From a virus: DNA of 64,000 bases. The stretch is taken from positions 1 to 64,000 of the IMG/VR virus record IMGVR_UViG_3300027770_000039, one strand, 5' to 3'. The notes below the pieces were generated by a model. It was not told where the DNA came from, made no database searches, and saw only the letters and a program-made list of their open reading frames with translations. Position numbers and translations under genes: made by a program. Of this stretch, positions 1 to 64,000 are shown piece after piece. Numbering within the stretch: position 1 is the first letter of the stretch; each line of letters starts with the position of its first letter.

Positions 1-739
1 AATAGTAATTTGATCCTTCATTCACTCCAAATGTTATTGTTGCATTAGAGCCTACATAAACATTGTTATAAACAGTGCCACCCATTTGCATTCCAAATGG
101 AAGATTCATTCTAACCCCAGCATCATCTACTCCAGCCAAAACATTTGTGCTAGTTCCAATAGTGGCTTGTAAATTGTTGACTGCTGTTTGGGCAGCATCA
201 ATAGCAAGGTTTGCTTGAGTTAATTCGGTTTGTGCGGTGGCTTGTGCTGTTGTTGCTGTTGTTTTTGCTGCAATGGCTTCGGATATTTGTACCTGTGCAG
301 TTGATGTGTCAATATTATTTATAGAGGTTTGGGCTGTTATAATTGTATTTTTTGCATCCTGAATTACTTGCGAACTTTGATCTATTGGTGTGATGGCTAA
401 GTTTATGCCATTAATTGTAGCGGTGGCTGTGTCTACTAAGGCTACATTTGATTGTGCTAATGTTACTGTGGCTGTTACTGTATCTACCGCTGCTTGGGCT
501 TCTACTCTTTCAGCAACTGCTAATGTTATGGTAGCTGTGGCAGTATCCGTAGCTGCAACAGATTGTTGAACTTCTGTAGTTGCTATAGCAAGGGCGGAGT
601 CTACTGCTTGTTGTGCGGGACTTACAACAACTTGTTCTTGTCCGCCATTATCTGTAGCCCAAGCATAACTTGGTCCAATAAAAAATAGCCAACCTGTAAC
701 AAAAAGGCTAGCTAAAAAGTATTTTAACTTTCTACTCAA
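1..739 (-). CDS. Secreted/surface Ala-Thr-Gln-rich protein, runs off the window end (not in ORF track)
   Basis: TTG start at 739 with GGAG upstream; reads MSRKLKYFLASLFVTGWLFFIGPSYAWA-TDNGG (Sec-type signal peptide with AxA site), then an Ala/Thr-rich helical region and ...VYNNVYVGSNATITFG; open to position 1. Confidence 0.8.
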   Translation of the reverse strand, partial: MSRKLKYFLASLFVTGWLFFIGPSYAWATDNGGQEQVVVSPAQQAVDSALAIATTEVQQSVAATDTATATITLAVAERVEAQAAVDTVTATVTLAQSNVALVDTATATINGINLAITPIDQSSQVIQDAKNTIITAQTSINNIDTSTAQVQISEAIAAKTTATTAQATAQTELTQANLAIDAAQTAVNNLQATIGTSTNVLAGVDDAGVRMNLPFGMQMGGTVYNNVYVGSNATITFGVNEGSNYY

Positions 740-750
740 TTGGATCTCCA

Positions 751-786
751 ATATAACAAAATTTTTGTTATATAGAAATTATATCA
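751..786 (-). promoter_or_regulatory. Extended -10 promoter with a 23-bp palindrome at the predicted start site
   Basis: TGATATAAT at 786-778; perfect inverted repeat ATATAACAAAA-T-TTTTGTTATAT at 751-773. Confidence 0.6.
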
Positions 787-811
787 TGTATGTTTGTTTA
801 AATACTCTTAG

Positions 812-997
812 TTACTTAGGATTATCGGTTTTATAAAAGCCATTTCCCTTAAACTGTACACCTACTTGACTAAAGTATCTTTGCATTCTTAGTCCACAAG
901 CACTACATAAGTAAGATGGCTCAACATCTTTTATAGATCTTTCTTTAGAAACAATTTTTTCTGGGTTACACTCGCACTTATACTCATATACTGGCAT
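812..997 (-). CDS. FmdB-family zinc-ribbon protein
   Basis: MPVYEYKCEC...CSACG...FKGNGFYKTD matches the family signature. Confidence 0.85.
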   Translation of the reverse strand: MPVYEYKCECNPEKIVSKERSIKDVEPSYLCSACGLRMQRYFSQVGVQFKGNGFYKTDNPK

Positions 998-1404
998 TAC
1001 TTACCGCTCTTTTTTCTCTTATCTGCAAGGATTGAAAAGTCTTTAACCTTTGTATCCCCCATGTATCCCCATGCATAACCATCTTCTATCATTTGCTCAT
1101 TAAGTGATTTAGAATCTCCATTAACATAAACCCAACCCAATATGCGACCATACTTTTCTGAGCTGTCTGGCTTTTCAGTTCTAACCACTATGTCTTTAGC
1201 ATCTTTGAATTTAGATTTAAGATACTCTTTTGATTCAATTCCTAAACTTTTTTCTAGTTTGTCTGTTGTCCTAGACTCTGGAGTATCTATTCCAGCCAAT
1301 CTAAGTCTTTGAGAATATGAAATGCTGAATCCCAAATCTATATCAACATCGATAGTGTCTCCATCAACTATCTTTGTTACCTGCTTAACTCTGTATTCAA
1401 ACAT
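997..1404 (-). CDS. Thermonuclease (SNase-like)
   Basis: IVDGDTID, RLAGIDTPE and EKYGRILG motifs; true start probably MFEYRVK at 1404 rather than 1494. Confidence 0.9.
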   Translation of the reverse strand: MFEYRVKQVTKIVDGDTIDVDIDLGFSISYSQRLRLAGIDTPESRTTDKLEKSLGIESKEYLKSKFKDAKDIVVRTEKPDSSEKYGRILGWVYVNGDSKSLNEQMIEDGYAWGYMGDTKVKDFSILADKRKKSGK

Positions 1405-1423
1405 TTTATACCTTTCATTTATA

Positions 1424-1527
1424 ATGAGCAGTTTTTTTAAGAAGTCATGCTCAGGACTATACCAGTTATTTAACGTCGCTGTCTCCCCCGACAAATCTGC
1501 GACTTCCCGATGAAGGGGTGCAGATAT
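1424..1527 (-). ncRNA. Candidate structured RNA or leader (hairpin plus one or two H-type pseudoknots)
   Basis: GC-rich intergenic stretch just downstream of TATAAT (1535-1530); pairings ATCTGC/GCAGAT, GTCG/CGAC, and AGTC/GACT with loop GAGCA pairing downstream TGCTC. Confidence 0.45.
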
Positions 1528-1538
1528 CTATTATACTA

Positions 1539-1955
1539 TTACTTTATTTTAATTGTTTTTGGCTTTTTCTCTTCAGGCACAGTACGATCTACATTAATAT
1601 TTAACATACCGTCCTTTAGATCTGCCCCAGTCACTTCCATGTACTCACCAAGAGCAAATGAGCGTGTGAACTTACGGCTTGCAATACCCTTGTGTACCAC
1701 TTCTGCGTCAGCGACTTCTGTAATCTCACCCTTAATGATAAGAGTTCCATTATCTACTGACACATCGATGTCTTCTTTGCCAAAACCTGCTACAGCAATA
1801 GAAATACGATATGTATCTTCATCTAGCTTAAGAAGATCATATGGAGGATATGACTGTGAGTTGACCTTATGTGCATTGTTTAGACGGCTTAACTCTCTGT
1901 TAAAGCCAATAAAAAAAGGATCATTGAAAAGATCCATAGCGAATTGTGTTACCAT
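1539..1955 (-). CDS. Small heat-shock protein (Hsp20/IbpA family)
   Basis: YPPYDL, IAVAGFGKEDI, HKGIASRKFTRSF and ADLKDGMLNI alpha-crystallin motifs. Confidence 0.95.
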   Translation of the reverse strand: MVTQFAMDLFNDPFFIGFNRELSRLNNAHKVNSQSYPPYDLLKLDEDTYRISIAVAGFGKEDIDVSVDNGTLIIKGEITEVADAEVVHKGIASRKFTRSFALGEYMEVTGADLKDGMLNINVDRTVPEEKKPKTIKIK

Positions 1956-2022
1956 TTTATTCCCCTTTCAAGCGAATAATTTAAATTAGGCCCCATTTGG
2001 CGACCTATATATTATTATAGCA
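1956..2022 (-). promoter_or_regulatory. Hsp20 promoter and ROSE-like 5' UTR
   Basis: TGCTATAAT at 2022-2014; 5' hairpin at 2007-1987; SD-sequestering hairpin TTATTCGCTT-GAA-AGGGGAATAA at 1979-1957. Confidence 0.55.
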
Positions 2023-2042
2023 AATCTTAGACTTTTTTACAA

Positions 2043-2861
2043 TTAGTCAGACATTTCTTCCATAAGCTTCAAAAGGCTGGATATATTTTTTTGGCTGGTT
2101 ACTATCATAAAGTCATCTATCCCATATTTTTTAGATATATCTCTAATTTCCTGCTTAACCTCTTCCATGTTTCCACGTACTAAATGCTCTTTCTTTTCTA
2201 AAACATAAGGCTTTTCAGATTTATTAGGGGTCCACTCCTGATAATGATATTGTATATCTTTATCAAGTTCTTCTTTTGTTTCCCTAATTAAAGGGTCAAT
2301 AATTAATACAATCTTAGTATTTTTTAATTCATTAACTGATTCCTCTAGCCTACTTTCATGTACAATAGCATAGTCTGTCCATTTATTAGCCAAGTCAATT
2401 GTCATTGGAGAATTTGCAATTGTATAAGAAATTGGCGCTTGGTCCCCCATCTTGTTAAAAAATTTATCTGCCCATTTATCCGCAAGTTCTATTCTTTTTT
2501 CGACAGTACTTATTAAAGACTCGTCAAAATTATACATATCCATTGCTTCTTTTTGTTCATCTTCAAGCATTTTTCCAGCAACTAGATTAAATGTTACCCT
2601 ATTTTTATAGTGAACATTCATTGTATTAAAAAATCTAATTGCATATTCTGGACTCATTGTGTAAGCCCTAAACGCCATCATAAACTTAAGGTGTTTTGAT
2701 ACTCTTATCATGCTTTGCAAAAAGGGAACATAGTCTGTTGAAATTATAGAATATGTTAATAAAACAGAATAAGCTTTTGCTCTTTCTAAATCTCTTGCCA
2801 TTTGAACTAATTCAGTTTCTGAATCTCCGTAGTCAAACCTGTGCATCCAATGAAATTTCAT
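2043..2861 (-). CDS. Luciferase-like (LLM class) flavin-dependent monooxygenase
   Basis: MKFHW start, LKFMMAFRAYTMSP and NRVTFNLVAG motifs, C-terminal 'LVRGNMEEVKQEI...YGIDDFMI' resemble the SsuD/LLM TIM barrel. Confidence 0.7.
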   Translation of the reverse strand: MKFHWMHRFDYGDSETELVQMARDLERAKAYSVLLTYSIISTDYVPFLQSMIRVSKHLKFMMAFRAYTMSPEYAIRFFNTMNVHYKNRVTFNLVAGKMLEDEQKEAMDMYNFDESLISTVEKRIELADKWADKFFNKMGDQAPISYTIANSPMTIDLANKWTDYAIVHESRLEESVNELKNTKIVLIIDPLIRETKEELDKDIQYHYQEWTPNKSEKPYVLEKKEHLVRGNMEEVKQEIRDISKKYGIDDFMIVTSQKNISSLLKLMEEMSD

Positions 2862-3499
2862 TTTTTATTAAATTCTAAAAATTGAGTCCATTGAGAAATA
2901 GTGTACCTCGTTCCAGAAGTAATCTCTGATACACCATGAACATAATGGGTATTCCCTGGAAAAAGAATTAACATATTTTTTTTAGGCTTAATACTGTAAT
3001 TAAAATCTGGGAAGTACAATTCCCCCCCTTCATAATCATCATTTAAATATGCAAGTACAGACAGGTGACCACTCCATAAATATGGATATTTTTCAATTTG
3101 AGACTCATATGTATCGTTTTCATAGTCTGGATCATCTATGTCTAGGATGTCTGTGTGCGGCTCTATATAAGTTCCAGTTGGATGAACTATATAAAGAAAA
3201 GGCTTATCTTGTACAAATTTCATTTTGTATTCTACGGTTACCTTATGAATAAGTTTTTTTCTCATTATGTTAGTAAACAATAACTCTTCTTCTGAGGGTA
3301 CATACTCTTCTAAAGTATGTATCGGATAGGAATGATTTACTCCCTCTTTTACTTTATACTTTGAAATAATTGACATTGCAGTTTTAGATTCTTTATCTGT
3401 TAAATAATTTTCAAATACCTTTATATTATTAATACCTGTGCCTATTTGTTTTGTAATATTATCAATATTAACAGGCTTTGGAGAAAAGCTTTCTTTCAT
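2858..3499 (-). CDS. 2OG-Fe(II) oxygenase, prolyl-4-hydroxylase-like
   Basis: HTD...YLNDDYEGGELYF...HGV...RYT. Confidence 0.9.
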   Translation of the reverse strand: MKESFSPKPVNIDNITKQIGTGINNIKVFENYLTDKESKTAMSIISKYKVKEGVNHSYPIHTLEEYVPSEEELLFTNIMRKKLIHKVTVEYKMKFVQDKPFLYIVHPTGTYIEPHTDILDIDDPDYENDTYESQIEKYPYLWSGHLSVLAYLNDDYEGGELYFPDFNYSIKPKKNMLILFPGNTHYVHGVSEITSGTRYTISQWTQFLEFNKK

Positions 3500-3954
3500 A
3501 TTTTATCTGTCGACAAACTATCCCAATTATCTTTTCTTTTATGAGAATAGGCTCTTGATAATTTTAGCAAATATGAGTTAAGTCCTGGGGCTTGTTTTTC
3601 AAAAAACAAAGCATATTTTTTATCTAATTGAGTTTGCATTCTAAGCTTTATTAAATATTCTTCACTTACTGGGAAAAACCATTTAACAAAATGATCAACA
3701 AACATATCAAATGCAAGCTCTGCTTTAGGGTCTTCAACTGGAACTTTGTTATTAATGCACTCTGCCAGGTATGCGTTTAATTCGTGTGCGTCTTTAATCA
3801 TTGCATCCCAGTCTTTTCTGGTATATTTTGAAATTCTTTCTTTAGCTATTAAAACTAGTCTATCGTCTGGGGAAGTGGCAGCCCATTCTTTCCAAAGCAT
3901 AGAGCATGTAACGTCTTCAGCTTTTTTAATCCATTTTCCCTTATGTATTAGCAT
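3496..3954 (-). CDS. Stand-alone TipAS-like antibiotic-recognition domain protein
   Basis: TRKDWDAM..., VPVEDPKA and DKKYALFFEKQAPGLNSYL resemble the TipAS pattern (SKEDW..., DERF....APGLA.Y). Confidence 0.6.
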   Translation of the reverse strand: MLIHKGKWIKKAEDVTCSMLWKEWAATSPDDRLVLIAKERISKYTRKDWDAMIKDAHELNAYLAECINNKVPVEDPKAELAFDMFVDHFVKWFFPVSEEYLIKLRMQTQLDKKYALFFEKQAPGLNSYLLKLSRAYSHKRKDNWDSLSTDKI

Positions 3955-3969
3955 ATCTATATTATACCA
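3955..3969 (-). promoter_or_regulatory. Extended -10 promoter, probably leaderless
   Basis: TGGTATAAT at 3969-3961, 6 nt before the ATG, no SD. Confidence 0.65.
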
Positions 3970-5391
3970 TTATGAAATTATTTGATGTTTATAATACTTT
4001 TCCCATTCTTCTATGTCTTTTTCATCATTAATTAAAGGCTGTCCCTTAACATTTAAGCTGGTGTTTAACAAAACTGGTACTCCAGTTAAATCAAACCATT
4101 GCTTTAGTACTTCATACAGTCCTGGGTGCTGATTTTTATTAATTGTTTGAACTCTCGAAGTACCGTCAGCATGTACAACAGATGGTATTATGTCTGGCTT
4201 TAAACATTTAACGGCGTACTGCATATAAGGAGAGCTAAAATTAATATCAAACCATTTGCTTGCATGCTCTTCCATTACGACTGGTGCAAATGGTCTAAAT
4301 GATTCTCTTTTTTTTATTAAATTTACTTTGTTTTTTATTTCTGGATCTCTTGGGTCTGCAAGTATGCTTCTGTTTCCCAAAGCCCTTGGGCCAAACTCTG
4401 CTCTTCCAGAGGCAACTGCAACTATTTTATTGTCAGCTAAACCTTTAATTATTTTATTTACTGGGTACTCCCCGCCTAAATCGTACCCTAGGTATGGAGT
4501 CTGCCAATCTAAATGTTTTCCGTAAAGTGCTGCTGCTGCACCCAAAGAACTTCCAGAATCTCCTGGGTTTGGCATTATCCATACGTCATTAAATATTTTC
4601 CATAACTTAGTATTTGCTGAGCAGTTAAGTGCACACCCTCCCATAAAAACCAAATTGTTCTTTTTTGTTAAATCTTTTGCGTACCTCATAAAATCTATAA
4701 GCCTTTGTTCATAAACTACTTGAACTGCTGCTGCAATATCAAACTTATCTTGCTCTGAAACCCATCCCCAGTCAGTAATGCCTTTGTGAAAATTATACTT
4801 TTGCTTGTCATATCTAGGAAAATAATTATCTATCTGTTTATAATATTTTGTCCAATCTCCATAAGCAGCCATCCCCATCATAATATACTCTTCTTGATTT
4901 GGCATAAGTCCAACCAGCTGAGTAAAGGCTGAGTAAAACAATCCAAAACTTACTGGGTAATTTTGCTTAAACTTTAATTTTATTTTTTCACCTTCTCCTA
5001 CCCAAATAGTAGAAGTATTATATTCACCAATTGAATCTAGAACTACAATTGCTGAGTCAGAAAACCTACTTGTATAATATCCAGCACATGCGTGTGAGTA
5101 ATGATGGCTAAATGATTTTCTTCGTATACCCTCTATGTTAAACTTAGGCTTCCACTCCCCTACGCCACCCTTTATAAATAGCCTAGAGGCCTTTAGAAGG
5201 GGTTTCTCGTAGTAGGCTATAGCATCAGGTGCCCCATATGACAAAGCATCATTAACTAAACTATTATTGATATACCAATCATTCTTCTGCTTGCTATATC
5301 TTTCTGCGTGTCCTGCAAAAATAATTTTTCCATTTTCTATTAAAGAAACAGAAGCATCGTGTGAGGTTTCGTTAACCCCAAGAATTATCAT
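3970..5391 (-). CDS. Carbamoyltransferase (NodU/CmcH/TobZ family)
   Basis: ILGVNETSHDAS, HHYSHA, MGMAAYG, GGCALNC, EFGPRALGNRSILADP, FRPFAP, VHADGTSRVQT, LLNTSLN; start likely MIILG at 5391. Confidence 0.95.
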   Translation of the reverse strand: MIILGVNETSHDASVSLIENGKIIFAGHAERYSKQKNDWYINNSLVNDALSYGAPDAIAYYEKPLLKASRLFIKGGVGEWKPKFNIEGIRRKSFSHHYSHACAGYYTSRFSDSAIVVLDSIGEYNTSTIWVGEGEKIKLKFKQNYPVSFGLFYSAFTQLVGLMPNQEEYIMMGMAAYGDWTKYYKQIDNYFPRYDKQKYNFHKGITDWGWVSEQDKFDIAAAVQVVYEQRLIDFMRYAKDLTKKNNLVFMGGCALNCSANTKLWKIFNDVWIMPNPGDSGSSLGAAAALYGKHLDWQTPYLGYDLGGEYPVNKIIKGLADNKIVAVASGRAEFGPRALGNRSILADPRDPEIKNKVNLIKKRESFRPFAPVVMEEHASKWFDINFSSPYMQYAVKCLKPDIIPSVVHADGTSRVQTINKNQHPGLYEVLKQWFDLTGVPVLLNTSLNVKGQPLINDEKDIEEWEKYYKHQIIS

Positions 5392-5701
5392 CTTTAGGAT
5401 CTCTTTCTGGAACAATTCCATAGTGTTTTTTTAAACGCTTTAGGCCTTCTGGAGTTGCGCTAAAAGTAGCTTCTAGATTTTCGTTATAGGAAACAGAAAT
5501 TAAATTTTCTTTGTATAGCCCAATTAATGTTTCATCAATGTAATCTGTATGAGCTTTCCATAATTCTGGAGCAATATCTTTAGCAATTTCATTTACTTTA
5601 TAAATAGCTTCTCCATTTTTTTCTACTCCAACAAAATCTATTGCACCAATTTCTACATAGTGTTTAAACAAAGCAGAGTCATCTTCTTCAAACAGATTCA
5701 T
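5372..5701 (-). CDS. Hypothetical protein
   Basis: 109-aa ORF overlapping both neighbours. Confidence 0.7.
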   Translation of the reverse strand: MNLFEEDDSALFKHYVEIGAIDFVGVEKNGEAIYKVNEIAKDIAPELWKAHTDYIDETLIGLYKENLISVSYNENLEATFSATPEGLKRLKKHYGIVPERDPKDDNSWG

Positions 5702-5927
5702 TGCTTTTTTCTATTTCAACTAAAGATTGTACATATTCCGAAAAATGCTTTCTGATACCTCCAGTGGGTCTTGATCCAATGCTGGTCCAGATACGGGAAT
5801 ATTCTTTTATATTGTAATAAGTTGTTGGACAAACTTTTATACCATTGTAGTCTTTAAGAACAATAGGAAGCGGAACATGCTTTCCACAACATATACATTC
5901 TTTTGCTTTTTCTTGATACATGCTCAT
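5688..5927 (-). CDS. Hypothetical Cys-containing protein
   Basis: CICCG...CPT; ATGA overlap with the terminase gene. Confidence 0.7.
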   Translation of the reverse strand: MSMYQEKAKECICCGKHVPLPIVLKDYNGIKVCPTTYYNIKEYSRIWTSIGSRPTGGIRKHFSEYVQSLVEIEKSNESV

Positions 5928-7723
5928 ATTATCATCATCCTATCCATTGCTTCCTTGAGCTCTTGTGGTATTCGGGGAGCTCTTATCATATTTTGAACGT
6001 ACTCTTCTTCTTTTGCAACTCCAAAATCATTATCATAACTCATTGACTCGTAGTTATGTATTTTTATTTCTTGATTTGTATCAAACCTTGTATGAGATAT
6101 AGCATTAAATATTGAACCACAAACAGCATCTGCTAAATCTTTTGATCCTTTTCTTGGATGGTCTACCTTATCCCTCATAATTCTTAGCTGTAACAATTCA
6201 TCTATAAGTAAAGGAATGTGTGGTCCTTTTAATCTTTCTTCTAAGACCACCATTGCCATGTCGTCATAATGTTTTTTAGCAACAGATAACAATTCTGTGT
6301 TTATTCCATACTGCTTTAATTGTTGCATCATGTCGTGAGAATTCCATCTATCAAAAGTGCATAACCTAATTTTAAATCCTTTAGTTTTTAAAGATAATAT
6401 ATAATCTTTAACTTCAGTAAAGTCCACCGATTTGTCTGGAGTTGGTGTCCAAAACCTTACCACATCTACTTCGACTATGGGAGCTGGTTGTGAGTAGGTA
6501 TCCGTTACCTTTATGTTAACCCATTTTTGAACGTGAGACATTGCAACAGCACAATGATCGTGTTTTTGGGCAAGGTCAACATGAATAAAATATTCTTTAT
6601 CTGGATCTGGTGCGAACCAGTCTTCAAATCTTCCAAACTGATCTACCGCTAATCCTAAATTACTAAATGATTTTTCAATTTTTTCTCTTGATTTAAAAAA
6701 TGCATCTATCGCTTCTGACGGCATACATGCAAATCTTCCGAGTGCGTCTGGTGCATTCTTGTAAAAAGCTATTTTAAAATCTTCTATGCTTCTTGTAGGG
6801 TTAACGTCCCAAGTGGGTCTTCGAAGTGCGTACATTCCTGGATATTTGTAAGAAATAATATTATCTTCTTCCCACTCTATATCAAACTCATTACCCGCAG
6901 TACCCTCTGGAAGATCCATATCTAATTTAAATCTATGCGATCTAACGACAACTTCTTTGTCTGCTACAACATCGTCATATCTTTGCTGTATATAATCATT
7001 TTTGTATCTTGGAAAAGATAGTAAAATTACTTTACCGTAGTCTGGAAATCTAGAGTCTACAGAAGCACGATACATTTCATAAATAAGGCTTCCTGTTTTT
7101 GCCTGCTCATGCCCAGTAGTATTTTCAACACTAAATCCAGATATCTCATCTAGGATAACTACTATTACGTTATAGCCTTCCCAAGCCTCACGCTCAGAGT
7201 GTCCAGAGTGTACGGTTATATTTTTATTGAATTTTATTTCAGAAGCTTTTTCTGAGTATTTTCCAACAAACCATGGGGACTTGTCAATTCTAGTTCTAAA
7301 CCCTTTAAAGAATACGTTGCTTGCTTGCTGGGCGTTAATAGCAATATTAATAATGTCTATAGAGTCACCAGGAGGTTTTCCGTAATAAGAAGCTGGGTCT
7401 TTCAAACAAAGCAATAGATATACAATATACGACACTGCAATTGTTGAACAGTAGTCTTTCCCAGACCCTTTTCCTAGCTGAGCAACTACCTCGTTGGCAG
7501 TTTGCTTGAACATTCTATGTCCTTCTTCTTCTCCAAAAAGTTTTATTAAAGTAGACTCTTTATACACCTGTGAGCTTTTTTCAATTAAAGTGTATTGATA
7601 TTCTGAAAGTTCTGGTAGGCCTAGATATTTTTCATTAGTTACAAAATCTCTTAGCGATACAGGCTTTTCATCAAACTCTTCGCCATCAAGCATGTCGATG
7701 ATATCAGAAAAATCAAATGACAT
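5924..7723 (-). CDS. terL: Terminase large subunit
   Basis: Walker A GKGSGKD, Walker B ILDE, RNase H-like nuclease motifs HVDLA, FDRWNS and DHPRKGSKDLADA. Confidence 0.9.
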   Translation of the reverse strand: MSFDFSDIIDMLDGEEFDEKPVSLRDFVTNEKYLGLPELSEYQYTLIEKSSQVYKESTLIKLFGEEEGHRMFKQTANEVVAQLGKGSGKDYCSTIAVSYIVYLLLCLKDPASYYGKPPGDSIDIINIAINAQQASNVFFKGFRTRIDKSPWFVGKYSEKASEIKFNKNITVHSGHSEREAWEGYNVIVVILDEISGFSVENTTGHEQAKTGSLIYEMYRASVDSRFPDYGKVILLSFPRYKNDYIQQRYDDVVADKEVVVRSHRFKLDMDLPEGTAGNEFDIEWEEDNIISYKYPGMYALRRPTWDVNPTRSIEDFKIAFYKNAPDALGRFACMPSEAIDAFFKSREKIEKSFSNLGLAVDQFGRFEDWFAPDPDKEYFIHVDLAQKHDHCAVAMSHVQKWVNIKVTDTYSQPAPIVEVDVVRFWTPTPDKSVDFTEVKDYILSLKTKGFKIRLCTFDRWNSHDMMQQLKQYGINTELLSVAKKHYDDMAMVVLEERLKGPHIPLLIDELLQLRIMRDKVDHPRKGSKDLADAVCGSIFNAISHTRFDTNQEIKIHNYESMSYDNDFGVAKEEEYVQNMIRAPRIPQELKEAMDRMMII

Positions 7724-8249
7724 TCTTGGACTCTATTATCTCTATAGGTTCAACTACTCCAGTTATTTGCGAAAGTCTTTTCATAATTTCTCTTCTTATA
7801 TCTGGGTAGTCCTTAGCAACATCCCTTAATATTGAAACTAAAACATCTTGCTTTCTTTCTGTTTCTGCAATTTGATCTGCAATCTCTTGATTATCTAGTA
7901 ATCCAATTTGTTGCAACATTGCAATTCTTTTTGTCTCTATGTCGGCAATTAACTTTAACGCAGTAGCCTTTACGTTTAATTGACCTTGCTGATCTGCATC
8001 ATCTACAGTTTTCCAAGCTTCTTTAATAAGCATTGCATAATGTTGGTCTGCGCCAGAGACAGCTTCTTTTGCTCTATCTCTAGAAGTAGAGTCATTTTTA
8101 ACAATAGACTTCCACTCATCTATATACTCAACGACCTCAGCTCTTTTAAAGCCAGTCAATGAAGATATTTGAGTAGGATTACTTCCTTTTAAAAGTTCTT
8201 CAACTACTTTATTCATTCGATCAAAATGATCAGATAATTCAATTTCCAT
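7713..8249 (-). CDS. Probable terminase small subunit
   Basis: N-terminal HTH-like segment and helical body; directly upstream of and overlapping terL. Confidence 0.55.
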   Translation of the reverse strand: MEIELSDHFDRMNKVVEELLKGSNPTQISSLTGFKRAEVVEYIDEWKSIVKNDSTSRDRAKEAVSGADQHYAMLIKEAWKTVDDADQQGQLNVKATALKLIADIETKRIAMLQQIGLLDNQEIADQIAETERKQDVLVSILRDVAKDYPDIRREIMKRLSQITGVVEPIEIIESKNVI

Positions 8250-8257
8250 ATGTCATA

Positions 8258-8286
8258 AGTATACTTTTAGTTGACTGAAATGTCAA
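8258..8286 (-). promoter_or_regulatory. Sigma70-type promoter for the terminase operon
   Basis: TTGACA-17 nt-TATACT; inverted repeat TTGAC-N6-GTCAA over the -35. Confidence 0.7.
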
Positions 8287-8606
8287 TTAGAATTGGCTAT
8301 TTTATATAATATCAAATATCCAATTAAATCATCTATGTCATTATCCCCAGCAAAACCCTTATTGTTTCTCACTCTATTTAATTTGTCATCAATTCTGACC
8401 TTTAATTGCTCTTTGGAATCCGCCGTTGAAAATATTCTTGCAGGCTCTAACGCTGAGTTTCCATAAGATATGTTTTTTTCAATTAACATACTGGCAATTT
8501 CATGACAGGCTTCCCATATTTTATTTCCTGCGGGAGCCCCTACTGATTTAAGGTATAGATCGGTACATGCAAAATCTTTTACATCTTCAAATACTGGCTT
8601 TAGCAT
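8283..8606 (-). CDS. DUF1599-like (nucleotide-modification-associated) protein
   Basis: KNISYGNSA...VRIDDKLNR...DDLIGYLIL pattern. Confidence 0.7.
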   Translation of the reverse strand: MLKPVFEDVKDFACTDLYLKSVGAPAGNKIWEACHEIASMLIEKNISYGNSALEPARIFSTADSKEQLKVRIDDKLNRVRNNKGFAGDNDIDDLIGYLILYKIANSN

Positions 8607-8752
8607 TATCTCCTCTTAATCAACTCGAACTTAGTTAAATATCTCTGTATGGTCATAGCAGAGGTTTTACATTCAATAGCAATCTGTGTAACACTTTTTT
8701 TTTGAACTACGTATCTTCGGTATAGCCATTCTTTGCTTTGATATAGTTTCAT
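8606..8752 (-). CDS. Small HTH protein (48 aa, not in ORF track)
   Basis: MKLYQSKEWLYRRYVVQKKSVTQIAIECKTSAMTIQRYLTKFELIKRR; TAATG coupling to the next gene. Confidence 0.75.
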   Translation of the reverse strand: MKLYQSKEWLYRRYVVQKKSVTQIAIECKTSAMTIQRYLTKFELIKRR

Positions 8753-8764
8753 TATAGATAAAAC

Positions 8765-9331
8765 CTATCTTTTTGTCAATACATTATTGGCGTAGTACGC
8801 AATTCCAAAAGAATCAGCTACATCAAAATCATTAATTTCTAGTTTATATTTATTATTAAAATAATCTACAGTTCTTTGCTTACGCATATTTCTTAATTGG
8901 TTTTTATACCAAGACTCTGCGTACCCAGGATTTTCTAATCTTATAATAGATTTTTCATCTTTTGTTGGATTCTTGTTTCCAATGAATGCCTGCCACGAGG
9001 ATGGGCTAATAGTAATAACCTTAGCGCCAGTAGACATAAGCTCAGCAATAACAACCCCATAGACATAAGATAATTTTATCACAGCATCTGGTGACCTGAC
9101 AAGTATTGCCCCCTCAACAGCAATATAATCACTCTTTAATTCTTTTAACATTAAATTCATTCTAACTTTAGCATTGTATATTTTTTCATAAATATCTTGT
9201 CCTGCTAAATTTATTTTTCCCCATTTAATTGGAACTGAGTTTTCCATTAAACAAAAGGCTATAGATGTAGTTGAAGCATCTATGCCAAGTACTCTATTTG
9301 CTTTTGATTTTACTAAATTAGCTAAGTTCAT
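8765..9331 (-). CDS. ruvC: RuvC-like Holliday junction resolvase
   Basis: VLGIDAS, IAVE and DVADSFGIA acidic motifs. Confidence 0.85.
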   Translation of the reverse strand: MNLANLVKSKANRVLGIDASTTSIAFCLMENSVPIKWGKINLAGQDIYEKIYNAKVRMNLMLKELKSDYIAVEGAILVRSPDAVIKLSYVYGVVIAELMSTGAKVITISPSSWQAFIGNKNPTKDEKSIIRLENPGYAESWYKNQLRNMRKQRTVDYFNNKYKLEINDFDVADSFGIAYYANNVLTKR

Positions 9332-9596
9332 TTAGCAAGTTCCATATTGTTTTTTTACTATGCTCTATAATATTTTTTTCACAAACAGAGCAAATATCTG
9401 AGTTGTTGTATCTACTTAACTTAGTTTTGCATTTTGTGCAATTTCGAACAAGACCATTTTTTATAGATTTTTTTTCGTAGTACTTTTCCATAATCCTTTT
9501 ATTTGTAGCCATCCTGCAGCATTCATCGCTATGATATTTTTGATTGTGAGTTTTTGGCTCAAATTCTTGTGAGCATTCTTTGTTTTGACATATCAT
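9318..9596 (-). CDS. Zinc-finger hypothetical protein
   Basis: Multiple Cys pairs (CQNKEC, CTKC, CSVC). Confidence 0.7.
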   Translation of the reverse strand: MICQNKECSQEFEPKTHNQKYHSDECCRMATNKRIMEKYYEKKSIKNGLVRNCTKCKTKLSRYNNSDICSVCEKNIIEHSKKTIWNLLNELS

Positions 9597-10378
9597 AATT
9601 TAGGAACCTTGTAAGACTCTATTTGAACTGTGCCTATTAATCCTGAGTAGCATTCTTTTTTTACAGGGCAATAAGTACAAGGCATTTTGTATTTTGTTGC
9701 TCCTGCTGGTTTCATTGGAAGATCTCCGTCTTTAAAATTATCCCAAACTTCACACATCCACAAAAATGTTTCTTCAATGATTTCAGTATTTTTTTCATTC
9801 ATGGAAATTGGAATTACTATAATCTCCTGAGTGTTTTTATTCTCATATAGAAAAAATCCTTCTTTAGCTTTTTTAAGTTTCATATAAGTCAATAGCTGTA
9901 GAAGGTGGTTTGGAGTTGGCTTCATCTCTGATTGCCTTCCGTCCCAGACTTCTTGCTTTGCTGTTTTAATTTCACCAATGACTGTCTCGCCATCATATTC
10001 CATTATTAAATCTATAAATCCTCTAATTGGGGGATACTCATTTACAATTTCTTCTTCTTCGGCCTTCCACTCAGGCATTGTGGATATTAGCTTTTGAAGT
10101 CTTTCGTGTGCCTGTGTTCCTTGTGACATATTGGCAACCGCAACTGCATCGTTATCATCAATAAACATAGCACCAGAAAAAGCCATATACCAATATCTTG
10201 GACAGGTTCCATGACCGTAACCTAAAGAGCTTGGGCTAAATGATTTTTTTGTCATTTCTCCATCTGCTCTTTTTGTATTACGATACGCCTCATCAAGTAA
10301 TTGAGCAAATTTTTCTGGATCGAAGTGCTTACCAGTATGTTTTTTGAATTTAAGGTTCTTTACAATATCTCTACCCAT
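9593..10378 (-). CDS. Cas4-like/PD-(D/E)XK exonuclease
   Basis: CPR, GFID...EIKT, QLLTY and CTYCPVKKEC (Fe-S staple pattern). Confidence 0.85.
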   Translation of the reverse strand: MGRDIVKNLKFKKHTGKHFDPEKFAQLLDEAYRNTKRADGEMTKKSFSPSSLGYGHGTCPRYWYMAFSGAMFIDDNDAVAVANMSQGTQAHERLQKLISTMPEWKAEEEEIVNEYPPIRGFIDLIMEYDGETVIGEIKTAKQEVWDGRQSEMKPTPNHLLQLLTYMKLKKAKEGFFLYENKNTQEIIVIPISMNEKNTEIIEETFLWMCEVWDNFKDGDLPMKPAGATKYKMPCTYCPVKKECYSGLIGTVQIESYKVPKL

Positions 10379-10380
10379 GA

Positions 10381-11577
10381 TTACTGATTATCCTTTTTGT
10401 TTATTTTAAAACTGCAAACAAGTAAATCTATTGGAGCATTTATGCTTTTTACAATTACGTTTTGGTTATTTTCAGAAAATGTAATACAATATTCATGTTT
10501 AATTACAAATTCCTTGCCATCAATATCAAGTTTTATTTCACCATCTTCTGACATGGGAAACATTATAGATACAAAATCTTGACCGTCTTCTTTTTCTTTA
10601 TGAAATATTTTGCTTAAACTATCATCTATATTAGACAATCTAATTACACAACTATCAAAAAATTTAATAGAAGATTCCGTATATACGTGCAACATCTTTT
10701 CTGAAATCTTTTTTGTCATATTTTCGTCTAAATTAACAGAGACAATTTCATTATTTTTTATTTTACAAGATGAATAAATCATTTCTTTTTCTTGATTAAA
10801 AATAGAGTGCATATAAATTTCATTTTGAATAACTGGATTCAAAATTTCTGCGCTTATTTTTTGATAATGTGGATGTTTTTCAGCAGCTTCTGATATCTTA
10901 ATTGGTTTCCACCACTGATCTTTTGATAATGGCCTGACTGGATTAATGTTTGACAAAAAGAATTTTTCTCTTTCTTTCATATTTTTTGAATGTTGATCAG
11001 AAATTGGTCTAGGATTTTTGTGTTGCAACCAGAAAAATAGCAAATCGATTCTTGAATCATCTCTAATTCGTATGGGGTCTCTCCAGTGAACTGTTCCAGT
11101 TCCGCTAAACAGTAATCCTTCATTGTCTCCAAAGGTAAACTCATCACATTCAAAAATTAATTTCCAATCTTCATTAGATTTAACATGAAAATCTAAAACA
11201 TACATTTCTACTGGCCTTGCGTCATAGTGCGGACCTAATTTTGCTTCCCAACCAAACTCTCTGCTATACCTTGCCCCCTCAATATCTAGCACTACCAGTT
11301 CTTCTCCAACAGCCTCGCTTGCTAATTTTTCAACTCTTTTTATAATATCTTCTTTATTTTTAAGGGTAAAATAAATACTAGCGTGAGCAGAGTAGGTCTG
11401 AACTTTAATTTGATCTGCTGGAAAATTATCATAAATGTCTTGGAGGTCCTTTAACTCATCGGCAGTTAAAAGATTTTTAATTAAAACTGGGTAGAAATCT
11501 TGTCCTGGTACATGTGTCTGGATGTTAATCATATTTTTATATTTTGGATACTTCTCTTGTGCCAAAAATGTTTTCAT
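10381..11577 (-). CDS. 2OG-Fe(II) oxygenase-like protein with a second degenerate domain
   Basis: LGPHYD...GTVHWR in the N-terminal half; the C-terminal half has a similar pattern without the metal ligands. Confidence 0.6.
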   Translation of the reverse strand: MKTFLAQEKYPKYKNMINIQTHVPGQDFYPVLIKNLLTADELKDLQDIYDNFPADQIKVQTYSAHASIYFTLKNKEDIIKRVEKLASEAVGEELVVLDIEGARYSREFGWEAKLGPHYDARPVEMYVLDFHVKSNEDWKLIFECDEFTFGDNEGLLFSGTGTVHWRDPIRIRDDSRIDLLFFWLQHKNPRPISDQHSKNMKEREKFFLSNINPVRPLSKDQWWKPIKISEAAEKHPHYQKISAEILNPVIQNEIYMHSIFNQEKEMIYSSCKIKNNEIVSVNLDENMTKKISEKMLHVYTESSIKFFDSCVIRLSNIDDSLSKIFHKEKEDGQDFVSIMFPMSEDGEIKLDIDGKEFVIKHEYCITFSENNQNVIVKSINAPIDLLVCSFKINKKDNQ

Positions 11578-11580
11578 ATA

Positions 11581-11715
11581 TTAGTCTACCACATCATCAC
11601 TTAGGTCAAAGTCAAAAACTTCTTCTTGCCCAACCCATTTTAAAAATTTAGATAACGCTAAACCTGAAAGGATCGCTGTTGCGGATATCGTAATTAAAGC
11701 CCAAGCCTTTTTCAT
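11581..11715 (-). CDS. Small membrane protein (44 aa, not in ORF track)
   Basis: MKKAWALITISATAILSGLALSKFLKWVGQEEVFDFDLSDDVVD; ATGA overlap with the upstream gene. Confidence 0.65.
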   Translation of the reverse strand: MKKAWALITISATAILSGLALSKFLKWVGQEEVFDFDLSDDVVD

Positions 11716-12050
11716 GAATTATACCTCACTACATATTTAAGTGCATCTACCAGTTTGTCTATAGACTCTTTTGCTGAATAATAAATGTTCTTTTTATTAT
11801 TATTAACTGAGCCTGCCTTATCCTTTGCAATAGTGGAATAAACTGAAGCCATCATTGAAAACTTAGTTGACATTGCTTGAAGCTCTATAATCAAATATGG
11901 TGCTTTGGCAGAAGGCACATCTGGATTCATTAATAATTTTACCACAATTGACAAGGCCTTATCTAGCTGTTCATCGCTCATGTATTCATGAAGGTCATTG
12001 AATTCTGTAATTGAGCTAATTAACTCAAGAGTATTTTTATCCTCAGACAT
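11712..12050 (-). CDS. Hypothetical phage protein
   Basis: Helical ORF; start likely MSEDKN at 12050. Confidence 0.7.
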   Translation of the reverse strand: MSEDKNTLELISSITEFNDLHEYMSDEQLDKALSIVVKLLMNPDVPSAKAPYLIIELQAMSTKFSMMASVYSTIAKDKAGSVNNNKKNIYYSAKESIDKLVDALKYVVRYNS

Positions 12051-12180
12051 GCTTAATCTTTTTCTTATTTGACTTAACAGGCCCAAGATCGGCCTTTATT
12101 GTTCCGTCTTTTCTAATTCTAATAATTCTACCGTTTTTAATAACAGTAGGATTAAAAGGAATTTTGTTATTTGATCCCAT
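12043..12180 (-). CDS. Small basic protein (45 aa, not in ORF track)
   Basis: MGSNNKIPFNPTVIKNGRIIRIRKDGTIKADLGPVKSNKKKIKHV; GGAG upstream; fills the gap between genes. Confidence 0.65.
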   Translation of the reverse strand: MGSNNKIPFNPTVIKNGRIIRIRKDGTIKADLGPVKSNKKKIKHV

Positions 12181-12478
12181 GAGCTTCTCCAGATTCTATT
12201 AGTTGTTCTAACAATGACCATTCAATTACTGCAAGCCTTACTTTATTGCCAGAAGATCCCAGAACAAGTTTAAGTACTGGGTGCTTGTCTCTATTTACCT
12301 TAAATGTATCTGTGCATATCTTAGCCCACATATCTTTGGAAACAGAAATTGTTTTTTCATATTCTTTATAATCTACCACAAAATTGCCCCATTGAGCATC
12401 CCCTTTTTGGTAATCCCCACGTCCACTATTTTTTTGCTGCTTTGCACCATCTCTTTTTGCTTCTGATCTTTCTGACAT
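12167..12478 (-). CDS. Hjc-like PD-(D/E)XK resolvase/nuclease
   Basis: NSGRG...KGD...VDYKE; start likely MSERSE at 12478. Confidence 0.6.
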   Translation of the reverse strand: MSERSEAKRDGAKQQKNSGRGDYQKGDAQWGNFVVDYKEYEKTISVSKDMWAKICTDTFKVNRDKHPVLKLVLGSSGNKVRLAVIEWSLLEQLIESGEAHGIK

Positions 12479-12672
12479 TATCTGTTCACCAGGTGCTGAG
12501 AACTGTGCCCGTCTGGGCATGTCCAAGAAAGAGTAAAGGTTGATGGATTCCAAAAAGCTTTTTCTGCATTCTTTTCGCATTTATGGCAAGGCTTTGTGCC
12601 AATAATTTCTTCTAAAGCAGATTGCTGTACTATTTCTTTTTTATCAAAAAATTCATTAATGTTTGGCATCAA
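12478..12672 (-). CDS. Small zinc-ribbon protein
   Basis: CHKC...CPDGH. Confidence 0.7.
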   Translation of the reverse strand: MMPNINEFFDKKEIVQQSALEEIIGTKPCHKCEKNAEKAFWNPSTFTLSWTCPDGHSSQHLVNR

Positions 12673-13570
12673 TTAACACTCTTTCCATTTGATCTAAATT
12701 TAAAATTAATGGCGGATCAACAAGAGTATTAATATCTAGGTCTGGGCTTGTAGTTGTTTCTTTTCCATCTTTAGTCCATCTGTATCCTACTTTATAATTA
12801 GTATAATTTAGGGATGGAACAAAGTTTCCATTCTTAAATTCTTCTGATCCCTCTGTTACTGCAACATAGTTCATTCTAATTGCATACCTATTGCTGTTGT
12901 TAATATTTAAAACTCCGTGATAAAATGGCTCACAAGAAGGAAAAACAATAATGTCTCCAGAGCTTGGCTTATGACCTACTATTTTTTTACCATCCCAAAA
13001 ACAAATTTCTCCACCATCGTATTCATCATTTAAATATATCATAACAGTAAAAATTAATTTATACCCAGGAGTATCCATATCCTGTTCAAAAAAATCGCTA
13101 TGAAAAGCACTAAAATTAAATTTTTGTGATTCGGCTTTTTTTGCCAGGTCTACATCATATTTCAAAAATGCAATTCTTGTATTTTCACATTCATTAAACA
13201 GATCAACTTTCTTATAATGACTTGGCCAAATATCTTTGTTTCCATACTTAATCATAAAATCTTTTTTAACAAATCTATATGCATCTTCAAGCTTTTCAAA
13301 AACCTTTTTTTGTTTTACTTGCTCTTGATCATCTGGATTAAAGTATTCTGGGGCAAAACCATGATAGCTAGTTGAGTCAATTTCAGTCATTGTTCCATGA
13401 TTTCCCCAGATCTCAAATTTTTTCATAAGGTATTTATCTTCTTTGTATAATTCTGCTTCTTTAAAAAATGACAATATTTCTTCAGTATTTTTTAAAACAT
13501 TTTGGTACAGGATTGCTCCATCTATTAACTTATATGCCTTTACATTTTCAATGTCATTAAATCTTAGCAT
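12656..13570 (-). CDS. 2OG-Fe(II) oxygenase, P4H-like
   Basis: HSD...YLNDEYDGGEI...YHGV...RY. Confidence 0.85.
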   Translation of the reverse strand: MLRFNDIENVKAYKLIDGAILYQNVLKNTEEILSFFKEAELYKEDKYLMKKFEIWGNHGTMTEIDSTSYHGFAPEYFNPDDQEQVKQKKVFEKLEDAYRFVKKDFMIKYGNKDIWPSHYKKVDLFNECENTRIAFLKYDVDLAKKAESQKFNFSAFHSDFFEQDMDTPGYKLIFTVMIYLNDEYDGGEICFWDGKKIVGHKPSSGDIIVFPSCEPFYHGVLNINNSNRYAIRMNYVAVTEGSEEFKNGNFVPSLNYTNYKVGYRWTKDGKETTTSPDLDINTLVDPPLILNLDQMERVLIDAKH

Positions 13571-14561
13571 CTATATCTTTCTTAAGTTTTTCAACAACCT
13601 TTGGATTATCCTTTAGATACTGTACGGCTTTAGCTCTACCCTGCAATCTTTCTGAGTTAACTGTGTACCAAGCGCCACCTTTTTCAACTAATCCGCACAT
13701 TTCTGCTACGTCTAAAGTTTCTCCAATATCGTCAACCCCTAAATGATCTCCTTGGTAATAGAAGTCGTACTGTCCTGATAAATTAGGGGGGCCGAGTTTG
13801 TTGTAATCGACAATCCAATTGACTGGCCTTCCAACTCTCTGTTCAATAATTTTATCGCCAACTTTAACACCTGCCTTGATAGCATTAGCCTCAGCTTCTG
13901 AGGACCAAAGTTTAATGACCGTAGAAGAAAAGAACTTGACCGCCATTCCCCCTGTTGGAATATGGGAGGCGTGCATAGATCCAAACTGGTTTCTTTGCTG
14001 TGAAATGAGAACCAATAATGTGTTTTTGTTTGCATAGTTTAACATTTTGACTGCGTGGGTCATATCCTTTGCTTCTGCGCCTATCTGTTTTGTATCTTGT
14101 AAATCTTTTAACTCGTCGCCATCTTTTTCAAAATATATTGCAGGCAACAAAGCTGATATTGAATCAACTACAATAATATCTATATCTGCAGACATAAGTT
14201 TTGTTGCAACGTCTACCATGTCATTAATAGTTTTAGCTGGTGAGTATATTAGTTTTGATGAGTCAACACCTAATTTTTCTGCCCACTCTGGAGAGTAAGA
14301 ATGCTCTGCGTCAATCCAAGCGCAAGTTTTTCCTTCTTTTTGAGCAAGAGCAATCATTTGCAAACAAAAGGAAGATTTACCAGAAGACTTATTTCCCCAT
14401 ACCAAGGCCTGTCTTCCATGTCCAAGTCCACCGTTGAGTGCTAAGTTTAAACCAATGCTTGGAGTTTTTTGTTTTATGATTTTAACATCTACTGCAGACT
14501 GAACTCTATCTCTTGTTTTTGAATCCAGCTTTGCTAAAATCTCTTCCATTAAAATTGTCAT
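13557..14561 (-). CDS. recA: RecA-family recombinase
   Basis: GNKSSGKS, WIDAEH, IVVDSI, PTGGMAVKFF, KGGAWY. Confidence 0.95.
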   Translation of the reverse strand: MTILMEEILAKLDSKTRDRVQSAVDVKIIKQKTPSIGLNLALNGGLGHGRQALVWGNKSSGKSSFCLQMIALAQKEGKTCAWIDAEHSYSPEWAEKLGVDSSKLIYSPAKTINDMVDVATKLMSADIDIIVVDSISALLPAIYFEKDGDELKDLQDTKQIGAEAKDMTHAVKMLNYANKNTLLVLISQQRNQFGSMHASHIPTGGMAVKFFSSTVIKLWSSEAEANAIKAGVKVGDKIIEQRVGRPVNWIVDYNKLGPPNLSGQYDFYYQGDHLGVDDIGETLDVAEMCGLVEKGGAWYTVNSERLQGRAKAVQYLKDNPKVVEKLKKDIDAKI

Positions 14562-14563
14562 TT

Positions 14564-14794
14564 TTATTCTTTCTTTGTTTCGTCCATTATAGCATTTTTT
14601 TCGCCAGAATTTTCCGACAACTTAAATACAAAATTTCTTGAAACATCATCAAACTCTACCTTTAAATTCTCTTCATCCCCTAATCCAAAAAATATATCAA
14701 TAGGGACTAAAACCTCTTTTTGAGTTTTTAATATTGCTACAAGTATCTTTGAAGAACTCATTGCTTTAAATATCTCTGAGGCGCTGTCTGTCAT
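14564..14794 (-). CDS. Hypothetical protein
   Basis: Coupled to dnaE by an ATGA overlap; its 3' end contains TGCTATAAT (14594-14586), a likely recA promoter. Confidence 0.65.
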   Translation of the reverse strand: MTDSASEIFKAMSSSKILVAILKTQKEVLVPIDIFFGLGDEENLKVEFDDVSRNFVFKLSENSGEKNAIMDETKKE

Positions 14795-17700
14795 TTTATC
14801 TCCTTTATCATTAAAGTTCCATCATCTAGTTTTGATAGAACTGGCTTACTTTTCATTCCTTCACGCATTTTACCTAAAACTTTTGAATACATTGTTGGAA
14901 ATGCAATTGCTCTAGTTAAATTCTTATTCTTGTCTGTCATGACAATATGCGCCATAGTTTTTCCAGCTTTAGTTTTGTATGGACTAAAATTAACTACCAT
15001 TTGCTCATCTTCTTGCATGTCATATTCTTTTCTATATAAATAATCGACAAACAGATCTGTTCCATTTGGGTCTATTTCAGAAACCTTAATATACCTTGCA
15101 ATTCTATTATCTCCAACTAGTATAAAATACATCTGTCCAGTTTCAATTTGAGTTTGCTCTGTATGGAATAAACCTACGGTGCCAGTCTCGTCTACAATTT
15201 CAATTCTTGACCAACCCGTTCCCCTCTTAATGCTCTTAACCATTCCAAACAAAGGGAAAGATCCTAGGTCTTCAAATTCTGAAATTGGTCTTGCCTGTGA
15301 TTTAATTCTTGGTGGCAAGTCTACTGTAAAGGTAGGAATGCTTAGGTATTCGTAGTAGTTTTCTTTTTCCTTACCAGTTCTGGGATTGTCCTCAAAAGAA
15401 GCACCGCCAATAGCATTAAGAGCAGATACAGCCCTACTATTAATCCCGCTACCTTTCGCAGAGGCTTTTTGAATGAAATCGGAATAATCGGCATAAGGCC
15501 TTCTCTCTATAATTTTGTTAGCAATACTGTCAGATATAAATTTTATATCTGCTAATCCAAATTGCATTGCATCTTCTTTTAATGAAAAATAAACATTTGA
15601 ATTATTTATGTCTGGAAGAAGTATCTTAAGGTTTAATCTTTTCGCTTCAATAAGATAGCCAGTTTTAGCATCTTTATCATTTTCGTTTTTAAGAACCGAA
15701 AACATAAACTCAAGAGGGTAATAAGTTTTAAGCCAAGCCGTATAATAAGTAAGCATGGAATAAGAGACAGCATGAGAACGATTAAAAGAGTAGCCAGCAT
15801 GAGCCTCGAAATCACTCCAAAGGGACTGGGCCTTTTTCTGAGAAATGTGTTTTGAAGCCCCATTAATAAATTTATCTTTGAATTCGTCAAGTTCTGTTGC
15901 ATCTCTTTTTTTACCAATAACCTTTCTAATTTTGTCAGCTTCTGACCAAGACATTCCGCCTAGATAGACGCATGCTTGCATAACCTGTTCTTGATATATA
16001 ATAACTCCGTATGTGTTTTCTGTAAAAGGACGCATTATCTCATGAACATATTGCGTAGGCTCTTGCCCACGTTTTCTTGCTACGTAAGAAACTCCTACGG
16101 TATTCATGGCTCCTGGTCTTACTAAAGCGTTAGAGGCAGCCAAGTCTTCAAATTTATCTACTCCCATTTTTATTAACAAGTTTGTGTAAGGTACTGCTTC
16201 TGCTTGAAACACTCCCTTAGTATAACCTTCGCTTAAATTTTTATAAACCTTTGGGTCTTTAAAATCTAATTGAGACAAATTGATTTCTTTGCCAGATCTT
16301 TCTTTAATTGCTTTGATAGTATCAGAAATAACAGAAAGAGTTTTTAAACCAAGAGCATCTACTTTAATTAATCCAATATCAGCAACCGTGTCCATGTCGT
16401 ATGCAACGACTGGAATTCTTCCTGAAACTTTATCTTGAGGATCTTCTCTAGATTCTATGGGCGCAAAATTTCTTAAATCTTCTTTTGCCACGACTACTCC
16501 AGCAGCGTGAACACCAACACTTCTAATTTTTCCACGTAACTTTTCTGCAAGCCATAAAACTTCTGGGTACTTCATTCTAAATTCTTTTGTGTTAGGCGAA
16601 TCCATAAAGTCTTCAAATGTATCAACTTGCTTCATCGCCCTATTTACATCAGACAGGGGAACCATAAATACACGAGCAGCATCTCTTACAACTCCCTTGT
16701 CTTTAAAATAAGTAAAAGTTGATATTGACGCAACGTGTTTAAATTTCTTTTTAAGATAATCTTTTACTTCTTTACGTCGACGATCTTCAAAATCAGTATC
16801 AATATCTGGAAAATCGTTACGGTCTGGGTTAATAAATCTAAAGAACAAAAGGTCGTACTCAATTGGGTCTACATCTGTAATTCCCAAGGCATAGCAAACT
16901 AATGATCCTGCTGCTGAACCACGTCCTGGACCAACCATTATTTCATTTTCTTTAGCCCAATTAATCATATCTGCGACAACTAAGAAATAAGAGGCAAAAT
17001 TTTTATCCTTAATAATCTCAAGCTCTTCTATAAGCCTTTGGTCATATACGTCATTTCCTAGCCAGCTCTCTCTTAGGCGTAGCCTTTCTAGGCCCTCAAA
17101 GGCCATATCAGACAGCTTTTGGTCGGCATTGGTCTTTGGGATAGGGAGTAGGTCTAAACCCCTGTTAAAATCGTATTCTCCAATTTTTTCCGCTATCTCC
17201 ATAGTATTTTCATAAATGTCTACTCGTTTAATATCACATTTGTTAAAGTCGGATTCAATTTCTTCTCTAGTCTGAATAAATAAATTATAGTCTTGGAATG
17301 ATATTCTTCTGTCTGGGTATAGATAATTAAGTCTGTCTAAGACATCTCCCATCCCCCTAGAAACCTCAAAGTCTGATTCTTTATCTGATTTAGGAGATGT
17401 AGATAGAATAAGCATTGCTTCTTCTAAAGTCTTATCTTCGCCTTTTGCGTAATGGGCATCTCCAGTCGCTACTGGCTTAATTCCTAGCTTGTCTGCTAAT
17501 TCTAGCAACTTGCTATTTATTTCTTTTGGATTGTGAGATTGTACCTCAATGTAAAAATCTTCGCCAAAATTTTTCTTAAAATCTTTAAGTATATCTTCCG
17601 CTTCCTCAAACTCTTCTTTTTCAATGCACTTACTAATAAGTCCATTAAGGCATCCAGAAAGAACAATAATATCTTTTGCATATTCTTTTAGTATCTCCAT

Positions 17701-18069
17701 ATCAATTCTAGGCTTATGGTAAAACCCTTCATTCCAAGCTATCTCTTGTAATGAGTTAATATTCTTTAATCCGTTTTTATTTTTAGCCAGCAGGATAATG
17801 TGGTTGTACGCCTGTATGCTTTTGTCTGTTGCAGACGATCTATCAAATCTATCTGTTGGGGATATGTAAGCCTCTACTCCAAGAATTGGCTTAATGCCTA
17901 ATTCTTTTGCAGCAATTTGCATTTCTCTGTGAGATGACAATGTTCCATGATCTGTAATTGCTATAGATGTTTGGCCAGCGTCTATTGCTGCTTGGCATAA
18001 CTCTTTTGGAGAATTAAGCCCGTCCATTAAAGAATAATATGAATGAACGTGTAGATGTGTAAAACTCAT
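14791..18069 (-). CDS. dnaE: DNA polymerase III alpha subunit
   Basis: PHP motifs HLHVHS and TDHG; GPGRGSAAGSLV, FPDIDTDF, HAAGVVV, YSFNRSH; start likely MSFTHLH at 18069. Confidence 0.97.
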   Translation of the reverse strand: MSFTHLHVHSYYSLMDGLNSPKELCQAAIDAGQTSIAITDHGTLSSHREMQIAAKELGIKPILGVEAYISPTDRFDRSSATDKSIQAYNHIILLAKNKNGLKNINSLQEIAWNEGFYHKPRIDMEILKEYAKDIIVLSGCLNGLISKCIEKEEFEEAEDILKDFKKNFGEDFYIEVQSHNPKEINSKLLELADKLGIKPVATGDAHYAKGEDKTLEEAMLILSTSPKSDKESDFEVSRGMGDVLDRLNYLYPDRRISFQDYNLFIQTREEIESDFNKCDIKRVDIYENTMEIAEKIGEYDFNRGLDLLPIPKTNADQKLSDMAFEGLERLRLRESWLGNDVYDQRLIEELEIIKDKNFASYFLVVADMINWAKENEIMVGPGRGSAAGSLVCYALGITDVDPIEYDLLFFRFINPDRNDFPDIDTDFEDRRRKEVKDYLKKKFKHVASISTFTYFKDKGVVRDAARVFMVPLSDVNRAMKQVDTFEDFMDSPNTKEFRMKYPEVLWLAEKLRGKIRSVGVHAAGVVVAKEDLRNFAPIESREDPQDKVSGRIPVVAYDMDTVADIGLIKVDALGLKTLSVISDTIKAIKERSGKEINLSQLDFKDPKVYKNLSEGYTKGVFQAEAVPYTNLLIKMGVDKFEDLAASNALVRPGAMNTVGVSYVARKRGQEPTQYVHEIMRPFTENTYGVIIYQEQVMQACVYLGGMSWSEADKIRKVIGKKRDATELDEFKDKFINGASKHISQKKAQSLWSDFEAHAGYSFNRSHAVSYSMLTYYTAWLKTYYPLEFMFSVLKNENDKDAKTGYLIEAKRLNLKILLPDINNSNVYFSLKEDAMQFGLADIKFISDSIANKIIERRPYADYSDFIQKASAKGSGINSRAVSALNAIGGASFEDNPRTGKEKENYYEYLSIPTFTVDLPPRIKSQARPISEFEDLGSFPLFGMVKSIKRGTGWSRIEIVDETGTVGLFHTEQTQIETGQMYFILVGDNRIARYIKVSEIDPNGTDLFVDYLYRKEYDMQEDEQMVVNFSPYKTKAGKTMAHIVMTDKNKNLTRAIAFPTMYSKVLGKMREGMKSKPVLSKLDDGTLMIKEIK

Positions 18070-18275
18070 TAATAACCGCCTTGACATTCGTTTCTGGTGT
18101 GATACAGCCTGGTACTAGTTAATGTTTTTTTAGTTGGTGCGTATATATCTTTCTTGCAGCAGCCACACTTTACATGCCACTCTCTGGCAAAAAAGTTGTA
18201 CAGTGCTCCTACATAATTTTTATATTTATTATACACAAATTCTTGAAATGGATCTGGTATATCGTATGTAGTCAT
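18069..18275 (-). CDS. Hypothetical zinc-binding protein
   Basis: CGCC...H....C; TAAAAT lies 6 nt before the ATG. Confidence 0.7.
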   Translation of the reverse strand: MTTYDIPDPFQEFVYNKYKNYVGALYNFFAREWHVKCGCCKKDIYAPTKKTLTSTRLYHTRNECQGGY

Positions 18276-18289
18276 AATTATATTTTACT

Positions 18290-18323
18290 AAATAAAACTG
18301 AGGGTGGCAAGAGCCACCCCCAG
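18290..18323 (-). terminator. Intrinsic terminator after the SSB gene
   Basis: CTGGGGGTGGC-TCTT-GCCACCCTCAG followed by TTTTATTT. Confidence 0.85.
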
Positions 18324-18333
18324 CATATTTAAT

Positions 18334-19002
18334 TTACCACTCTACGCTACCAGTTGAGGCAACTGCTAGTTCTTGTGAGGACTCTCCCATGTAGAAAGAC
18401 TCTTGTTCTGCGTATGGAACATTCCTTACAGCAGTTTTTTCAAGATCAAATAGTTCTAATTTTGAAAAATCAAAAGGTGTTTCATCTTTGGCCAAAGGAA
18501 TAATTGTGTAGCTTGTGTCTGTCTTGCTACCGTTTCTTTTAATTCGCCAATTTAAATTTGTAATACTTCCCATTTCACCAGCGTATTCGATTAATGTAGG
18601 AGTAATTGTTTTTCCACTTGTTCCCTGAGACAATATTGCAACATATGGATCATTCTTTCCGTCATCAACTAATACATTGATATAAATACGGGTTCTAGCT
18701 TTCCATCCAGCCTTTGGATCTTTGCGATGCTGTTCTTGCGCCCAGTCGCGTCCTTCTGACTCCATGGTGTCTAGAGCTTTTCTTCGATAATCTTTTGGAT
18801 TGGTATGCTCTAAGGCAATAAATCCACATCCGAGTTTGTCATTGTAGTTGGGTGAATCTGCATCCAACTCTTGAAGAAATCTAATCTTAACGCTTTCTCC
18901 ATCTTCAATTTTTAACCAACGACCTTTATTTTCTTCTCCGCCTGAATATGCAGGCTTGTCTAGTGCTTTATTTAGGTCTTTTAGACCTTTTACTATGCTC
19001 AT
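18334..19002 (-). CDS. Phage ssDNA-binding protein (gp32-like)
   Basis: WLKIEDGESVKIRF, YINVLV and RIKRNGSKTDTSY motifs; strong SD; own promoter TGATACAAT at 19056-19048; replication-module context. Confidence 0.75.
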   Translation of the reverse strand: MSIVKGLKDLNKALDKPAYSGGEENKGRWLKIEDGESVKIRFLQELDADSPNYNDKLGCGFIALEHTNPKDYRRKALDTMESEGRDWAQEQHRKDPKAGWKARTRIYINVLVDDGKNDPYVAILSQGTSGKTITPTLIEYAGEMGSITNLNWRIKRNGSKTDTSYTIIPLAKDETPFDFSKLELFDLEKTAVRNVPYAEQESFYMGESSQELAVASTGSVEW

Positions 19003-19053
19003 TTCTTCTCCTTTTGTAGTTGATGGTATAGATCCATCTGTTTTACCATTGTA

Positions 19054-20052
19054 TCATAATGTCCAGGATTTGTATTCCACATCGGACACTGAATTTATTA
19101 TGCATTCCTTAATTTCTTTTTCTGATAAATCTCCTGCGTCTTTTGCATTATTTTGATAAACTTTACCATATTCACAAGAAGCCCAAAGAATATCTTTATT
19201 TCTTAGGCTAGAGGAAATAGATAATCCAAGTTCCCTACCAGCTGAATCTGCGTCTGTCATTATAGTAATTTTTGTAAAGTATCTATTTAACAAATTAAGA
19301 TTGTTGCTTGATAAGTGCCCTCCCAGAGTGGCAACAACATTGGGGAATCCAGCCTGATGTACCCTGATAGCATCAAAACTAGATTCAACAATGATTACGT
19401 GGCTACCAATTTTCTTTGCCCTGTGTATATTAAACAATGTTTGATTCTTAGGAAGGTTGGTGCTATTTTTAAATTTTTTCTCAACTATAGATCTTCCAAC
19501 TATTCCTACTGGGAGTCCGTCTGGGCTGTGCACTGGAACAACTACCATGTTTTGAGATTCAGAGTAACCCAGTCTAAAATAATTCATAGACTCTGAATTT
19601 ATCCCTCTTGTCTCAAAATAATCTCTTGCTTCTTTACTAAGAGTTAGTCCCAAATAAAGCTCATCTAATTTCTTGGAATTAAACTCAACAAACTCTGGCT
19701 TATCTTCTAAGGCTTGGCTTAAAAGAATATCAAAATTATCTAAGGACTCACTCTCTTTGTTTGAAACCAATCGTATAGCTTCAAAATCATTTTTATTACA
19801 AATTCTTTTAACTAGCTGAATAATGTTTCCAGATTCCGCACATGCTGGGTTGAAGCATATCCATGCTCCATTTTCTTCACTAATATAAAAGCAAGGCGTA
19901 TGAGTATTGTTATGAAATGGACAATACAAAACTAAATTATGATTAGACTCACTAATTATCCTTAGTCCAATTTCTTTAACAACAGACTTTATATGGTTTG
20001 GTGCATACTGCGTGGAATTACTTTTCCTTGCGTTATCCCTGACGATTCCCAT
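19054..20052 (-). CDS. dnaG: DNA primase (CHC2 zinc finger + TOPRIM)
   Basis: CPFH...CFNPAC, IVESSFDA, MTDADSAG, KDAGD; start likely MGIVRD at 20052 after AGGAGG. Confidence 0.92.
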   Translation of the reverse strand: MGIVRDNARKSNSTQYAPNHIKSVVKEIGLRIISESNHNLVLYCPFHNNTHTPCFYISEENGAWICFNPACAESGNIIQLVKRICNKNDFEAIRLVSNKESESLDNFDILLSQALEDKPEFVEFNSKKLDELYLGLTLSKEARDYFETRGINSESMNYFRLGYSESQNMVVVPVHSPDGLPVGIVGRSIVEKKFKNSTNLPKNQTLFNIHRAKKIGSHVIIVESSFDAIRVHQAGFPNVVATLGGHLSSNNLNLLNRYFTKITIMTDADSAGRELGLSISSSLRNKDILWASCEYGKVYQNNAKDAGDLSEKEIKECIINSVSDVEYKSWTL

Positions 20053-20288
20053 GCCTTCCTCCTTCCTACGTATATACCATGTAAGGTCATTAAGAACTTC
20101 CATGTTTCACCTGTAAATTCTACCGAAAATGCTGTGTCTATGTCAAGTACCCTGGCATATCCTTTTGATCTCATATCATGAGTCAAAATATTTTCGTATT
20201 GATTTTTTATACGAATCATATCAGAATCTTCTTTGAAAAAAACTTCAATTTGAAATTTTTTAATTGTTTTGTGCTGGTGCATAATCAT
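19989..20288 (-). CDS. Hypothetical protein
   Basis: ORF between helicase and primase, overlapping both. Confidence 0.6.
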   Translation of the reverse strand: MIMHQHKTIKKFQIEVFFKEDSDMIRIKNQYENILTHDMRSKGYARVLDIDTAFSVEFTGETWKFLMTLHGIYVGRRKAWESSGITQGKVIPRSMHQTI

Positions 20289-21498
20289 ATAATTCTTTAA
20301 TTATTCCTCTATTGATATCCCAGTCTAAGTGGAAAGCAAACTCGTGTCCGTGTCTATTCTTTCTAGAAACAATTTCAATTAAATTTGTTCCAGGATGTTT
20401 GTGGATAGCCATTGCCATATCAGCATCATACTCTATCGCTTTAGACCAAGCTACTTGGCTCATCATTGGCGGATCATCTTGATCAGATACGTCATCGGCT
20501 GTTGCCGCTGTAATATCTATAACTGGGATGTTGTTTGAAACTGCAAGTAATTTAAACTCTCTAGAAATATTTCTGTTTCTTTCTACCTCAGAATGACTTC
20601 TCTTATTATCATTAAACAATTGATGATAGTCTAAAATAACTAAATCTGGCTTGTGTTGATCTATCTTTCCTTGAACAGTCGCTGGAGTTACTTCTGTATT
20701 TCCTTCATTAGAAACTAAAACAAAACTATTCTTTCCTTCAAATCTTTTAGTACCCCAAGATTTAAAATCATCAATATTAATATCTCCTCGAGAAAGATCG
20801 CTAGCTTTAAATAGTCCAGACCCAAGCATTGTATAAATACGATCACGCATATTTTCTGGAGACATTTCCAAAGAAACAATCATTGGCTTAAATCCTTGCT
20901 CCCAGGCTTTACATGCAAGATAAGAAGTAAACCATGTCTTTCCTTTTCCTGGCCAACCAATAGCAACAATTAAATGTCCTGGTGCCATACCAGTTGGGTA
21001 TGCAGCATCTATTGCTTTGAATCCAGTTAATATTCCTGGGCTTCCTCCCATTACAGAAGCTCTGTCTTTTACTGAAGAGAAGTGCCTTGTTGCAGAGTCT
21101 AAATCTATAACGTCTAAGTCTCTTACATTATTTGTAAACCTTGAAAGGTTTGCCAATTTGCTTTGCATATCTGCAAGTACTCTTGAGGCAGCATCTTGCT
21201 TTAAAGCAGATCCAGATTGAAGAAGTATGTTTTTTAATTTTGAAGACAAGTATTCATTTTTTAATTTATCTAGGTAGTATCCAGTTTCAGCCTTTACATT
21301 AATGTCTGGGTCAAAGTCATGAAACTTTTCCTGAAGAACACTAGCCTCTGGCACAGCCTTAAACTTATAATAGTAAGACTTTAAGCCTTCCCAAATATCC
21401 CTATGTGACGTAAAAAGATCATCTACGTTATCTGCAAGCAGGGTGCTAATGTCTTTATTTTGACACACTGCGGATATTAGTGTTGCTTCGGTATTCAT
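20260..21498 (-). CDS. dnaB: Replicative DnaB-like helicase
   Basis: GWPGKGKT, SLEMS, ILDYHQL, IEYDAD, KNRHG. Confidence 0.95.
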   Translation of the reverse strand: MNTEATLISAVCQNKDISTLLADNVDDLFTSHRDIWEGLKSYYYKFKAVPEASVLQEKFHDFDPDINVKAETGYYLDKLKNEYLSSKLKNILLQSGSALKQDAASRVLADMQSKLANLSRFTNNVRDLDVIDLDSATRHFSSVKDRASVMGGSPGILTGFKAIDAAYPTGMAPGHLIVAIGWPGKGKTWFTSYLACKAWEQGFKPMIVSLEMSPENMRDRIYTMLGSGLFKASDLSRGDINIDDFKSWGTKRFEGKNSFVLVSNEGNTEVTPATVQGKIDQHKPDLVILDYHQLFNDNKRSHSEVERNRNISREFKLLAVSNNIPVIDITAATADDVSDQDDPPMMSQVAWSKAIEYDADMAMAIHKHPGTNLIEIVSRKNRHGHEFAFHLDWDINRGIIKELYDYAPAQNN

Positions 21499-21842
21499 TC
21501 GTCTACTTCCTCTACTAGTTTTTTAGTTTGCTCTCTTAAAATTTTTCTTTTTGCCTTATCTTTTTCTAATTCTTTTTGTGCAGAATCAATTTTGTCAAAA
21601 TTGTATAAGAAAAATATTAAAGGATGTCCGTGCTTTATTAGTTTAAAATAATATTCCAAAAGGGTCATTCCTCTATCAAAGCCAACGCTTTCAATAACGT
21701 CATTCATAGCCATCTTATCTCTAAATTTATTCAACACTGGTTTTTTGCCGTACTTTTCCTCGTAAAGCTTTTCGTATTTCCATAGCATTATGTAGGGCTG
21801 TTTATTTTTTTCAGCCTTGGAAATGGCTAGATCATTTTCCAT
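21495..21842 (-). CDS. Hypothetical protein (helicase-adjacent)
   Basis: ATGA coupling to dnaB. Confidence 0.7.
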   Translation of the reverse strand: MENDLAISKAEKNKQPYIMLWKYEKLYEEKYGKKPVLNKFRDKMAMNDVIESVGFDRGMTLLEYYFKLIKHGHPLIFFLYNFDKIDSAQKELEKDKAKRKILREQTKKLVEEVDE

Positions 21843-22035
21843 TTTTTAATTCTTTCTCTATTTCTTGAGTTTTTTCAATAAGCTTTTCTTCGACAAATTT
21901 ATAAACACGCTCAGTGGCAGTATCTACATTTTCTCCATCACGCACATTGTCTTCTACGCCTATTCCAATTTTAATGCTTTCAAAATTTCCTAGGTTTCTA
22001 GTAAAGGATAGGTCAACCTTAACCACTGTTGTCAT
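21832..22035 (-). CDS. Hypothetical phage protein
   Basis: VDLSFTRNLGNFESIKI; coupled ORF. Confidence 0.75.
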   Translation of the reverse strand: MTTVVKVDLSFTRNLGNFESIKIGIGVEDNVRDGENVDTATERVYKFVEEKLIEKTQEIEKELKNGK

Positions 22036-22145
22036 TTATGCTCCGCCTTCTTGTGTCTATTTAAAGTTTCATTAGCAAATATTCCCCAGCGAACCTCTAC
22101 ATCTTTATTGCAAATATCACAAGTGACAACTTTGCTTTTTTCCAC
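22032..22145 (-). CDS. Tiny C2H2-like zinc-finger protein (37 aa, not in ORF track)
   Basis: GTG start; MEKSKVVTCDICNKDVEVRWGIFANETLNRHKKAEHK; overlaps both neighbours. Confidence 0.65.
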   Translation of the reverse strand: MEKSKVVTCDICNKDVEVRWGIFANETLNRHKKAEHK

Positions 22146-22624
22146 TAGTCCGCCTTCCACACTGGAACAAATCCAGATTCAGTTTTAGTATACAATATAA
22201 TATTATTTTTGAGAAGTGCCCTTAGTTCCGACCTACTAGGTATGTTTTTTACATATCCAGCTTCTAGGATATACGCATGTAAGTCAAGTATGTCAGACTC
22301 ACTAAACATAAACTTATACCACAAGCTATCTGGATTACTTATCGGATATACCTTTTGAGGTTTCTTTATTTTTCCTTGCAAGATATACTCTTCAATTGTA
22401 ACTTTATGTCTTCCAAGAATTAAGCCTACATCTTTTATCGTATATGCGTTTTCCATTTTTTTTAAAACTTCGGAATAGCTATACATCATTCTTTTTTTCT
22501 CAGCATAACACCAAGCGACTACTTCGTCTCTAGGCCTAGATAACCTAATTACTTTATGTAATTTGTTATTTAAGAAGAAATAGAGAAATTTTTTGCGTGC
22601 TTTTGATCCATTTTTTCTAGCCAT
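22145..22624 (-). CDS. MerR/excisionase-like HTH DNA-binding protein
   Basis: YTIKDVGLILGRHKVTIEEY...GKI...FSESDI. Confidence 0.65.
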   Translation of the reverse strand: MARKNGSKARKKFLYFFLNNKLHKVIRLSRPRDEVVAWCYAEKKRMMYSYSEVLKKMENAYTIKDVGLILGRHKVTIEEYILQGKIKKPQKVYPISNPDSLWYKFMFSESDILDLHAYILEAGYVKNIPSRSELRALLKNNIILYTKTESGFVPVWKAD

Positions 22625-22755
22625 TTTCCGAACGCACTCGTTTCTTTACTAATCATCCACCTTTTCCCGCACTGCATGCAGAACAATTCAACATGTAGTT
22701 TTTGAGAAAAAACTCTATCTACAAAAACTCTACCTCTACACTTTTGACATTTCAT
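22570..22755 (-). CDS. Zinc-ribbon protein
   Basis: MKCQKC...CMQCG; start likely 22755. Confidence 0.7.
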   Translation of the reverse strand: MKCQKCRGRVFVDRVFSQKLHVELFCMQCGKRWMISKETSAFGKWLEKMDQKHAKNFSISS

Positions 22756-23570
22756 TATAAAGTAAACAATTTCCCGTCTACTACACAAGTATATTCTGGT
22801 GATACGTGTATCATGTTAACGTGTGGATACTTTCCATTTTCAATATGCGCTATTGCAAATCCCTTTTGCCAGTCATGATGCTGGGTGTATTTCATTCCTG
22901 GACCCTTTTCATCGCACATATGACCAATCTCATATCCACGCAAAGTTTCCCCCTTGCCTTTATTTCTTAATTCATAAGTAACTAAATGAGATGCAATCCT
23001 ATGAGAATGTCCTCTAATTAAAGATACTTGTAGATCTTCCATGTCTTTTCTAACCGACCCTGTTGCTGAAATTGAAATTCCATGATGGACGTGGATATCT
23101 CCAAAACGTTTCTTTGGCAATTCATTATAATAAATATAATCATATCCTAATGAATCTAAACTCCATAAAGCTTCTGGGGTAACATGCTTTGCATATTCAG
23201 GAATTTTCTTATCCAAATAATCAAAAATTCTAATATCATGATTTCCTAACGCTGAGAATAGTTGTGCGTTTGGAAGCATCTTTCTTGTTCTTTCATAAAA
23301 TTCACGGGCACCACTTGCCTCAAACTTCATGTCTTTTAGCATTAACTCTAAATCATTTGTTACGTCGTCATTCTTGTATGCCTTTAAAAACTCTGTTGGC
23401 TTTCCTTCTGTAAATCTACTGTAGCAAGCCTGATCATCTGTGTCGCCAAGATAGTCTACAACATCTGGCTTAAACCACTTCATAACCTTAAACCAAAGCT
23501 CAATCATTTTATCATCTTGATATGGAAATTGCTGATCCGAGGACAGCATCCATTTTAAATCATTTGCCAT
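22755..23570 (-). CDS. Calcineurin-like metallophosphoesterase
   Basis: SDQQ, LGDTDD, GNHD, HHG, GHSH. Confidence 0.85.
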   Translation of the reverse strand: MANDLKWMLSSDQQFPYQDDKMIELWFKVMKWFKPDVVDYLGDTDDQACYSRFTEGKPTEFLKAYKNDDVTNDLELMLKDMKFEASGAREFYERTRKMLPNAQLFSALGNHDIRIFDYLDKKIPEYAKHVTPEALWSLDSLGYDYIYYNELPKKRFGDIHVHHGISISATGSVRKDMEDLQVSLIRGHSHRIASHLVTYELRNKGKGETLRGYEIGHMCDEKGPGMKYTQHHDWQKGFAIAHIENGKYPHVNMIHVSPEYTCVVDGKLFTL

Positions 23571-23584
23571 TCAATATCCTTAAA

Positions 23585-23653
23585 TTAAAAAAGTCACATT
23601 TTTTGTGACTTTGAGTACTACGTATATCTTAACATATAATGACAGTCTGTCAA
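23585..23653 (-). promoter_or_regulatory. Promoter at the head of the replication module, with palindrome and terminator-like hairpin
   Basis: TTGACA-16 nt-TAAGAT with TG extension; palindrome TGACAG-A-CTGTCA at 23640-23652; hairpin AAAGTCACA/TGTGACTTT plus T-run at 23612-23587. Confidence 0.65.
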
Positions 23654-23656
23654 TAT

Positions 23657-24064
23657 TTAGTTAGCCTTTTCTTTAAAAGCAATGTAGTTTATTTTTAGCT
23701 CTCCAACTGGTCCGTTAGAAAAGTATTGAACTTGTTTGCCATTAATTATCCTGAGAGTGATTTGTCTTCCAGAACTAATAGAGCCACCACCAATACTAAT
23801 TGTATAAATAGGAGTTTCTCCATTAAACTTTGCATCTACTGGCAAATCTACTATTGCAGACGGACCTCCAGAAGCAGAAGTTACTGCTGGAATTGTAATG
23901 GAACCACCAGAAATTACTGGAACAGTTGTAGTTCCGTCTTCTAGGGTATTTTGCAAACCTTGAGCAATTTGGTAAGTTTTTGTTAAACCATCTTTTAAAT
24001 CATTTAATTTGCTAGCGTCTAAAGGCTCTCCGTCATTAAATATTGGTTGCTTTAAAGTTGCCAC
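23657..24064 (-). CDS. Hypothetical virion-associated protein
   Basis: FNDGEPLDASKLN N-terminus; last gene of the tail operon. Confidence 0.6.
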   Translation of the reverse strand: MATLKQPIFNDGEPLDASKLNDLKDGLTKTYQIAQGLQNTLEDGTTTVPVISGGSITIPAVTSASGGPSAIVDLPVDAKFNGETPIYTISIGGGSISSGRQITLRIINGKQVQYFSNGPVGELKINYIAFKEKAN

Positions 24065-24066
24065 AA

Positions 24067-24255
24067 TTAAACCTCTTTCACAATCTTGTCTAGGCTGTCT
24101 GAGTATTCTTCAATAGACTTTTCACGTTCTTGATTTTGATCAATAAGTAAAGTAATTTCTGAACGCAATACCGCTATCTGAGTTTCATAATTAGATACAA
24201 TTTCTCCTATGCGTTGCTGCAAGGCTGTAATAATTAATTCTGTTTTATCCGCCAT
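24067..24255 (-). CDS. Small coiled-coil protein
   Basis: Heptad pattern. Confidence 0.7.
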   Translation of the reverse strand: MADKTELIITALQQRIGEIVSNYETQIAVLRSEITLLIDQNQEREKSIEEYSDSLDKIVKEV

Positions 24256-24257
24256 CT

Positions 24258-24497
24258 CTATTCCTGCGCTTCTGGGTATTTTGCGGCCTCTGTTGTCAAG
24301 GCAGCAATTTGAGCATTTACGGAAGTCTGTGCTGCGTTTAAAGAAGCAATGCTTTCTGCACTTGATTGAGTTTTAGCATTTTCAACAATTACGTCTATGT
24401 CTAAATTAAATTTAACATGATGTAAGCTTTTAATACGACTCTCAACAATTGCACGTTTTTCTGAATTTGATAATATTGTCATTTTTCCTCCTTTCAC
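24258..24497 (-). CDS. Small coiled-coil protein
   Basis: Start probably MTILS after AGGAGG; promoter TTGACT-16 nt-TATAAT at 24525-24498. Confidence 0.7.
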   Translation of the reverse strand: MKGGKMTILSNSEKRAIVESRIKSLHHVKFNLDIDVIVENAKTQSSAESIASLNAAQTSVNAQIAALTTEAAKYPEAQE

Positions 24498-24517
24498 ATT
24501 ATATCATTTTGAGTATA

Positions 24518-24736
24518 CTAGTCAAGCTCTTTATTCAAATCGCTTAATAAGTCTTGCATAATCAATATCTCAAGCTCTTTTAAGCTTATATCAAATGTAT
24601 ATCCATCTATTGTTTCTTGATCTACGGGATCTATTTTTTTAAAAATCTCAATTTCTTCATTTAGCGTAGAAATACAAGACATTAAATTTGATACCCTATC
24701 ATTAACAATGTTTATCTTATCATATACTGATAGCAT
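24518..24736 (-). CDS. Small coiled-coil protein
   Basis: AGGAG SD; N-terminus resembles that of 24258..24497. Confidence 0.7.
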   Translation of the reverse strand: MLSVYDKINIVNDRVSNLMSCISTLNEEIEIFKKIDPVDQETIDGYTFDISLKELEILIMQDLLSDLNKELD

Positions 24737-24756
24737 TTATCTCCTTATTTAATTTA

Positions 24757-27309
24757 TTATACATTATATGTGGTTGTGGTAGCGGTTGTGGTATTCCTCT
24801 TTGTGCCACCATATTTCATTGTTCCAGCAATTCCCGTTCCGCTAGAGCCAGAATAAGGTGTTGCGTAAATTTCATAATAGTTATTAAATGCACCAGTATT
24901 GCTGGTAACCGTAACAGATCCTGCTGTATTAACAGTTCCGCTAGCCGCAACTGTGGCTCCGATTGGAAGAGATGCAGAAGTGTATATAGTGTATACAACT
25001 GATGCTGCATTTGTAGTTGTAATTGTAACAGAAATTCTAGGACTATTTGGAGAAGCAGTGGTTCCTCCACCGTTTCTCATTGCAAAGCTAGATAGAACTG
25101 GTGTAGGTGTTGCTGCGCTAGTTGTAAAACTATAACTAGCAGAAGCCGCGGTATTTGTAGAAGAATAAACAGTTACAGTTCCAGAATATGCTGTGCCAGC
25201 AGAAAGTCCAGTAAATGTATAACTATTAACATTTCCGACATAGGTACTATTTACATATGCGTAAGATTGATTTGTAGATGACCAGTTAATTGTTGCACCA
25301 CTTGTACTAATTCCGCTATTAGCATTCATTGAAACTGTTGGTACTATTGGGGCTTGTGTTACGGTAAACGCAAATCCAGAACTCCAATTACTAAATGTAG
25401 GACTTGGAACGGTTGACCCACCAGTTGCGCTTCCATTATTTACTGCAACAGATCTGACAAATGCATAATAAGTTCCAGCGGAGCCAGGACCAGAGCTATC
25501 TGTTAATGGGCTGGATGATCCGTAGGCGTCTGGCGAATTTCCTGTTGGAGGGGCATAGCTATTTGACCACCACCATATTTGATAATAAGGACCAGATCCA
25601 CCAGAAAAATATACTACTACTGGTTCTGCATTAGAGTTTCCAGAATTTACACTAGAAATAGTAGGGGCCGTAAGATTTGAAGATGAAACAGTAAATGCAT
25701 ATCCAGCACTCCATGCACTTGCAAGAGATGAAGGGCCTGCGCTTGTTTCTCCCAAAGAAGATACAGATCTTACATACATGTAGTATGTGTAACCAGTCGT
25801 GGCGGGACCAGTACTATCTGTAAGCGGACTGGAAGATCCTTCTTGATCTGGAGTAGCTCCAGCACCAGGCGCTGCGCCAGTTGTCCAATATATTTGGTAG
25901 TAAGGTCCTGATCCTCCACTAAAGTATGCTGTTACTGGAGCGCTCTCATTTGTTGAGGATACGGAGGTAATACTTGGAGCTGTCAGCACTGAAGCCTGTT
26001 GATTTGGAGCTGTAGTAACTGAAACATAACTATCGTCAATATCAGATGATGAAACATTTTTCCAAACTGAATCTGAAATAGCAGTCCAGCTTGCTGCAGA
26101 AGTGCTTGCTAGTGTTCCATCAAAATATACTCTTAAAACAGATCCAGCTGCCCAACCAAACGGCCCAATAATTCCAGCAAATCCATTTAATCCGTTTGAA
26201 TAGTAACCTGGACTATCTATATATGTAGGAACGCTACTTCCTTTTCTTACTAGATAAACATCGCAATATGGCTGTCCTGTATAAAATTTAATTTGATAAT
26301 CTAAAGCAGTTATTGATGATCGAAGCAAGGGAGATTGATAAGCATATGATCTAAAATATAAATGATAATTACTGCTATCAGAATATTCTTGAATTCTATA
26401 ATTAACCAAATCTTCATTCCATATATTAATATTTCTTCCGCTACCTGCTGTTCCAGCTACTGTTCCTCCGTTGTCTAATCCTATATATCCATTAGAACCA
26501 ACATATAAAATGTTTCCAAAATTAAATGAATACGGAGTCGTAACAGTTCCAGAAGATGTGTAACCACTTGTTGCTGAACCACCTGTATTTGTTCCAGTAA
26601 CTCTTACTCTAATTATTTTTCCTAGATCATCGGAGTCTATTAAATAACTATTGCTACTATTAAACTGAAGAATTGTACCATCTGAATAACTCCATTCGTA
26701 TTCATAACTGTTTGGAGAGGTGTCTCCAGAAATAGATGTTGTACTTTTCCAGGAACCAATCTGAGGTTGAGCCGTTAGGGTTACACCAACTACGGGGGAT
26801 CCCGAAAGAGTGTATGGCAACAAAGACACTGGAGAATATTTAACTACACGAGCCTCATTGCTGCTAGTTACATAGTCGGATGACCCAGATGAGTTAGTTG
26901 CCCTAACTTGATAAACAATATAATATCCATCATGAGATAAATTGGTAGATAATGTTGTATTAGTTTGAGCAGGACTAAATGGTCCATAGTTTCCACCACC
27001 TGCATATTGACTAAAGTACCATCTATCTTCATAAACTGTTGGGCTATTGCTCCAACTACCACGATATCCAGTTAAAGTGTCACCAACTCGTGCAATGACT
27101 GTGGTGTTATTAATATCATTTCCGCTAGAATTTCTTACTTTTGGAAAAGATATGATTCCTGGTATCTGGCTTCTTGCAAAAACTTTCACCCAGGCTGTAG
27201 TATTTTTTCTATATGCATTTAATATTTCTACCCAGCCATTTGTGTTTTTTCTAAAAACAGATAATATTTCTACCCAGCCATTTGTGTTTTTTCTAAATAT
27301 TGAAGGCAT
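24757..27309 (-). CDS. Tail fibre/adhesin with Ig-like and FnIII-like repeats
   Basis: S/T/G-rich; two Ig-like 'VGDTLT...YEW...VRATN' domains and two 'FSGGSGPYYQI.W' repeats; N-terminal 14-aa motif present three times. Confidence 0.7.
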   Translation of the reverse strand: MPSIFRKNTNGWVEILSVFRKNTNGWVEILNAYRKNTTAWVKVFARSQIPGIISFPKVRNSSGNDINNTTVIARVGDTLTGYRGSWSNSPTVYEDRWYFSQYAGGGNYGPFSPAQTNTTLSTNLSHDGYYIVYQVRATNSSGSSDYVTSSNEARVVKYSPVSLLPYTLSGSPVVGVTLTAQPQIGSWKSTTSISGDTSPNSYEYEWSYSDGTILQFNSSNSYLIDSDDLGKIIRVRVTGTNTGGSATSGYTSSGTVTTPYSFNFGNILYVGSNGYIGLDNGGTVAGTAGSGRNINIWNEDLVNYRIQEYSDSSNYHLYFRSYAYQSPLLRSSITALDYQIKFYTGQPYCDVYLVRKGSSVPTYIDSPGYYSNGLNGFAGIIGPFGWAAGSVLRVYFDGTLASTSAASWTAISDSVWKNVSSSDIDDSYVSVTTAPNQQASVLTAPSITSVSSTNESAPVTAYFSGGSGPYYQIYWTTGAAPGAGATPDQEGSSSPLTDSTGPATTGYTYYMYVRSVSSLGETSAGPSSLASAWSAGYAFTVSSSNLTAPTISSVNSGNSNAEPVVVYFSGGSGPYYQIWWWSNSYAPPTGNSPDAYGSSSPLTDSSGPGSAGTYYAFVRSVAVNNGSATGGSTVPSPTFSNWSSGFAFTVTQAPIVPTVSMNANSGISTSGATINWSSTNQSYAYVNSTYVGNVNSYTFTGLSAGTAYSGTVTVYSSTNTAASASYSFTTSAATPTPVLSSFAMRNGGGTTASPNSPRISVTITTTNAASVVYTIYTSASLPIGATVAASGTVNTAGSVTVTSNTGAFNNYYEIYATPYSGSSGTGIAGTMKYGGTKRNTTTATTTTYNV
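27221..27296. repeat. 42-bp-period tandem duplication within the CDS
   Basis: AATATTTCTACCCAGCCATTTGTGTTTTTCTAAA occurs twice, plus a degenerate third copy; encodes FRKNTNGWVEIL. Confidence 0.85.
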
Positions 27310-27315
27310 ATTTTA

Positions 27316-29253
27316 TCACGCCGTACTAAAATATAAGTCGCCAGTAAAAGCTCCGCCTAAATAATTGTCTAGCGTAGCGGCGCTAGAAATATTTCCAGAA
27401 TACAAAGTTCTTCCTCTGCTCAATCTATTGTTTGCATTAATTGTAACCGTAGACCCTGGTGTTCCATAACTAGTGGTTGTATATAATACAGCTGTATCTG
27501 GGAATTGATCGTAAAGACTGTGAAACAAATATCCCCTAGTATATCCTTCAAGTTCTGCATTATTTAATCTTATTTGAAGATCTCCAGTTGCATTTCCTTG
27601 TCCTATAATAGTTCCTGTATTAGGGTGAATTATAAGATAAGCATTATCTGTAGCGCTGTACGTATCAAGATATAAACCCCCAGCGCCAGTATTTAAATAA
27701 AAACCTGATGTGTGAGATATAGATCCTGAATCTATAGTTAATGTTCCAGTTCCAATAGTAGATGAGCCAGTGCTAGTAATTACTCCTCCAATAATTTCAG
27801 CTCCAGTAATTGATGATCCCGCATTAAGTTGTCCTTTTAATGATACATTTCCACTTGATGTTGTTAGTGTAAATTTACCACTTGCAATTCCATTCTCATA
27901 GTGAGTTATAGAATCTGGTGTTAATCTTATGTGTGCTCCAGAAGCAGGTCCCAAATAAATAGCTGGACTCGAGCCGCTATTTATTTTAAGAGTTCCTAAA
28001 TCATTTTGTAAAAATGAATCCCCTAATTGCCATCCTCCAATGTATCCAGATGATGCTGTTACTAAACCGCTTTTTGAAACACGAAATGGTGCACTTAAAT
28101 AATTTTCATGTCCCAGCCAAATTCCAGGAGTTGCTAGACTGTCTGGATCTGCTTTAAATACGGCGTTGCCTGATCCTATTGATAGGCTGCCAGTAAATGT
28201 TCCCGATCCTTTAATTGCCAATGTTCCTGTGTTACCACCAATAAATTCAAGAAGTTTTGTACTTCCATCTGTTCCGTAAATAACTAATGGCGTAGTGGAT
28301 CCACTAATTTCAACTCTTGCTCCACCACTTGCTCCAGCTTTAATGTAAGCATCTGCATCCAGGAATCCTGTTTTAATTTCACTTGCTGGCAATTTTTCTA
28401 CTGTAATACTTGTGGGAGAAGATGCAATAGAGTTAGTAGTTTCTGTTTTATCTGAATTTACCGTTCTAATTTTTATAAAATAAGGAGTATCGTAATCTAA
28501 TTTTTCTTGAGTATTTTTATTAATTACAGTTCCAACACCTATAGAAACTTGATTTAATCCATTTGAAAAGTTTAAAGTGTGTACCCAGTTATCTGCATGT
28601 GGCACAAATGATTCAGTTTTTCCTATGTAAACTTTAGCTCCCGCAAAAGATCCAGCAGCAAAATCTGCCGTAGTTGCTCTTTTTCCATCCCAAGTAACAA
28701 TTATTGAAGCAAGACCTGCTTCTATTGTTGGAGCAGATGGATCTTGAGGGGCTAACACTGTTGTTCCAATTCCTGGGACAACTACTGATCTTGCACTACT
28801 TACTGCGGACTTTTTTCCGTAAGATGTAACTGAATAAAGTGTTACAAAATATTCTCCCGAAGCTGCCGCAATTGTTTGCGTTCCAGCTGACTTAAAACTT
28901 GAAGTTGCTTTAGTTCCATCAAAAGTTCCACCGTCTACGTAAACATCTACCCTATCTATATTAGAAATAGTTTTGCCAGCAGCGTCTGTGCCGTTCCAAG
29001 TTACTTTAATTAATCCAGGTTCTCCTGTAACACTACCAGTTGGAAGAGATGGTTCACCTGGAACTGATTCTCCTGGAGTTGTTATTACTTTTGTAGAAGA
29101 CCATACGGAGAATGCTCCGCCTTCTCTTTTCCATCTAAATTGTAAAGGATATGTATTGTTTACGTCAAGGTCAGTAATTGTTACAATAAAATAATTTTTA
29201 TCTCCAGGATCTACCTTAGAGCTATCCTTTAACAAATCTTGATAGGCCGACAT
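27316..29253 (-). CDS. Minor tail protein with FnIII-like domains
   Basis: IKVTWNG and IIVTWDG domains; 'APFRVSKSG.V' and Gly-rich beta-helix-like region. Confidence 0.7.
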   Translation of the reverse strand: MSAYQDLLKDSSKVDPGDKNYFIVTITDLDVNNTYPLQFRWKREGGAFSVWSSTKVITTPGESVPGEPSLPTGSVTGEPGLIKVTWNGTDAAGKTISNIDRVDVYVDGGTFDGTKATSSFKSAGTQTIAAASGEYFVTLYSVTSYGKKSAVSSARSVVVPGIGTTVLAPQDPSAPTIEAGLASIIVTWDGKRATTADFAAGSFAGAKVYIGKTESFVPHADNWVHTLNFSNGLNQVSIGVGTVINKNTQEKLDYDTPYFIKIRTVNSDKTETTNSIASSPTSITVEKLPASEIKTGFLDADAYIKAGASGGARVEISGSTTPLVIYGTDGSTKLLEFIGGNTGTLAIKGSGTFTGSLSIGSGNAVFKADPDSLATPGIWLGHENYLSAPFRVSKSGLVTASSGYIGGWQLGDSFLQNDLGTLKINSGSSPAIYLGPASGAHIRLTPDSITHYENGIASGKFTLTTSSGNVSLKGQLNAGSSITGAEIIGGVITSTGSSTIGTGTLTIDSGSISHTSGFYLNTGAGGLYLDTYSATDNAYLIIHPNTGTIIGQGNATGDLQIRLNNAELEGYTRGYLFHSLYDQFPDTAVLYTTTSYGTPGSTVTINANNRLSRGRTLYSGNISSAATLDNYLGGAFTGDLYFSTA

Positions 29254-30396
29254 TTAGAATGTTACTTCCAGTCTATACTCTACGTCAATTTGCCTTCCAG
29301 CTGTTTTTGTTAAATATGGCGAGTTTAATATGGACCTACTTACCAAACCATATATCGGATCAAATGTATCTTCATCATTAATTCTAACTGCATCTAGGCC
29401 CACTAAAGTTGATTGTCCAGAAACTGGGGTGATTACGATTCCGATTTTTGTAATTTCTGATTTATTTGGAGAACCCACTACGTTACCAAATAAGCTAGAA
29501 AGCAAAACTTCTTGTGATATCTTTTTTCCAGTTCCAGAAATTGACGGCAAATCAACAAAATAATAATTGCCAGTAGATGTGTAAAATTTAACTGTAATTT
29601 TACTTAGGTTATTATCTCCCTTATAGTAAGCGCAAGTAATAGAATCGTTGTTGCTATATCCCTCTAAATCAAAAGAAGTGTTTGTTGTGTATTCTTTTGC
29701 GCTAGTGCCGTTGGAAGACATGACCAAAACATTAGTTCCAACTCTCGCACCAGTTTCTGATGTCTCTGGGTTGTAGCCATTTGAGTCCGTCCAGTCTAGG
29801 TAATTGTCGAAATCCGCAATAAACTTGCTATCAAAACTATTTGCAGAAGATCTTGTTGATGGATAAATTCCTATTTCTGAAATTACTCCAGCTAAATCTT
29901 GGGGAAGTGTTGCTTTGTAAACTATATTATATATAGGCAATCCGTTTTCCATTTGAATATCTGTGCTGCCTAGGTTTACTGGCGTTCTGTATATCTCAAA
30001 CCCTAATCTTGTGTCCACCTCGGAAGAAACGTTTCCTCCAGAAACATAGGCTGAATTTGTTGAATTTAAAATTGTAAAGGTAGTAGTTGAAGGAACAGAG
30101 CTTATTGTTGCATTTAAAAAGTTATACGCTGTTGGAGACACATTAGATATGCTAACTTTGTTTCCTTCAAATAACCCATGCTCATAAGTAGTTGTAAAGG
30201 TGACAACAGATCCTGTAGAAGAGATTCCTGATATTGTTTTTGAATCATGAATGCCTACAGCTAAGTCCTTTGTTGCAGACGGCACATTGCCAGCCATAAG
30301 TTTAGAAAAATACCTTTTTCCAAATTTAGTAATTATATTAGAAGATCTTGCAATCTCTTTATTGTTTTCATAAAATACATAAGTTCCTTTTATCAT
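29254..30396 (-). CDS. Tail/baseplate-associated protein
   Basis: NIITKFGK and DTRLGFEIYR...ISEIGIY; inserted 'VTFTTTYEHGL..GNKVSI' beta domain. Confidence 0.6.
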   Translation of the reverse strand: MIKGTYVFYENNKEIARSSNIITKFGKRYFSKLMAGNVPSATKDLAVGIHDSKTISGISSTGSVVTFTTTYEHGLFEGNKVSISNVSPTAYNFLNATISSVPSTTTFTILNSTNSAYVSGGNVSSEVDTRLGFEIYRTPVNLGSTDIQMENGLPIYNIVYKATLPQDLAGVISEIGIYPSTRSSANSFDSKFIADFDNYLDWTDSNGYNPETSETGARVGTNVLVMSSNGTSAKEYTTNTSFDLEGYSNNDSITCAYYKGDNNLSKITVKFYTSTGNYYFVDLPSISGTGKKISQEVLLSSLFGNVVGSPNKSEITKIGIVITPVSGQSTLVGLDAVRINDEDTFDPIYGLVSRSILNSPYLTKTAGRQIDVEYRLEVTF

Positions 30397-30405
30397 TACT
30401 CTCCT

Positions 30406-31236
30406 TTAGATTGGTGTAGAATAACTTGAATAATATTTTTTATTATTAGTTCCAGTTACTACAGCCCTTACCGATAGCCATCTTGCTGAAGAAGAAGCTG
30501 GGGTATCTCCTCCAGATGAGCTAACTTTATATTGTCTATTCTTTCCGCTATCTCCTATGCCGTAAGATGAAGAGGAAGGATACCCTTTTGATCCCGAACT
30601 CACAGTTGTCCCGCCATTTTTTAAAGTTGTTATAATCCATTCGTAAGATATTGAATCATATGAACCAAGACCACTTGAATCATTCCATCCCCAAGATAAT
30701 CCTGTAGAGCCAGTTCTATCAAATATTACAGACGGAACAGATGGTGTTGGTGTAATAAAATTACTTGAGTTTGAAGGGTTTGCTTCAGAAGACGAAACTG
30801 CTGCTGCATACGATGCGGTTGCTGCGTTATATATTCTTGCGTCAACACCAACTGTAGTTGATGCATATTGACTTGTATTTTTAATTTTAATTAATGCATT
30901 ATACTTAGTAGTCTTAGCTGCAGCATCATAATATTCTTCAAAGGTTATTGACTCTATATCTGATAAATCTACAGTGTCTGTCGATCCTTCTGGGTCTTTT
31001 TCTTCGTTATCTCCAGGTGGATTGTCCCCACCAGATCCGTCTCCAAGATAAGGACGAGATACTTGCTTAGAATAAATATATCCAGAATCATTTTTAAGAA
31101 TAGCTTCGTCTGGCCTTAGCCACAACAGGTCTGGGTCTGTAGTTTTAAGCACAACCTTTGACGTCTTGGCTATATTCTTAGACGGTATTCTTTTTATAGT
31201 TTTTTTATTTACTATATCTTGTGATCCTATTGTCAT
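30406..31236 (-). CDS. Hypothetical tail-associated protein
   Basis: C-terminal FnIII-like region; promoter TGGTATAAT at 31251-31243, 6 nt before the ATG. Confidence 0.6.
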   Translation of the reverse strand: MTIGSQDIVNKKTIKRIPSKNIAKTSKVVLKTTDPDLLWLRPDEAILKNDSGYIYSKQVSRPYLGDGSGGDNPPGDNEEKDPEGSTDTVDLSDIESITFEEYYDAAAKTTKYNALIKIKNTSQYASTTVGVDARIYNAATASYAAAVSSSEANPSNSSNFITPTPSVPSVIFDRTGSTGLSWGWNDSSGLGSYDSISYEWIITTLKNGGTTVSSGSKGYPSSSSYGIGDSGKNRQYKVSSSGGDTPASSSARWLSVRAVVTGTNNKKYYSSYSTPI

Positions 31237-31260
31237 TTTAATATTATACCATTTAGATAA

Positions 31261-34200
31261 TTACAGAGTTCTGCAAGTAATCGAGGTAGAAATCCCTTCT
31301 AGAAAAGATTGGCTTACGTTAGTAATAATCATTTTTTGAGTTTCCTGAAGATTTTGATATGCATATTTAACTGAAACTATGTCTCCTACAGAAAGCATTG
31401 GGTTTCCAAAGGTCTCTATTTCTATAATCTTTCCTTTGTTTACTGCCTTTGTTTTAATAAATTCAGCAAGATTTTTTACATCATACTCTGACTGAAGCCA
31501 CCTAGATTCAAATATTACGGGCTCCTTGTTTGCATACTCACTGCTGGTATCTGTGGAGTACTCCATAGTTCCAGAAGGGTATAAATCATTTCCTATTACG
31601 TATAAGGAGGCCAATGCGCCATCGCTTAAAGGAACAGTTGAAGAAGTATTGTTTAGTACATAAGCTTCTGCTTCAAAATTAGAAATCTTTTTACCAATCA
31701 GGCTAACTGCTTGGTTGCTACCAGTAGACCATTTAATTGGGAATGCTGGTCTAGAGTTTAATTTAGTCTTTACATAATAGATCTCTCTCACAACTGTTCC
31801 AAAATCATCTACCGTCTGGTTTTTAAGAACTGGATCGGAGTTTCCAGTATTATAAATTAAATCTCCAAAACTCATGTCAAGCAAATCATCTGAATATTGG
31901 CCAGCATATAAGTTTCTATTGTTATAAGAAGTTTCGTACTGGCTTACATCTATGTCTGTGCCGTATACGTAGTCTACTGCTATCTCGCCAGACCCGCATG
32001 CCAATGATACGGTTTTAGTTGTTGGAAGGATTGAATTAACTGTGGTTCCAGAGGAAGAGCTTACGTCTACTGCCGTAATAATAAATCCGTTAATGTATGC
32101 ATTAATATAAACCTTGCTACCAGAAACTTTTACTCTAACGTCGACATTGTATTGAGTTCCACCAAATACTCCCTCAAAAGTTGTAGTAGATGTTTTTTGT
32201 GAATCAGCTAAGGTTTTTATTGAAGACCCGTCTGCCTTTATAATTCTAACTGATTTAGTCTCTTTTGAAACAGCAGACTTCGTGGTTTCTAAAATAACAT
32301 AATACCCAGTTTTTCCTGTATAGTTTACAAAAAATCCCAAACCTGCGGAAACACCTTTTGTGTTAATATCTGTGTCTAAGAATATACTTGTACCAAAAGC
32401 ATAATATTTTTCTGATAATAAAGGTGAGGGCAAGCCGTATGTTGGAAGAGATGAGTTTGTTGTTGATGTAGACAAAGACATTCCTTCAAAATTTCTATAA
32501 GCAATGTTATATTGATTTTTTGATGTATTTGGATTCGACATCTTGAAATAAGATTTACCTGGATATATTTTTGTTGCAGAAACTGGATTTGAAGAAATAG
32601 TTGCTGCATTCGTAATGCTAGATAATGTAAACTTTCCACTTCTCATTACTTTACCTGAAGAAGATCCAGACTTTGGGGTTACTTCAAAAAGGTATTTTCC
32701 CAAACTTAAATTAGATATTGTAAATGGAGGATTACCAGTTGCCGCAGGCATATTTACTACCTCTTCAAAAATTTCGCTAAAAACACTTCCTCCATCTGAT
32801 TTCAAAGCTTTTATAACGTACGAAGTTGGCACTGTTGTGGGAACTACAAAATCAATAGACACACTACTAGATGTAAGTTGTGTAACCCTTAAGTCATAAA
32901 ATAGATCCCAGTTTGTAGTAGTTCCAGTTGATGTAGACTTTTGGGACGGATCAAATGTAACGTTTCTTAATTCCCAATTTCCTAGATTATTGTTTGCGGC
33001 ATCATGTTTAACTGCCACGGTTCCCAGGGCACCTCTTTTTTTAATTCTGTATCTTCCGCTTGGTTTAAAGTATGCGCTAGAAGAAGGATTATTTACATCT
33101 GAGTAACCAGCTTTACACAAAGATCTGTATTTATTTATATCTGCTGCGGACTCTACGTTTACTTTTCCAGTGCTTCCATCTAGAAATACGCAATCATATT
33201 CCATTGCATCATACTCAATAATTTCTGAATCTATAAGAACATACCCAGAAAAATTATAAAAAGATTGTTGCTCTGCATATACGTCTGTTGTTTGAGAATC
33301 AATAGTCAAGTAGGTATTTTCCAAAGCGCTAATATCTTGAGATAATCCTCCTGCACTTAATAATGTAGTAGGAGCGTTCCAAAGAGATCCAGAAGTACCT
33401 ATATAATCTGAAGTCATCTGTGTTTCCCACAAAACTTTTACGTAGTTTGCTCCAACTATATCTTTTTTATTAAATTTAATAATGTTTGGAAGAGTGGTTC
33501 CATCTGTTTCGTTGTAAAATGTCCAGGATATTGGTCTTGCTGTGTCATAGATATAATCTCTGCTGTAAAATTGCAGGATATTGTTTTCATCAAAAAATGC
33601 ATTCATCTGAATATCTCTGCATAGCTCTTGAATTGCTTCCCAAACTGTTTTTGAATCATCTGTCCACCAATAATTTACTTGAGGAATTGATTTTTCACTT
33701 GTTTCATTCAAATTAAATCTGTAGCTAGCAAAACCTATTGAGTCTAGAAGTCTTCTAATAATTGCAGTTACAGGATAGAATTCACACACAATATCTGGGC
33801 ATACGGTTTCCATTAAATACTTAGAGCCATCTAAAGAAAATATTGCTGCGCTTCCATACTCATCTATGTTAAAATCATTAATGTAATAAAATCCTTGGGA
33901 GACTTTGTCGTAAGAACCAGAAACGGTTGTTGCGTTGCTATGGTAGACATTAAAGAATGGGCGCAGCTCAGCATTTTTTACTAAGTACAACAATGAGCTA
34001 TCAAACTCAACAGAATCTCTAACATAAGAAACTATCTGAGATGTTACCTGATTATACTTAGCAATATTTGCTGACATGCTGTTTGCGGTAACAAATCCTA
34101 CTGGGAGTACGTCCGTGGAAGAAGATGAAGATTCTTTGCTAATATCAAAGTCTACTAAATCTGAAGATATATCCTTTACCCATCTTGCTGACAATTCAAT

Positions 34201-34953
34201 TACACCAATCATTCCTCCAAGATTTGAATTTGTTGCAGTAAGCTTAATTGATTTAATTGAAATTGGATTTGAGTAAGTTATTGGTTCTGTCAAAGCCGTG
34301 TTTACCCAAGAAGTTCCATTATAGTTTAATACAATATTTCCGTCTGTCGGTGTAGTAAATGGCCCAACTGACTGAGTTGTGTTGTCGGACTTAGTAATTA
34401 ATAAGGAGTAGTTAGTGGGAAGAAAATGATTTTTTTCAAATCTAATTACAATTTTATTTGATAAAGCATTTTTGTTTCCTTCAATAACCGTGTCTTGCTT
34501 ATACTTTACAGTTAGATCAATGTTAGTATTTTTTGCTCCTAGCCAATATTTATACTCAGTTTTTTCTCCAGGAATATATATTCTTGGCTGAGTTGAGGGA
34601 TACTGAACTGTTCTATACTTTGAAAAACTATTCGCTGGAGTATCTACAGATGAGAAAACATAATACTTTATACCTGACTCTAATGGTCTAAATGGCTTTA
34701 TTATAGAATCTACGGGAAACAATTTTTTATAAGGGTTTGGTTTTCCTGAAGGCCAATCAGAAATTTGAGAAGTATATGAAGAATCTGCCGTTGCTGAAGA
34801 AACAGTTATTCCATCAATCATAGAATTCATGTTGTACTCTATTACTAAACCAGCATCTGAAGTTACTGATTTTTGTTGCTTAAATAAATTAAGCAAATTA
34901 GTTTTACTTGAATCTATCATTATACCTGTTCCATTGTAAGAGATACGTTCCAA
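31261..34953 (-). CDS. Large tail tip/hub protein
   Basis: About 1220 aa, two genes after the tape measure; 'VWEAIQEL...FFDENNILQF' and 'GNPMLSVGDIVSV' hub-like motifs. Confidence 0.75.
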   Translation of the reverse strand: MERISYNGTGIMIDSSKTNLLNLFKQQKSVTSDAGLVIEYNMNSMIDGITVSSATADSSYTSQISDWPSGKPNPYKKLFPVDSIIKPFRPLESGIKYYVFSSVDTPANSFSKYRTVQYPSTQPRIYIPGEKTEYKYWLGAKNTNIDLTVKYKQDTVIEGNKNALSNKIVIRFEKNHFLPTNYSLLITKSDNTTQSVGPFTTPTDGNIVLNYNGTSWVNTALTEPITYSNPISIKSIKLTATNSNLGGMIGVIELSARWVKDISSDLVDFDISKESSSSSTDVLPVGFVTANSMSANIAKYNQVTSQIVSYVRDSVEFDSSLLYLVKNAELRPFFNVYHSNATTVSGSYDKVSQGFYYINDFNIDEYGSAAIFSLDGSKYLMETVCPDIVCEFYPVTAIIRRLLDSIGFASYRFNLNETSEKSIPQVNYWWTDDSKTVWEAIQELCRDIQMNAFFDENNILQFYSRDYIYDTARPISWTFYNETDGTTLPNIIKFNKKDIVGANYVKVLWETQMTSDYIGTSGSLWNAPTTLLSAGGLSQDISALENTYLTIDSQTTDVYAEQQSFYNFSGYVLIDSEIIEYDAMEYDCVFLDGSTGKVNVESAADINKYRSLCKAGYSDVNNPSSSAYFKPSGRYRIKKRGALGTVAVKHDAANNNLGNWELRNVTFDPSQKSTSTGTTTNWDLFYDLRVTQLTSSSVSIDFVVPTTVPTSYVIKALKSDGGSVFSEIFEEVVNMPAATGNPPFTISNLSLGKYLFEVTPKSGSSSGKVMRSGKFTLSSITNAATISSNPVSATKIYPGKSYFKMSNPNTSKNQYNIAYRNFEGMSLSTSTTNSSLPTYGLPSPLLSEKYYAFGTSIFLDTDINTKGVSAGLGFFVNYTGKTGYYVILETTKSAVSKETKSVRIIKADGSSIKTLADSQKTSTTTFEGVFGGTQYNVDVRVKVSGSKVYINAYINGFIITAVDVSSSSGTTVNSILPTTKTVSLACGSGEIAVDYVYGTDIDVSQYETSYNNRNLYAGQYSDDLLDMSFGDLIYNTGNSDPVLKNQTVDDFGTVVREIYYVKTKLNSRPAFPIKWSTGSNQAVSLIGKKISNFEAEAYVLNNTSSTVPLSDGALASLYVIGNDLYPSGTMEYSTDTSSEYANKEPVIFESRWLQSEYDVKNLAEFIKTKAVNKGKIIEIETFGNPMLSVGDIVSVKYAYQNLQETQKMIITNVSQSFLEGISTSITCRTL

Positions 34954-35378
34954 AATTCTTGAGGAGAATCTGTTGAATTTTCTTTTACGTTTCTTTTTAC
35001 TATTTCAAAAGAACATGAAGTAAACATCATTTCCATTGTTTTTGTAGTTCCACCATACACAATAGATAAATCAAAGGTAGCTCTACCAGATAAAGATCCA
35101 GAAGCCTTTGAAGCAGTTCCGTCATAAAAAGACTTTATGTCTACCGCTCCGTATCCTCCGTCTACAGTCATTGTTGAATGAGAAGGAAGCATGGACCAGG
35201 AAACATTTATGCTTTCTTTTTCTGAAACAAAGAATTTACGCATTGTTCCATTTGCCATTCTTTGAGTTTTTTCAATTCTTATTTTGTTCAAAGATACAGG
35301 TTGTCTATTATGCTCAGATAAATTTATTGTTGAGTTAAGTTTTAGTAAAGATCCAACTGGCAATACCATTGCTGTCAT
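34920..35378 (-). CDS. Distal tail-like protein
   Basis: Follows the tape measure; RMANGTMRK motif. Confidence 0.65.
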   Translation of the reverse strand: MTAMVLPVGSLLKLNSTINLSEHNRQPVSLNKIRIEKTQRMANGTMRKFFVSEKESINVSWSMLPSHSTMTVDGGYGAVDIKSFYDGTASKASGSLSGRATFDLSIVYGGTTKTMEMMFTSCSFEIVKRNVKENSTDSPQEFWNVSLTMEQV

Positions 35379-38300
35379 TATATTGACCTCCCCCCTGCTA
35401 ATACTTTAATTCCTTTTTGTCTTGCCATTTCTTCAATTTGTGCAAAAAATTCTTTAGGATTATTTGGTGATTGTGCAAAATGAATTGGCATTGATTGAAT
35501 AATAACTGAAGAGGATGAGGAAGATTTAGATGAGTACACATTTCCTCCGTTATTATATCTAGGAACTGAATTTATAACTGGTCCTCCTGAATTCATCATT
35601 TTAACTAAACCGCCAGTTGCCATTTTTGGCTTTGATCCAGATGCCATGTTTGCATATGGCGAGGCAAAGCCCATAAAAGCTTTACCTAACCCTGTTTTAA
35701 TTTTTCCTAAAATAGAAGTATCTGTTTTTTTATTAGTTGAATCCTCTACAATTTTTGCAGCAGTAATATAAACACTTTCAGCTTTAATATCTTTAAGAGA
35801 CTCTGCGTATTTATCTGATATCTCTCTGGCTATTTCAGTTGTAGTTTTTGGTCTTCCTCTATCGGTAGGACTTGGCATATCGAATCCAGGTATTTTTTTA
35901 GCAGCATCTACTAGTTGAGCACCAGGAAGCGAAGTTCCTTTAGATTTATTTTTTGGATCCATATCGTATAAAAAGAAATTTGAAAGCGCTGTTTGCCATT
36001 CAGACATTTTTAATTTTGTTGCATCAATTTCTTTATCAAATCTTCCTAAATTATTTCCAGCAAGAGAAGCGCTATCAGCAATTTTTTGGTTAGAGTCACT
36101 TATTCTTTTCTTTTGTTCCTCCAGAACCTTAATATCGGCAGACTCTTTGCTGTCAATAGCAGACACTGCAACGTCTGTTTGTTTTTCTTTATTAAGAGAC
36201 TTTATGTCAAGCTGAGCCATTGCTGCTTTAGACATGTCTCCAGCGGCTAATGCATCTTGATATTCTAATTGCTTTTTCTTTATTGCCGTTAGGAAGTTTT
36301 CATCCTTTTGTTGATTAGATAAAGCTTTTCTTCTAGCATCTGCTTCTTCTTTAATTTTTCTAATTTTTTCATCAATAGCTTCAATTGCTTTTCTTGAATC
36401 AATTTGAGCTTTTGCGCTTTGTCCTTTAGACGAAGCCGCTGCTTGCGCTTTTCTTTTTTCTAATTCTATAAGACTATTATTAAGTTCAAATAAAGCTCCA
36501 CCTTGAGCAATTGAATCTTTAGCAACATCTTCGGAAATCATTGCTCTTAAAGTAAATAGTGCATTTGTTGCCGCTGCACCTTTATTTAAATCTCCTGTAT
36601 AACCTTGAGCTTGTAATCTTATTTTTTGCCACATGCTAAGACCTGTGTCCTGCAATGAAAGAAATTTTTCTGCTTCTTTATTTTGGCTTATTGCATCTTT
36701 TAATATATCCGAAGTAATGCCTTTTCTAAATTTAACATTTTGAGATATGCTGTCAGATACTATTTTTTCAGCCTGAATCAAGGATAGTTTGTTCTTGCTG
36801 TTTGATATTGATTCTTCTACTGCTGCGTTTGCAGCAGCAAATGCAGTTGTTAATGCATTTCTTTGGCTTGCAAGATCTTCTGAACCAAAAACTTCATTTA
36901 AAACTTTAAAGGCTTCTGTTGCTGCGGTTGCTGCATCTTTAATTTCATTAAAATAAGAATTTCCAACAGTGCTAGATCCTGCCAAAGCAAATTTTTCAGA
37001 CATTGCAAAAGCAGCATATATTTTTTTAGTAGCTTCTTCTGCTGCCATACCGCCTGCAATCATTTGGGTTTTTAATCTTTCTGCATAATCTTTGAGGTCT
37101 GATTCTTTCATTTTATTAATTGCTGCAATGGAATCAGACATGCTGCTTTTAACTTCTTCTTTTAATTTTCTGTATTCTTCAATAGTCATTTTTATTGGAA
37201 TACCAGCAGAGTTCATACTGTCATAAAGCATTTGATTTCTTTCAATAGTATCTTTTAGAATAGACATAGAATCTTTTAATGAGGTTTTATATTCTGTTAT
37301 ATTTAGTCCAGCTTTTTTAGCTGCATCTCCAGTCAAGCCATAAGATAAAGCATTTAATCTTAGATTTTCTTGGTGAACTTTATAAGCCTTGTAAGATGCC
37401 ATTACTACTGTTGTTCCTACTGCTAGAGCTAGGTTTGTTTTAGTCAACCCTCCAACAAGACCCATAAGTACTCTAGAAACTTTAGACCCTTGTGCTGCTG
37501 AATTTGCTAGAGACAATGCATATTTATTATTTGCTCTATACGCTTTATCTAATTTACCTGCATATTTTTCGTATGCTTCATCGGATCCTGGCGCCATCTT
37601 TGATCTGGCTGCTCCCGCTCCGCCCATAAGCATTCCTGGAAGCATAAATCCAGCCATGCTTCCCATCATTCCACCAGCATCACCACCTATGTTCTGGCCC
37701 ATGCCTCCAAGCATTTGAGATCCAACCATTCCAAGTGCCATTTGTGCAATCATTCCACCAGCGTTATATCCTCTAGGAGAAGCCTGCAAGCCACCGACCA
37801 TGCCACCCCTGTTGTATCCCATTTTCCATTTTCTAGTCAGTGCTATTGAGTTTGCGTCTGGTGCTATGTACCTTGGATTTGCCCATCCTTGTGCTAATTT
37901 TTTTAATGGCATTCCTAAAAATGCTTTTCTTCCATGTGAATTTACTGAATAATTATTTGGATTTATTCCCCTTACGGCAGGATTAAATTTCATACCACCA
38001 AATGGAAGTCCTGCTGCAACGTGTCCTCTTTCTGCACCAAACACTGATTTTATTGTTTTGCCAACTCCAAAAGATGGAGATTGTTGTCTTTGTGACTCTG
38101 GGTAAAGATCCTGCATTTTTTCATAATGTGGCTTTGCCATTGATTGAGGTATTCCGCCACCAGTTGAAATAAATGGTTGTGGTACTTTTTGTCCATCAAA
38201 GCCAACATTTTTAACACTGCCTTTTTTGACACCTTTATTTTTTTCATTTCTTTGGAATCCTAATGACATTATTTCTTCTAAGAAAGAAACTGGTCTTCCT

Positions 38301-41300
38301 TTTGCTGGGCTAAATCTTTTTACTTTGTTAATATGCTTGTGAATAATTCCTGAAACTATTTGATCGTATTGTTTTGGTGTTATATTTCCCGCTGACGTCA
38401 GTGCGGTTCTTATTTCTTTTTCCATAGGGTTTATGGCAAATTGTAAACTCTTTTTATCATAACCTAGCTGTGTTCCAATTTCATACAAAAGACCACCTGG
38501 GTGCATACCTTTTTTACGCATTTGCATAAAGTCATCTGCAAACATTTTTCCAGGTATTGTATCTCCTGGCGGAAGTCCTAGGCTAGCTCTTCTTCCATCT
38601 TGATCTGGGTGTGCAAGAATAGCATTCATCTTGCTTCCTTGCCAAAGCATTGTTGCTGGCAGGAATTGTCCTCCTGCATTTAATTTGTTACCACCAACTC
38701 CTGGACCGTTTATAGCGTACAATGTTTTTATATTATTTTGTGCTGTGTAAGGATCAATTACTGCTTCTCCAGGAGTAAGAACTACTGGAACTTCTCCGCC
38801 CTTATTCATTCCCATCATTGGCCCAAGAATATCCATATTTTCCGCTGTTGCCTGCTTGTTTACAACAAACGCTCCTTCTGGAAGAGTAGTTTGATAAGTG
38901 TCAGTGTTTCCAGTTCCAGGAACAATTCCACCAGTATTCATTTTAGGAATAGTTGTTTCATTAGAATAGCCTGCTCCGTAAGTCCTAACTCCAAGAGCTC
39001 TGGCAATTTTATCAATTATTTGAGCAGAAGGTCTCTTTGCTCTAAAAATTTCTTTAATATTGGCTTTACCTTTAGGGCTGACAACTGGTTGATTTATCAA
39101 AGGAACTTGTGTTAAGTTTGCAGTTTTACCCATACTAGCAGCCATCTGAGAAGTTGTTTGAGACATTAACATTTCTAGCTCAGCATTAATAGCAATTATT
39201 TTTGCACGAGCAGCGTCAAGATTAATTTTTCCTGCTTTTAATTGAGCTACTACTGCTGCTGATTGGCTTGCAGCATTTGTTGTTAACTGAGTCATTGCTG
39301 GAAGTAACTGTCCAAATGTTTTATTTATATCTGCACTAAATGTACCAGTTGTAGCAATTTCTTTCTTTAAATCAGCAACCTCTCTTTTTGACATCATAGA
39401 TAAGGTTCCCATTAATGCGTGCCACTTAGCCGCTTCTCCAGCAACTATTCCAGTTGATACTCCTCTTGATGTAGTTAATCCTTCGTACTCTGGTAAATTA
39501 CCTGTTGAAAATATTTGAGGAACAGCTCCTATTTTTTGATTTACAGGAATTGGTTGTGGGGTAAATGAGTGAATTGTTTGACTATTTTTTTGATCTTTGT
39601 TCATCGCAGAAACTGGGTTATGATGTGCTGCGGCTCTTGTTCCAATTGCTCCGATGTAAGGGCTATTAGGATTTACTGATCTTCCTCCTGCGGCAATAAC
39701 AGAATTTCCTGCCATTGTTGATACGCCTGGATTTGTAGCTATAATTGCACTATTGGCATCTGTTGCAAGTTTATTGTAAGAAGCGGAAAGTCTAGTTATA
39801 GATTGTTGAAGAATGTCTGCTGCTTTTGCATCACTGTAGAAGGTGGCTTCTACTAAGGCTCCTGCTTTATTTGCAGCAAGGATGTCTGGTGTGAGAAGTT
39901 TCCATCCAGCACCACCTTTAAATAACGCTCTAAACTGAGAAGCTCCTTTTATTATGTATCCAAAGAAGTTTGCAAGTACACCAGTTAACATAATCAGAGG
40001 TCCTGCAACTGCTGTCAGTCCTCCAAAGAAGGCCAATAATGATTTTAATGGAGCAGGTAGTTTATCTATAAACTTTAAAATTCCACTGACAATATTTATC
40101 AAATGAGTATTAATTGTTAAGAACTGTTCTCCTACGCCAGCAAGCTCTGCTTTAAGTGATTCTAAAGCTCTCTTGTATTTTCCAGAAGCAGATTCTGTAA
40201 CCATTGCTAATTCTCGTCCAGCAATGTTAGCTAGATCTTGAGAGCTTGCTTTCATTAAATCCATTACCTCTAAAGTTTGACTTCCTTGTTTTCCTAAATT
40301 TTCAAACAAAGCACTAATTCTTGCAAACTGGAATTTTCCAAACAGCTGCTCAATTGCTTGAGATTTTTGTAAAGGGTTTAGATTATCTAATCCTGCCTGT
40401 AAATCCAAAAGCGTAGCAGTAACATTTCCAGCGTTATCATTTACAATTGCTTTTAAGTTAATTCCAAAATCTGCAAATTTAGCAATAGCTACATCTGTTG
40501 GGTTAATTAAAGAAGCTAGTGCAGACTTAAGAGCATTTGCTCCTTCTGTTGCATTAATTCCGCCTTCTCTCATTGCTGTTAAATACAAAGCAAGATCTTG
40601 AACACTTCCTCCTAGACCTTTTATTACTGGTCCCGCTTTAGGGATTGCTTCTACTAAATCTGCAAGAGTTGTTGATGTCTGGTTTTCAACTGCGTTTAAA
40701 AAGTTAATTGATTCTGCTAACTCACCTGTATTTTGTTTAAAAGCTGATTGAATAGCAAGTGTGGCTTTCATTGCATCTTGTCTGTCAACTTCACCAAGTA
40801 CTGCAAGACGAGTTGTTTCTTTAATAGATCCTAGAAGTTCGTCTCCTTCTTTTCCAGTTGCAGCAATATCCGCTGCAAGACCTAAAGTTTCTTTAAATGA
40901 TGCTCCATATCCTTTTGCTAACTCTGCTGCTGTTGCTGAAACATCTGCTCTTATTTTTGCTAACTCTAAAGAAGATTTAGCAGTTAGTCCTCCATAAACT
41001 TTAGTTAATCTGGTTAACTCTTGATCTGCATTTCTAAATGCATCTGCTGAAGCCTTGCCAAATGCTGCAAGGGGTATAGTTAAACCTACTGTTAACTGAC
41101 GTCCTGCCCACTGAGTGTTCTTACCCCAGTTAATTAAAGAGTTGGCTCCTTCTTGAATTACTCTGTTCATGATTTGCAACTCTTGTCTTGCTAAAGCTGT
41201 TCTGTTTTTTACTTTGTCTAATCCAGTTGGAATATGAACATTGTATTGCATTAATCCTTCAGAGTTTTTACCTAGTGGTTGCAATATAGCATTCTGTAAC

Positions 41301-41650
41301 TGCACTTGTTGAGCAGCTAATTGTCTTACAATTCCGCTATTTGTTTTTACATGACCTTGATATACTTGAAAGAATTGTCTTAATTTTATTTGACCTTTAT
41401 CTAATTGAGATCCAAATTTCTCTACATCAGATTGAAGGTTTACGAAGTGGGTAGAAAATTGCCCAGTGCTTCTCATTGTTTCTGCAAAGGAACGGTTCAT
41501 TACCGCTGCTTGCGCTGAGAGGTTTTTGTTTGTTGCGTTTAGCTTTGTCTGTAAATTAGTTAAGGCTGAAGAAACCTTATTTAAGTCTACGATAAGGTTT
41601 GAAAAGTCTGCCGTAGCGACTATTCTGGTTACTATCTGATCTTCAGCCAT
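35378..41650 (-). CDS. Tape measure protein
   Basis: 2090 aa, Ala/Gly-rich and helical, TP901-like core; follows the tail chaperones. Confidence 0.93.
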   Translation of the reverse strand: MAEDQIVTRIVATADFSNLIVDLNKVSSALTNLQTKLNATNKNLSAQAAVMNRSFAETMRSTGQFSTHFVNLQSDVEKFGSQLDKGQIKLRQFFQVYQGHVKTNSGIVRQLAAQQVQLQNAILQPLGKNSEGLMQYNVHIPTGLDKVKNRTALARQELQIMNRVIQEGANSLINWGKNTQWAGRQLTVGLTIPLAAFGKASADAFRNADQELTRLTKVYGGLTAKSSLELAKIRADVSATAAELAKGYGASFKETLGLAADIAATGKEGDELLGSIKETTRLAVLGEVDRQDAMKATLAIQSAFKQNTGELAESINFLNAVENQTSTTLADLVEAIPKAGPVIKGLGGSVQDLALYLTAMREGGINATEGANALKSALASLINPTDVAIAKFADFGINLKAIVNDNAGNVTATLLDLQAGLDNLNPLQKSQAIEQLFGKFQFARISALFENLGKQGSQTLEVMDLMKASSQDLANIAGRELAMVTESASGKYKRALESLKAELAGVGEQFLTINTHLINIVSGILKFIDKLPAPLKSLLAFFGGLTAVAGPLIMLTGVLANFFGYIIKGASQFRALFKGGAGWKLLTPDILAANKAGALVEATFYSDAKAADILQQSITRLSASYNKLATDANSAIIATNPGVSTMAGNSVIAAGGRSVNPNSPYIGAIGTRAAAHHNPVSAMNKDQKNSQTIHSFTPQPIPVNQKIGAVPQIFSTGNLPEYEGLTTSRGVSTGIVAGEAAKWHALMGTLSMMSKREVADLKKEIATTGTFSADINKTFGQLLPAMTQLTTNAASQSAAVVAQLKAGKINLDAARAKIIAINAELEMLMSQTTSQMAASMGKTANLTQVPLINQPVVSPKGKANIKEIFRAKRPSAQIIDKIARALGVRTYGAGYSNETTIPKMNTGGIVPGTGNTDTYQTTLPEGAFVVNKQATAENMDILGPMMGMNKGGEVPVVLTPGEAVIDPYTAQNNIKTLYAINGPGVGGNKLNAGGQFLPATMLWQGSKMNAILAHPDQDGRRASLGLPPGDTIPGKMFADDFMQMRKKGMHPGGLLYEIGTQLGYDKKSLQFAINPMEKEIRTALTSAGNITPKQYDQIVSGIIHKHINKVKRFSPAKGRPVSFLEEIMSLGFQRNEKNKGVKKGSVKNVGFDGQKVPQPFISTGGGIPQSMAKPHYEKMQDLYPESQRQQSPSFGVGKTIKSVFGAERGHVAAGLPFGGMKFNPAVRGINPNNYSVNSHGRKAFLGMPLKKLAQGWANPRYIAPDANSIALTRKWKMGYNRGGMVGGLQASPRGYNAGGMIAQMALGMVGSQMLGGMGQNIGGDAGGMMGSMAGFMLPGMLMGGAGAARSKMAPGSDEAYEKYAGKLDKAYRANNKYALSLANSAAQGSKVSRVLMGLVGGLTKTNLALAVGTTVVMASYKAYKVHQENLRLNALSYGLTGDAAKKAGLNITEYKTSLKDSMSILKDTIERNQMLYDSMNSAGIPIKMTIEEYRKLKEEVKSSMSDSIAAINKMKESDLKDYAERLKTQMIAGGMAAEEATKKIYAAFAMSEKFALAGSSTVGNSYFNEIKDAATAATEAFKVLNEVFGSEDLASQRNALTTAFAAANAAVEESISNSKNKLSLIQAEKIVSDSISQNVKFRKGITSDILKDAISQNKEAEKFLSLQDTGLSMWQKIRLQAQGYTGDLNKGAAATNALFTLRAMISEDVAKDSIAQGGALFELNNSLIELEKRKAQAAASSKGQSAKAQIDSRKAIEAIDEKIRKIKEEADARRKALSNQQKDENFLTAIKKKQLEYQDALAAGDMSKAAMAQLDIKSLNKEKQTDVAVSAIDSKESADIKVLEEQKKRISDSNQKIADSASLAGNNLGRFDKEIDATKLKMSEWQTALSNFFLYDMDPKNKSKGTSLPGAQLVDAAKKIPGFDMPSPTDRGRPKTTTEIAREISDKYAESLKDIKAESVYITAAKIVEDSTNKKTDTSILGKIKTGLGKAFMGFASPYANMASGSKPKMATGGLVKMMNSGGPVINSVPRYNNGGNVYSSKSSSSSSVIIQSMPIHFAQSPNNPKEFFAQIEEMARQKGIKVLAGGRSI

Positions 41651-41660
41651 CTATATTATT

Positions 41661-42029
41661 TTACACCCTTGAGTATCCTAAGCCTGCGCCAATTCCAAAG
41701 CCTGCTTCATCAGCATAACTTCCTTGTAGTGAGACTACGTCGTCTGCACTTGCCTGTATACCCAGAGCCTTTCTTTTTATATCTTCAAAACTATTGCTTT
41801 CTTCTACGGAGCTTTCGTTTAAGTTAACTCCTTGCAAAGATGCTAAAAACTTTCTTTTTTCATCTTCCGTTTTGTGCATAGATTTAAAGGTTTGAATTAT
41901 TTCTGGCATTGAAAGATTTTCTTCGAGCTCTTCGTAATTTTTCCAATTACCTAAAAGAAAAACTTCCCCTAAGAGAGCGGCTAAATCGAGTTCTGACCAA
42001 CTAGAGCTCGTGCCGCTTCCAGGTTTGGG
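41661..42029 (-). CDS. Tail assembly chaperone, -1 frameshifted C-terminal part (gpT-like)
   Basis: The frame of ORF 41661..41909 is open upstream to the slippery site (...SWSELDLAALLGEVFLLGNWKNYEELEENLSMPE). Confidence 0.8.
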   Translation of the reverse strand, partial: PKPGSGTSSSWSELDLAALLGEVFLLGNWKNYEELEENLSMPEIIQTFKSMHKTEDEKRKFLASLQGVNLNESSVEESNSFEDIKRKALGIQASADDVVSLQGSYADEAGFGIGAGLGYSRV

Positions 42030-42319
42030 TCGTCAAGTTTAATTCCTCCGCAAACTTCAAGAATTCGATTAATTGTCGGCATGTCTAGTGCGTCTTCTAA
42101 TTTATCTCTGTCTGCTACTAATTCTGGTACTTGTGACTCAATTGCAATTCCACTTGCTGCAATTAAAATTGAAAGTGTTTCATCTTCATTTGCTGCAGTT
42201 TCTGTCTTTTTAATTTCTGCCATGAATTTTCGCAATGCTTTAATTGTCAATGGTTTTAACTTGACCTTTGCTCCATTTTGAAGTTCAATTTCTTCTACAT
42301 CATATACTGTTGTTGCCAA
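41981..42319 (-). CDS. Tail assembly chaperone (gpG-like)
   Basis: Lies between the major tail and tape measure genes; TTG start with AGGAGG. Confidence 0.85.
   Translation of the reverse strand: MATTVYDVEEIELQNGAKVKLKPLTIKALRKFMAEIKKTETAANEDETLSILIAASGIAIESQVPELVADRDKLEDALDMPTINRILEVCGGIKLDDPNLEAARALVGQNSI
42023..42029 (-). other. Programmed -1 frameshift slippery site
   Basis: C CCA AAC (X XXY YYZ) in frame at Asp-Pro-Asn. Confidence 0.8.
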
Positions 42320-42375
42320 TTTATCCTCCTTGGATAGTTAAAATTATTATAACATATAGCAAACATAAGGGCAAT

Positions 42376-42403
42376 AAAAAGCCCCCCAAATAATGGGGGG
42401 CTT
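42376..42403 (-). terminator. Intrinsic terminator after the major tail gene
   Basis: AAGCCCCCCA-TTATT-TGGGGGGCTT followed by TTT. Confidence 0.9.
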
Positions 42404-42424
42404 CTATTAATTAATTTATATTAA

Positions 42425-43198
42425 TTAGTTCCAAGTACGGTCTATAATTACGCCATACTCTGAACCTGCATCACCTGATGCTCCTGATGGAAGCAAACGG
42501 AATGTTACTGGGAATGTTGATGCTGCGTTACGAGCCAAAGAGAACTGTGACTGTTGTACAGAAAGAACACGACGAGCATAATATACACGCTCTGTTTTTG
42601 ATGTTGCATCGCTTGTTGGAGCTTGTCCAACTGCAATTAGCTGACGCTCAACTGGGGCTGCGCCAAGGGCACCTGCCTCAAGTCCAAGAACTCCACCACT
42701 TAGTGTTGAAGCCTTTTGTCCAAATACCGCAAGAACGTTTTCAAGAGTACCTTCTGCGAATTCTGTTGCAATCATAACCTCCATAGCAGACTTAAACAGC
42801 TTAGCTGTATCAAGTAACTGATCTACAGTCACTGAGTCGTATGTTGGGTTGTAAGTAATTTGCAAACCGTTGTTTGTGTAACCTACGTTACGGTATGCTG
42901 CACCAGTTGTTCCTGGTGTAGTATCGATTGCGTTAAGTGAATCAATGTATGATGAACCTGCAACGTAACCAGTTACTGGGGATCCAGAACCTGCAGCACC
43001 GTTTTTAAATGCTGGTACTAATGTATTACGTGAAGCAGTTCCTGCTACTGCTGCTGTTGGTGTTGCTGTGTTTGAGGTCGCAACTGCTGCTGGGACCATG
43101 CTAGAATTATATCCTGTTGTTGTTGAATCTTCTACTGATAAAAACAGTGGAGATGCACCAACAAGAATATTTCTAGCGTTACCTGTATTTTGTGCCAT
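42425..43198 (-). CDS. Major tail tube protein
   Basis: NILVGA, VGYTNNGLQITY, VDQLLD and FPVTFRLLP motifs; canonical position. Confidence 0.85.
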   Translation of the reverse strand: MAQNTGNARNILVGASPLFLSVEDSTTTGYNSSMVPAAVATSNTATPTAAVAGTASRNTLVPAFKNGAAGSGSPVTGYVAGSSYIDSLNAIDTTPGTTGAAYRNVGYTNNGLQITYNPTYDSVTVDQLLDTAKLFKSAMEVMIATEFAEGTLENVLAVFGQKASTLSGGVLGLEAGALGAAPVERQLIAVGQAPTSDATSKTERVYYARRVLSVQQSQFSLARNAASTFPVTFRLLPSGASGDAGSEYGVIIDRTWN

Positions 43199-43304
43199 TA
43201 ATTTATTCCTCCTATATATATATACATATTAAAATCTTTTAATCAAGCTGGCTAGGCTTCTTTCCTCTAAGGCAATTATACGGAACAAGTCAACCAAAAG
43301 CAAC

Positions 43305-43817
43305 TTATAGAAATCTTCCTACCCTATCTACCATTCTGGCATACTTTACTTCCAAAATGACATCTGAAGACATTAGACCCTGCATTTCCTCTGATGGCTC
43401 TGTTGGGGATATATCGGCTACAAAAATGCTAAAAAATTTGAATTTATTAGATAGGCTTGCAAACCTATTTACGTCTCTTGCGGACTCGTCTACCCTTCTA
43501 AACTCATCAATCATAAAATTCCTAATCTCATTGATTTCTGAAACATCTGGGGAGTATATAGTAAAGAGTACCTGCTCACAGCAGACCATCCAATTTTCCT
43601 CATATGAGGTTCCAATTTTGTCATAAACTATATGTTTTTTTCCACTCAAAAATTGATCCATTTCAGATACCTGTTGGACAGGAATAATGGGAACTATTTT
43701 GTCGTTTATACTATCGCTAAAATATTCGTTCTCATCAAATATTTCAGCTGCCACCAATTTAGACCATAAAAATTTTCTTATTTCTAGAATTGCATCTAGT
43801 TTATAATTTGCTGTCAT
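43305..43817 (-). CDS. Probable tail terminator protein
   Basis: Position and size. Confidence 0.55.
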   Translation of the reverse strand: MTANYKLDAILEIRKFLWSKLVAAEIFDENEYFSDSINDKIVPIIPVQQVSEMDQFLSGKKHIVYDKIGTSYEENWMVCCEQVLFTIYSPDVSEINEIRNFMIDEFRRVDESARDVNRFASLSNKFKFFSIFVADISPTEPSEEMQGLMSSDVILEVKYARMVDRVGRFL

Positions 43818-44602
43818 ATTAATGAGCCTCCAAATGACATCTCTACTGCTGAGTCCGCCATGCTTCTAATTGAATTTGGAGAAAATGAATATTGAACTGT
43901 TTTAATTGTTGCTGGTATTTTTAATGCTTTCATTGAAGCTGAATTAAATATATCTTTAAATCCAGATTTTTTAATAGATGAACTTACAAGGTTCCCGCTA
44001 AAAAATCTTGAATATTGTAAAGTAAATTGATTTTTAACACTAGGTCCTCCTGGCCTTTTAACGGTCACTGAAGCCCCTTTGGGCATAAAGACTGTCTCAC
44101 CATTGGATTCAAATACTAACCTCTCAGAATGGCGTGGAGCAATTTTAAGAGCCATTCCTGACTCCATCACAGACGCTTTGTTTTGAAATACGTGTTTCCT
44201 TTGTTTTTCTGGTCCAGGGACAAATGTTTTTGATGGTTCAAATTTAAAATTAACTTTAAAAGATATTCCTGCAGAATCTAAAGATGTTAGACTAAACAAT
44301 CTATCATTTGCACTTCCAGTCTTACCCCATTCATATACATGGTGAAATGCTTTTGGCTTTGATCTTGCTTGTGAATCTATGTATTGCCCAAAATCTTTTT
44401 CTATTTGATTAAACACTACTTTTTTAAAAGTACTTTTAAACTTTTTGCTATTGCTTAATTTGGCAACTACATTTGCTTGATAATATAAGGCAGCAGAAAT
44501 TTGTGCAATATTGCTGTCTTGAATAATTCCCTTTGGGCTTTTGTTATACATTAATCTTTCAAGACCAGAAGCTGCTTGAAGCAGCATTACGTTAGATTCC
44601 AA
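43814..44602 (-). CDS. Neck/tail completion protein
   Basis: Position; HHVYEW motif. Confidence 0.55.
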   Translation of the reverse strand: MESNVMLLQAASGLERLMYNKSPKGIIQDSNIAQISAALYYQANVVAKLSNSKKFKSTFKKVVFNQIEKDFGQYIDSQARSKPKAFHHVYEWGKTGSANDRLFSLTSLDSAGISFKVNFKFEPSKTFVPGPEKQRKHVFQNKASVMESGMALKIAPRHSERLVFESNGETVFMPKGASVTVKRPGGPSVKNQFTLQYSRFFSGNLVSSSIKKSGFKDIFNSASMKALKIPATIKTVQYSFSPNSIRSMADSAVEMSFGGSLI

Positions 44603-45020
44603 TTTGTTGATTCTCCGATCTCTTTAGAGAAGAATTATAACCAATTACTCTACCAAATGGATCTGTTATAGGACTACTTCCAATAACTTCAAATACTGTG
44701 GGTGTCTCTGATGGATAGTCTTGCTCTGTCCAAATTGATTTTCCGTCCCTGTCTTTAATGTTTGAAACCTTGTGCCTTAAAGATATTTTACTTTCGGTAC
44801 GAACTTGAATAATTTGCTCGTTTTTGTATTTGTTAGAAAAAGATTGGGCGTCTCCAGATCTAGAAGTTGAAGAATTACTTATAATGCTTTTTGCATAGCA
44901 TGGAATTGTTGAGTAATAAGACCATTCTTTTTTTATAGCACCAGTATTATCATCTTGAATATCTGTTTGTCTATAGATATCCAAGTTCATAGGCAACATG
45001 GACTGTATTAAATCTATCAT
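44592..45020 (-). CDS. Head-tail stopper
   Basis: DIYRQ...QDDNTGAIKKEW pattern; position. Confidence 0.6.
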   Translation of the reverse strand: MIDLIQSMLPMNLDIYRQTDIQDDNTGAIKKEWSYYSTIPCYAKSIISNSSTSRSGDAQSFSNKYKNEQIIQVRTESKISLRHKVSNIKDRDGKSIWTEQDYPSETPTVFEVIGSSPITDPFGRVIGYNSSLKRSENQQIGI

Positions 45021-46006
45021 TAAATTACTACCATATTACTTAAAACATATGAGCTTAGTAACTGGTCTGCGTAGGCATTTCCAGTTCCAGCATATGCGCT
45101 AGAGCTATATTCAAATTTCCAATCAAATGCTTGAACATTTTTTGCGTATTTGTTTCTCCAGATAGAATCTTTAGAAAAGTAATCTTTCATTAACTCAATA
45201 CAAGCTTGGCTAACTTCTGTTGGAATCCTGTCCCATCCAAATTGACCATGAATTGTGTATCTAATATTTTTTCCAAACAAAAAACCGTCGCTATCATTAA
45301 CGCTAGGTGGCACAAATCCATTTGCAGTATAAACTGCATTGTCTATTGAATTAGTTTTATTGATTCTAATTCCAAAACCAGTTTCTGAAATAATTGGATT
45401 AAATATCCAGTTGTTGACAGCAGGGACAGATTGATTGTCAATTAAAAGGATATCGTTAGAATACAGTTTATTTAGTTTATTTATTTTATAAGGTAATACT
45501 AATACGTCTGAGTCTGATCCGTATACTACTTCTACGTCTTGGTATAAGTAAAACTCTTGACGTGTATGTCCTTCTATAATTTTTCTAGCATATCTCTCTG
45601 CAGATTGAATCTCTTGATAATTTTTATAATTTGGATCGCTAGGGTCTGATCCAAAATTTAGATCTTGCAAATGCTCATTAATGTTTATGTAAGGAGTGAC
45701 TACATCAACATATGATGCATGGTATCCCTCTGTTCCAGAAATTGAATACGACCAAACTAGCTTGAAACTTCTATTTCTTTCCGTATAGTTAAAAGGCAAT
45801 ATAACTTGATACGATCCAGAATCTGTTTCTACGCTAGTGGCCGTAAGTGTTGTTAAGATTGTAGTTGGGGAAATGGCAGGGACTATAGAAGGATCTTTTG
45901 TAACATCGTAAACTTTTACTGTAACTGTGTCTGGGCTGACAAGTTCAGACTCCCAATATATTTTGCTTTTTATTGGAGTCCTGCTATTTACATAAATCTC
46001 TGCCAT
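45020..46006 (-). CDS. Head-tail adaptor
   Basis: ARKIIEGHTRQEF, FGWDRIP.EV.QA and GTGNAYADQLL motifs. Confidence 0.65.
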   Translation of the reverse strand: MAEIYVNSRTPIKSKIYWESELVSPDTVTVKVYDVTKDPSIVPAISPTTILTTLTATSVETDSGSYQVILPFNYTERNRSFKLVWSYSISGTEGYHASYVDVVTPYININEHLQDLNFGSDPSDPNYKNYQEIQSAERYARKIIEGHTRQEFYLYQDVEVVYGSDSDVLVLPYKINKLNKLYSNDILLIDNQSVPAVNNWIFNPIISETGFGIRINKTNSIDNAVYTANGFVPPSVNDSDGFLFGKNIRYTIHGQFGWDRIPTEVSQACIELMKDYFSKDSIWRNKYAKNVQAFDWKFEYSSSAYAGTGNAYADQLLSSYVLSNMVVI

Positions 46007-46020
46007 TTTAAAAGGTTAAA

Positions 46021-46416
46021 TTAACTGTAGAAGTCTTGAACTTCCCTTGGGGTAGCTAATCTAAAACCTTCCTCCTTATCAAAAATTTCTTGAGCAGCTT
46101 CTGCAGACATTGCAACAAATGGATGTTCTTTTGTAAAAGTAAATCCTAAAGCATCGTATCTGTAATTGTCTCTTTCCATCTTAACTAACAAAGAATTTGG
46201 ATCTACTTCCTGATTTAAATCAAATCTTGGTAATACTTCAATTTCTTCTTTAGCTTCTTCAACATCTTTAATTGCTTTACTATACACTTCCCAGGTTACC
46301 CCGTCTTCTGTTAGCGCCGCAATAATGTCGGCTTTTCCTTTTAAATCACTTGCGTCTACGCCGAAGTCTTCGGCTGCCTTCTTTAATTCAGATAATTTCA
46401 ATGTCTCGAATGACAT
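46021..46416 (-). CDS. Hypothetical protein with a Rho-N/HeH-like N-terminus
   Basis: LKLSELKKAA..FGV....KADIIAAL; promoter TGATATAAT at 46452-46444. Confidence 0.65.
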   Translation of the reverse strand: MSFETLKLSELKKAAEDFGVDASDLKGKADIIAALTEDGVTWEVYSKAIKDVEEAKEEIEVLPRFDLNQEVDPNSLLVKMERDNYRYDALGFTFTKEHPFVAMSAEAAQEIFDKEEGFRLATPREVQDFYS

Positions 46417-46467
46417 ATGTTCTCCTTTTGGTTAGGTCGTTTAATTATATCACTAGTAAATTCAAAT

Positions 46468-46500
46468 GAAAAGCCCCCAAATTAAATTGGAGGCTTTTCT
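46468..46500 (-). terminator. Terminator after the capsid gene
   Basis: GAAAAGCCTCCAA-loop-TTGGGGGCTTTTC. Confidence 0.8.
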
Positions 46501-46524
46501 TTAGATAAATAGATTATTTCTTAA

Positions 46525-47571
46525 TTAAGAAGCAACCTTAACATCTTTTACAACTACCCAAGCATCTGGTTGTTCGATTTGAACGCCAACTCGAGTATAC
46601 ATTGTGTACTCAATGGAGTCCTTACGAGGCCAGAAGAATCGGTAAACAGTTACATCACGCTTGATACCAATAACTACGTTATTTGGGAATGTCAAGTGGA
46701 TATCTCCGTGTGAACCTGATGGGCTTGCATATGTACCTGTTTGTGTCTCAGGAAGAAGTGGTACTTCAACAATTGGAATACCAAATGCGAAAGGTGCTAC
46801 ATATCCTGCTGCTCCACCAAGTCCTGGTGTTGCTCCACGGATAACGCTTGATGCGATATCTTGTGGGATTGTCTGGTTTGTGCCAATGCTGTTAGCATAT
46901 AGGAAATCCTGAATTAGGTTTGATCCTGCTAAGAAGCGAAGGTCTCCACGACGTTGCATGTATTTACGTGGCATTGCTTTTAATGCCTTGTTAAATAGCT
47001 CACGAGAAACTCCAGCTCCAGCTCCAGCTACAACTCGGCCATTGGCCTTAGATTTAGCTACAACTCCTTGGAATGCCTTGTACAGTGCATCTGATCCGCT
47101 GCCAACACCATTAAGGATTACATCCTCAATGTCGTTTCCTGCTTGTGTTGCCATCAATCGTGCAATGTGATCTTCTAGATCTGCACCCTCAATGTTGTCT
47201 TCTAGAGACTCAGTTGAAAGCTCCCAGTCTAGGCGCAATTTCTTTGTTGTCAAAGAAATCTTTGAGAAAGTAACTGCTGCGTTTGAAGCAGTGTCATCTC
47301 CTTCTGTTGCAAGTTTCATAAGCTTTTCGCCTACTGACATGCGGTCAATTTCTGCAGTGTCTGCTCTCATTCGAACGGTACGTGCGACTTTTCCAATTAC
47401 GGTTGCATCGAACATATAGTCTAAGAAGCGAGCTGACTGTTCTGGGTTAAGTAAACCACCGTTTCCGTTTTCGGAACCAGCGTGTGTACCTGTACCACCA
47501 GTAGTGGACGCAAAAGTACTTGTTGCTGTTGTACCAGCTGCGATTGTCTTTTCTAATGTTTCATTGCTCAT
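46525..47571 (-). CDS. Major capsid protein (HK97 fold)
   Basis: GGLLNPEQ, LTTKKL...LSTESLEDNIEG, INGxG-like 'ILNGVG', AFGIPIV. Confidence 0.92.
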   Translation of the reverse strand: MSNETLEKTIAAGTTATSTFASTTGGTGTHAGSENGNGGLLNPEQSARFLDYMFDATVIGKVARTVRMRADTAEIDRMSVGEKLMKLATEGDDTASNAAVTFSKISLTTKKLRLDWELSTESLEDNIEGADLEDHIARLMATQAGNDIEDVILNGVGSGSDALYKAFQGVVAKSKANGRVVAGAGAGVSRELFNKALKAMPRKYMQRRGDLRFLAGSNLIQDFLYANSIGTNQTIPQDIASSVIRGATPGLGGAAGYVAPFAFGIPIVEVPLLPETQTGTYASPSGSHGDIHLTFPNNVVIGIKRDVTVYRFFWPRKDSIEYTMYTRVGVQIEQPDAWVVVKDVKVAS

Positions 47572-47592
47572 TATTTTATTTCTCCTTATTTC

Positions 47593-48903
47593 TTACTTTA
47601 TTAGTTCGTTTACGGAACCGAGGAAAGAACCGTTCCATTTTGATTTTTGGACTTTTACTTCCCTAGACCCGCCAAGGTCTGAGGACTTCTTAATTGCAGT
47701 CTCTGATTCTACTGCATCGACACGCTTTTCTACTCCATCAATCGTGTTTCTGATGTTCTCAACAGTTTTGCTGAGCTCTGAGTGTTGTTCTGCCAACTCT
47801 GTAATTTTGCTTTCTACGCTTTTGCTTAAAATTTCAACTGCATTTTTAATAGTTGTAACTTGTGCTGCGTTTTCTTCTGAAGCTTTGTTTAGAGTTTCTG
47901 AGAAAAAGCCTTTTAAATCACCTAACATTTTTGCAAAATCAGGTTTTTCAACAACAATCTCATCAGAGATGTCTGTTGCTTTTTCAACGATTTCGGCAGA
48001 AGCATCTACTAATACGTCTTCTGTAATAGCTTTTTCAATTGTTGCTTCTGCAACAACTTCTACTTCTACTGCTGCGGTTTCTTCAACCACTGCGGTTTCT
48101 GTGTTTTCTGACACTTCATTACCTCCTTGTGCGTTTGCCTGTTTTGCGATTGTTTGTGTTTCAGGCAACGTTAATCTTGACTTCTTAAATGAAGCAAGAA
48201 TCTTTTCTATTTCTTTTGCTTTGTTTATATCATCAGTTTCTACCCAGCCAATTAGACTTGCTTGCTTGCCAGTTACTGGGGAATTGAATTCAGCGTCTGT
48301 TGACATAAATACAGAGTCGCTGTCTTCACAATAAAAAATATTTTCTGTTTTTAAGTTTGTAGAAATTCCTTTAAAAATTAATTGTCCATTCATTTTTTCA
48401 ATAGATAGAATATTGCACAATTCATTTGCTGGAGAATCTACTACTGACAGCTCCATTAAAGCATACTCTTTAATAAATCTAACTGTTTGCCCAGTTGCTT
48501 TGTTTACTTGATTGTCAGACTCTTTAATCTTTCCACCAATTGAAAATCCTGCAAGTGTTCCGTCTAGAATTTTTTCCCATGTATCTTGTGCGCCTTTTGA
48601 AATGTATGCATCTACATATACTCCACTATAAAAATCATTTGACTTTGGATCATAAAATGTTTCTGGTTTAAAAGAAACCATTTTGCCTACAGCGTTAGGA
48701 CCATGCATCTCTCTAATGTTGCCACGGAATCTTTCAAAAGCTCTCATGCTTGCTTCTGCTGTAACTACATCTCCTGTTTGATCTACGTTGTCTAAAGTAG
48801 CAAAACCAGAGACGGTTCTTTTCTCTCGATCAACCTTTGTAAAAGGGACCGATAGGCTAATATTATCTCCATTGCTGGACCAATAAGATTTTTCAATATT
48901 CAT
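47593..48903 (-). CDS. Prohead protease with C-terminal scaffold
   Basis: VSGFAT, REMH, GFSIGG and ELSVVDSPAN motifs; acidic coiled-coil tail; start likely MNIEKS at 48903. Confidence 0.9.
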   Translation of the reverse strand: MNIEKSYWSSNGDNISLSVPFTKVDREKRTVSGFATLDNVDQTGDVVTAEASMRAFERFRGNIREMHGPNAVGKMVSFKPETFYDPKSNDFYSGVYVDAYISKGAQDTWEKILDGTLAGFSIGGKIKESDNQVNKATGQTVRFIKEYALMELSVVDSPANELCNILSIEKMNGQLIFKGISTNLKTENIFYCEDSDSVFMSTDAEFNSPVTGKQASLIGWVETDDINKAKEIEKILASFKKSRLTLPETQTIAKQANAQGGNEVSENTETAVVEETAAVEVEVVAEATIEKAITEDVLVDASAEIVEKATDISDEIVVEKPDFAKMLGDLKGFFSETLNKASEENAAQVTTIKNAVEILSKSVESKITELAEQHSELSKTVENIRNTIDGVEKRVDAVESETAIKKSSDLGGSREVKVQKSKWNGSFLGSVNELIK

Positions 48904-48957
48904 ATGCCTAATTTTATAACGGTATTGTATATAAGGCAAATACTGGTTGCCTAATAA

Positions 48958-50547
48958 TTATTCGGTGACTCTTCCCCCACCTTTTTCATTTCTGCCCTCC
49001 CCAGAATTATCTGGTGAGTTGGCAGATCTTTCCTGAGTTCTTTTTCTAGAATTTAGGGCTTGTGCGGTTTGCTCAGATTTCTCCTGAGCTTTTAAATCTA
49101 CAACCTGATCCCCGCCATCTCGAGGAATCATTCCCTTCCTAATTCTAACTTCGTTAGGGGTAATTACCTGCATTCTTAAATATCTTTCATCAATTTTAGA
49201 CTGGGTGTCTTCGTCTGTTAAAGTTAATTCATTAAACTTTAGCATTACCGCATCTGTTTTTTCTAATATAATTCTATTTAATTTTTTCTCTAAAATGTCT
49301 TGTGCTGGTCTACACACCTGCTCCTTAAACATTTTATCTGCGTCTCTTGCAGAGGCTAAACTAATTCCTTCTGGAACTCCTATTTTATTTATTGGAACTC
49401 TGTGGGCTAAAAGAATTTCGTCTCTGTTGGACTTACGATACACGTTAAATGATGATTCCTGGGTTCCAGCTTCAATTGGCTCCATTTTAAATTCAACTTT
49501 TGAATCTGGGCTATCTGCTGGAAGTGGGACATACAAGGACCTATGATTTTTTCCTTTTAATCCAACTTGGAAAAATTCTAAAAGTTTACGCTCTGACTCT
49601 GGAGAGAGCTTGGCTCCCTTAACGGTAATAATATATCTAGGTACGGCTTTGTTTTCAAAATAGTCTAAATTATACTTACCAGCAAATTCATTTCCTGCAG
49701 TTGCGTTTTGTGCAGAAACAATATCTGGCAATCCATAATAATTGTTCATTGGTGTGTATTTCTTTAAATGAATAATTTCATTTGGTCTATCTGATCCATC
49801 TGCAATAGGATTTGGTGTTTCTAAATCTGCAAAGTTTCTAAAGAACACTGCCTTTCCATAAAGAAGCTGAATGAATCCGTCCCTTAGTCTACGAACACGC
49901 ATGGTTTTTGCTGGTATGTGTCCTATGTATCCAATATTACCTGCAACTGTTCTTCCTATTTCAATAAATCCATTTCCAGTTGCCTCTAGGTCAATATAGG
50001 CTTTTATTAATGTTTCTGTGAAAGTTTCTTCTTCGTTGGTTTTTTCTAGCCAAGCGTCTAAATCTTGTCTAAGCTTATTTAACTTCTTTCGAGCTCGATC
50101 TAATTGCTTTTGATCTTCAATATTATCTAGAGCATCATTTGCTTTTTTTGTTTCAACAAAAGTATACCCAAGTCCAACAATGTTGGCAACCTTTGCGTTA
50201 ATTGCTGCATAGTTGTATGGTGAAATTTCATAAATTTTAGAAAGATATTCCATGTTATATGTTGGCTCAACCAGGTCAAACATTGCGTAACCAGTAACTG
50301 CTTGCTGCATGAGGTTCTGTTGTGTGGCTGTTCCGTCTTGACCAACAAATCTTTTTGATAACTCTCTAGACATTTTTCTACGAAAGTTATTGCCCAAACC
50401 CTGAACTTTCTTTAATTCTGATTCTGTTATATTGAATGGGTCGCTGTCTAGAACAGGGGCTTTGTTATGAAATCTAGAAAAGTCTGACGAGTCTGAAATA
50501 TCTATGTTTTGAACAAAACTATTGTCTTCGTTTAGAAATTCTATCAT
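48958..50547 (-). CDS. Portal protein
   Basis: TGNGFIE, EIIHLK...YYGLP, YFENKAVP, HRVP, ITPNEVR. Confidence 0.93.
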   Translation of the reverse strand: MIEFLNEDNSFVQNIDISDSSDFSRFHNKAPVLDSDPFNITESELKKVQGLGNNFRRKMSRELSKRFVGQDGTATQQNLMQQAVTGYAMFDLVEPTYNMEYLSKIYEISPYNYAAINAKVANIVGLGYTFVETKKANDALDNIEDQKQLDRARKKLNKLRQDLDAWLEKTNEEETFTETLIKAYIDLEATGNGFIEIGRTVAGNIGYIGHIPAKTMRVRRLRDGFIQLLYGKAVFFRNFADLETPNPIADGSDRPNEIIHLKKYTPMNNYYGLPDIVSAQNATAGNEFAGKYNLDYFENKAVPRYIITVKGAKLSPESERKLLEFFQVGLKGKNHRSLYVPLPADSPDSKVEFKMEPIEAGTQESSFNVYRKSNRDEILLAHRVPINKIGVPEGISLASARDADKMFKEQVCRPAQDILEKKLNRIILEKTDAVMLKFNELTLTDEDTQSKIDERYLRMQVITPNEVRIRKGMIPRDGGDQVVDLKAQEKSEQTAQALNSRKRTQERSANSPDNSGEGRNEKGGGRVTE

Positions 50548-50888
50548 TTGGATTTTCCTTGTCTTAACGCTTTCATTTCATCTTTATAGCTTCCAACGTC
50601 TAAAGCATCTGGGACTAATCCCCACTCTAATCTTTGTTTTTGATGCTCAAATTCTTCGTCATCTATCTTCCTTCTATTTGATAAAAATAAAGGGCTGCCT
50701 TCATAAATTCCATAAGATCTGGCTTCTCTTGCAAGAGCATCAATTCTTGATCTATTTCCTTTTAATGAGGTAATTGAAAGATAGTTGCCATCATCGTCTC
50801 CAACCCATCTTCCGTCAGGCATCTCCCAGACGTATATCCCTAGAGTTGTTTCTTCTACAGACGTTTGTTTAAAGTTTTTTATATCCAT
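50544..50888 (-). CDS. Hypothetical protein
   Basis: Coupled to the portal gene; TGGTAAACT upstream. Confidence 0.75.
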   Translation of the reverse strand: MDIKNFKQTSVEETTLGIYVWEMPDGRWVGDDDGNYLSITSLKGNRSRIDALAREARSYGIYEGSPLFLSNRRKIDDEEFEHQKQRLEWGLVPDALDVGSYKDEMKALRQGKSK

Positions 50889-50951
50889 TGTTCCCTAAGT
50901 TTACCATTATTTCAAAATAAAGTCCAGATCTTTGCCATATTCTAAATATAT

Positions 50952-52652
50952 TTAAATATTTTGTACCACTATCCAGTCAGAATTGAAATAATCAACCGAC
51001 AGCTCTGACATTTTACCTAGCTGATCTTCAATAATTGTACCTTGGGAAGATACATATTTATTAAAATGATCCTGAACTTTTTCGGCACTCAGGGCTGATT
51101 CATAAGTAGCCAAATTCTGATATAGGCTTTGCCCTCCCAAAACGCTAGATTTATTAATAGAAATTTCTCCATATATGCTATTTTCAAAAACAATAACAAC
51201 GTGGTAAAGAGAATCTTTTAAAAACAAATTATTTATATTAGTCTGGCTTGTCTTATCTACCCCATTAACGTATATCTTGGATATATTGCTTTTAGATATT
51301 GTATTGCTTGACCAAGTAAGGCTACTTGCGCTGTACCCGCTTGTAGCAACAGATGTAACCAACCCTCCATTTTGAATAGAATACGGTGTATAAAAAAACT
51401 CTATCGATTTTGTTGGGGTTGTCGTATTTATATAAAACGATGAAAGATTTTTTAAGCTGATGCCGTTTCTGTTATCTGTAGAAAGTATTTCATATTTGTT
51501 ATTGCTTACAGGGATGTCTTGCTGGCTGGCTATATAATTAGAGGAATTTTTTGAATAAATTTTTTGATTATTGTAAAAGCTTATGGATAAAAATTTTAAG
51601 GATGGAAGGTATACGCTATCGTCTGATGTTGTAAAATAAACCCTAATATATAAATTTCTTGTTTGACTAAAAGAGCTTAATGAATACTGGGGTACGGGTT
51701 GGCCATTAACGCAAGATTGATAGTTTTGTCCATCTATACTTACCGAAACAGATATTCCATTATCCCCGTCCCATTCAATTCTTGAAGAGTTCATTTCTGG
51801 TCCGCTTGGGATTGTAATAAAATCCTCAATAACAATAGACTGTGAATCTCCGTTTCCCTTTACAACACCGATAAATTCTTTTTGAGAGTTATAGTATAAA
51901 TTATTATCGTTAATAAAATACTGCCATGATTTATTGGCTGGATAGGAATAAGAATACTTTGTTGAAATTGATTTATCTGTAAGTTCAAAAAAATTACCTT
52001 GGTCTGGGTAAACTATTTGAGTAGGGCTTAAAGATTTATTTTCTAAATAATGAGATAAAACCTGATCTTTAGTCAAAGAATTTCTATAAAAAGATACACA
52101 ATTTAAGAGCATATAGTCTAAACTATTATTAACTGGTCCTGACTTCATTGTAATAGATTGATTTGAAAAAGAAAACCCAGACAGATCTTTTTCTGCTTCT
52201 ATCTTTCCATCTATATACAGTATAATTTTATTCTTATTGTATACTGCAACTATATATATAGATTTTTTTAAGAAAGGAACAGTGTACTCTATATGCTTTG
52301 TACCTATTGAAAATACTATATTACCTTTTTTATAAAATAGTCCTATATCATTAGAAGAGTCTCCTACAATTGGTATTTCTAAAGAAGAGGTAGTATTTAC
52401 CCTAACCCAGCATTCTATAGAAAATTGATCATCGGAAAAATTTTTAGTCGCAATTCCATCTATATCTATGTAGGTAATGGCGGCAGTTCCAGAAAGTTTT
52501 GAAGAGTTTTCTGCACCAATAACTAGTGGTAAATTTGTGTTATCTACCGATCCGAATATTGATACCTGATTGTCAAATCCAGAAATATCATCTGTTCCGC
52601 TTGGCCAAAAAGCCAGCGGGTTGTCTGATAAAACTCTAAGATTATACGACAT
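50952..52652 (-). CDS. LamG/concanavalin-like domain virion protein
   Basis: DNPLAFW, FSIECWV, YIVAVY, LYIDG and YHVVIVF motifs; promoter TGGTACAAT 6 nt before the ATG. Confidence 0.75.
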   Translation of the reverse strand: MSYNLRVLSDNPLAFWPSGTDDISGFDNQVSIFGSVDNTNLPLVIGAENSSKLSGTAAITYIDIDGIATKNFSDDQFSIECWVRVNTTSSLEIPIVGDSSNDIGLFYKKGNIVFSIGTKHIEYTVPFLKKSIYIVAVYNKNKIILYIDGKIEAEKDLSGFSFSNQSITMKSGPVNNSLDYMLLNCVSFYRNSLTKDQVLSHYLENKSLSPTQIVYPDQGNFFELTDKSISTKYSYSYPANKSWQYFINDNNLYYNSQKEFIGVVKGNGDSQSIVIEDFITIPSGPEMNSSRIEWDGDNGISVSVSIDGQNYQSCVNGQPVPQYSLSSFSQTRNLYIRVYFTTSDDSVYLPSLKFLSISFYNNQKIYSKNSSNYIASQQDIPVSNNKYEILSTDNRNGISLKNLSSFYINTTTPTKSIEFFYTPYSIQNGGLVTSVATSGYSASSLTWSSNTISKSNISKIYVNGVDKTSQTNINNLFLKDSLYHVVIVFENSIYGEISINKSSVLGGQSLYQNLATYESALSAEKVQDHFNKYVSSQGTIIEDQLGKMSELSVDYFNSDWIVVQNI

Positions 52653-52677
52653 GATTAAATTGTACCATCAAGGAATT

Positions 52678-53367
52678 TTAATATCCGCCCACGTGAAAGA
52701 CCTGGCCCGACAAGCTGGAAGACTTTTCGTCAAAAAGTAACTCTACTAGATTTGCTATATCGGTTACAGTATACTCTTTCGGAACAACTTGACCTAGTAA
52801 TAAAGTTTGAAAATAAATTTCTGGCATAAATTTTGTAAATCTAGTTCTTATTGGTCCTGGGGCTATACAGTTTGGCCTAATTTTAGTACCGCATACTTGT
52901 TTAGCTAAAGACCTTGTGTATGTTTCTAAAGCTGCTTTTGATGCTGAATACATAGACTCTGAATTTATTTGATGCGCCGCTAAGCTTGATATGTTAACTA
53001 TTGGAGTATGTTTCTCTGGGTCTACAAGAGCAAGAAATTTAGATATAACATTATAGGGACCTAAAACGTTGACATTCATCATTTGCTCAACTTGTGGAAA
53101 AATTTCTCCATAAGCGGGTGATGGCCAGTAAGCACCAGCACAGTTTACAATTCCAGAAATAACAATATTTCTTTCTTTAATTGATTTAAATAAACTTTCT
53201 AGTTTTTCCTGATCAACAATATCTGTTTGTATGTACTCAAAGGTATCGCTATTATCAGAGTTTCTGACGTGCCTTCCAACTCCAATAACTTCGTGCCCTA
53301 AAGAGACTAGCCTTTTGGCAACTTCATTTCCAATTCCTCTGACTGCTCCTACTACTAAAACCGTCAT
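52678..53367 (-). CDS. Short-chain dehydrogenase/reductase
   Basis: GAVRGIG, VNCAG, NISS, YSASK, NCIAPGPI. Confidence 0.92.
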   Translation of the reverse strand: MTVLVVGAVRGIGNEVAKRLVSLGHEVIGVGRHVRNSDNSDTFEYIQTDIVDQEKLESLFKSIKERNIVISGIVNCAGAYWPSPAYGEIFPQVEQMMNVNVLGPYNVISKFLALVDPEKHTPIVNISSLAAHQINSESMYSASKAALETYTRSLAKQVCGTKIRPNCIAPGPIRTRFTKFMPEIYFQTLLLGQVVPKEYTVTDIANLVELLFDEKSSSLSGQVFHVGGY

Positions 53368-54017
53368 TCTGTGCCATCCGAATAGTATGGCTTAGATCTA
53401 TTGTGATACCAATTTGGAAGAGCGTATCTAATTCCAGAAGTTATTGCCGATACTTCGTGGACGTATATGTAATTAGAAGGGAAGAACAATAAACTTCCTG
53501 CTTCTGGTTTTAAACTTACACCTGCATGTTCAAATTTAATATTTCCTCCTTCGTAATCATCGTTTAAATAAAGAAGTGCTGATAAAACTCTGCTGCTAAT
53601 TCCGTGGTCAGAATGTGCTGGCAAAAAGCCAGATTCCTTATACTTTAAAAGATGCATTGTTTTTTCTCTTGATTTAATATTTTTTTGAGAGTATGGATAA
53701 ATAGAAAAATAGTCTTGCAATCCTTTTTCTAATGCCCCAAATAAAACATCTGATATTTCTTTTTGTTCTTGATAAAATAGATCATCTTTTGAAATATCTT
53801 CAGATTTTGGGATAAACTTTTGCCAACAAAAAACAGTTTTTTCTTTTCCGCCGTGATCGTAATCCCAGGGTTGCCAGCCTCTTACATAAAGAGAATTGTA
53901 TCCAACAGACTCACTTCTTTTTATTTCTAAATCTTCAATTTTTTTAATTAGAGACTTAGGGTCTGGTATTATATTTTTATAATAAGCCATTCCTAGGGAA
54001 AGAATTTCTCTATTCAT
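53364..54017 (-). CDS. 2OG-Fe(II) oxygenase, P4H-like
   Basis: HSD...YLNDDYEGG...HEV...RY. Confidence 0.9.
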   Translation of the reverse strand: MNREILSLGMAYYKNIIPDPKSLIKKIEDLEIKRSESVGYNSLYVRGWQPWDYDHGGKEKTVFCWQKFIPKSEDISKDDLFYQEQKEISDVLFGALEKGLQDYFSIYPYSQKNIKSREKTMHLLKYKESGFLPAHSDHGISSRVLSALLYLNDDYEGGNIKFEHAGVSLKPEAGSLLFFPSNYIYVHEVSAITSGIRYALPNWYHNRSKPYYSDGTE

Positions 54018-54565
54018 TAAAATACTCCAAAATCTGGGTCGGCAAAGTCCATCTTTGTGGATTGCATGTAAAGCGCAGTAAATCTATTTCCTTTAGTTAT
54101 TTCTTTTACTCCGTGCAGATAATCATATTTATTTCCTGGGAAAAAAATAGCTGATAGGGATTTTGGTCTGTGCTCAAAATTTTGTTTAGGAAAATAGATT
54201 TCTCCACCTTCATAATCATCGTTTAAGTAAATTACAGTGCTGTATTCTATAAATGGTTCTTTTTCAATTGCATCAATATGAGGACTTCCACTTTGCCCTG
54301 GTTGCCACCATGATCCAAAAGCCTTGGTAACAATTACATTATCTTTTAAATTAAAAAATTCTTTTTGTATATGGTTTGCTCTTACTGAATATTTTTTAAG
54401 AATATCCATTACTCTATTATTGTATGGAAAAGCAGTTCCACCATTTCTATCTTTATAATACTCTGGGTACGGGTTTCTTTTTGAAGGAGATTGCATCTCT
54501 TCTATCAGGGCAAATGCATCTTGTTCTGATATAAAATCTTCTACAATTTTTATCATGCTGTTCAA
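54017..54565 (-). CDS. 2OG-Fe(II) oxygenase, P4H-like
   Basis: HID...YLNDDYEGGEIYF...HGV...RF. Confidence 0.9.
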   Translation of the reverse strand: MNSMIKIVEDFISEQDAFALIEEMQSPSKRNPYPEYYKDRNGGTAFPYNNRVMDILKKYSVRANHIQKEFFNLKDNVIVTKAFGSWWQPGQSGSPHIDAIEKEPFIEYSTVIYLNDDYEGGEIYFPKQNFEHRPKSLSAIFFPGNKYDYLHGVKEITKGNRFTALYMQSTKMDFADPDFGVF

Positions 54566-55383
54566 TTTATTACTCCTTTAAAGTTTAAATATCTTTCTCC
54601 GCCAACTTTGTCTGTTAATGAACCAGAAGGATCATACAAAACATCGTTTGTTGAAAATGGTAGACTTGATATTTCTAATCCAAACACCTGTTTAATGCTG
54701 GAACTCCATTTACTCACAAACTCATTATACCCGTGATATATAGAAAAAGGCAAATATTCGACCTTATCTAACTCAATTGTTTTATTTTTAAAAAAAGTTG
54801 TAGGAAGGGCAAAGATTTTTGTAAAATTAAAATATATAGCTAAATGTTCTCTTTCTCCATGATATTTTAAATAACCTGGCAATTTGTTATATAAAAAAGA
54901 CTTAGATTTTGTAAAAATAAAATCTTTATCTATATATTTTGTCAATGTGTCTTCAGAGATAGGCTCTTTTTTATATGAAACAATAAATGGGTTTTCTAAA
55001 TATGGTATAAGTCTGTGATTTCCAGAAATTATACAATCTTCATTGAGGCTGAGTAGTTCTATTTTTTGAACTAGATCTTCGTCCCAATTTTTATTTAGGC
55101 TTACCCCATCTCCAATTAGCAAAAAGTATTCTTTTTTGAAAAGTCTATACCCTTCTTGTTTATGCAAAATTGGGCTTTTAATGCTATCCCATTTTACATA
55201 TTTGTAATAAATTTTTACATTTGAATAGTTAGACTTTAAACTTTTTTTTCTATCAATATTGTTTTGATCAATTATATAAAAAAATAAATTGTTTAATCCA
55301 CTGGAATTTTCTATATTTTTTTCAACTAATTCTATTAAATCTTTATTTTGAAAAGAATACAAAACTATGCCAATATCTTTCAT
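54562..55383 (-). CDS. GT-A glycosyltransferase-like protein (GT60/Gnt1-like, divergent)
   Basis: EYFLLIGDGVSLNKNWDEDL, DFIFT and YHGERE resemble GT60 motifs (YLQIDSH..F..NWD; F.GEE). Confidence 0.5.
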   Translation of the reverse strand: MKDIGIVLYSFQNKDLIELVEKNIENSSGLNNLFFYIIDQNNIDRKKSLKSNYSNVKIYYKYVKWDSIKSPILHKQEGYRLFKKEYFLLIGDGVSLNKNWDEDLVQKIELLSLNEDCIISGNHRLIPYLENPFIVSYKKEPISEDTLTKYIDKDFIFTKSKSFLYNKLPGYLKYHGEREHLAIYFNFTKIFALPTTFFKNKTIELDKVEYLPFSIYHGYNEFVSKWSSSIKQVFGLEISSLPFSTNDVLYDPSGSLTDKVGGERYLNFKGVIN

Positions 55384-56060
55384 TCAAACAGATCCGTAAA
55401 AATACTATCTTCATTCATTGGTCCCTTTGGAACTAATATAATATCATAGGCAATTGTCATTCTTGGCTCATCCCCGTACCAGTCGTCTCTGCCATGTGGG
55501 TTGCCAGTTTCTGATAAAATAGCTCTATTGTTTTTATTAATATTTTCAAAAATATCTTTATTGTTGATTTTATAATAAGTAATCGAAGGTTCTGCTTTTA
55601 CGCAGTAGAATCCATGTAGCTGTGGAAATCCTGAACCGTCCATATGGTCGTGGAAAAACGAACTGTCTTTTCTTGGGTCTACCGAATGGACGTTGTTAAT
55701 TATTTTTTTATCTAAATTAAACCAACCATGGGTAATAAATTTTGACGAATTGTCGTTATAGCCATAGTACTCGCAAGCTTCTCTTGTCATGTCAGCAATA
55801 GCTTCTTTTAACTTTTTTATTTCTGGGTTGTCAAATTCCCAAATATTATACCTGTCACTATTTTTTGTAGCAATAGCATCCAGAATTCCTGGGTCTTGAG
55901 CTAGGGCTTTATTTAAGCCTTCTCCCATTTCTTTCCTTGCCTGTTCAACTAATTCATTATTTTTTTCTAACAAAAAACTATAAAGATTTTCTAAATTATT
56001 ATCTAAAGTTCTTTCAAAAAATTTATGATCTTTTTTTTCTTTCATAGAAGTGGTATCCAA
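55380..56060 (-). CDS. Putative 2OG-Fe(II) oxygenase
   Basis: GWFN...FHDH...HGFYCV...PHG...RMTIAYDI. Confidence 0.7.
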   Translation of the reverse strand: MDTTSMKEKKDHKFFERTLDNNLENLYSFLLEKNNELVEQARKEMGEGLNKALAQDPGILDAIATKNSDRYNIWEFDNPEIKKLKEAIADMTREACEYYGYNDNSSKFITHGWFNLDKKIINNVHSVDPRKDSSFFHDHMDGSGFPQLHGFYCVKAEPSITYYKINNKDIFENINKNNRAILSETGNPHGRDDWYGDEPRMTIAYDIILVPKGPMNEDSIFTDLFE

Positions 56061-56692
56061 TGCTGAGGACTTGCTTTTGCCTCAATGATAGAATTTAATG
56101 GCATAATATCATAAGCAATTGTAATTCTTGGTCCTTCCCAGTCCCAACTTCCCATAGCATGAGGGTGACCCATTTCTGAAACAATCATTCTGTTATCTAT
56201 ATTGTGATTTTCAGTTTCTTTTTCAAAAACTTTGTAATAAGTAATTGATGGTTCTGCTTTTACGCAATAAAATCCGTGAAAATAAGGAGCATAAGGACCT
56301 CCATGATCGTGCCAATCTAGTTTTCCAACTTCTGCATAATTTATGTTAAACCATCCTTGCACCATGTATTGCTGTTTATCAAAATCAATATCATAATAAG
56401 AACAAGCTTCTTTTATTACATCAGAAAGCTCTTTATACAGTTTGTAAATTCCTGGATGATAAAATTGAAAAACATTGTAGTCTCTCCATTTTATAGTAGA
56501 AACACTACCAGACTCTTTCCAATAGTCTGACTTGCCCACTTCTGTAATACCTTTAATGCTTAAATTTTCAATTTTAGAATATTGATCTTGTAAAAATAAA
56601 GACAAATCTTGTAAATCATTATCTAAAATCCTTTCAAAAAACTTGTGAGGTTTTCCGCTAGGTTTATTTTTTCCAGATAGGAAGTATTCCAT
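56042..56692 (-). CDS. Putative 2OG-Fe(II) oxygenase, paralogue of the neighbour
   Basis: GWFN...WHDH...HGFYCVKAEPSITYYK...PHA...RITIAYDI. Confidence 0.7.
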   Translation of the reverse strand: MEYFLSGKNKPSGKPHKFFERILDNDLQDLSLFLQDQYSKIENLSIKGITEVGKSDYWKESGSVSTIKWRDYNVFQFYHPGIYKLYKELSDVIKEACSYYDIDFDKQQYMVQGWFNINYAEVGKLDWHDHGGPYAPYFHGFYCVKAEPSITYYKVFEKETENHNIDNRMIVSEMGHPHAMGSWDWEGPRITIAYDIMPLNSIIEAKASPQHWIPLL

Positions 56693-57445
56693 TTATTTCT
56701 CTTTTCTTGTGTAGTTTTTTCTTTTCCATATAAAATCTTTATAATATGAATATATTGATATTCTTCTTTTTTCTTCTTTGATTTTTTTTACCACTATGTC
56801 TTCTTTGGAGTAATCCAATGACATTTCCCAGTTTTCTCTTTTAAATGGAAAAACTTGAAATATAGGCGTTCCTTTTTTAATAGTTCCCATAAAATTTCTT
56901 TTTAGAAAAAATGCTGTAAATACTGGTGCGTTCCATTCATCGGAGTCTATAACTCCAGAAAGAGTGGTAAATGGAAGATCATGTCTATTGTGTGGGTGTG
57001 TAATTAAAATAGAATACCCTGGTGGAGTTTCGCAATGCCAAGGAATTTTCCAGCCATAATGCATTGGATGGTGTTCATGTGGAACTGCAACTTCTATCAT
57101 GTTTCTTTTATCTACTAGCATAAAATTATTTGTATTTTTAATAGAAGGAAACCCATTTTTATCTAAACTTACCTCAATATCATCTTCTAGGCAAAACATA
57201 TAACCTGCTGTTAAGGAATCAAAAAATGGCATACATAATTTAGTAGAGCCAGCGCTACCGTCTGTTCCTCTATCATTTACTGGAAACAACCTTAGCAAAT
57301 CATTTGAGGTTTGAAATCTGGAAAGCTTTTTATACCACTCTGGCAAATTATTTATGGCAGGAGAGGGTGCGTCATAGTCTTTTGGTTCAAAATTAAGATT
57401 AACCTCTGCTGGGGTGAATTTAATTATTAAATTATTATCACTCAT
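56693..57445 (-). CDS. DUF6065-like protein (dUTPase-like beta fold)
   Basis: LPEWY, TKLCMPFFDSLTAGY, TPPGYSILITHP, SGVIDSD, KGTPIFQVFPFKRENW. Confidence 0.6.
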   Translation of the reverse strand: MSDNNLIIKFTPAEVNLNFEPKDYDAPSPAINNLPEWYKKLSRFQTSNDLLRLFPVNDRGTDGSAGSTKLCMPFFDSLTAGYMFCLEDDIEVSLDKNGFPSIKNTNNFMLVDKRNMIEVAVPHEHHPMHYGWKIPWHCETPPGYSILITHPHNRHDLPFTTLSGVIDSDEWNAPVFTAFFLKRNFMGTIKKGTPIFQVFPFKRENWEMSLDYSKEDIVVKKIKEEKRRISIYSYYKDFIWKRKNYTRKEK

Positions 57446-58145
57446 TAATAATTTTTTTAATAACCTTTTCTGTAGCTTTTATAGAAATATAAAATAGTGG
57501 AGTATTTCTCTCTATTAACCTTATTTGTTTTTCATTAGATAAAAAACAAAAATCTATAAAAGTTGGTTCCTTTATTATATCATTATTATTAGTTTTTTCA
57601 AAGGTCCCACTAGTCTCAATAATGCATATTACTGGGTCTTTTTTAATATTTTTTATACTATACTCTGCATCGCAATCAACAATCCATGGTACATATATCT
57701 TAAAAATTCTGTCCGAAACTTGTTTAAAATTATTTTTATTTAACAAGTCTTTAAAGCTTTCAATAGACAAAAATGATGGATAAAACTGCCTAACCATAGA
57801 TTTTTCAGATGCATAAAATATACTAGAAACCTGTTTATTGCTTGTTGGATGTCCTTGCCAAAGAATATCTGAATAATTCTTGTATATTAGATTTATCTCA
57901 TTTTTAGAAACTATCTCTATTTCTGGTTTGATTCCAAAATTATCTACATATAAATTTATTGGTTTTAAAACATTATTTTTATATTTTTTTAAAACTTGAT
58001 CCCAGGTTGCCCAATCATAAAAAACGTTGCATTCTTTTAAAATATCTTTAAAACTCATTGAAGACATCTCTAGCCAAGAATTAGATTCAAATGGTGCCCT
58101 TAATATGGGAAACGTTTTATTTATCGAAATATCTTTTTTGACCAC
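57438..58145 (-). CDS. Hypothetical protein, possibly a degenerate DUF6065-like paralogue
   Basis: FKIYVPW and IERNTPLFYI remnants. Confidence 0.5.
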   Translation of the reverse strand: MVKKDISINKTFPILRAPFESNSWLEMSSMSFKDILKECNVFYDWATWDQVLKKYKNNVLKPINLYVDNFGIKPEIEIVSKNEINLIYKNYSDILWQGHPTSNKQVSSIFYASEKSMVRQFYPSFLSIESFKDLLNKNNFKQVSDRIFKIYVPWIVDCDAEYSIKNIKKDPVICIIETSGTFEKTNNNDIIKEPTFIDFCFLSNEKQIRLIERNTPLFYISIKATEKVIKKIINE

Positions 58146-58852
58146 ATTTTTTTCCTATAACCATTTCTAAAAACTGATCTAACCGAAAGTTGCTGGGCTC
58201 TAATTTGTGTATCAGAATCTTTTTCTTTATTAAGCGAGCTTTCCCAATCATCTCTCTTAAAAGGAATAATTTGAATAATTGGAGTGCCTTGTTCAATTAC
58301 TCCTTTAAATCCTTTTTCTACAAAAAAAGACAAATAACCATCAGAAGCGTATTTATCTGTGTCTATCAACCCTGGGATAGCTTGTAGAGGGCTTTTTTCT
58401 CCGTGCATTGGGTTTATAAACAAACAACTATACCCTGGCTCTGTTCTGGCAACCCACATTGGATGTATTCTTATAACTTGCTTATGAAAATTATTAGGAA
58501 TAGGGTATTCTTTTATTTGTTCAGATAAATGATGAGCTAATAAAAATTTTTGAAACTCTCTTGTATCATTTGGAATATCAATTTTTAAAATATCTCCTGT
58601 AGCATCTATGCTTAAATCCATAGGGCAAAGTAAGTAATATCCAAAAGTCATAGAATCAAAAACAGCTTGACATTTTTTTACTGTTAAAAGCATATTTCCG
58701 CTATGAACAGATGTATCATCATTTAAATAGCTTTTTTGTTTTTTCCACCACTCTGGAAGCAATGAAGATACCGATTGAGGATTTGGGAATATTTTTTCAA
58801 GTCCTCTATACTTTGGAAGAAATTCAATCTTTATCAAACTAATGGAATCCAT
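58121..58852 (-). CDS. DUF6065-like protein
   Basis: LPEWW, TVKKC..VFDSMTFGY, TEPGYSCLFINP, PGLIDTD, QGTPIIQIIPFKRDDW. Confidence 0.6.
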   Translation of the reverse strand: MDSISLIKIEFLPKYRGLEKIFPNPQSVSSLLPEWWKKQKSYLNDDTSVHSGNMLLTVKKCQAVFDSMTFGYYLLCPMDLSIDATGDILKIDIPNDTREFQKFLLAHHLSEQIKEYPIPNNFHKQVIRIHPMWVARTEPGYSCLFINPMHGEKSPLQAIPGLIDTDKYASDGYLSFFVEKGFKGVIEQGTPIIQIIPFKRDDWESSLNKEKDSDTQIRAQQLSVRSVFRNGYRKKMWSKKIFR

Positions 58853-59394
58853 TTCTGATAGTATTGTCTGTGCAAATTTTGTAATGTAGATACAGAAAAA
58901 TATAAAAACATACTATCTTTATTTATTGTATCACAAAAATCTATTATATCTCCTTTATCAAATAGAATTAAGGTACCTTCTGGCGTATCTATTTCTTTTT
59001 CATTAATTATCATTTTATTGTTATTGCTTTTAATTACATATATCCCAGAAAAATTTAACCTTGTTCTATCTGGAGTTGTCACCAAAAAATTGTTGACAGA
59101 TTGATCTAGTAAATTTCCTAATAAATAGTAATAATTATTTTCAAAGTTTATTTTGTTTTTTTTGCACTCTTCTTTAATAATTTTAGATATTTCTAAATAT
59201 AATTTGTATATTTCTTTATGGTACATTCCAAAAAAATTAAAAGTTTTATAATCAATTAAAGAAATTTTTTTTGTTTTAATTTTTGTTCTGACTCCCCATT
59301 TTGCAGAACCTACTTCTTCATACATTGAGTCAATCATATCTTTATATTGTTTATATAAGAATTCGTTTCTAATGTTTTCTAGTTTTGTTATCAT
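58834..59394 (-). CDS. Degenerate paralogue of the 56042..56692 oxygenase
   Basis: FNFFGMYHKEIYKLYLEISKIIKEEC aligns with YNVFQFYHPGIYKLYKELSDVIKEAC; lacks the HxH ligands. Confidence 0.55.
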   Translation of the reverse strand: MITKLENIRNEFLYKQYKDMIDSMYEEVGSAKWGVRTKIKTKKISLIDYKTFNFFGMYHKEIYKLYLEISKIIKEECKKNKINFENNYYYLLGNLLDQSVNNFLVTTPDRTRLNFSGIYVIKSNNNKMIINEKEIDTPEGTLILFDKGDIIDFCDTINKDSMFLYFSVSTLQNLHRQYYQKWIPLV

Positions 59395-59399
59395 AATTT

Positions 59400-60041
59400 T
59401 TATTTCTCTAAAATTTCATTTGGGTTTTTTTCGTAAGGTCTGAGAGAATGCCAAGTTGCTGGTAAAATAGGATCTTTAAAGTGCTCTAAGTCTGGCTCTG
59501 TAATAATTTCTTTTGATTCTCCCAAAATTATATTTTCATTTTTTTTATTTTTTGATCTTTTAAACCTTAAAGCTAATATTAATTTAGCTGATTGTTTATG
59601 CATAGCAGATCCAGTTTTGCTTGCAGAAACACCTTGTCTAACTCTAACATTATACTTTGCCCACCAAACAGTATATCCCAATATGGCCAATGAAATATTT
59701 ATTTTTTTTCTTCTATAATAAGGCTGGCAGTAAACTCTATTTATCACAGCATCTTTACATTTTTTTATATTATCATTTTGTATGTTTGAAATGTCTATCC
59801 ATGAAGTAGGATATTCGTTATTTATAAAATTAGAAAATATTAATGTTCCAGAAGGATTTTTATCATTAAGGTAAAGGCATTCTATGCCTTTGTTTCCATT
59901 TACGTCTTGCATTAAAGTCCATTGAATCCAAGAACCTTTTATATACTTAGGGTATTTTCTAAATATTGGAAAAATAAAACCTTTTGTTGATTTTGCACCA
60001 ACAAATCCCATATTGTAAATATGCTTAACTAAATTAAGCAT
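59400..60041 (-). CDS. Hypothetical protein with GNAT-like motif A
   Basis: INRVYCQPYYRRKKI; start likely MLNLV at 60041. Confidence 0.45.
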   Translation of the reverse strand: MLNLVKHIYNMGFVGAKSTKGFIFPIFRKYPKYIKGSWIQWTLMQDVNGNKGIECLYLNDKNPSGTLIFSNFINNEYPTSWIDISNIQNDNIKKCKDAVINRVYCQPYYRRKKINISLAILGYTVWWAKYNVRVRQGVSASKTGSAMHKQSAKLILALRFKRSKNKKNENIILGESKEIITEPDLEHFKDPILPATWHSLRPYEKNPNEILEK

Positions 60042-60046
60042 GCTTA

Positions 60047-61363
60047 TTAGGCAGGGGTTGTAGGGTCGGTGTCTCCTGCTGTAGAGTCTTTCCATTGCTG
60101 GTAAAGTACCTCTAGAGATTCAGAAACGCTTTGGTTTGGCTCAGTAATAACGTTAGGTGATGTTATGTCTAGTCTAACTGAGTCGTGGACTAAAGAGTTG
60201 TCTGTAAAGAATACGTCATAAGGCTCTGTGTTAATAGTAATAACTAACTCTGGTCCCTCTGAAACTCTTAGCTCAATAATTGGCTGCCAATCATTGAATG
60301 TTGGAGAGTAGATTAAATCTGTTTCTACAATTTCATTAGCTGAAATAAATCTTGCTATTCCATCTCTTTTGGTTAGAACCCAGTGTGTATTTGTATATTT
60401 ATTTCCGTTAATTACATAAGTGGTCATTGCAATGTTTGCTGAAATAGACACCACTGTTGTTTCAATATCAGTATTAATTTGTGGGGCAGCAGATGACCAA
60501 GATTCAATAATTTCTTCTAGTCCTACTCCGTCCATTGGCAAATCATCAATTGCTGCTGAGTACAGAATATCTCCTGCAGAAACGTTGTGAGCTAACACAA
60601 GACCTTCAGGAACCTTTGAATGAATTAATGTATCTGCTCCAATTGATTTTCCTGGTGTAAAGCCGAACGGGGTGAAGCCGAACGGGGTGAAGCCGAACGG
60701 GGTGAAGCCGAACGGGGTAAAGCCGAACGGTGCAAAGCTGAATGGGGTTGTAGTAATATTTCCTGAATAATTAGACCATGCTCCATTTCCATTAGCATTT
60801 CTAGCCCGCACTCTAAAGTTCCAAACAAAGTCATTGTTTTGGCTTGCAAAATCTACGCTGTTTGTTCCAACTGCTACGGTCTTATTGTCGTCTCCGCCTC
60901 CACCATTATCTTCTAAATAATAATCAATAATTGCTGATCCACCGTCTGCTGGTGTTGACCAGGAAGCTCTATTGTTTTGTGCTCCATTGTTTGCTGCTGA
61001 CGGAGTTGAAATTGTATCAGGCACTGTTGTTGCAGTAATGCTATTAGACGCAGCAGATGCTGGCGAGTTTCCAACTGCATTTGTTGCTATAACTGTAAAT
61101 GTGTATGCTGTATTTGATTGTAGACCAGTTACAGACAGGGGAGATGATGCTCCTGACGCAGTGTATGATCCTGGAGAGGATGTTACTGTGTATGATGTGG
61201 CTGCAGGTGAGTCTTCTGGTAAAGAAAACGTTACATCAGCACGTCCATTATTGAATGCACGACCTGAACCTACATCTGTTGCGGCTACTGACGTTGGTGC
61301 TTTTGGCTCCAAAAAGTCATTTGATGCCTGTGCCTTTTTACCGAATTTCTTACCTGCTGCCAT
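60047..61363 (-). CDS. FnIII x2 - (PFGFT)n repeat - Hint domain protein
   Basis: FnIII motifs (VTGLQSNTAYTFTVIATNAVG; FRVRARNANG); repeats at aa 207-237; Hint at aa 240-394 (SIGADTLI, TNTH, INTEPYDVFFTDNSLVHD). Confidence 0.8.
   Translation of the reverse strand: MAAGKKFGKKAQASNDFLEPKAPTSVAATDVGSGRAFNNGRADVTFSLPEDSPAATSYTVTSSPGSYTASGASSPLSVTGLQSNTAYTFTVIATNAVGNSPASAASNSITATTVPDTISTPSAANNGAQNNRASWSTPADGGSAIIDYYLEDNGGGGDDNKTVAVGTNSVDFASQNNDFVWNFRVRARNANGNGAWSNYSGNITTTPFSFAPFGFTPFGFTPFGFTPFGFTPFGFTPGKSIGADTLIHSKVPEGLVLAHNVSAGDILYSAAIDDLPMDGVGLEEIIESWSSAAPQINTDIETTVVSISANIAMTTYVINGNKYTNTHWVLTKRDGIARFISANEIVETDLIYSPTFNDWQPIIELRVSEGPELVITINTEPYDVFFTDNSLVHDSVRLDITSPNVITEPNQSVSESLEVLYQQWKDSTAGDTDPTTPA
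60653..60745. repeat. 15-bp coding tandem repeat (about 6 copies)
   Basis: AAGCCGAACGGGGTG units encode PFSFA(PFGFT)5P on the minus strand. Confidence 0.95.
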
Positions 61364-61395
61364 TTTGAATCTCCTTTTTCCTATTTAAATTTCTA

Positions 61396-63099
61396 TTACG
61401 CCATCAAGTCGCCGTAGACAACCCATGTATTTGCTGCTCTCTTAAAGAGAGTTGCAGATGACCAGGTTGTACGAAGTTTCAAACCAGGTGTTGCGTTAAC
61501 AGTTACTCCACCAGCACCTGCAATTGTAACCTGACCAGTTGATGTCTGAAGGATATCAATAGAGGTTCCGACTGGGAAGTTTAGTGTTGCATCTGTTGGA
61601 ATTGTAAGTGTTAGTGCTGAAGATGATCCCATTTCAATTAAGTCATCTCTTTCAGTTAATGCTGAAAGTGTATAAGATGCTGTCTTCTGAATGATTGGTG
61701 TCCGTGATGGTACACCTTCCATTGTTTGTGTTCCGTCTGTAAATGCTACACCTGAAGCAGAGGCTGTAATTAATCCTGTTGCTGTAATTGCTGGTGCTGT
61801 TACTGTACCAGTAAATGTTGGTGAAGCAATTGGTGACTTTGTAGCAATTGAGTTTGTAATTGTTGTTGAGAATGATGCGTCATTTCCAAGAGCAGTTGCT
61901 AACTCATTAAGAGTATCAAGTACTGCAGGTGCTGATGCTACAAGGTTTGAAACTGCTGTTCCTACGAATGCTGTAGTTGCAACCTGTGTAGTTGATGTTC
62001 CTGCTGTTGCAGTTGGGGCAGTTGGTACACCAGTAAGTGCTGGTGAAGCAAGTGGTGCCTTTAGATCAAGTGCTGTCTGCGCTGCAGTTGAAACTGGCTT
62101 TGCTGTGTCTGCAGTATTATCAACATTTCCAAGACCAACCATTGACTTTGTAATACCAGAAACTGTTCCAGTGAAAGTTGGTGAGGCAAGGTCAGCCTTA
62201 AGTGCCAATCCTGAGTTAACAGTTGCAGTTAATGCTAATGCTGATGTGTCTGAAATACCGTGTACGCTTGTTGTATCTGCGGTGTGGGTATCTAAATTTG
62301 TTGCTGCTGTGGTAGCGGCAGCTGTAATTGCTGCTGCTCTAGCAGTTGCTTCTGCTGTAATTGCTGCGCCTCTAGCAGTTGCTTCTGCTGCGACTGCACC
62401 AGTAACATAAGTTTGATTTGCTAATACTGATGTGTCTGCAATTCCGTGTACAGATGTAGTATCATTGTTGTGAGCAGTAATTTCAGTATTGACATAGTTC
62501 ATTGTTGCCAATGCTGTCATGTCTGCTACTCCGTGAACGTTTGTGCTAACCTGACCGTGTGTTGCAATTCCTGCGACTGTCTGTGTTTGAATATCGTCTA
62601 CATATTTCTTAGTTGATGCATCATAATCTAATGTAGGTGTTGCAAGACCTGTGATTTTGCTATTACCCATTGCAATAGCGCCAGTCATTGTTCCGCCAGA
62701 TTTTGGTAATCTAGTATTTATGCTAGTATTCATTGTAGTTACAAAATTTGCGTCATCATTGATGGCTGCTGCTAACTCGTTAAGAGTATCTAGTACTCCA
62801 GGAGCTGCGTCAATTACATTTCCTAATTGATTAATCGGCACCTGTCCTTGTGCATCTAGTGATGCTACTCCGTTGGCAACGCCTCTATCGGCTACCTCAA
62901 GATAGTCTCCAAGTGTATTTGTTAAATCTGAAGGAACAACGTTTGCATAAGCTAGGGATGTCCAAGCAGTAGAACCTGTTCCAATTTTAGTTTTTCTAGT
63001 ATCTGACTCTACGCCCATTTCTCCTGCGGCTAGAGTTGGATTTGCTGAAGTCCATTGTGCTGCGGTACCTCTGCGAATTTGAATTCTTACTGTTGACAT
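61396..63099 (-). CDS. Tail fibre-like protein with an Mtd N-terminal-like domain
   Basis: IQIRRGTAAQWTSANPTLAAGEMG; AP.VLDTLNELA.A twice; VHG(I/V).D three times; promoter TGATATAAT at 63141-63133. Confidence 0.75.
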   Translation of the reverse strand: MSTVRIQIRRGTAAQWTSANPTLAAGEMGVESDTRKTKIGTGSTAWTSLAYANVVPSDLTNTLGDYLEVADRGVANGVASLDAQGQVPINQLGNVIDAAPGVLDTLNELAAAINDDANFVTTMNTSINTRLPKSGGTMTGAIAMGNSKITGLATPTLDYDASTKKYVDDIQTQTVAGIATHGQVSTNVHGVADMTALATMNYVNTEITAHNNDTTSVHGIADTSVLANQTYVTGAVAAEATARGAAITAEATARAAAITAAATTAATNLDTHTADTTSVHGISDTSALALTATVNSGLALKADLASPTFTGTVSGITKSMVGLGNVDNTADTAKPVSTAAQTALDLKAPLASPALTGVPTAPTATAGTSTTQVATTAFVGTAVSNLVASAPAVLDTLNELATALGNDASFSTTITNSIATKSPIASPTFTGTVTAPAITATGLITASASGVAFTDGTQTMEGVPSRTPIIQKTASYTLSALTERDDLIEMGSSSALTLTIPTDATLNFPVGTSIDILQTSTGQVTIAGAGGVTVNATPGLKLRTTWSSATLFKRAANTWVVYGDLMA

Positions 63100-63151
63100 T
63101 TTATTCCCCTTTTACTGCTTTAGTTATGATATATTATATCATTTTTTTTTG

Positions 63152-63511
63152 TTATGCTATTGAACCTGAATCAAAAACAAGTTGAAATGAAGAGGTAGAG
63201 GGATCTCCACCACTAGCTACACCAGTTGTGCCTGAATTGTCTACTCCGTTGGCTTGAACTGTGTATATAGGCTCTCCATCATAATCGATTGCCAGACCAA
63301 GGTCCATAAATGAAATTTCTTCAGATAAGTCTGGGATATCTGTTGCAAGTGCAACGTTAACCCAAGTATTATCTAATTGAATTTGTAATTTATTTGATGC
63401 TGTATCGAATCTTAAAGGGGTTGTTCCTAGTATGACTGAAGACTGGAATGTGGCAGATCCTGCGACATTGAGTCCGTTCTTTATTCTAAAGTTTTTATCT
63501 GTTGTTGCCAT
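63152..63511 (-). CDS. Hypothetical virion-associated protein
   Basis: MATTDKNFRIKNGL N-terminus; fibre-gene context. Confidence 0.65.
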   Translation of the reverse strand: MATTDKNFRIKNGLNVAGSATFQSSVILGTTPLRFDTASNKLQIQLDNTWVNVALATDIPDLSEEISFMDLGLAIDYDGEPIYTVQANGVDNSGTTGVASGGDPSTSSFQLVFDSGSIA

Positions 63512-63579
63512 TTAAGTTCACATATCCCCTAATTGTTTTTTTGGGGAGATTTCAGGCTCTCCCCTGGCCCTTTATTTAA

Positions 63580-64000
63580 TTATTTAATCAATGTTCCAAC
63601 TACAACAACTTCAGTGTTATTGTTTGCTGGGGTTACACGAATTCTTACATCTGAGCCAGAATAATCTGCAGTTACTGCAGCTAACTCTGTTCCGTTTGAA
63701 TATGTAATTCCATATTCAGAAACTGCTACGTTGTTAGAAGTATCAAGTGTAACTACTAGGTCTGATACCTGAGTGTGGCTACCATTTTTTGCTTTAACTA
63801 CAAGCTTAGCGCTTCTGTAATCTGCTGCTGCCCATGAGATAGCAGTTGTTGCTGCAGCGGTTACAATATTTCCAGTTGTTGCTGCAACTTGCTTGGCAAC
63901 AGAGTTGTAATTAATTGATGTAAATGCTGTAGTTCCGTTTTGCTGTGCTGTATTAGCTGCTGCTGCAGTTGCTTCTGCTGCTGCTTGAGCTGCGTTAGCT
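63580..64000 (-). CDS. C-terminal part of a fibre-like virion protein (starts beyond the window)
   Basis: Open frame ...AAADYRSAKLVVKAKNGSHTQVSDLVV...SEYG...VRIRVTP...GTLIK*. Confidence 0.75.
   Translation of the reverse strand, partial: ANAAQAAAEATAAAANTAQQNGTTAFTSINYNSVAKQVAATTGNIVTAAATTAISWAAADYRSAKLVVKAKNGSHTQVSDLVVTLDTSNNVAVSEYGITYSNGTELAAVTADYSGSDVRIRVTPANNNTEVVVVGTLIK

Follow-up and report, generated by a model that had tools for sequence, protein, structure and literature searches.

A Phage Fibre-Module Protein with a PFGFT Repeat Tail and a Hint Domain Precedes a Candidate Tail-Modification Cassette

Organization of the Locus

The window analysed here, a 64,000-nucleotide stretch of DNA from an uncultured lake phage (positions 1–64,000 of IMG/VR record IMGVR_UViG_3300027770_000039), contains 12 open reading frames at 52678–61363, all on the minus strand, to which all features given below with coordinates belong. 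These are g1, which encodes a fibre-module protein, and 11 co-directional genes located 3′ of it (g2–g12), referred to here as the cassette. A preliminary description of this DNA had proposed g1 followed by 11 same-strand genes that overlap or are separated by at most 5 nt; all 12 reading frames were confirmed, and the spacing between cassette genes is −25 to +5 nt. An apparent 49-nt overlap between g1 and g2 vanishes when g2 starts at a conserved methionine, Met19 (60041), as in all orthologues. BLASTP comparisons group g3, g7, and g8, g4 and g6, and g10 and g11 as paralogues.

The locus is situated on the late strand between fibre-like genes and the portal. Upstream lies a tail-fibre protein with an Mtd_N domain (61396–63099; 3.5e-15), and downstream a Laminin_G_3/ConA-like lectin protein (50952–52652; 8e-9) that is followed by the portal gene (Phage_portal, 8e-32). 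The GC content of the cassette is 0.28–0.30, compared to 0.41 for g1 and approximately 0.35 for the genome, a low value as in acquired accessory DNA. Far from g1, the genome encodes three further P4H-type (PF13640) proteins in unrelated contexts and one more DUF6065 protein; an islet with P450, sulfotransferase, and DUF6065 genes, together with a ribonucleotide reductase (RNR), is found 7–13 kb upstream of the cassette. In many sister phages, a class II RNR directly follows the cassette, which also marks the site as a hot spot for accessory genes in general, as do the P450 and the scattered extra P4H genes.

An extended −10 element, TGGTACAAT (52659–52667), lies 6 nt upstream of the ATG that opens the following gene and is conserved in relatives; it likely marks the end of the g1–cassette transcription unit. 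Extended −10 motifs number 19 compared to 10 expected, 16 of them on the coding strand. The earlier statement that the next obvious promoter (52667) comes only after g12 agrees with this conserved element, but a sigma-70-like site with TG (11/12) is also present within g5 (57601–57574), and promoter-like matches are not above those in shuffled sequences.

Domain Architecture of g1

The 438-residue g1 protein (60047–61363) comprises a conserved N-terminal segment, two FnIII domains, a PFGFT repeat, a Hint domain, and a helical tail, and belongs to a family of 453 proteins (E≤1e-3). The tandem FnIII domains (residues ~23–205; 60749–61297) were identified by Pfam as two stretches (fn3, 4e-12), were modelled by AF2 with pLDDT values above 90, and yielded tandem FnIII matches in Foldseek and VIA searches. 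They are followed by the tail PFSFA(PFGFT)5P (residues 207–237; 60653–60745), which is predicted to be disordered (pLDDT ~35) and runs directly into G-K-S240. The architecture in the preliminary description, two FnIII domains and a PFSFA(PFGFT)5P stretch adjoining a Hint domain, is thus borne out by the Pfam match and by a Hint fold at Z 16. We infer that g1 is the last protein of the phage fibre gene block and that its N-terminal segment forms the attachment end.

Repeat copies in g1 relatives range from 3 to more than 12. The PFGFT sequence is retained in relatives while the flanking domain drops to 41% identity, and it is kept through many synonymous codons, with as many as 10 distinct codon sets among 10 units. 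These sequence comparisons indicate that selection acts on the PFGFT peptide sequence.

The Hint Domain and Its Predicted Maturation Reaction

The Hint domain (residues 240–396; 60176–60646) contains Ser240 as the nucleophile, a TNTH block B motif, and an LVHD-S end, as assigned from fold matches, profile matches, and alignment. The AF2 model of the C-terminal domain has a pLDDT of 80.9, and its residues 238–401 match the BIL2 domain 6tmm (VIA Z 16.5), Hedgehog 1at0 (Z 16.2, rmsd 1.9 over 131 residues), and the BIL domain 2lwy (Z 16.1), along with about 20 inteins (Z 13–16) whose first residue aligns with Ser240. A profile built from the C-terminal domains retrieved BIL domains and inteins, and nothing else, from the PDB (8.7e-6 to 5e-3). 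A Ser or Cys nucleophile occurs in 29/29 diverse C-terminal domains; the S/TxxH motif is kept in Ser-type Hint domains, and in Cys-type domains its histidine is often replaced by glutamine. Residues 397–438 (60050–60175) form a C-terminal extension with an L..LYQQW motif and a conserved helix (413–429 in the model), which is conserved in type-1 relatives only.

The Hint domain proposed for g1 is real and retains the residues that cleavage at position 1 requires; the cleavage itself is a prediction from sequence and model. Since the domain ends in His-Asp, only N-terminal cleavage is argued. Relatives that lack a Hint domain (L072, L078/L082, L083, and L086) terminate at an Arg or Lys that immediately follows the repeat, which leaves no space for a Hint domain, and their natural C-terminus equals the product expected from Hint cleavage in g1, consistent with the earlier proposal that cleavage would leave the repeats as the C-terminus.

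Like the BIL and Hedgehog domains, the g1 Hint domain combines this fold (Z 16) with a position-1 nucleophile and a block B S/TxxH motif, and it is located C-terminal to a non-enzymatic passenger without a homing endonuclease, which argues for cleavage or transfer rather than host-enzyme splicing. It differs from them in its Ser1 and His-Asp end, where they have Cys and His-Asn, in its conserved 42-residue helical extension, and in its invariable position behind the aromatic repeat of a phage fibre-module protein, with an activity that is predicted.

Candidate Tailoring Enzymes in the Cassette

Two cassette proteins are P4H-type 2OG-Fe(II) oxygenases: g10 (54017–54565; phrog_61 2OG oxygenase, 1e-16), which retains HID...H...R, and its paralogue g11 (53364–54017; PF13640, 2OG-FeII_Oxy_3, 2e-14, 54.8 bits), which retains HSD...H...R. 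The HxD...H motif is near-invariant in this family, and the family profile matches prolyl and lysyl protein hydroxylases in the PDB, namely B. anthracis P4H (1e-16), P3H1 (7e-15), PBCV-1 P4H (1e-7), and mimivirus L230 (1e-5), with AlkBH8 last at 4e-4; g11 also shows a weak match to Tet_JBP (E 0.004). The adjacent g9 (54562–55383) has no Pfam match itself and was identified via its orthologues as a GT60-like (PF11397 GlcNAc) glycosyltransferase, 7 of 14 orthologues matching PF11397 (best 8.6e-7). The pairing of P4H and GT60 enzymes in the preliminary description hence holds at the family level. Its SDR label also applies to g12 (52678–53367), a classical SDR with a Gly-rich NAD(P) motif and YSASK (adh_short, 6.7e-36).

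Another paralogue group, termed O5, is represented by g7 (56042–56692), a PF13759-related putative 3-His iron oxygenase with conserved H128, H130, H178, and R189; an Atlas lead points to PF13759, which is matched by 15 of 45 distant g7 homologues. In g8 (55380–56060; BLASTP to g7, 1e-44), the HDH and NPH motifs are kept, whereas g3 (58834–59394; 4e-10) is a degenerate paralogue without H128/H130. The three genes are paralogues, as described earlier, and belong with PF13759, but g3 lacks the HxH motif.

Of the three genes described as DUF6065-like, g4 (58121–58852; phrog_7084, 1e-43) and g6 (56693–57445; phrog_7084, 1.7e-32; BLASTP to g4, 6e-28) belong to this group, both falling just under the cut-off for Pfam DUF6065, and g5 (57438–58145) has no match in the family libraries searched and is possibly a degenerate paralogue (hhalign against the DUF6065 alignment: probability 40%, E 3e-4). 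The AF2 model of g4 (pLDDT 89.7) adopts a dUTPase-superfamily fold; its top 22 VIA matches are all dUTPases or dCTP deaminases (Z 9.7–6.0), and DUF6065 proteins contain a motif-III-like GLIDTD and an invariant Cys61. The DUF6065 genes thus encode dUTPase-fold proteins and not tailoring enzymes of the oxygenase type. Elsewhere, DUF6065 adjoins RNR in haloviruses and lies within an AMG island in a cyanophage, in isolates that contain no g1-like gene. Finally, g2 (59400–60041) is a conserved protein (12 orthologues aligned) with no match in Pfam, PHROG, NCBIfam, or the PDB and a weak Atlas lead; the GNAT-like label given to it lacks support, and with it the predicted +42 mass shift.

Co-variation of Cassette and Repeat

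About 95 related loci, all from one lake-phage lineage, were surveyed. In each of the 53 dereplicated G1 loci with downstream DNA, G1 is immediately followed by one or more O5, DUF6065, or P4H genes (53/53), and cassette composition follows the repeat type. Pure PFGFT repeats are associated with two P4H genes and GT60, Pro-Pro repeat loci carry 5–8 P4H genes and no O5, and FGA-rich repeat loci carry neither P4H nor GT, which indicates that a g1-type protein can work without these enzymes. P4H number tracks proline content and GT presence tracks Thr/Pro units across three Hint types; the link of PFGFT with P4H and GT persists across Ser/His-Asp and, lying between, Cys/His-Asn (L076) and Ser/Phe-Asp (L064). 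The proposed check, whether enzyme genes co-occur and co-vary with the repeat sequence, thus gave a favourable outcome.

For GT presence against a pure PFGFT repeat, the contingency table is 27/23/1/2; 4.6 of 6 independent pairs are concordant and 0 opposite. Median sign-test p values are 0.06–0.125, and significance is not reached with so few phylogenetically independent contrasts. The repeat and the cassette lie side by side, and co-variation can arise from linkage alone. The full cassette is present here and in 18 close relatives without a collagen gene; in several others, collagen-like S74 fibres end the cassette (L018, L042, and L059). Second repeat–Hint proteins in relatives have no enzymes adjacent.

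Discussion

Because of family identity, operon packing, and co-variation, we favour, at a probability of about 0.5, a model in which the cassette, at least in part, modifies the g1 tail and would thereby create a chemically decorated fibre tip. In this model, g1 would consist of its conserved N-terminal segment, two FnIII spacers, and a flexible (PFGFT)n tail. From the observed fold and motifs, we infer that the Hint domain would catalyse an N-to-O acyl shift at Lys239-Ser240 and that ester resolution would release it together with the helical tail, so that mature g1 would end in ...PFGFT-P-G-K, a C-terminus that relatives without a Hint domain already have in their coding sequence. Some or all of the downstream operon would act on this tail while the late genes are expressed. 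Several cassette enzymes probably hydroxylate and sugar-coat it: g10 and g11 would hydroxylate tail prolines, g9 would glycosylate hydroxyproline or threonine, further oxidations may come from the PF13759-like O5 proteins, and g12 may act on the sugar or a hydroxyl group. The outcome would be a fibre tip with a chemical decoration.

Alternatively, the cassette could be an accessory-gene island unrelated to g1, with enzymes that make or modify a small peptide, a secondary metabolite, or a host component; its position behind g1 would then only reflect a recombination hot spot at the end of the fibre block, and co-variation would reflect lineage and linkage. We regard this as unlikely, though worth serious consideration. 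Its precedent is Syn9, where dioxygenase arrays with a dUTPase-fold protein containing a conserved Cys were read as peptide or secondary-metabolite tailoring (PMC2938197), and the invariant Cys61 of DUF6065, the RNR beside the cassette in sister phages, the upstream P450–sulfotransferase–DUF6065–RNR region, the low cassette GC, the AMG and RNR contexts of DUF6065 in isolates without a g1-like gene, and the non-significant contrasts all fit such an island. Against it, the ORF list shows no small ORF for a repeat peptide within the cassette, no G1 locus lacks an adjoining O5, DUF6065, or P4H gene, P4H number and GT presence follow repeat composition across three Hint types, and the cassette genes are co-directional and lie without intervening spacers in the late virion block.

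It is improbable, although in keeping with the S74 collagen-like fibres that end the cassette in several relatives, the FGA-rich g1 relatives without P4H or GT, and the collagen hydroxylases among the PDB relatives of the P4H family, that the enzymes act mainly on other virion targets (Mtd-type fibres, the LamG protein, or the collagen-like fibres of relatives) and that the g1 tail is a mere flexible linker or sticky hydrophobic tip for which modification is not needed. The genome encodes no collagen-like protein, g1 is its sole FxF-repeat protein, no other Pro-rich repeat protein is found near the cassette, the full cassette occurs here and in the 18 close relatives without a collagen gene, and its make-up tracks the g1 repeat type. 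Modification of DNA or nucleotides, with the dUTPase-fold proteins acting on dNTPs, the 2OG oxygenases on bases, and the GT on hydroxymethyl bases as in phage hypermodification, would accommodate the DUF6065 fold with its GLIDTD motif, the Tet_JBP match, and the RNR neighbour in relatives. It appears very improbable, given that g11 matches PF13640 far better than Tet_JBP, that the family profile favours prolyl and lysyl hydroxylases over AlkBH8, that the GT matches the protein-directed GT60 family, and that the genes reside in the late virion block, away from replication genes.

Tail modification of g1 has parallels in known systems. In the Skp1 pathway of Dictyostelium and Toxoplasma, the P4H PhyA acts before Gnt1 (CAZy GT60), which glycosylates the hydroxyproline. 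The cassette likewise pairs a P4H-type 2OG oxygenase with a putative GT60-family polypeptide GlcNAc-transferase; the Skp1 pathway, however, is eukaryotic and cytoplasmic and targets a single proline of one protein, whereas in the phage two P4H paralogues and many extra genes accompany a Pro/Thr repeat of 5 to 12 units. PBCV-1 encodes a prolyl 4-hydroxylase (5c5t) together with Pro-rich repeats, and mimivirus encodes the collagen lysyl hydroxylase/glycosyltransferase L230 (6ax6). These viruses share with the g1 locus a P4H/LH-type enzyme and repeat proteins as likely substrates, but they are giant eukaryotic viruses with PAPK or collagen repeats, in contrast to the Phe-rich pentapeptides, the Hint-capped gene, and the multi-enzyme operon of this tailed phage.

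The preliminary description knew of no comparable pathway, yet a tandem dioxygenase array with a dUTPase-fold protein that matches the DUF6065 proteins here had been described in the cyanophage Synechococcus phage Syn9 (Iyer, Abhiman, de Souza, and Aravind 2010; PMC2938197). That array was read as secondary-metabolite tailoring, without a proposed protein substrate; the cassette, unlike it, directly follows a repeat–Hint protein, and tracks the repeat type, and the window contains neither halogenases nor JmjC proteins. The term RiPP-like, also used earlier, is a loose analogy. RiPP clusters similarly place an encoded repeat peptide beside tailoring-type enzymes and include a proteolytic maturation step, but neither a leader peptide nor a recognition element was identified in g1, the "core" would be the end of a 239-residue folded protein, and the predicted Hint cleavage takes place in cis, C-terminal to this core. 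Most likely, the product is a virion component rather than a free small peptide. As a whole, the earlier reading is partly supported: the real Hint domain, the Hint-less relatives, the P4H/GT60 pairing, the co-variation, and peptide-level selection speak for it, and it is weakened by the dUTPase fold of DUF6065, the unsupported GNAT label with its +42 shift, the looseness of the RiPP analogy, the P4H and DUF6065 genes far from g1, the RNR beside the cassette in sister phages, and the small number of independent contrasts. Strictly speaking, the locus is not a RiPP cluster, but it represents a candidate for phage self-modification that can be tested.

A further parallel is provided by Peptidase_S74, the self-cleaving intramolecular chaperone of phage fibres, which is found in fibres at the same locus in sister phages. 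Like the Hint domain, it is C-terminal and expected to cut itself off, although the two are unrelated in fold and chemistry.

The Repeat Protein and Its Carboxy-Terminal Hint Domain

The gene g1 (60047-61363, minus strand) encodes a 438-aa protein in which two FnIII domains (Pfam 4e-12; model pLDDT >90) precede the repeat PFSFA(PFGFT)5P. The repeat occupies residues 207-237, is predicted to be disordered in the structural model, and is followed by G-K-S240. g1 is the first of twelve ORFs (g1-g12) whose existence and dense packing, as given in the preliminary description, were confirmed, with intergenic spacing ranging from -25 to +5 nt. The start of g2 is most likely a conserved Met19, with which the apparent 49-nt overlap between g1 and g2 vanishes.

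At E<=1e-3 the C-terminal part of g1 finds 453 relatives; FnIII domains occur in nearly all of them, along with 3 to >12 PFGFT units immediately before an x-K-S sequence. The pentapeptide PFGFT is retained while the Hint domain drops to 41% identity. In the window, the 15-bp repeat units are nearly identical; in relatives, up to ten codon sets encode ten units, indicating selection on the peptide and leaving slippage alone as no explanation for the repeat.

The fold of the C-terminal domain was assessed by aligning the model to 48,161 PDB representatives with VIA-align. Residues 238-401 of g1 matched the Tetrahymena BIL2 domain 6tmm (Z 16.5, rmsd 2.3, 136 residues aligned), the Hedgehog autoprocessing domain 1at0 (Z 16.2, rmsd 1.9 A, 131 aligned), and the Clostridium BIL domain 2lwy (Z 16.1, rmsd 1.7, 130 aligned), as well as some twenty inteins, with Ser240 superposing on intein residue 1. 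At the sequence level a profile was needed: one constructed from 29 diverse C-terminal domains recovered only BIL domains and inteins from the PDB (8.7e-6 to 5e-3). A phmmer search of the PDB with the Hint domain alone yielded nothing useful, a Pfam search with the g1 protein of the window gave no Hint-family match, and FnIII matches swamped the Foldseek output for the whole g1 model. All 29 diverse relatives have Ser or Cys at the position of the nucleophile. Block B reads T-N-T-H in g1 and S/T-x-x-H in Ser-type domains, the His often being Q in the Cys-type; the domain ends in L-V-H-D-S in g1, in L-V-H-N-K in Cys-type relatives, and in L-V-F-D in a third type. Judged by its modeled fold, the position of Ser240, and the BIL/intein profile matches, the C-terminal domain of g1 is a genuine Hint domain, as had been proposed from the sequence. 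The Hint fold is a beta horseshoe common to inteins, BIL domains, and the Hedgehog C-terminal domain.

A splicing intein was ruled out as an identity for this domain, which ends in Asp rather than Asn and precedes a helical tail of 42 residues where an intein would have the remainder of its host protein. The His-Asp end and the helical tail indicate a BIL/Hedgehog-like processing domain. Removal of the Hint domain from g1 by its own activity is considered probable, and the best indirect evidence comes from five relatives that have no Hint domain. These proteins stop at an Arg/Lys residue right after the repeat, with the next gene 40-80 nt on, and their ends correspond to the product expected from cleavage between Lys239 and Ser240.

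Many relatives encode a second repeat-Hint protein about 5 kb upstream (for example in the related loci L023, 4157-5239; L042, 2967-5801; L014, 2851-5043; and L061, 46-801). The passengers of these proteins are unrelated to that of g1 (PASTA-type, 914-944-aa, or Cys-rich 730-aa), their repeat type is that of their own genome, and the enzymes are not adjacent. The genome of the window encodes one repeat-Hint protein only.

Enzymes of the Downstream Cassette

The eleven genes that follow g1 (g2-g12; 52678-60041, minus strand) were assigned by comparison of individual proteins and of family profiles. g10 and g11 belong to the P4H-type 2OG-Fe(II) oxygenases and, by similarity, may have prolyl hydroxylase activity on a peptide; the closest PDB relatives are protein prolyl and lysyl hydroxylases. 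g11 matches PF13640 (2e-14; 54.8 bits, with a cut-off of 27); g10, which has no Pfam match, is related to phrog_61 (1e-16) and paralogous to g11 (3e-12). Residues H135, D137, and H187 are near-invariant among 34 members of the family (the HxD...H iron triad), the proximal motif being H-S-D in g11 and H-I-D in g10, and both proteins contain the distal His and an Arg, the basic residue for 2OG. In the PDB, the 34-member profile identified only protein hydroxylases, including B. anthracis P4H (1e-16) and prolyl 3-hydroxylase (7e-15), with further matches to Chlamydomonas P4H, PBCV-1 P4H, LH3, mimivirus L230, and PHD2, and with AlkBH8 last.

The assignment of g9 as a putative GT60-like glycosyltransferase was made via its orthologues. 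g9 itself has no Pfam match at E<=0.1, and its profile has no relative among PDB sequences; among 14 orthologues with 23-47% identity to g9, seven match the GT60 GlcNAc-transferase family PF11397 (best 8.6e-7). g12, which contains the Rossmann Gly motif (G-A-V-R-G-I-G) and the YxxxK catalytic pair (Y-S-A-S-K), is a classical SDR as judged by its match to adh_short (6.7e-36, 124 bits).

The paralogues g3, g7, and g8, here called the O5 family, had been described as three HxH-type oxygenases. Their paralogy stands, as does the HxH motif in g7 and g8, though this motif is lost in g3. H128, H130, H178, and R189 are near-invariant in the family. Family libraries returned no match for the three proteins, and PF13759 was also unmatched by 43 close relatives; a profile search reached 432 clusters, and of the distant homologues (E<=1e-16) 15/45 match PF13759 (best 2.8e-5). 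Feature neighbors of O5 in the Atlas are PF13759 clusters (0.96), in agreement with the profile result. By this transitive assignment, the O5 proteins would belong with PF13759 (2OG-FeII_Oxy_5, putative oxygenases). The O5 profile has no sequence relative in the PDB. Since hhalign finds no relation of O5 to DUF6065 or to P4H, a shared identity of the three paralogue sets as cupin/DSBH oxygenases was rejected.

Three further genes had been described as DUF6065-like, of which g4 and g6 can be retained on the strength of their phrog_7084 matches, while g5 is only weakly related. Scores against DUF6065 (PF19541) are 26.2 bits for g4, with a cut-off of 26.6, and 21.2 bits for g6; the syntenic gene in locus L018 reaches 101.9 bits. 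With the g4 model (pLDDT 89.7), the top 22 VIA-align matches all belong to the dUTPase/dCTP-deaminase superfamily (Z 9.7-6.0, ~110-140 residues aligned), after which Z falls to 3, and Foldseek agrees. This fold indicates that g4 and g6 are not oxygenases. Conserved in DUF6065 proteins are G-L-I-D-T-D and G-T-P-I-I-Q, which we take to resemble dUTPase motifs III and IV, respectively, and Cys61 is invariant. The Gly-rich C-terminal arm of dUTPases is absent, the Pfam dUTPase family is not matched, and the DUF6065 profile has no relative among PDB sequences. The fold is consistent with a published remark on a dUTPase-fold protein in dioxygenase arrays (Iyer et al. 2010, PMC2938197). Complex prediction for g1 residues 200-438 with g4 returned a score of 0.00 and hence no answer, speaking neither for nor against binding.

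On alignment with DUF6065 (hhalign probability 40%), g5 is no more than a possible degenerate relative of g4 and g6. In g3 (58834-59394) and g5 (57438-58145), one member of each paralogue set is stripped of conserved residues, and both may be non-catalytic subunits or adaptors. A GNAT-like label given earlier to g2 found no support: neither g2 nor its 12-member profile matches Pfam, PHROG, NCBIfam, or the PDB, and Acetyltransf_1 clusters appear no higher than rank 18 among its Atlas neighbors (0.91, 135 shared features).

Cassette Composition and Repeat Type

The preliminary description had suggested examining whether such enzymes co-occur and co-vary with the repeat. Family neighborhoods were sampled through 96 related IMG/VR loci, with genes labelled by phmmer. 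At least one O5, DUF6065, or P4H gene directly follows the g1 homologue in 53/53 dereplicated cases at this position with downstream DNA, and the make-up of the cassette varies with the repeat. Pure PFGFT repeats are accompanied by g2, two to three O5 genes, two DUF6065 genes, g5, GT60, and two P4H genes, with or without the SDR; PFGAFGFT repeats by O5 genes only; FGA-rich repeats by one DUF6065 gene, without P4H or GT; and Pro-Pro repeats (PFFPP, PGFFAPP, HFPP) by five to eight P4H genes plus DUF6065, without O5.

A tree built from the FnIII part places the complete PFGFT cassette at four or more separate positions. Presence of the GT tabulated against a pure PFGFT repeat gives 27/23/1/2, and of six independent pairs an average of 4.6 agree in direction and none runs the opposite way (median p 0.06). 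Co-variation of repeat and cassette in these sequences is therefore suggestive and not significant, and all of the evidence for it stems from one phage lineage.

Sister cassettes contain genes absent here, namely a TP_methylase-family methyltransferase gene between the GT and P4H genes (2e-21; L003, 16821-17531) and an Asp/Asn beta-hydroxylase-family gene (2e-12; L059, 12699-13307).

Candidate Substrate and Alternative Explanations

We estimate the probability that at least the P4H/GT60 pair acts on the PFGFT tail at about 0.5. A wider model, which we advance tentatively, is that a widespread family of lake phages modifies its own virions post-translationally by a dedicated modular pathway, in which the Hint domain exposes or transfers a gene-encoded aromatic/Pro/Thr repeat at the fiber tip that matched enzyme sets then modify. 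In such a pathway the Hint domain would act in cis, exposing the repeat or transferring it in a Hedgehog-like manner; P4H and GT60 would serve PFGFT, P4H batteries the Pro-Pro repeats, and PF13759 oxygenases PFGAFGFT, and the dUTPase-fold DUF6065 protein would possibly be a peptide-modifying enzyme.

The comparison with RiPP pathways is an analogy only. In contrast to those pathways, whose small released peptide derives from a short precursor bearing a leader or follower that the modifying enzymes recognize, the candidate substrate in g1 is the tail of a 239-residue protein with two FnIII domains. No leader or enzyme-recognition element was identified in g1, and a small released product is likewise lacking.

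Because of the low GC content of the cassette, the RNR neighbors, the PF13640 and DUF6065 genes found outside it, and the second repeat-Hint proteins free of adjacent enzymes, the end of the fiber block is also a general site for accessory genes. In many sister phages the gene immediately after the cassette encodes a class II RNR, and DUF6065 homologues adjoin RNR in haloarchaeal viruses and lie in an AMG island in one cyanophage. The cassette could on this basis be an accessory or secondary-metabolite island unrelated to g1, which its GC content of 0.28-0.30, compared with 0.41 in g1, would favor; we regard this as rather unlikely, however, as the link between PFGFT and the P4H/GT genes is kept across three intervening Hint subtypes (those of L076, L064, and the window), which argues against simple hitch-hiking. 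It is improbable that the enzymes target other virion proteins, and modification of nucleotides or DNA by the cassette is most improbable.

Related genes occur at several other positions. Upstream of the fiber genes, a second accessory islet (locus L099, 7-13 kb upstream; coordinates of the whole source genome) contains a cytochrome P450 gene (3.9e-72; 71450-72892, plus strand), a canonical DUF6065 gene (73269-74018, minus) overlapping a sulfotransferase-like gene (74011-74742, minus), and a class II ribonucleotide reductase gene (68207-70141, minus). Within the window, one PF13640 gene (12656-13570, minus) overlaps recA (13557-14561) and another (2858-3499, minus) adjoins a gene for a TipAS antibiotic-recognition domain (3496-3954). 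A third (source genome 105777-106511) lies in the lysin region, with a CHAP lysin gene, 2.4 kb from a gene for a 675-aa Pro-rich repeat protein, (EEPPVVV)n (108928-110955, minus; L101, 5929-7956), with which it possibly forms a second hydroxylase-substrate pair.

Phage genomes, especially aquatic ones, contain many 2OG-Fe(II) oxygenase genes, which are commonly filed under "auxiliary metabolic genes" and for which we know of no substrates. The present locus offers a concrete candidate substrate next door, and its relatives form a natural series with joint changes of repeat type and enzyme set. A dedicated pathway, if real, would provide a first substrate for phage 2OG oxygenases and DUF6065 proteins, both long orphans, and would be a new phage surface chemistry; it would also open a functional approach to DUF6065 and PF13759 for the first time. 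Hydroxylation and glycosylation of a virus's own fiber tips has, to our knowledge, been described in giant viruses alone; its extension to tailed phages would matter for the recognition of hosts and for escape from host defenses or grazers, and the Ser/Asp Hint domain would constitute an added device for fiber maturation. Should this model be refuted, the region would be an ordinary island of accessory genes behind a curious fiber protein that cleaves itself.

In the literature on DUF6065, on phage BIL domains, and on phage P4H with tail fibers, no description was found of the repeat-Hint protein or of its link to these enzymes. New for the PFGFT type are the fold proof of a Ser/Asp Hint domain, the end-products that occur naturally without Hint, and evidence from codons that PFGFT is under selection, as well as the transitive assignment of O5 to PF13759, the GT60 assignment via orthologues, and a tree-aware, underpowered test of co-variation.

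Genome Setting and Host

The source record is 110,973 bp long with direct terminal repeats, the window being its first 64 kb, and its genes lie almost all on the minus strand. No tRNA genes were found. Among isolate phages, megablast with the region and tblastn with g7 found no match, and tblastn with g1 found a single match, to FnIII only.

A lake actinobacterium is the likely host, because the portal is 57-59% identical to those of 120-130-kb Streptomyces siphophages, conserved TGGTAYAAT elements are spaced from several start codons as in leaderless promoters, and lake-water libraries contain contigs closely related to this region. The extended -10 motif TGGTAYAAT occurs 19 times, compared with 10 expected, with 16 copies on the coding strand. 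On the minus strand it lies 6 nt 5' of the ATG at 52659-52667 (LamG protein), 3961-3969 (ORF 3496-3954), and 31243-31251 (ORF 30406-31236), a spacing that fits leaderless transcripts as in Actinobacteria. A scan with the sigma-70 consensus showed no excess (59 matches versus 56 in shuffles).

Lake-water contigs from RNA libraries match two stretches at 90-99% identity, one across the g1/g2 junction (59684-60664) and one from g8 to g6 (55242-57527); their presence in such libraries is no proof of transcription, nor can genes be ranked by contig depth. GC content steps from 0.41 over g1 and the fiber genes (60000-64000) to 0.28-0.30 over the cassette (52000-60000), the genome as a whole being at ~0.35.
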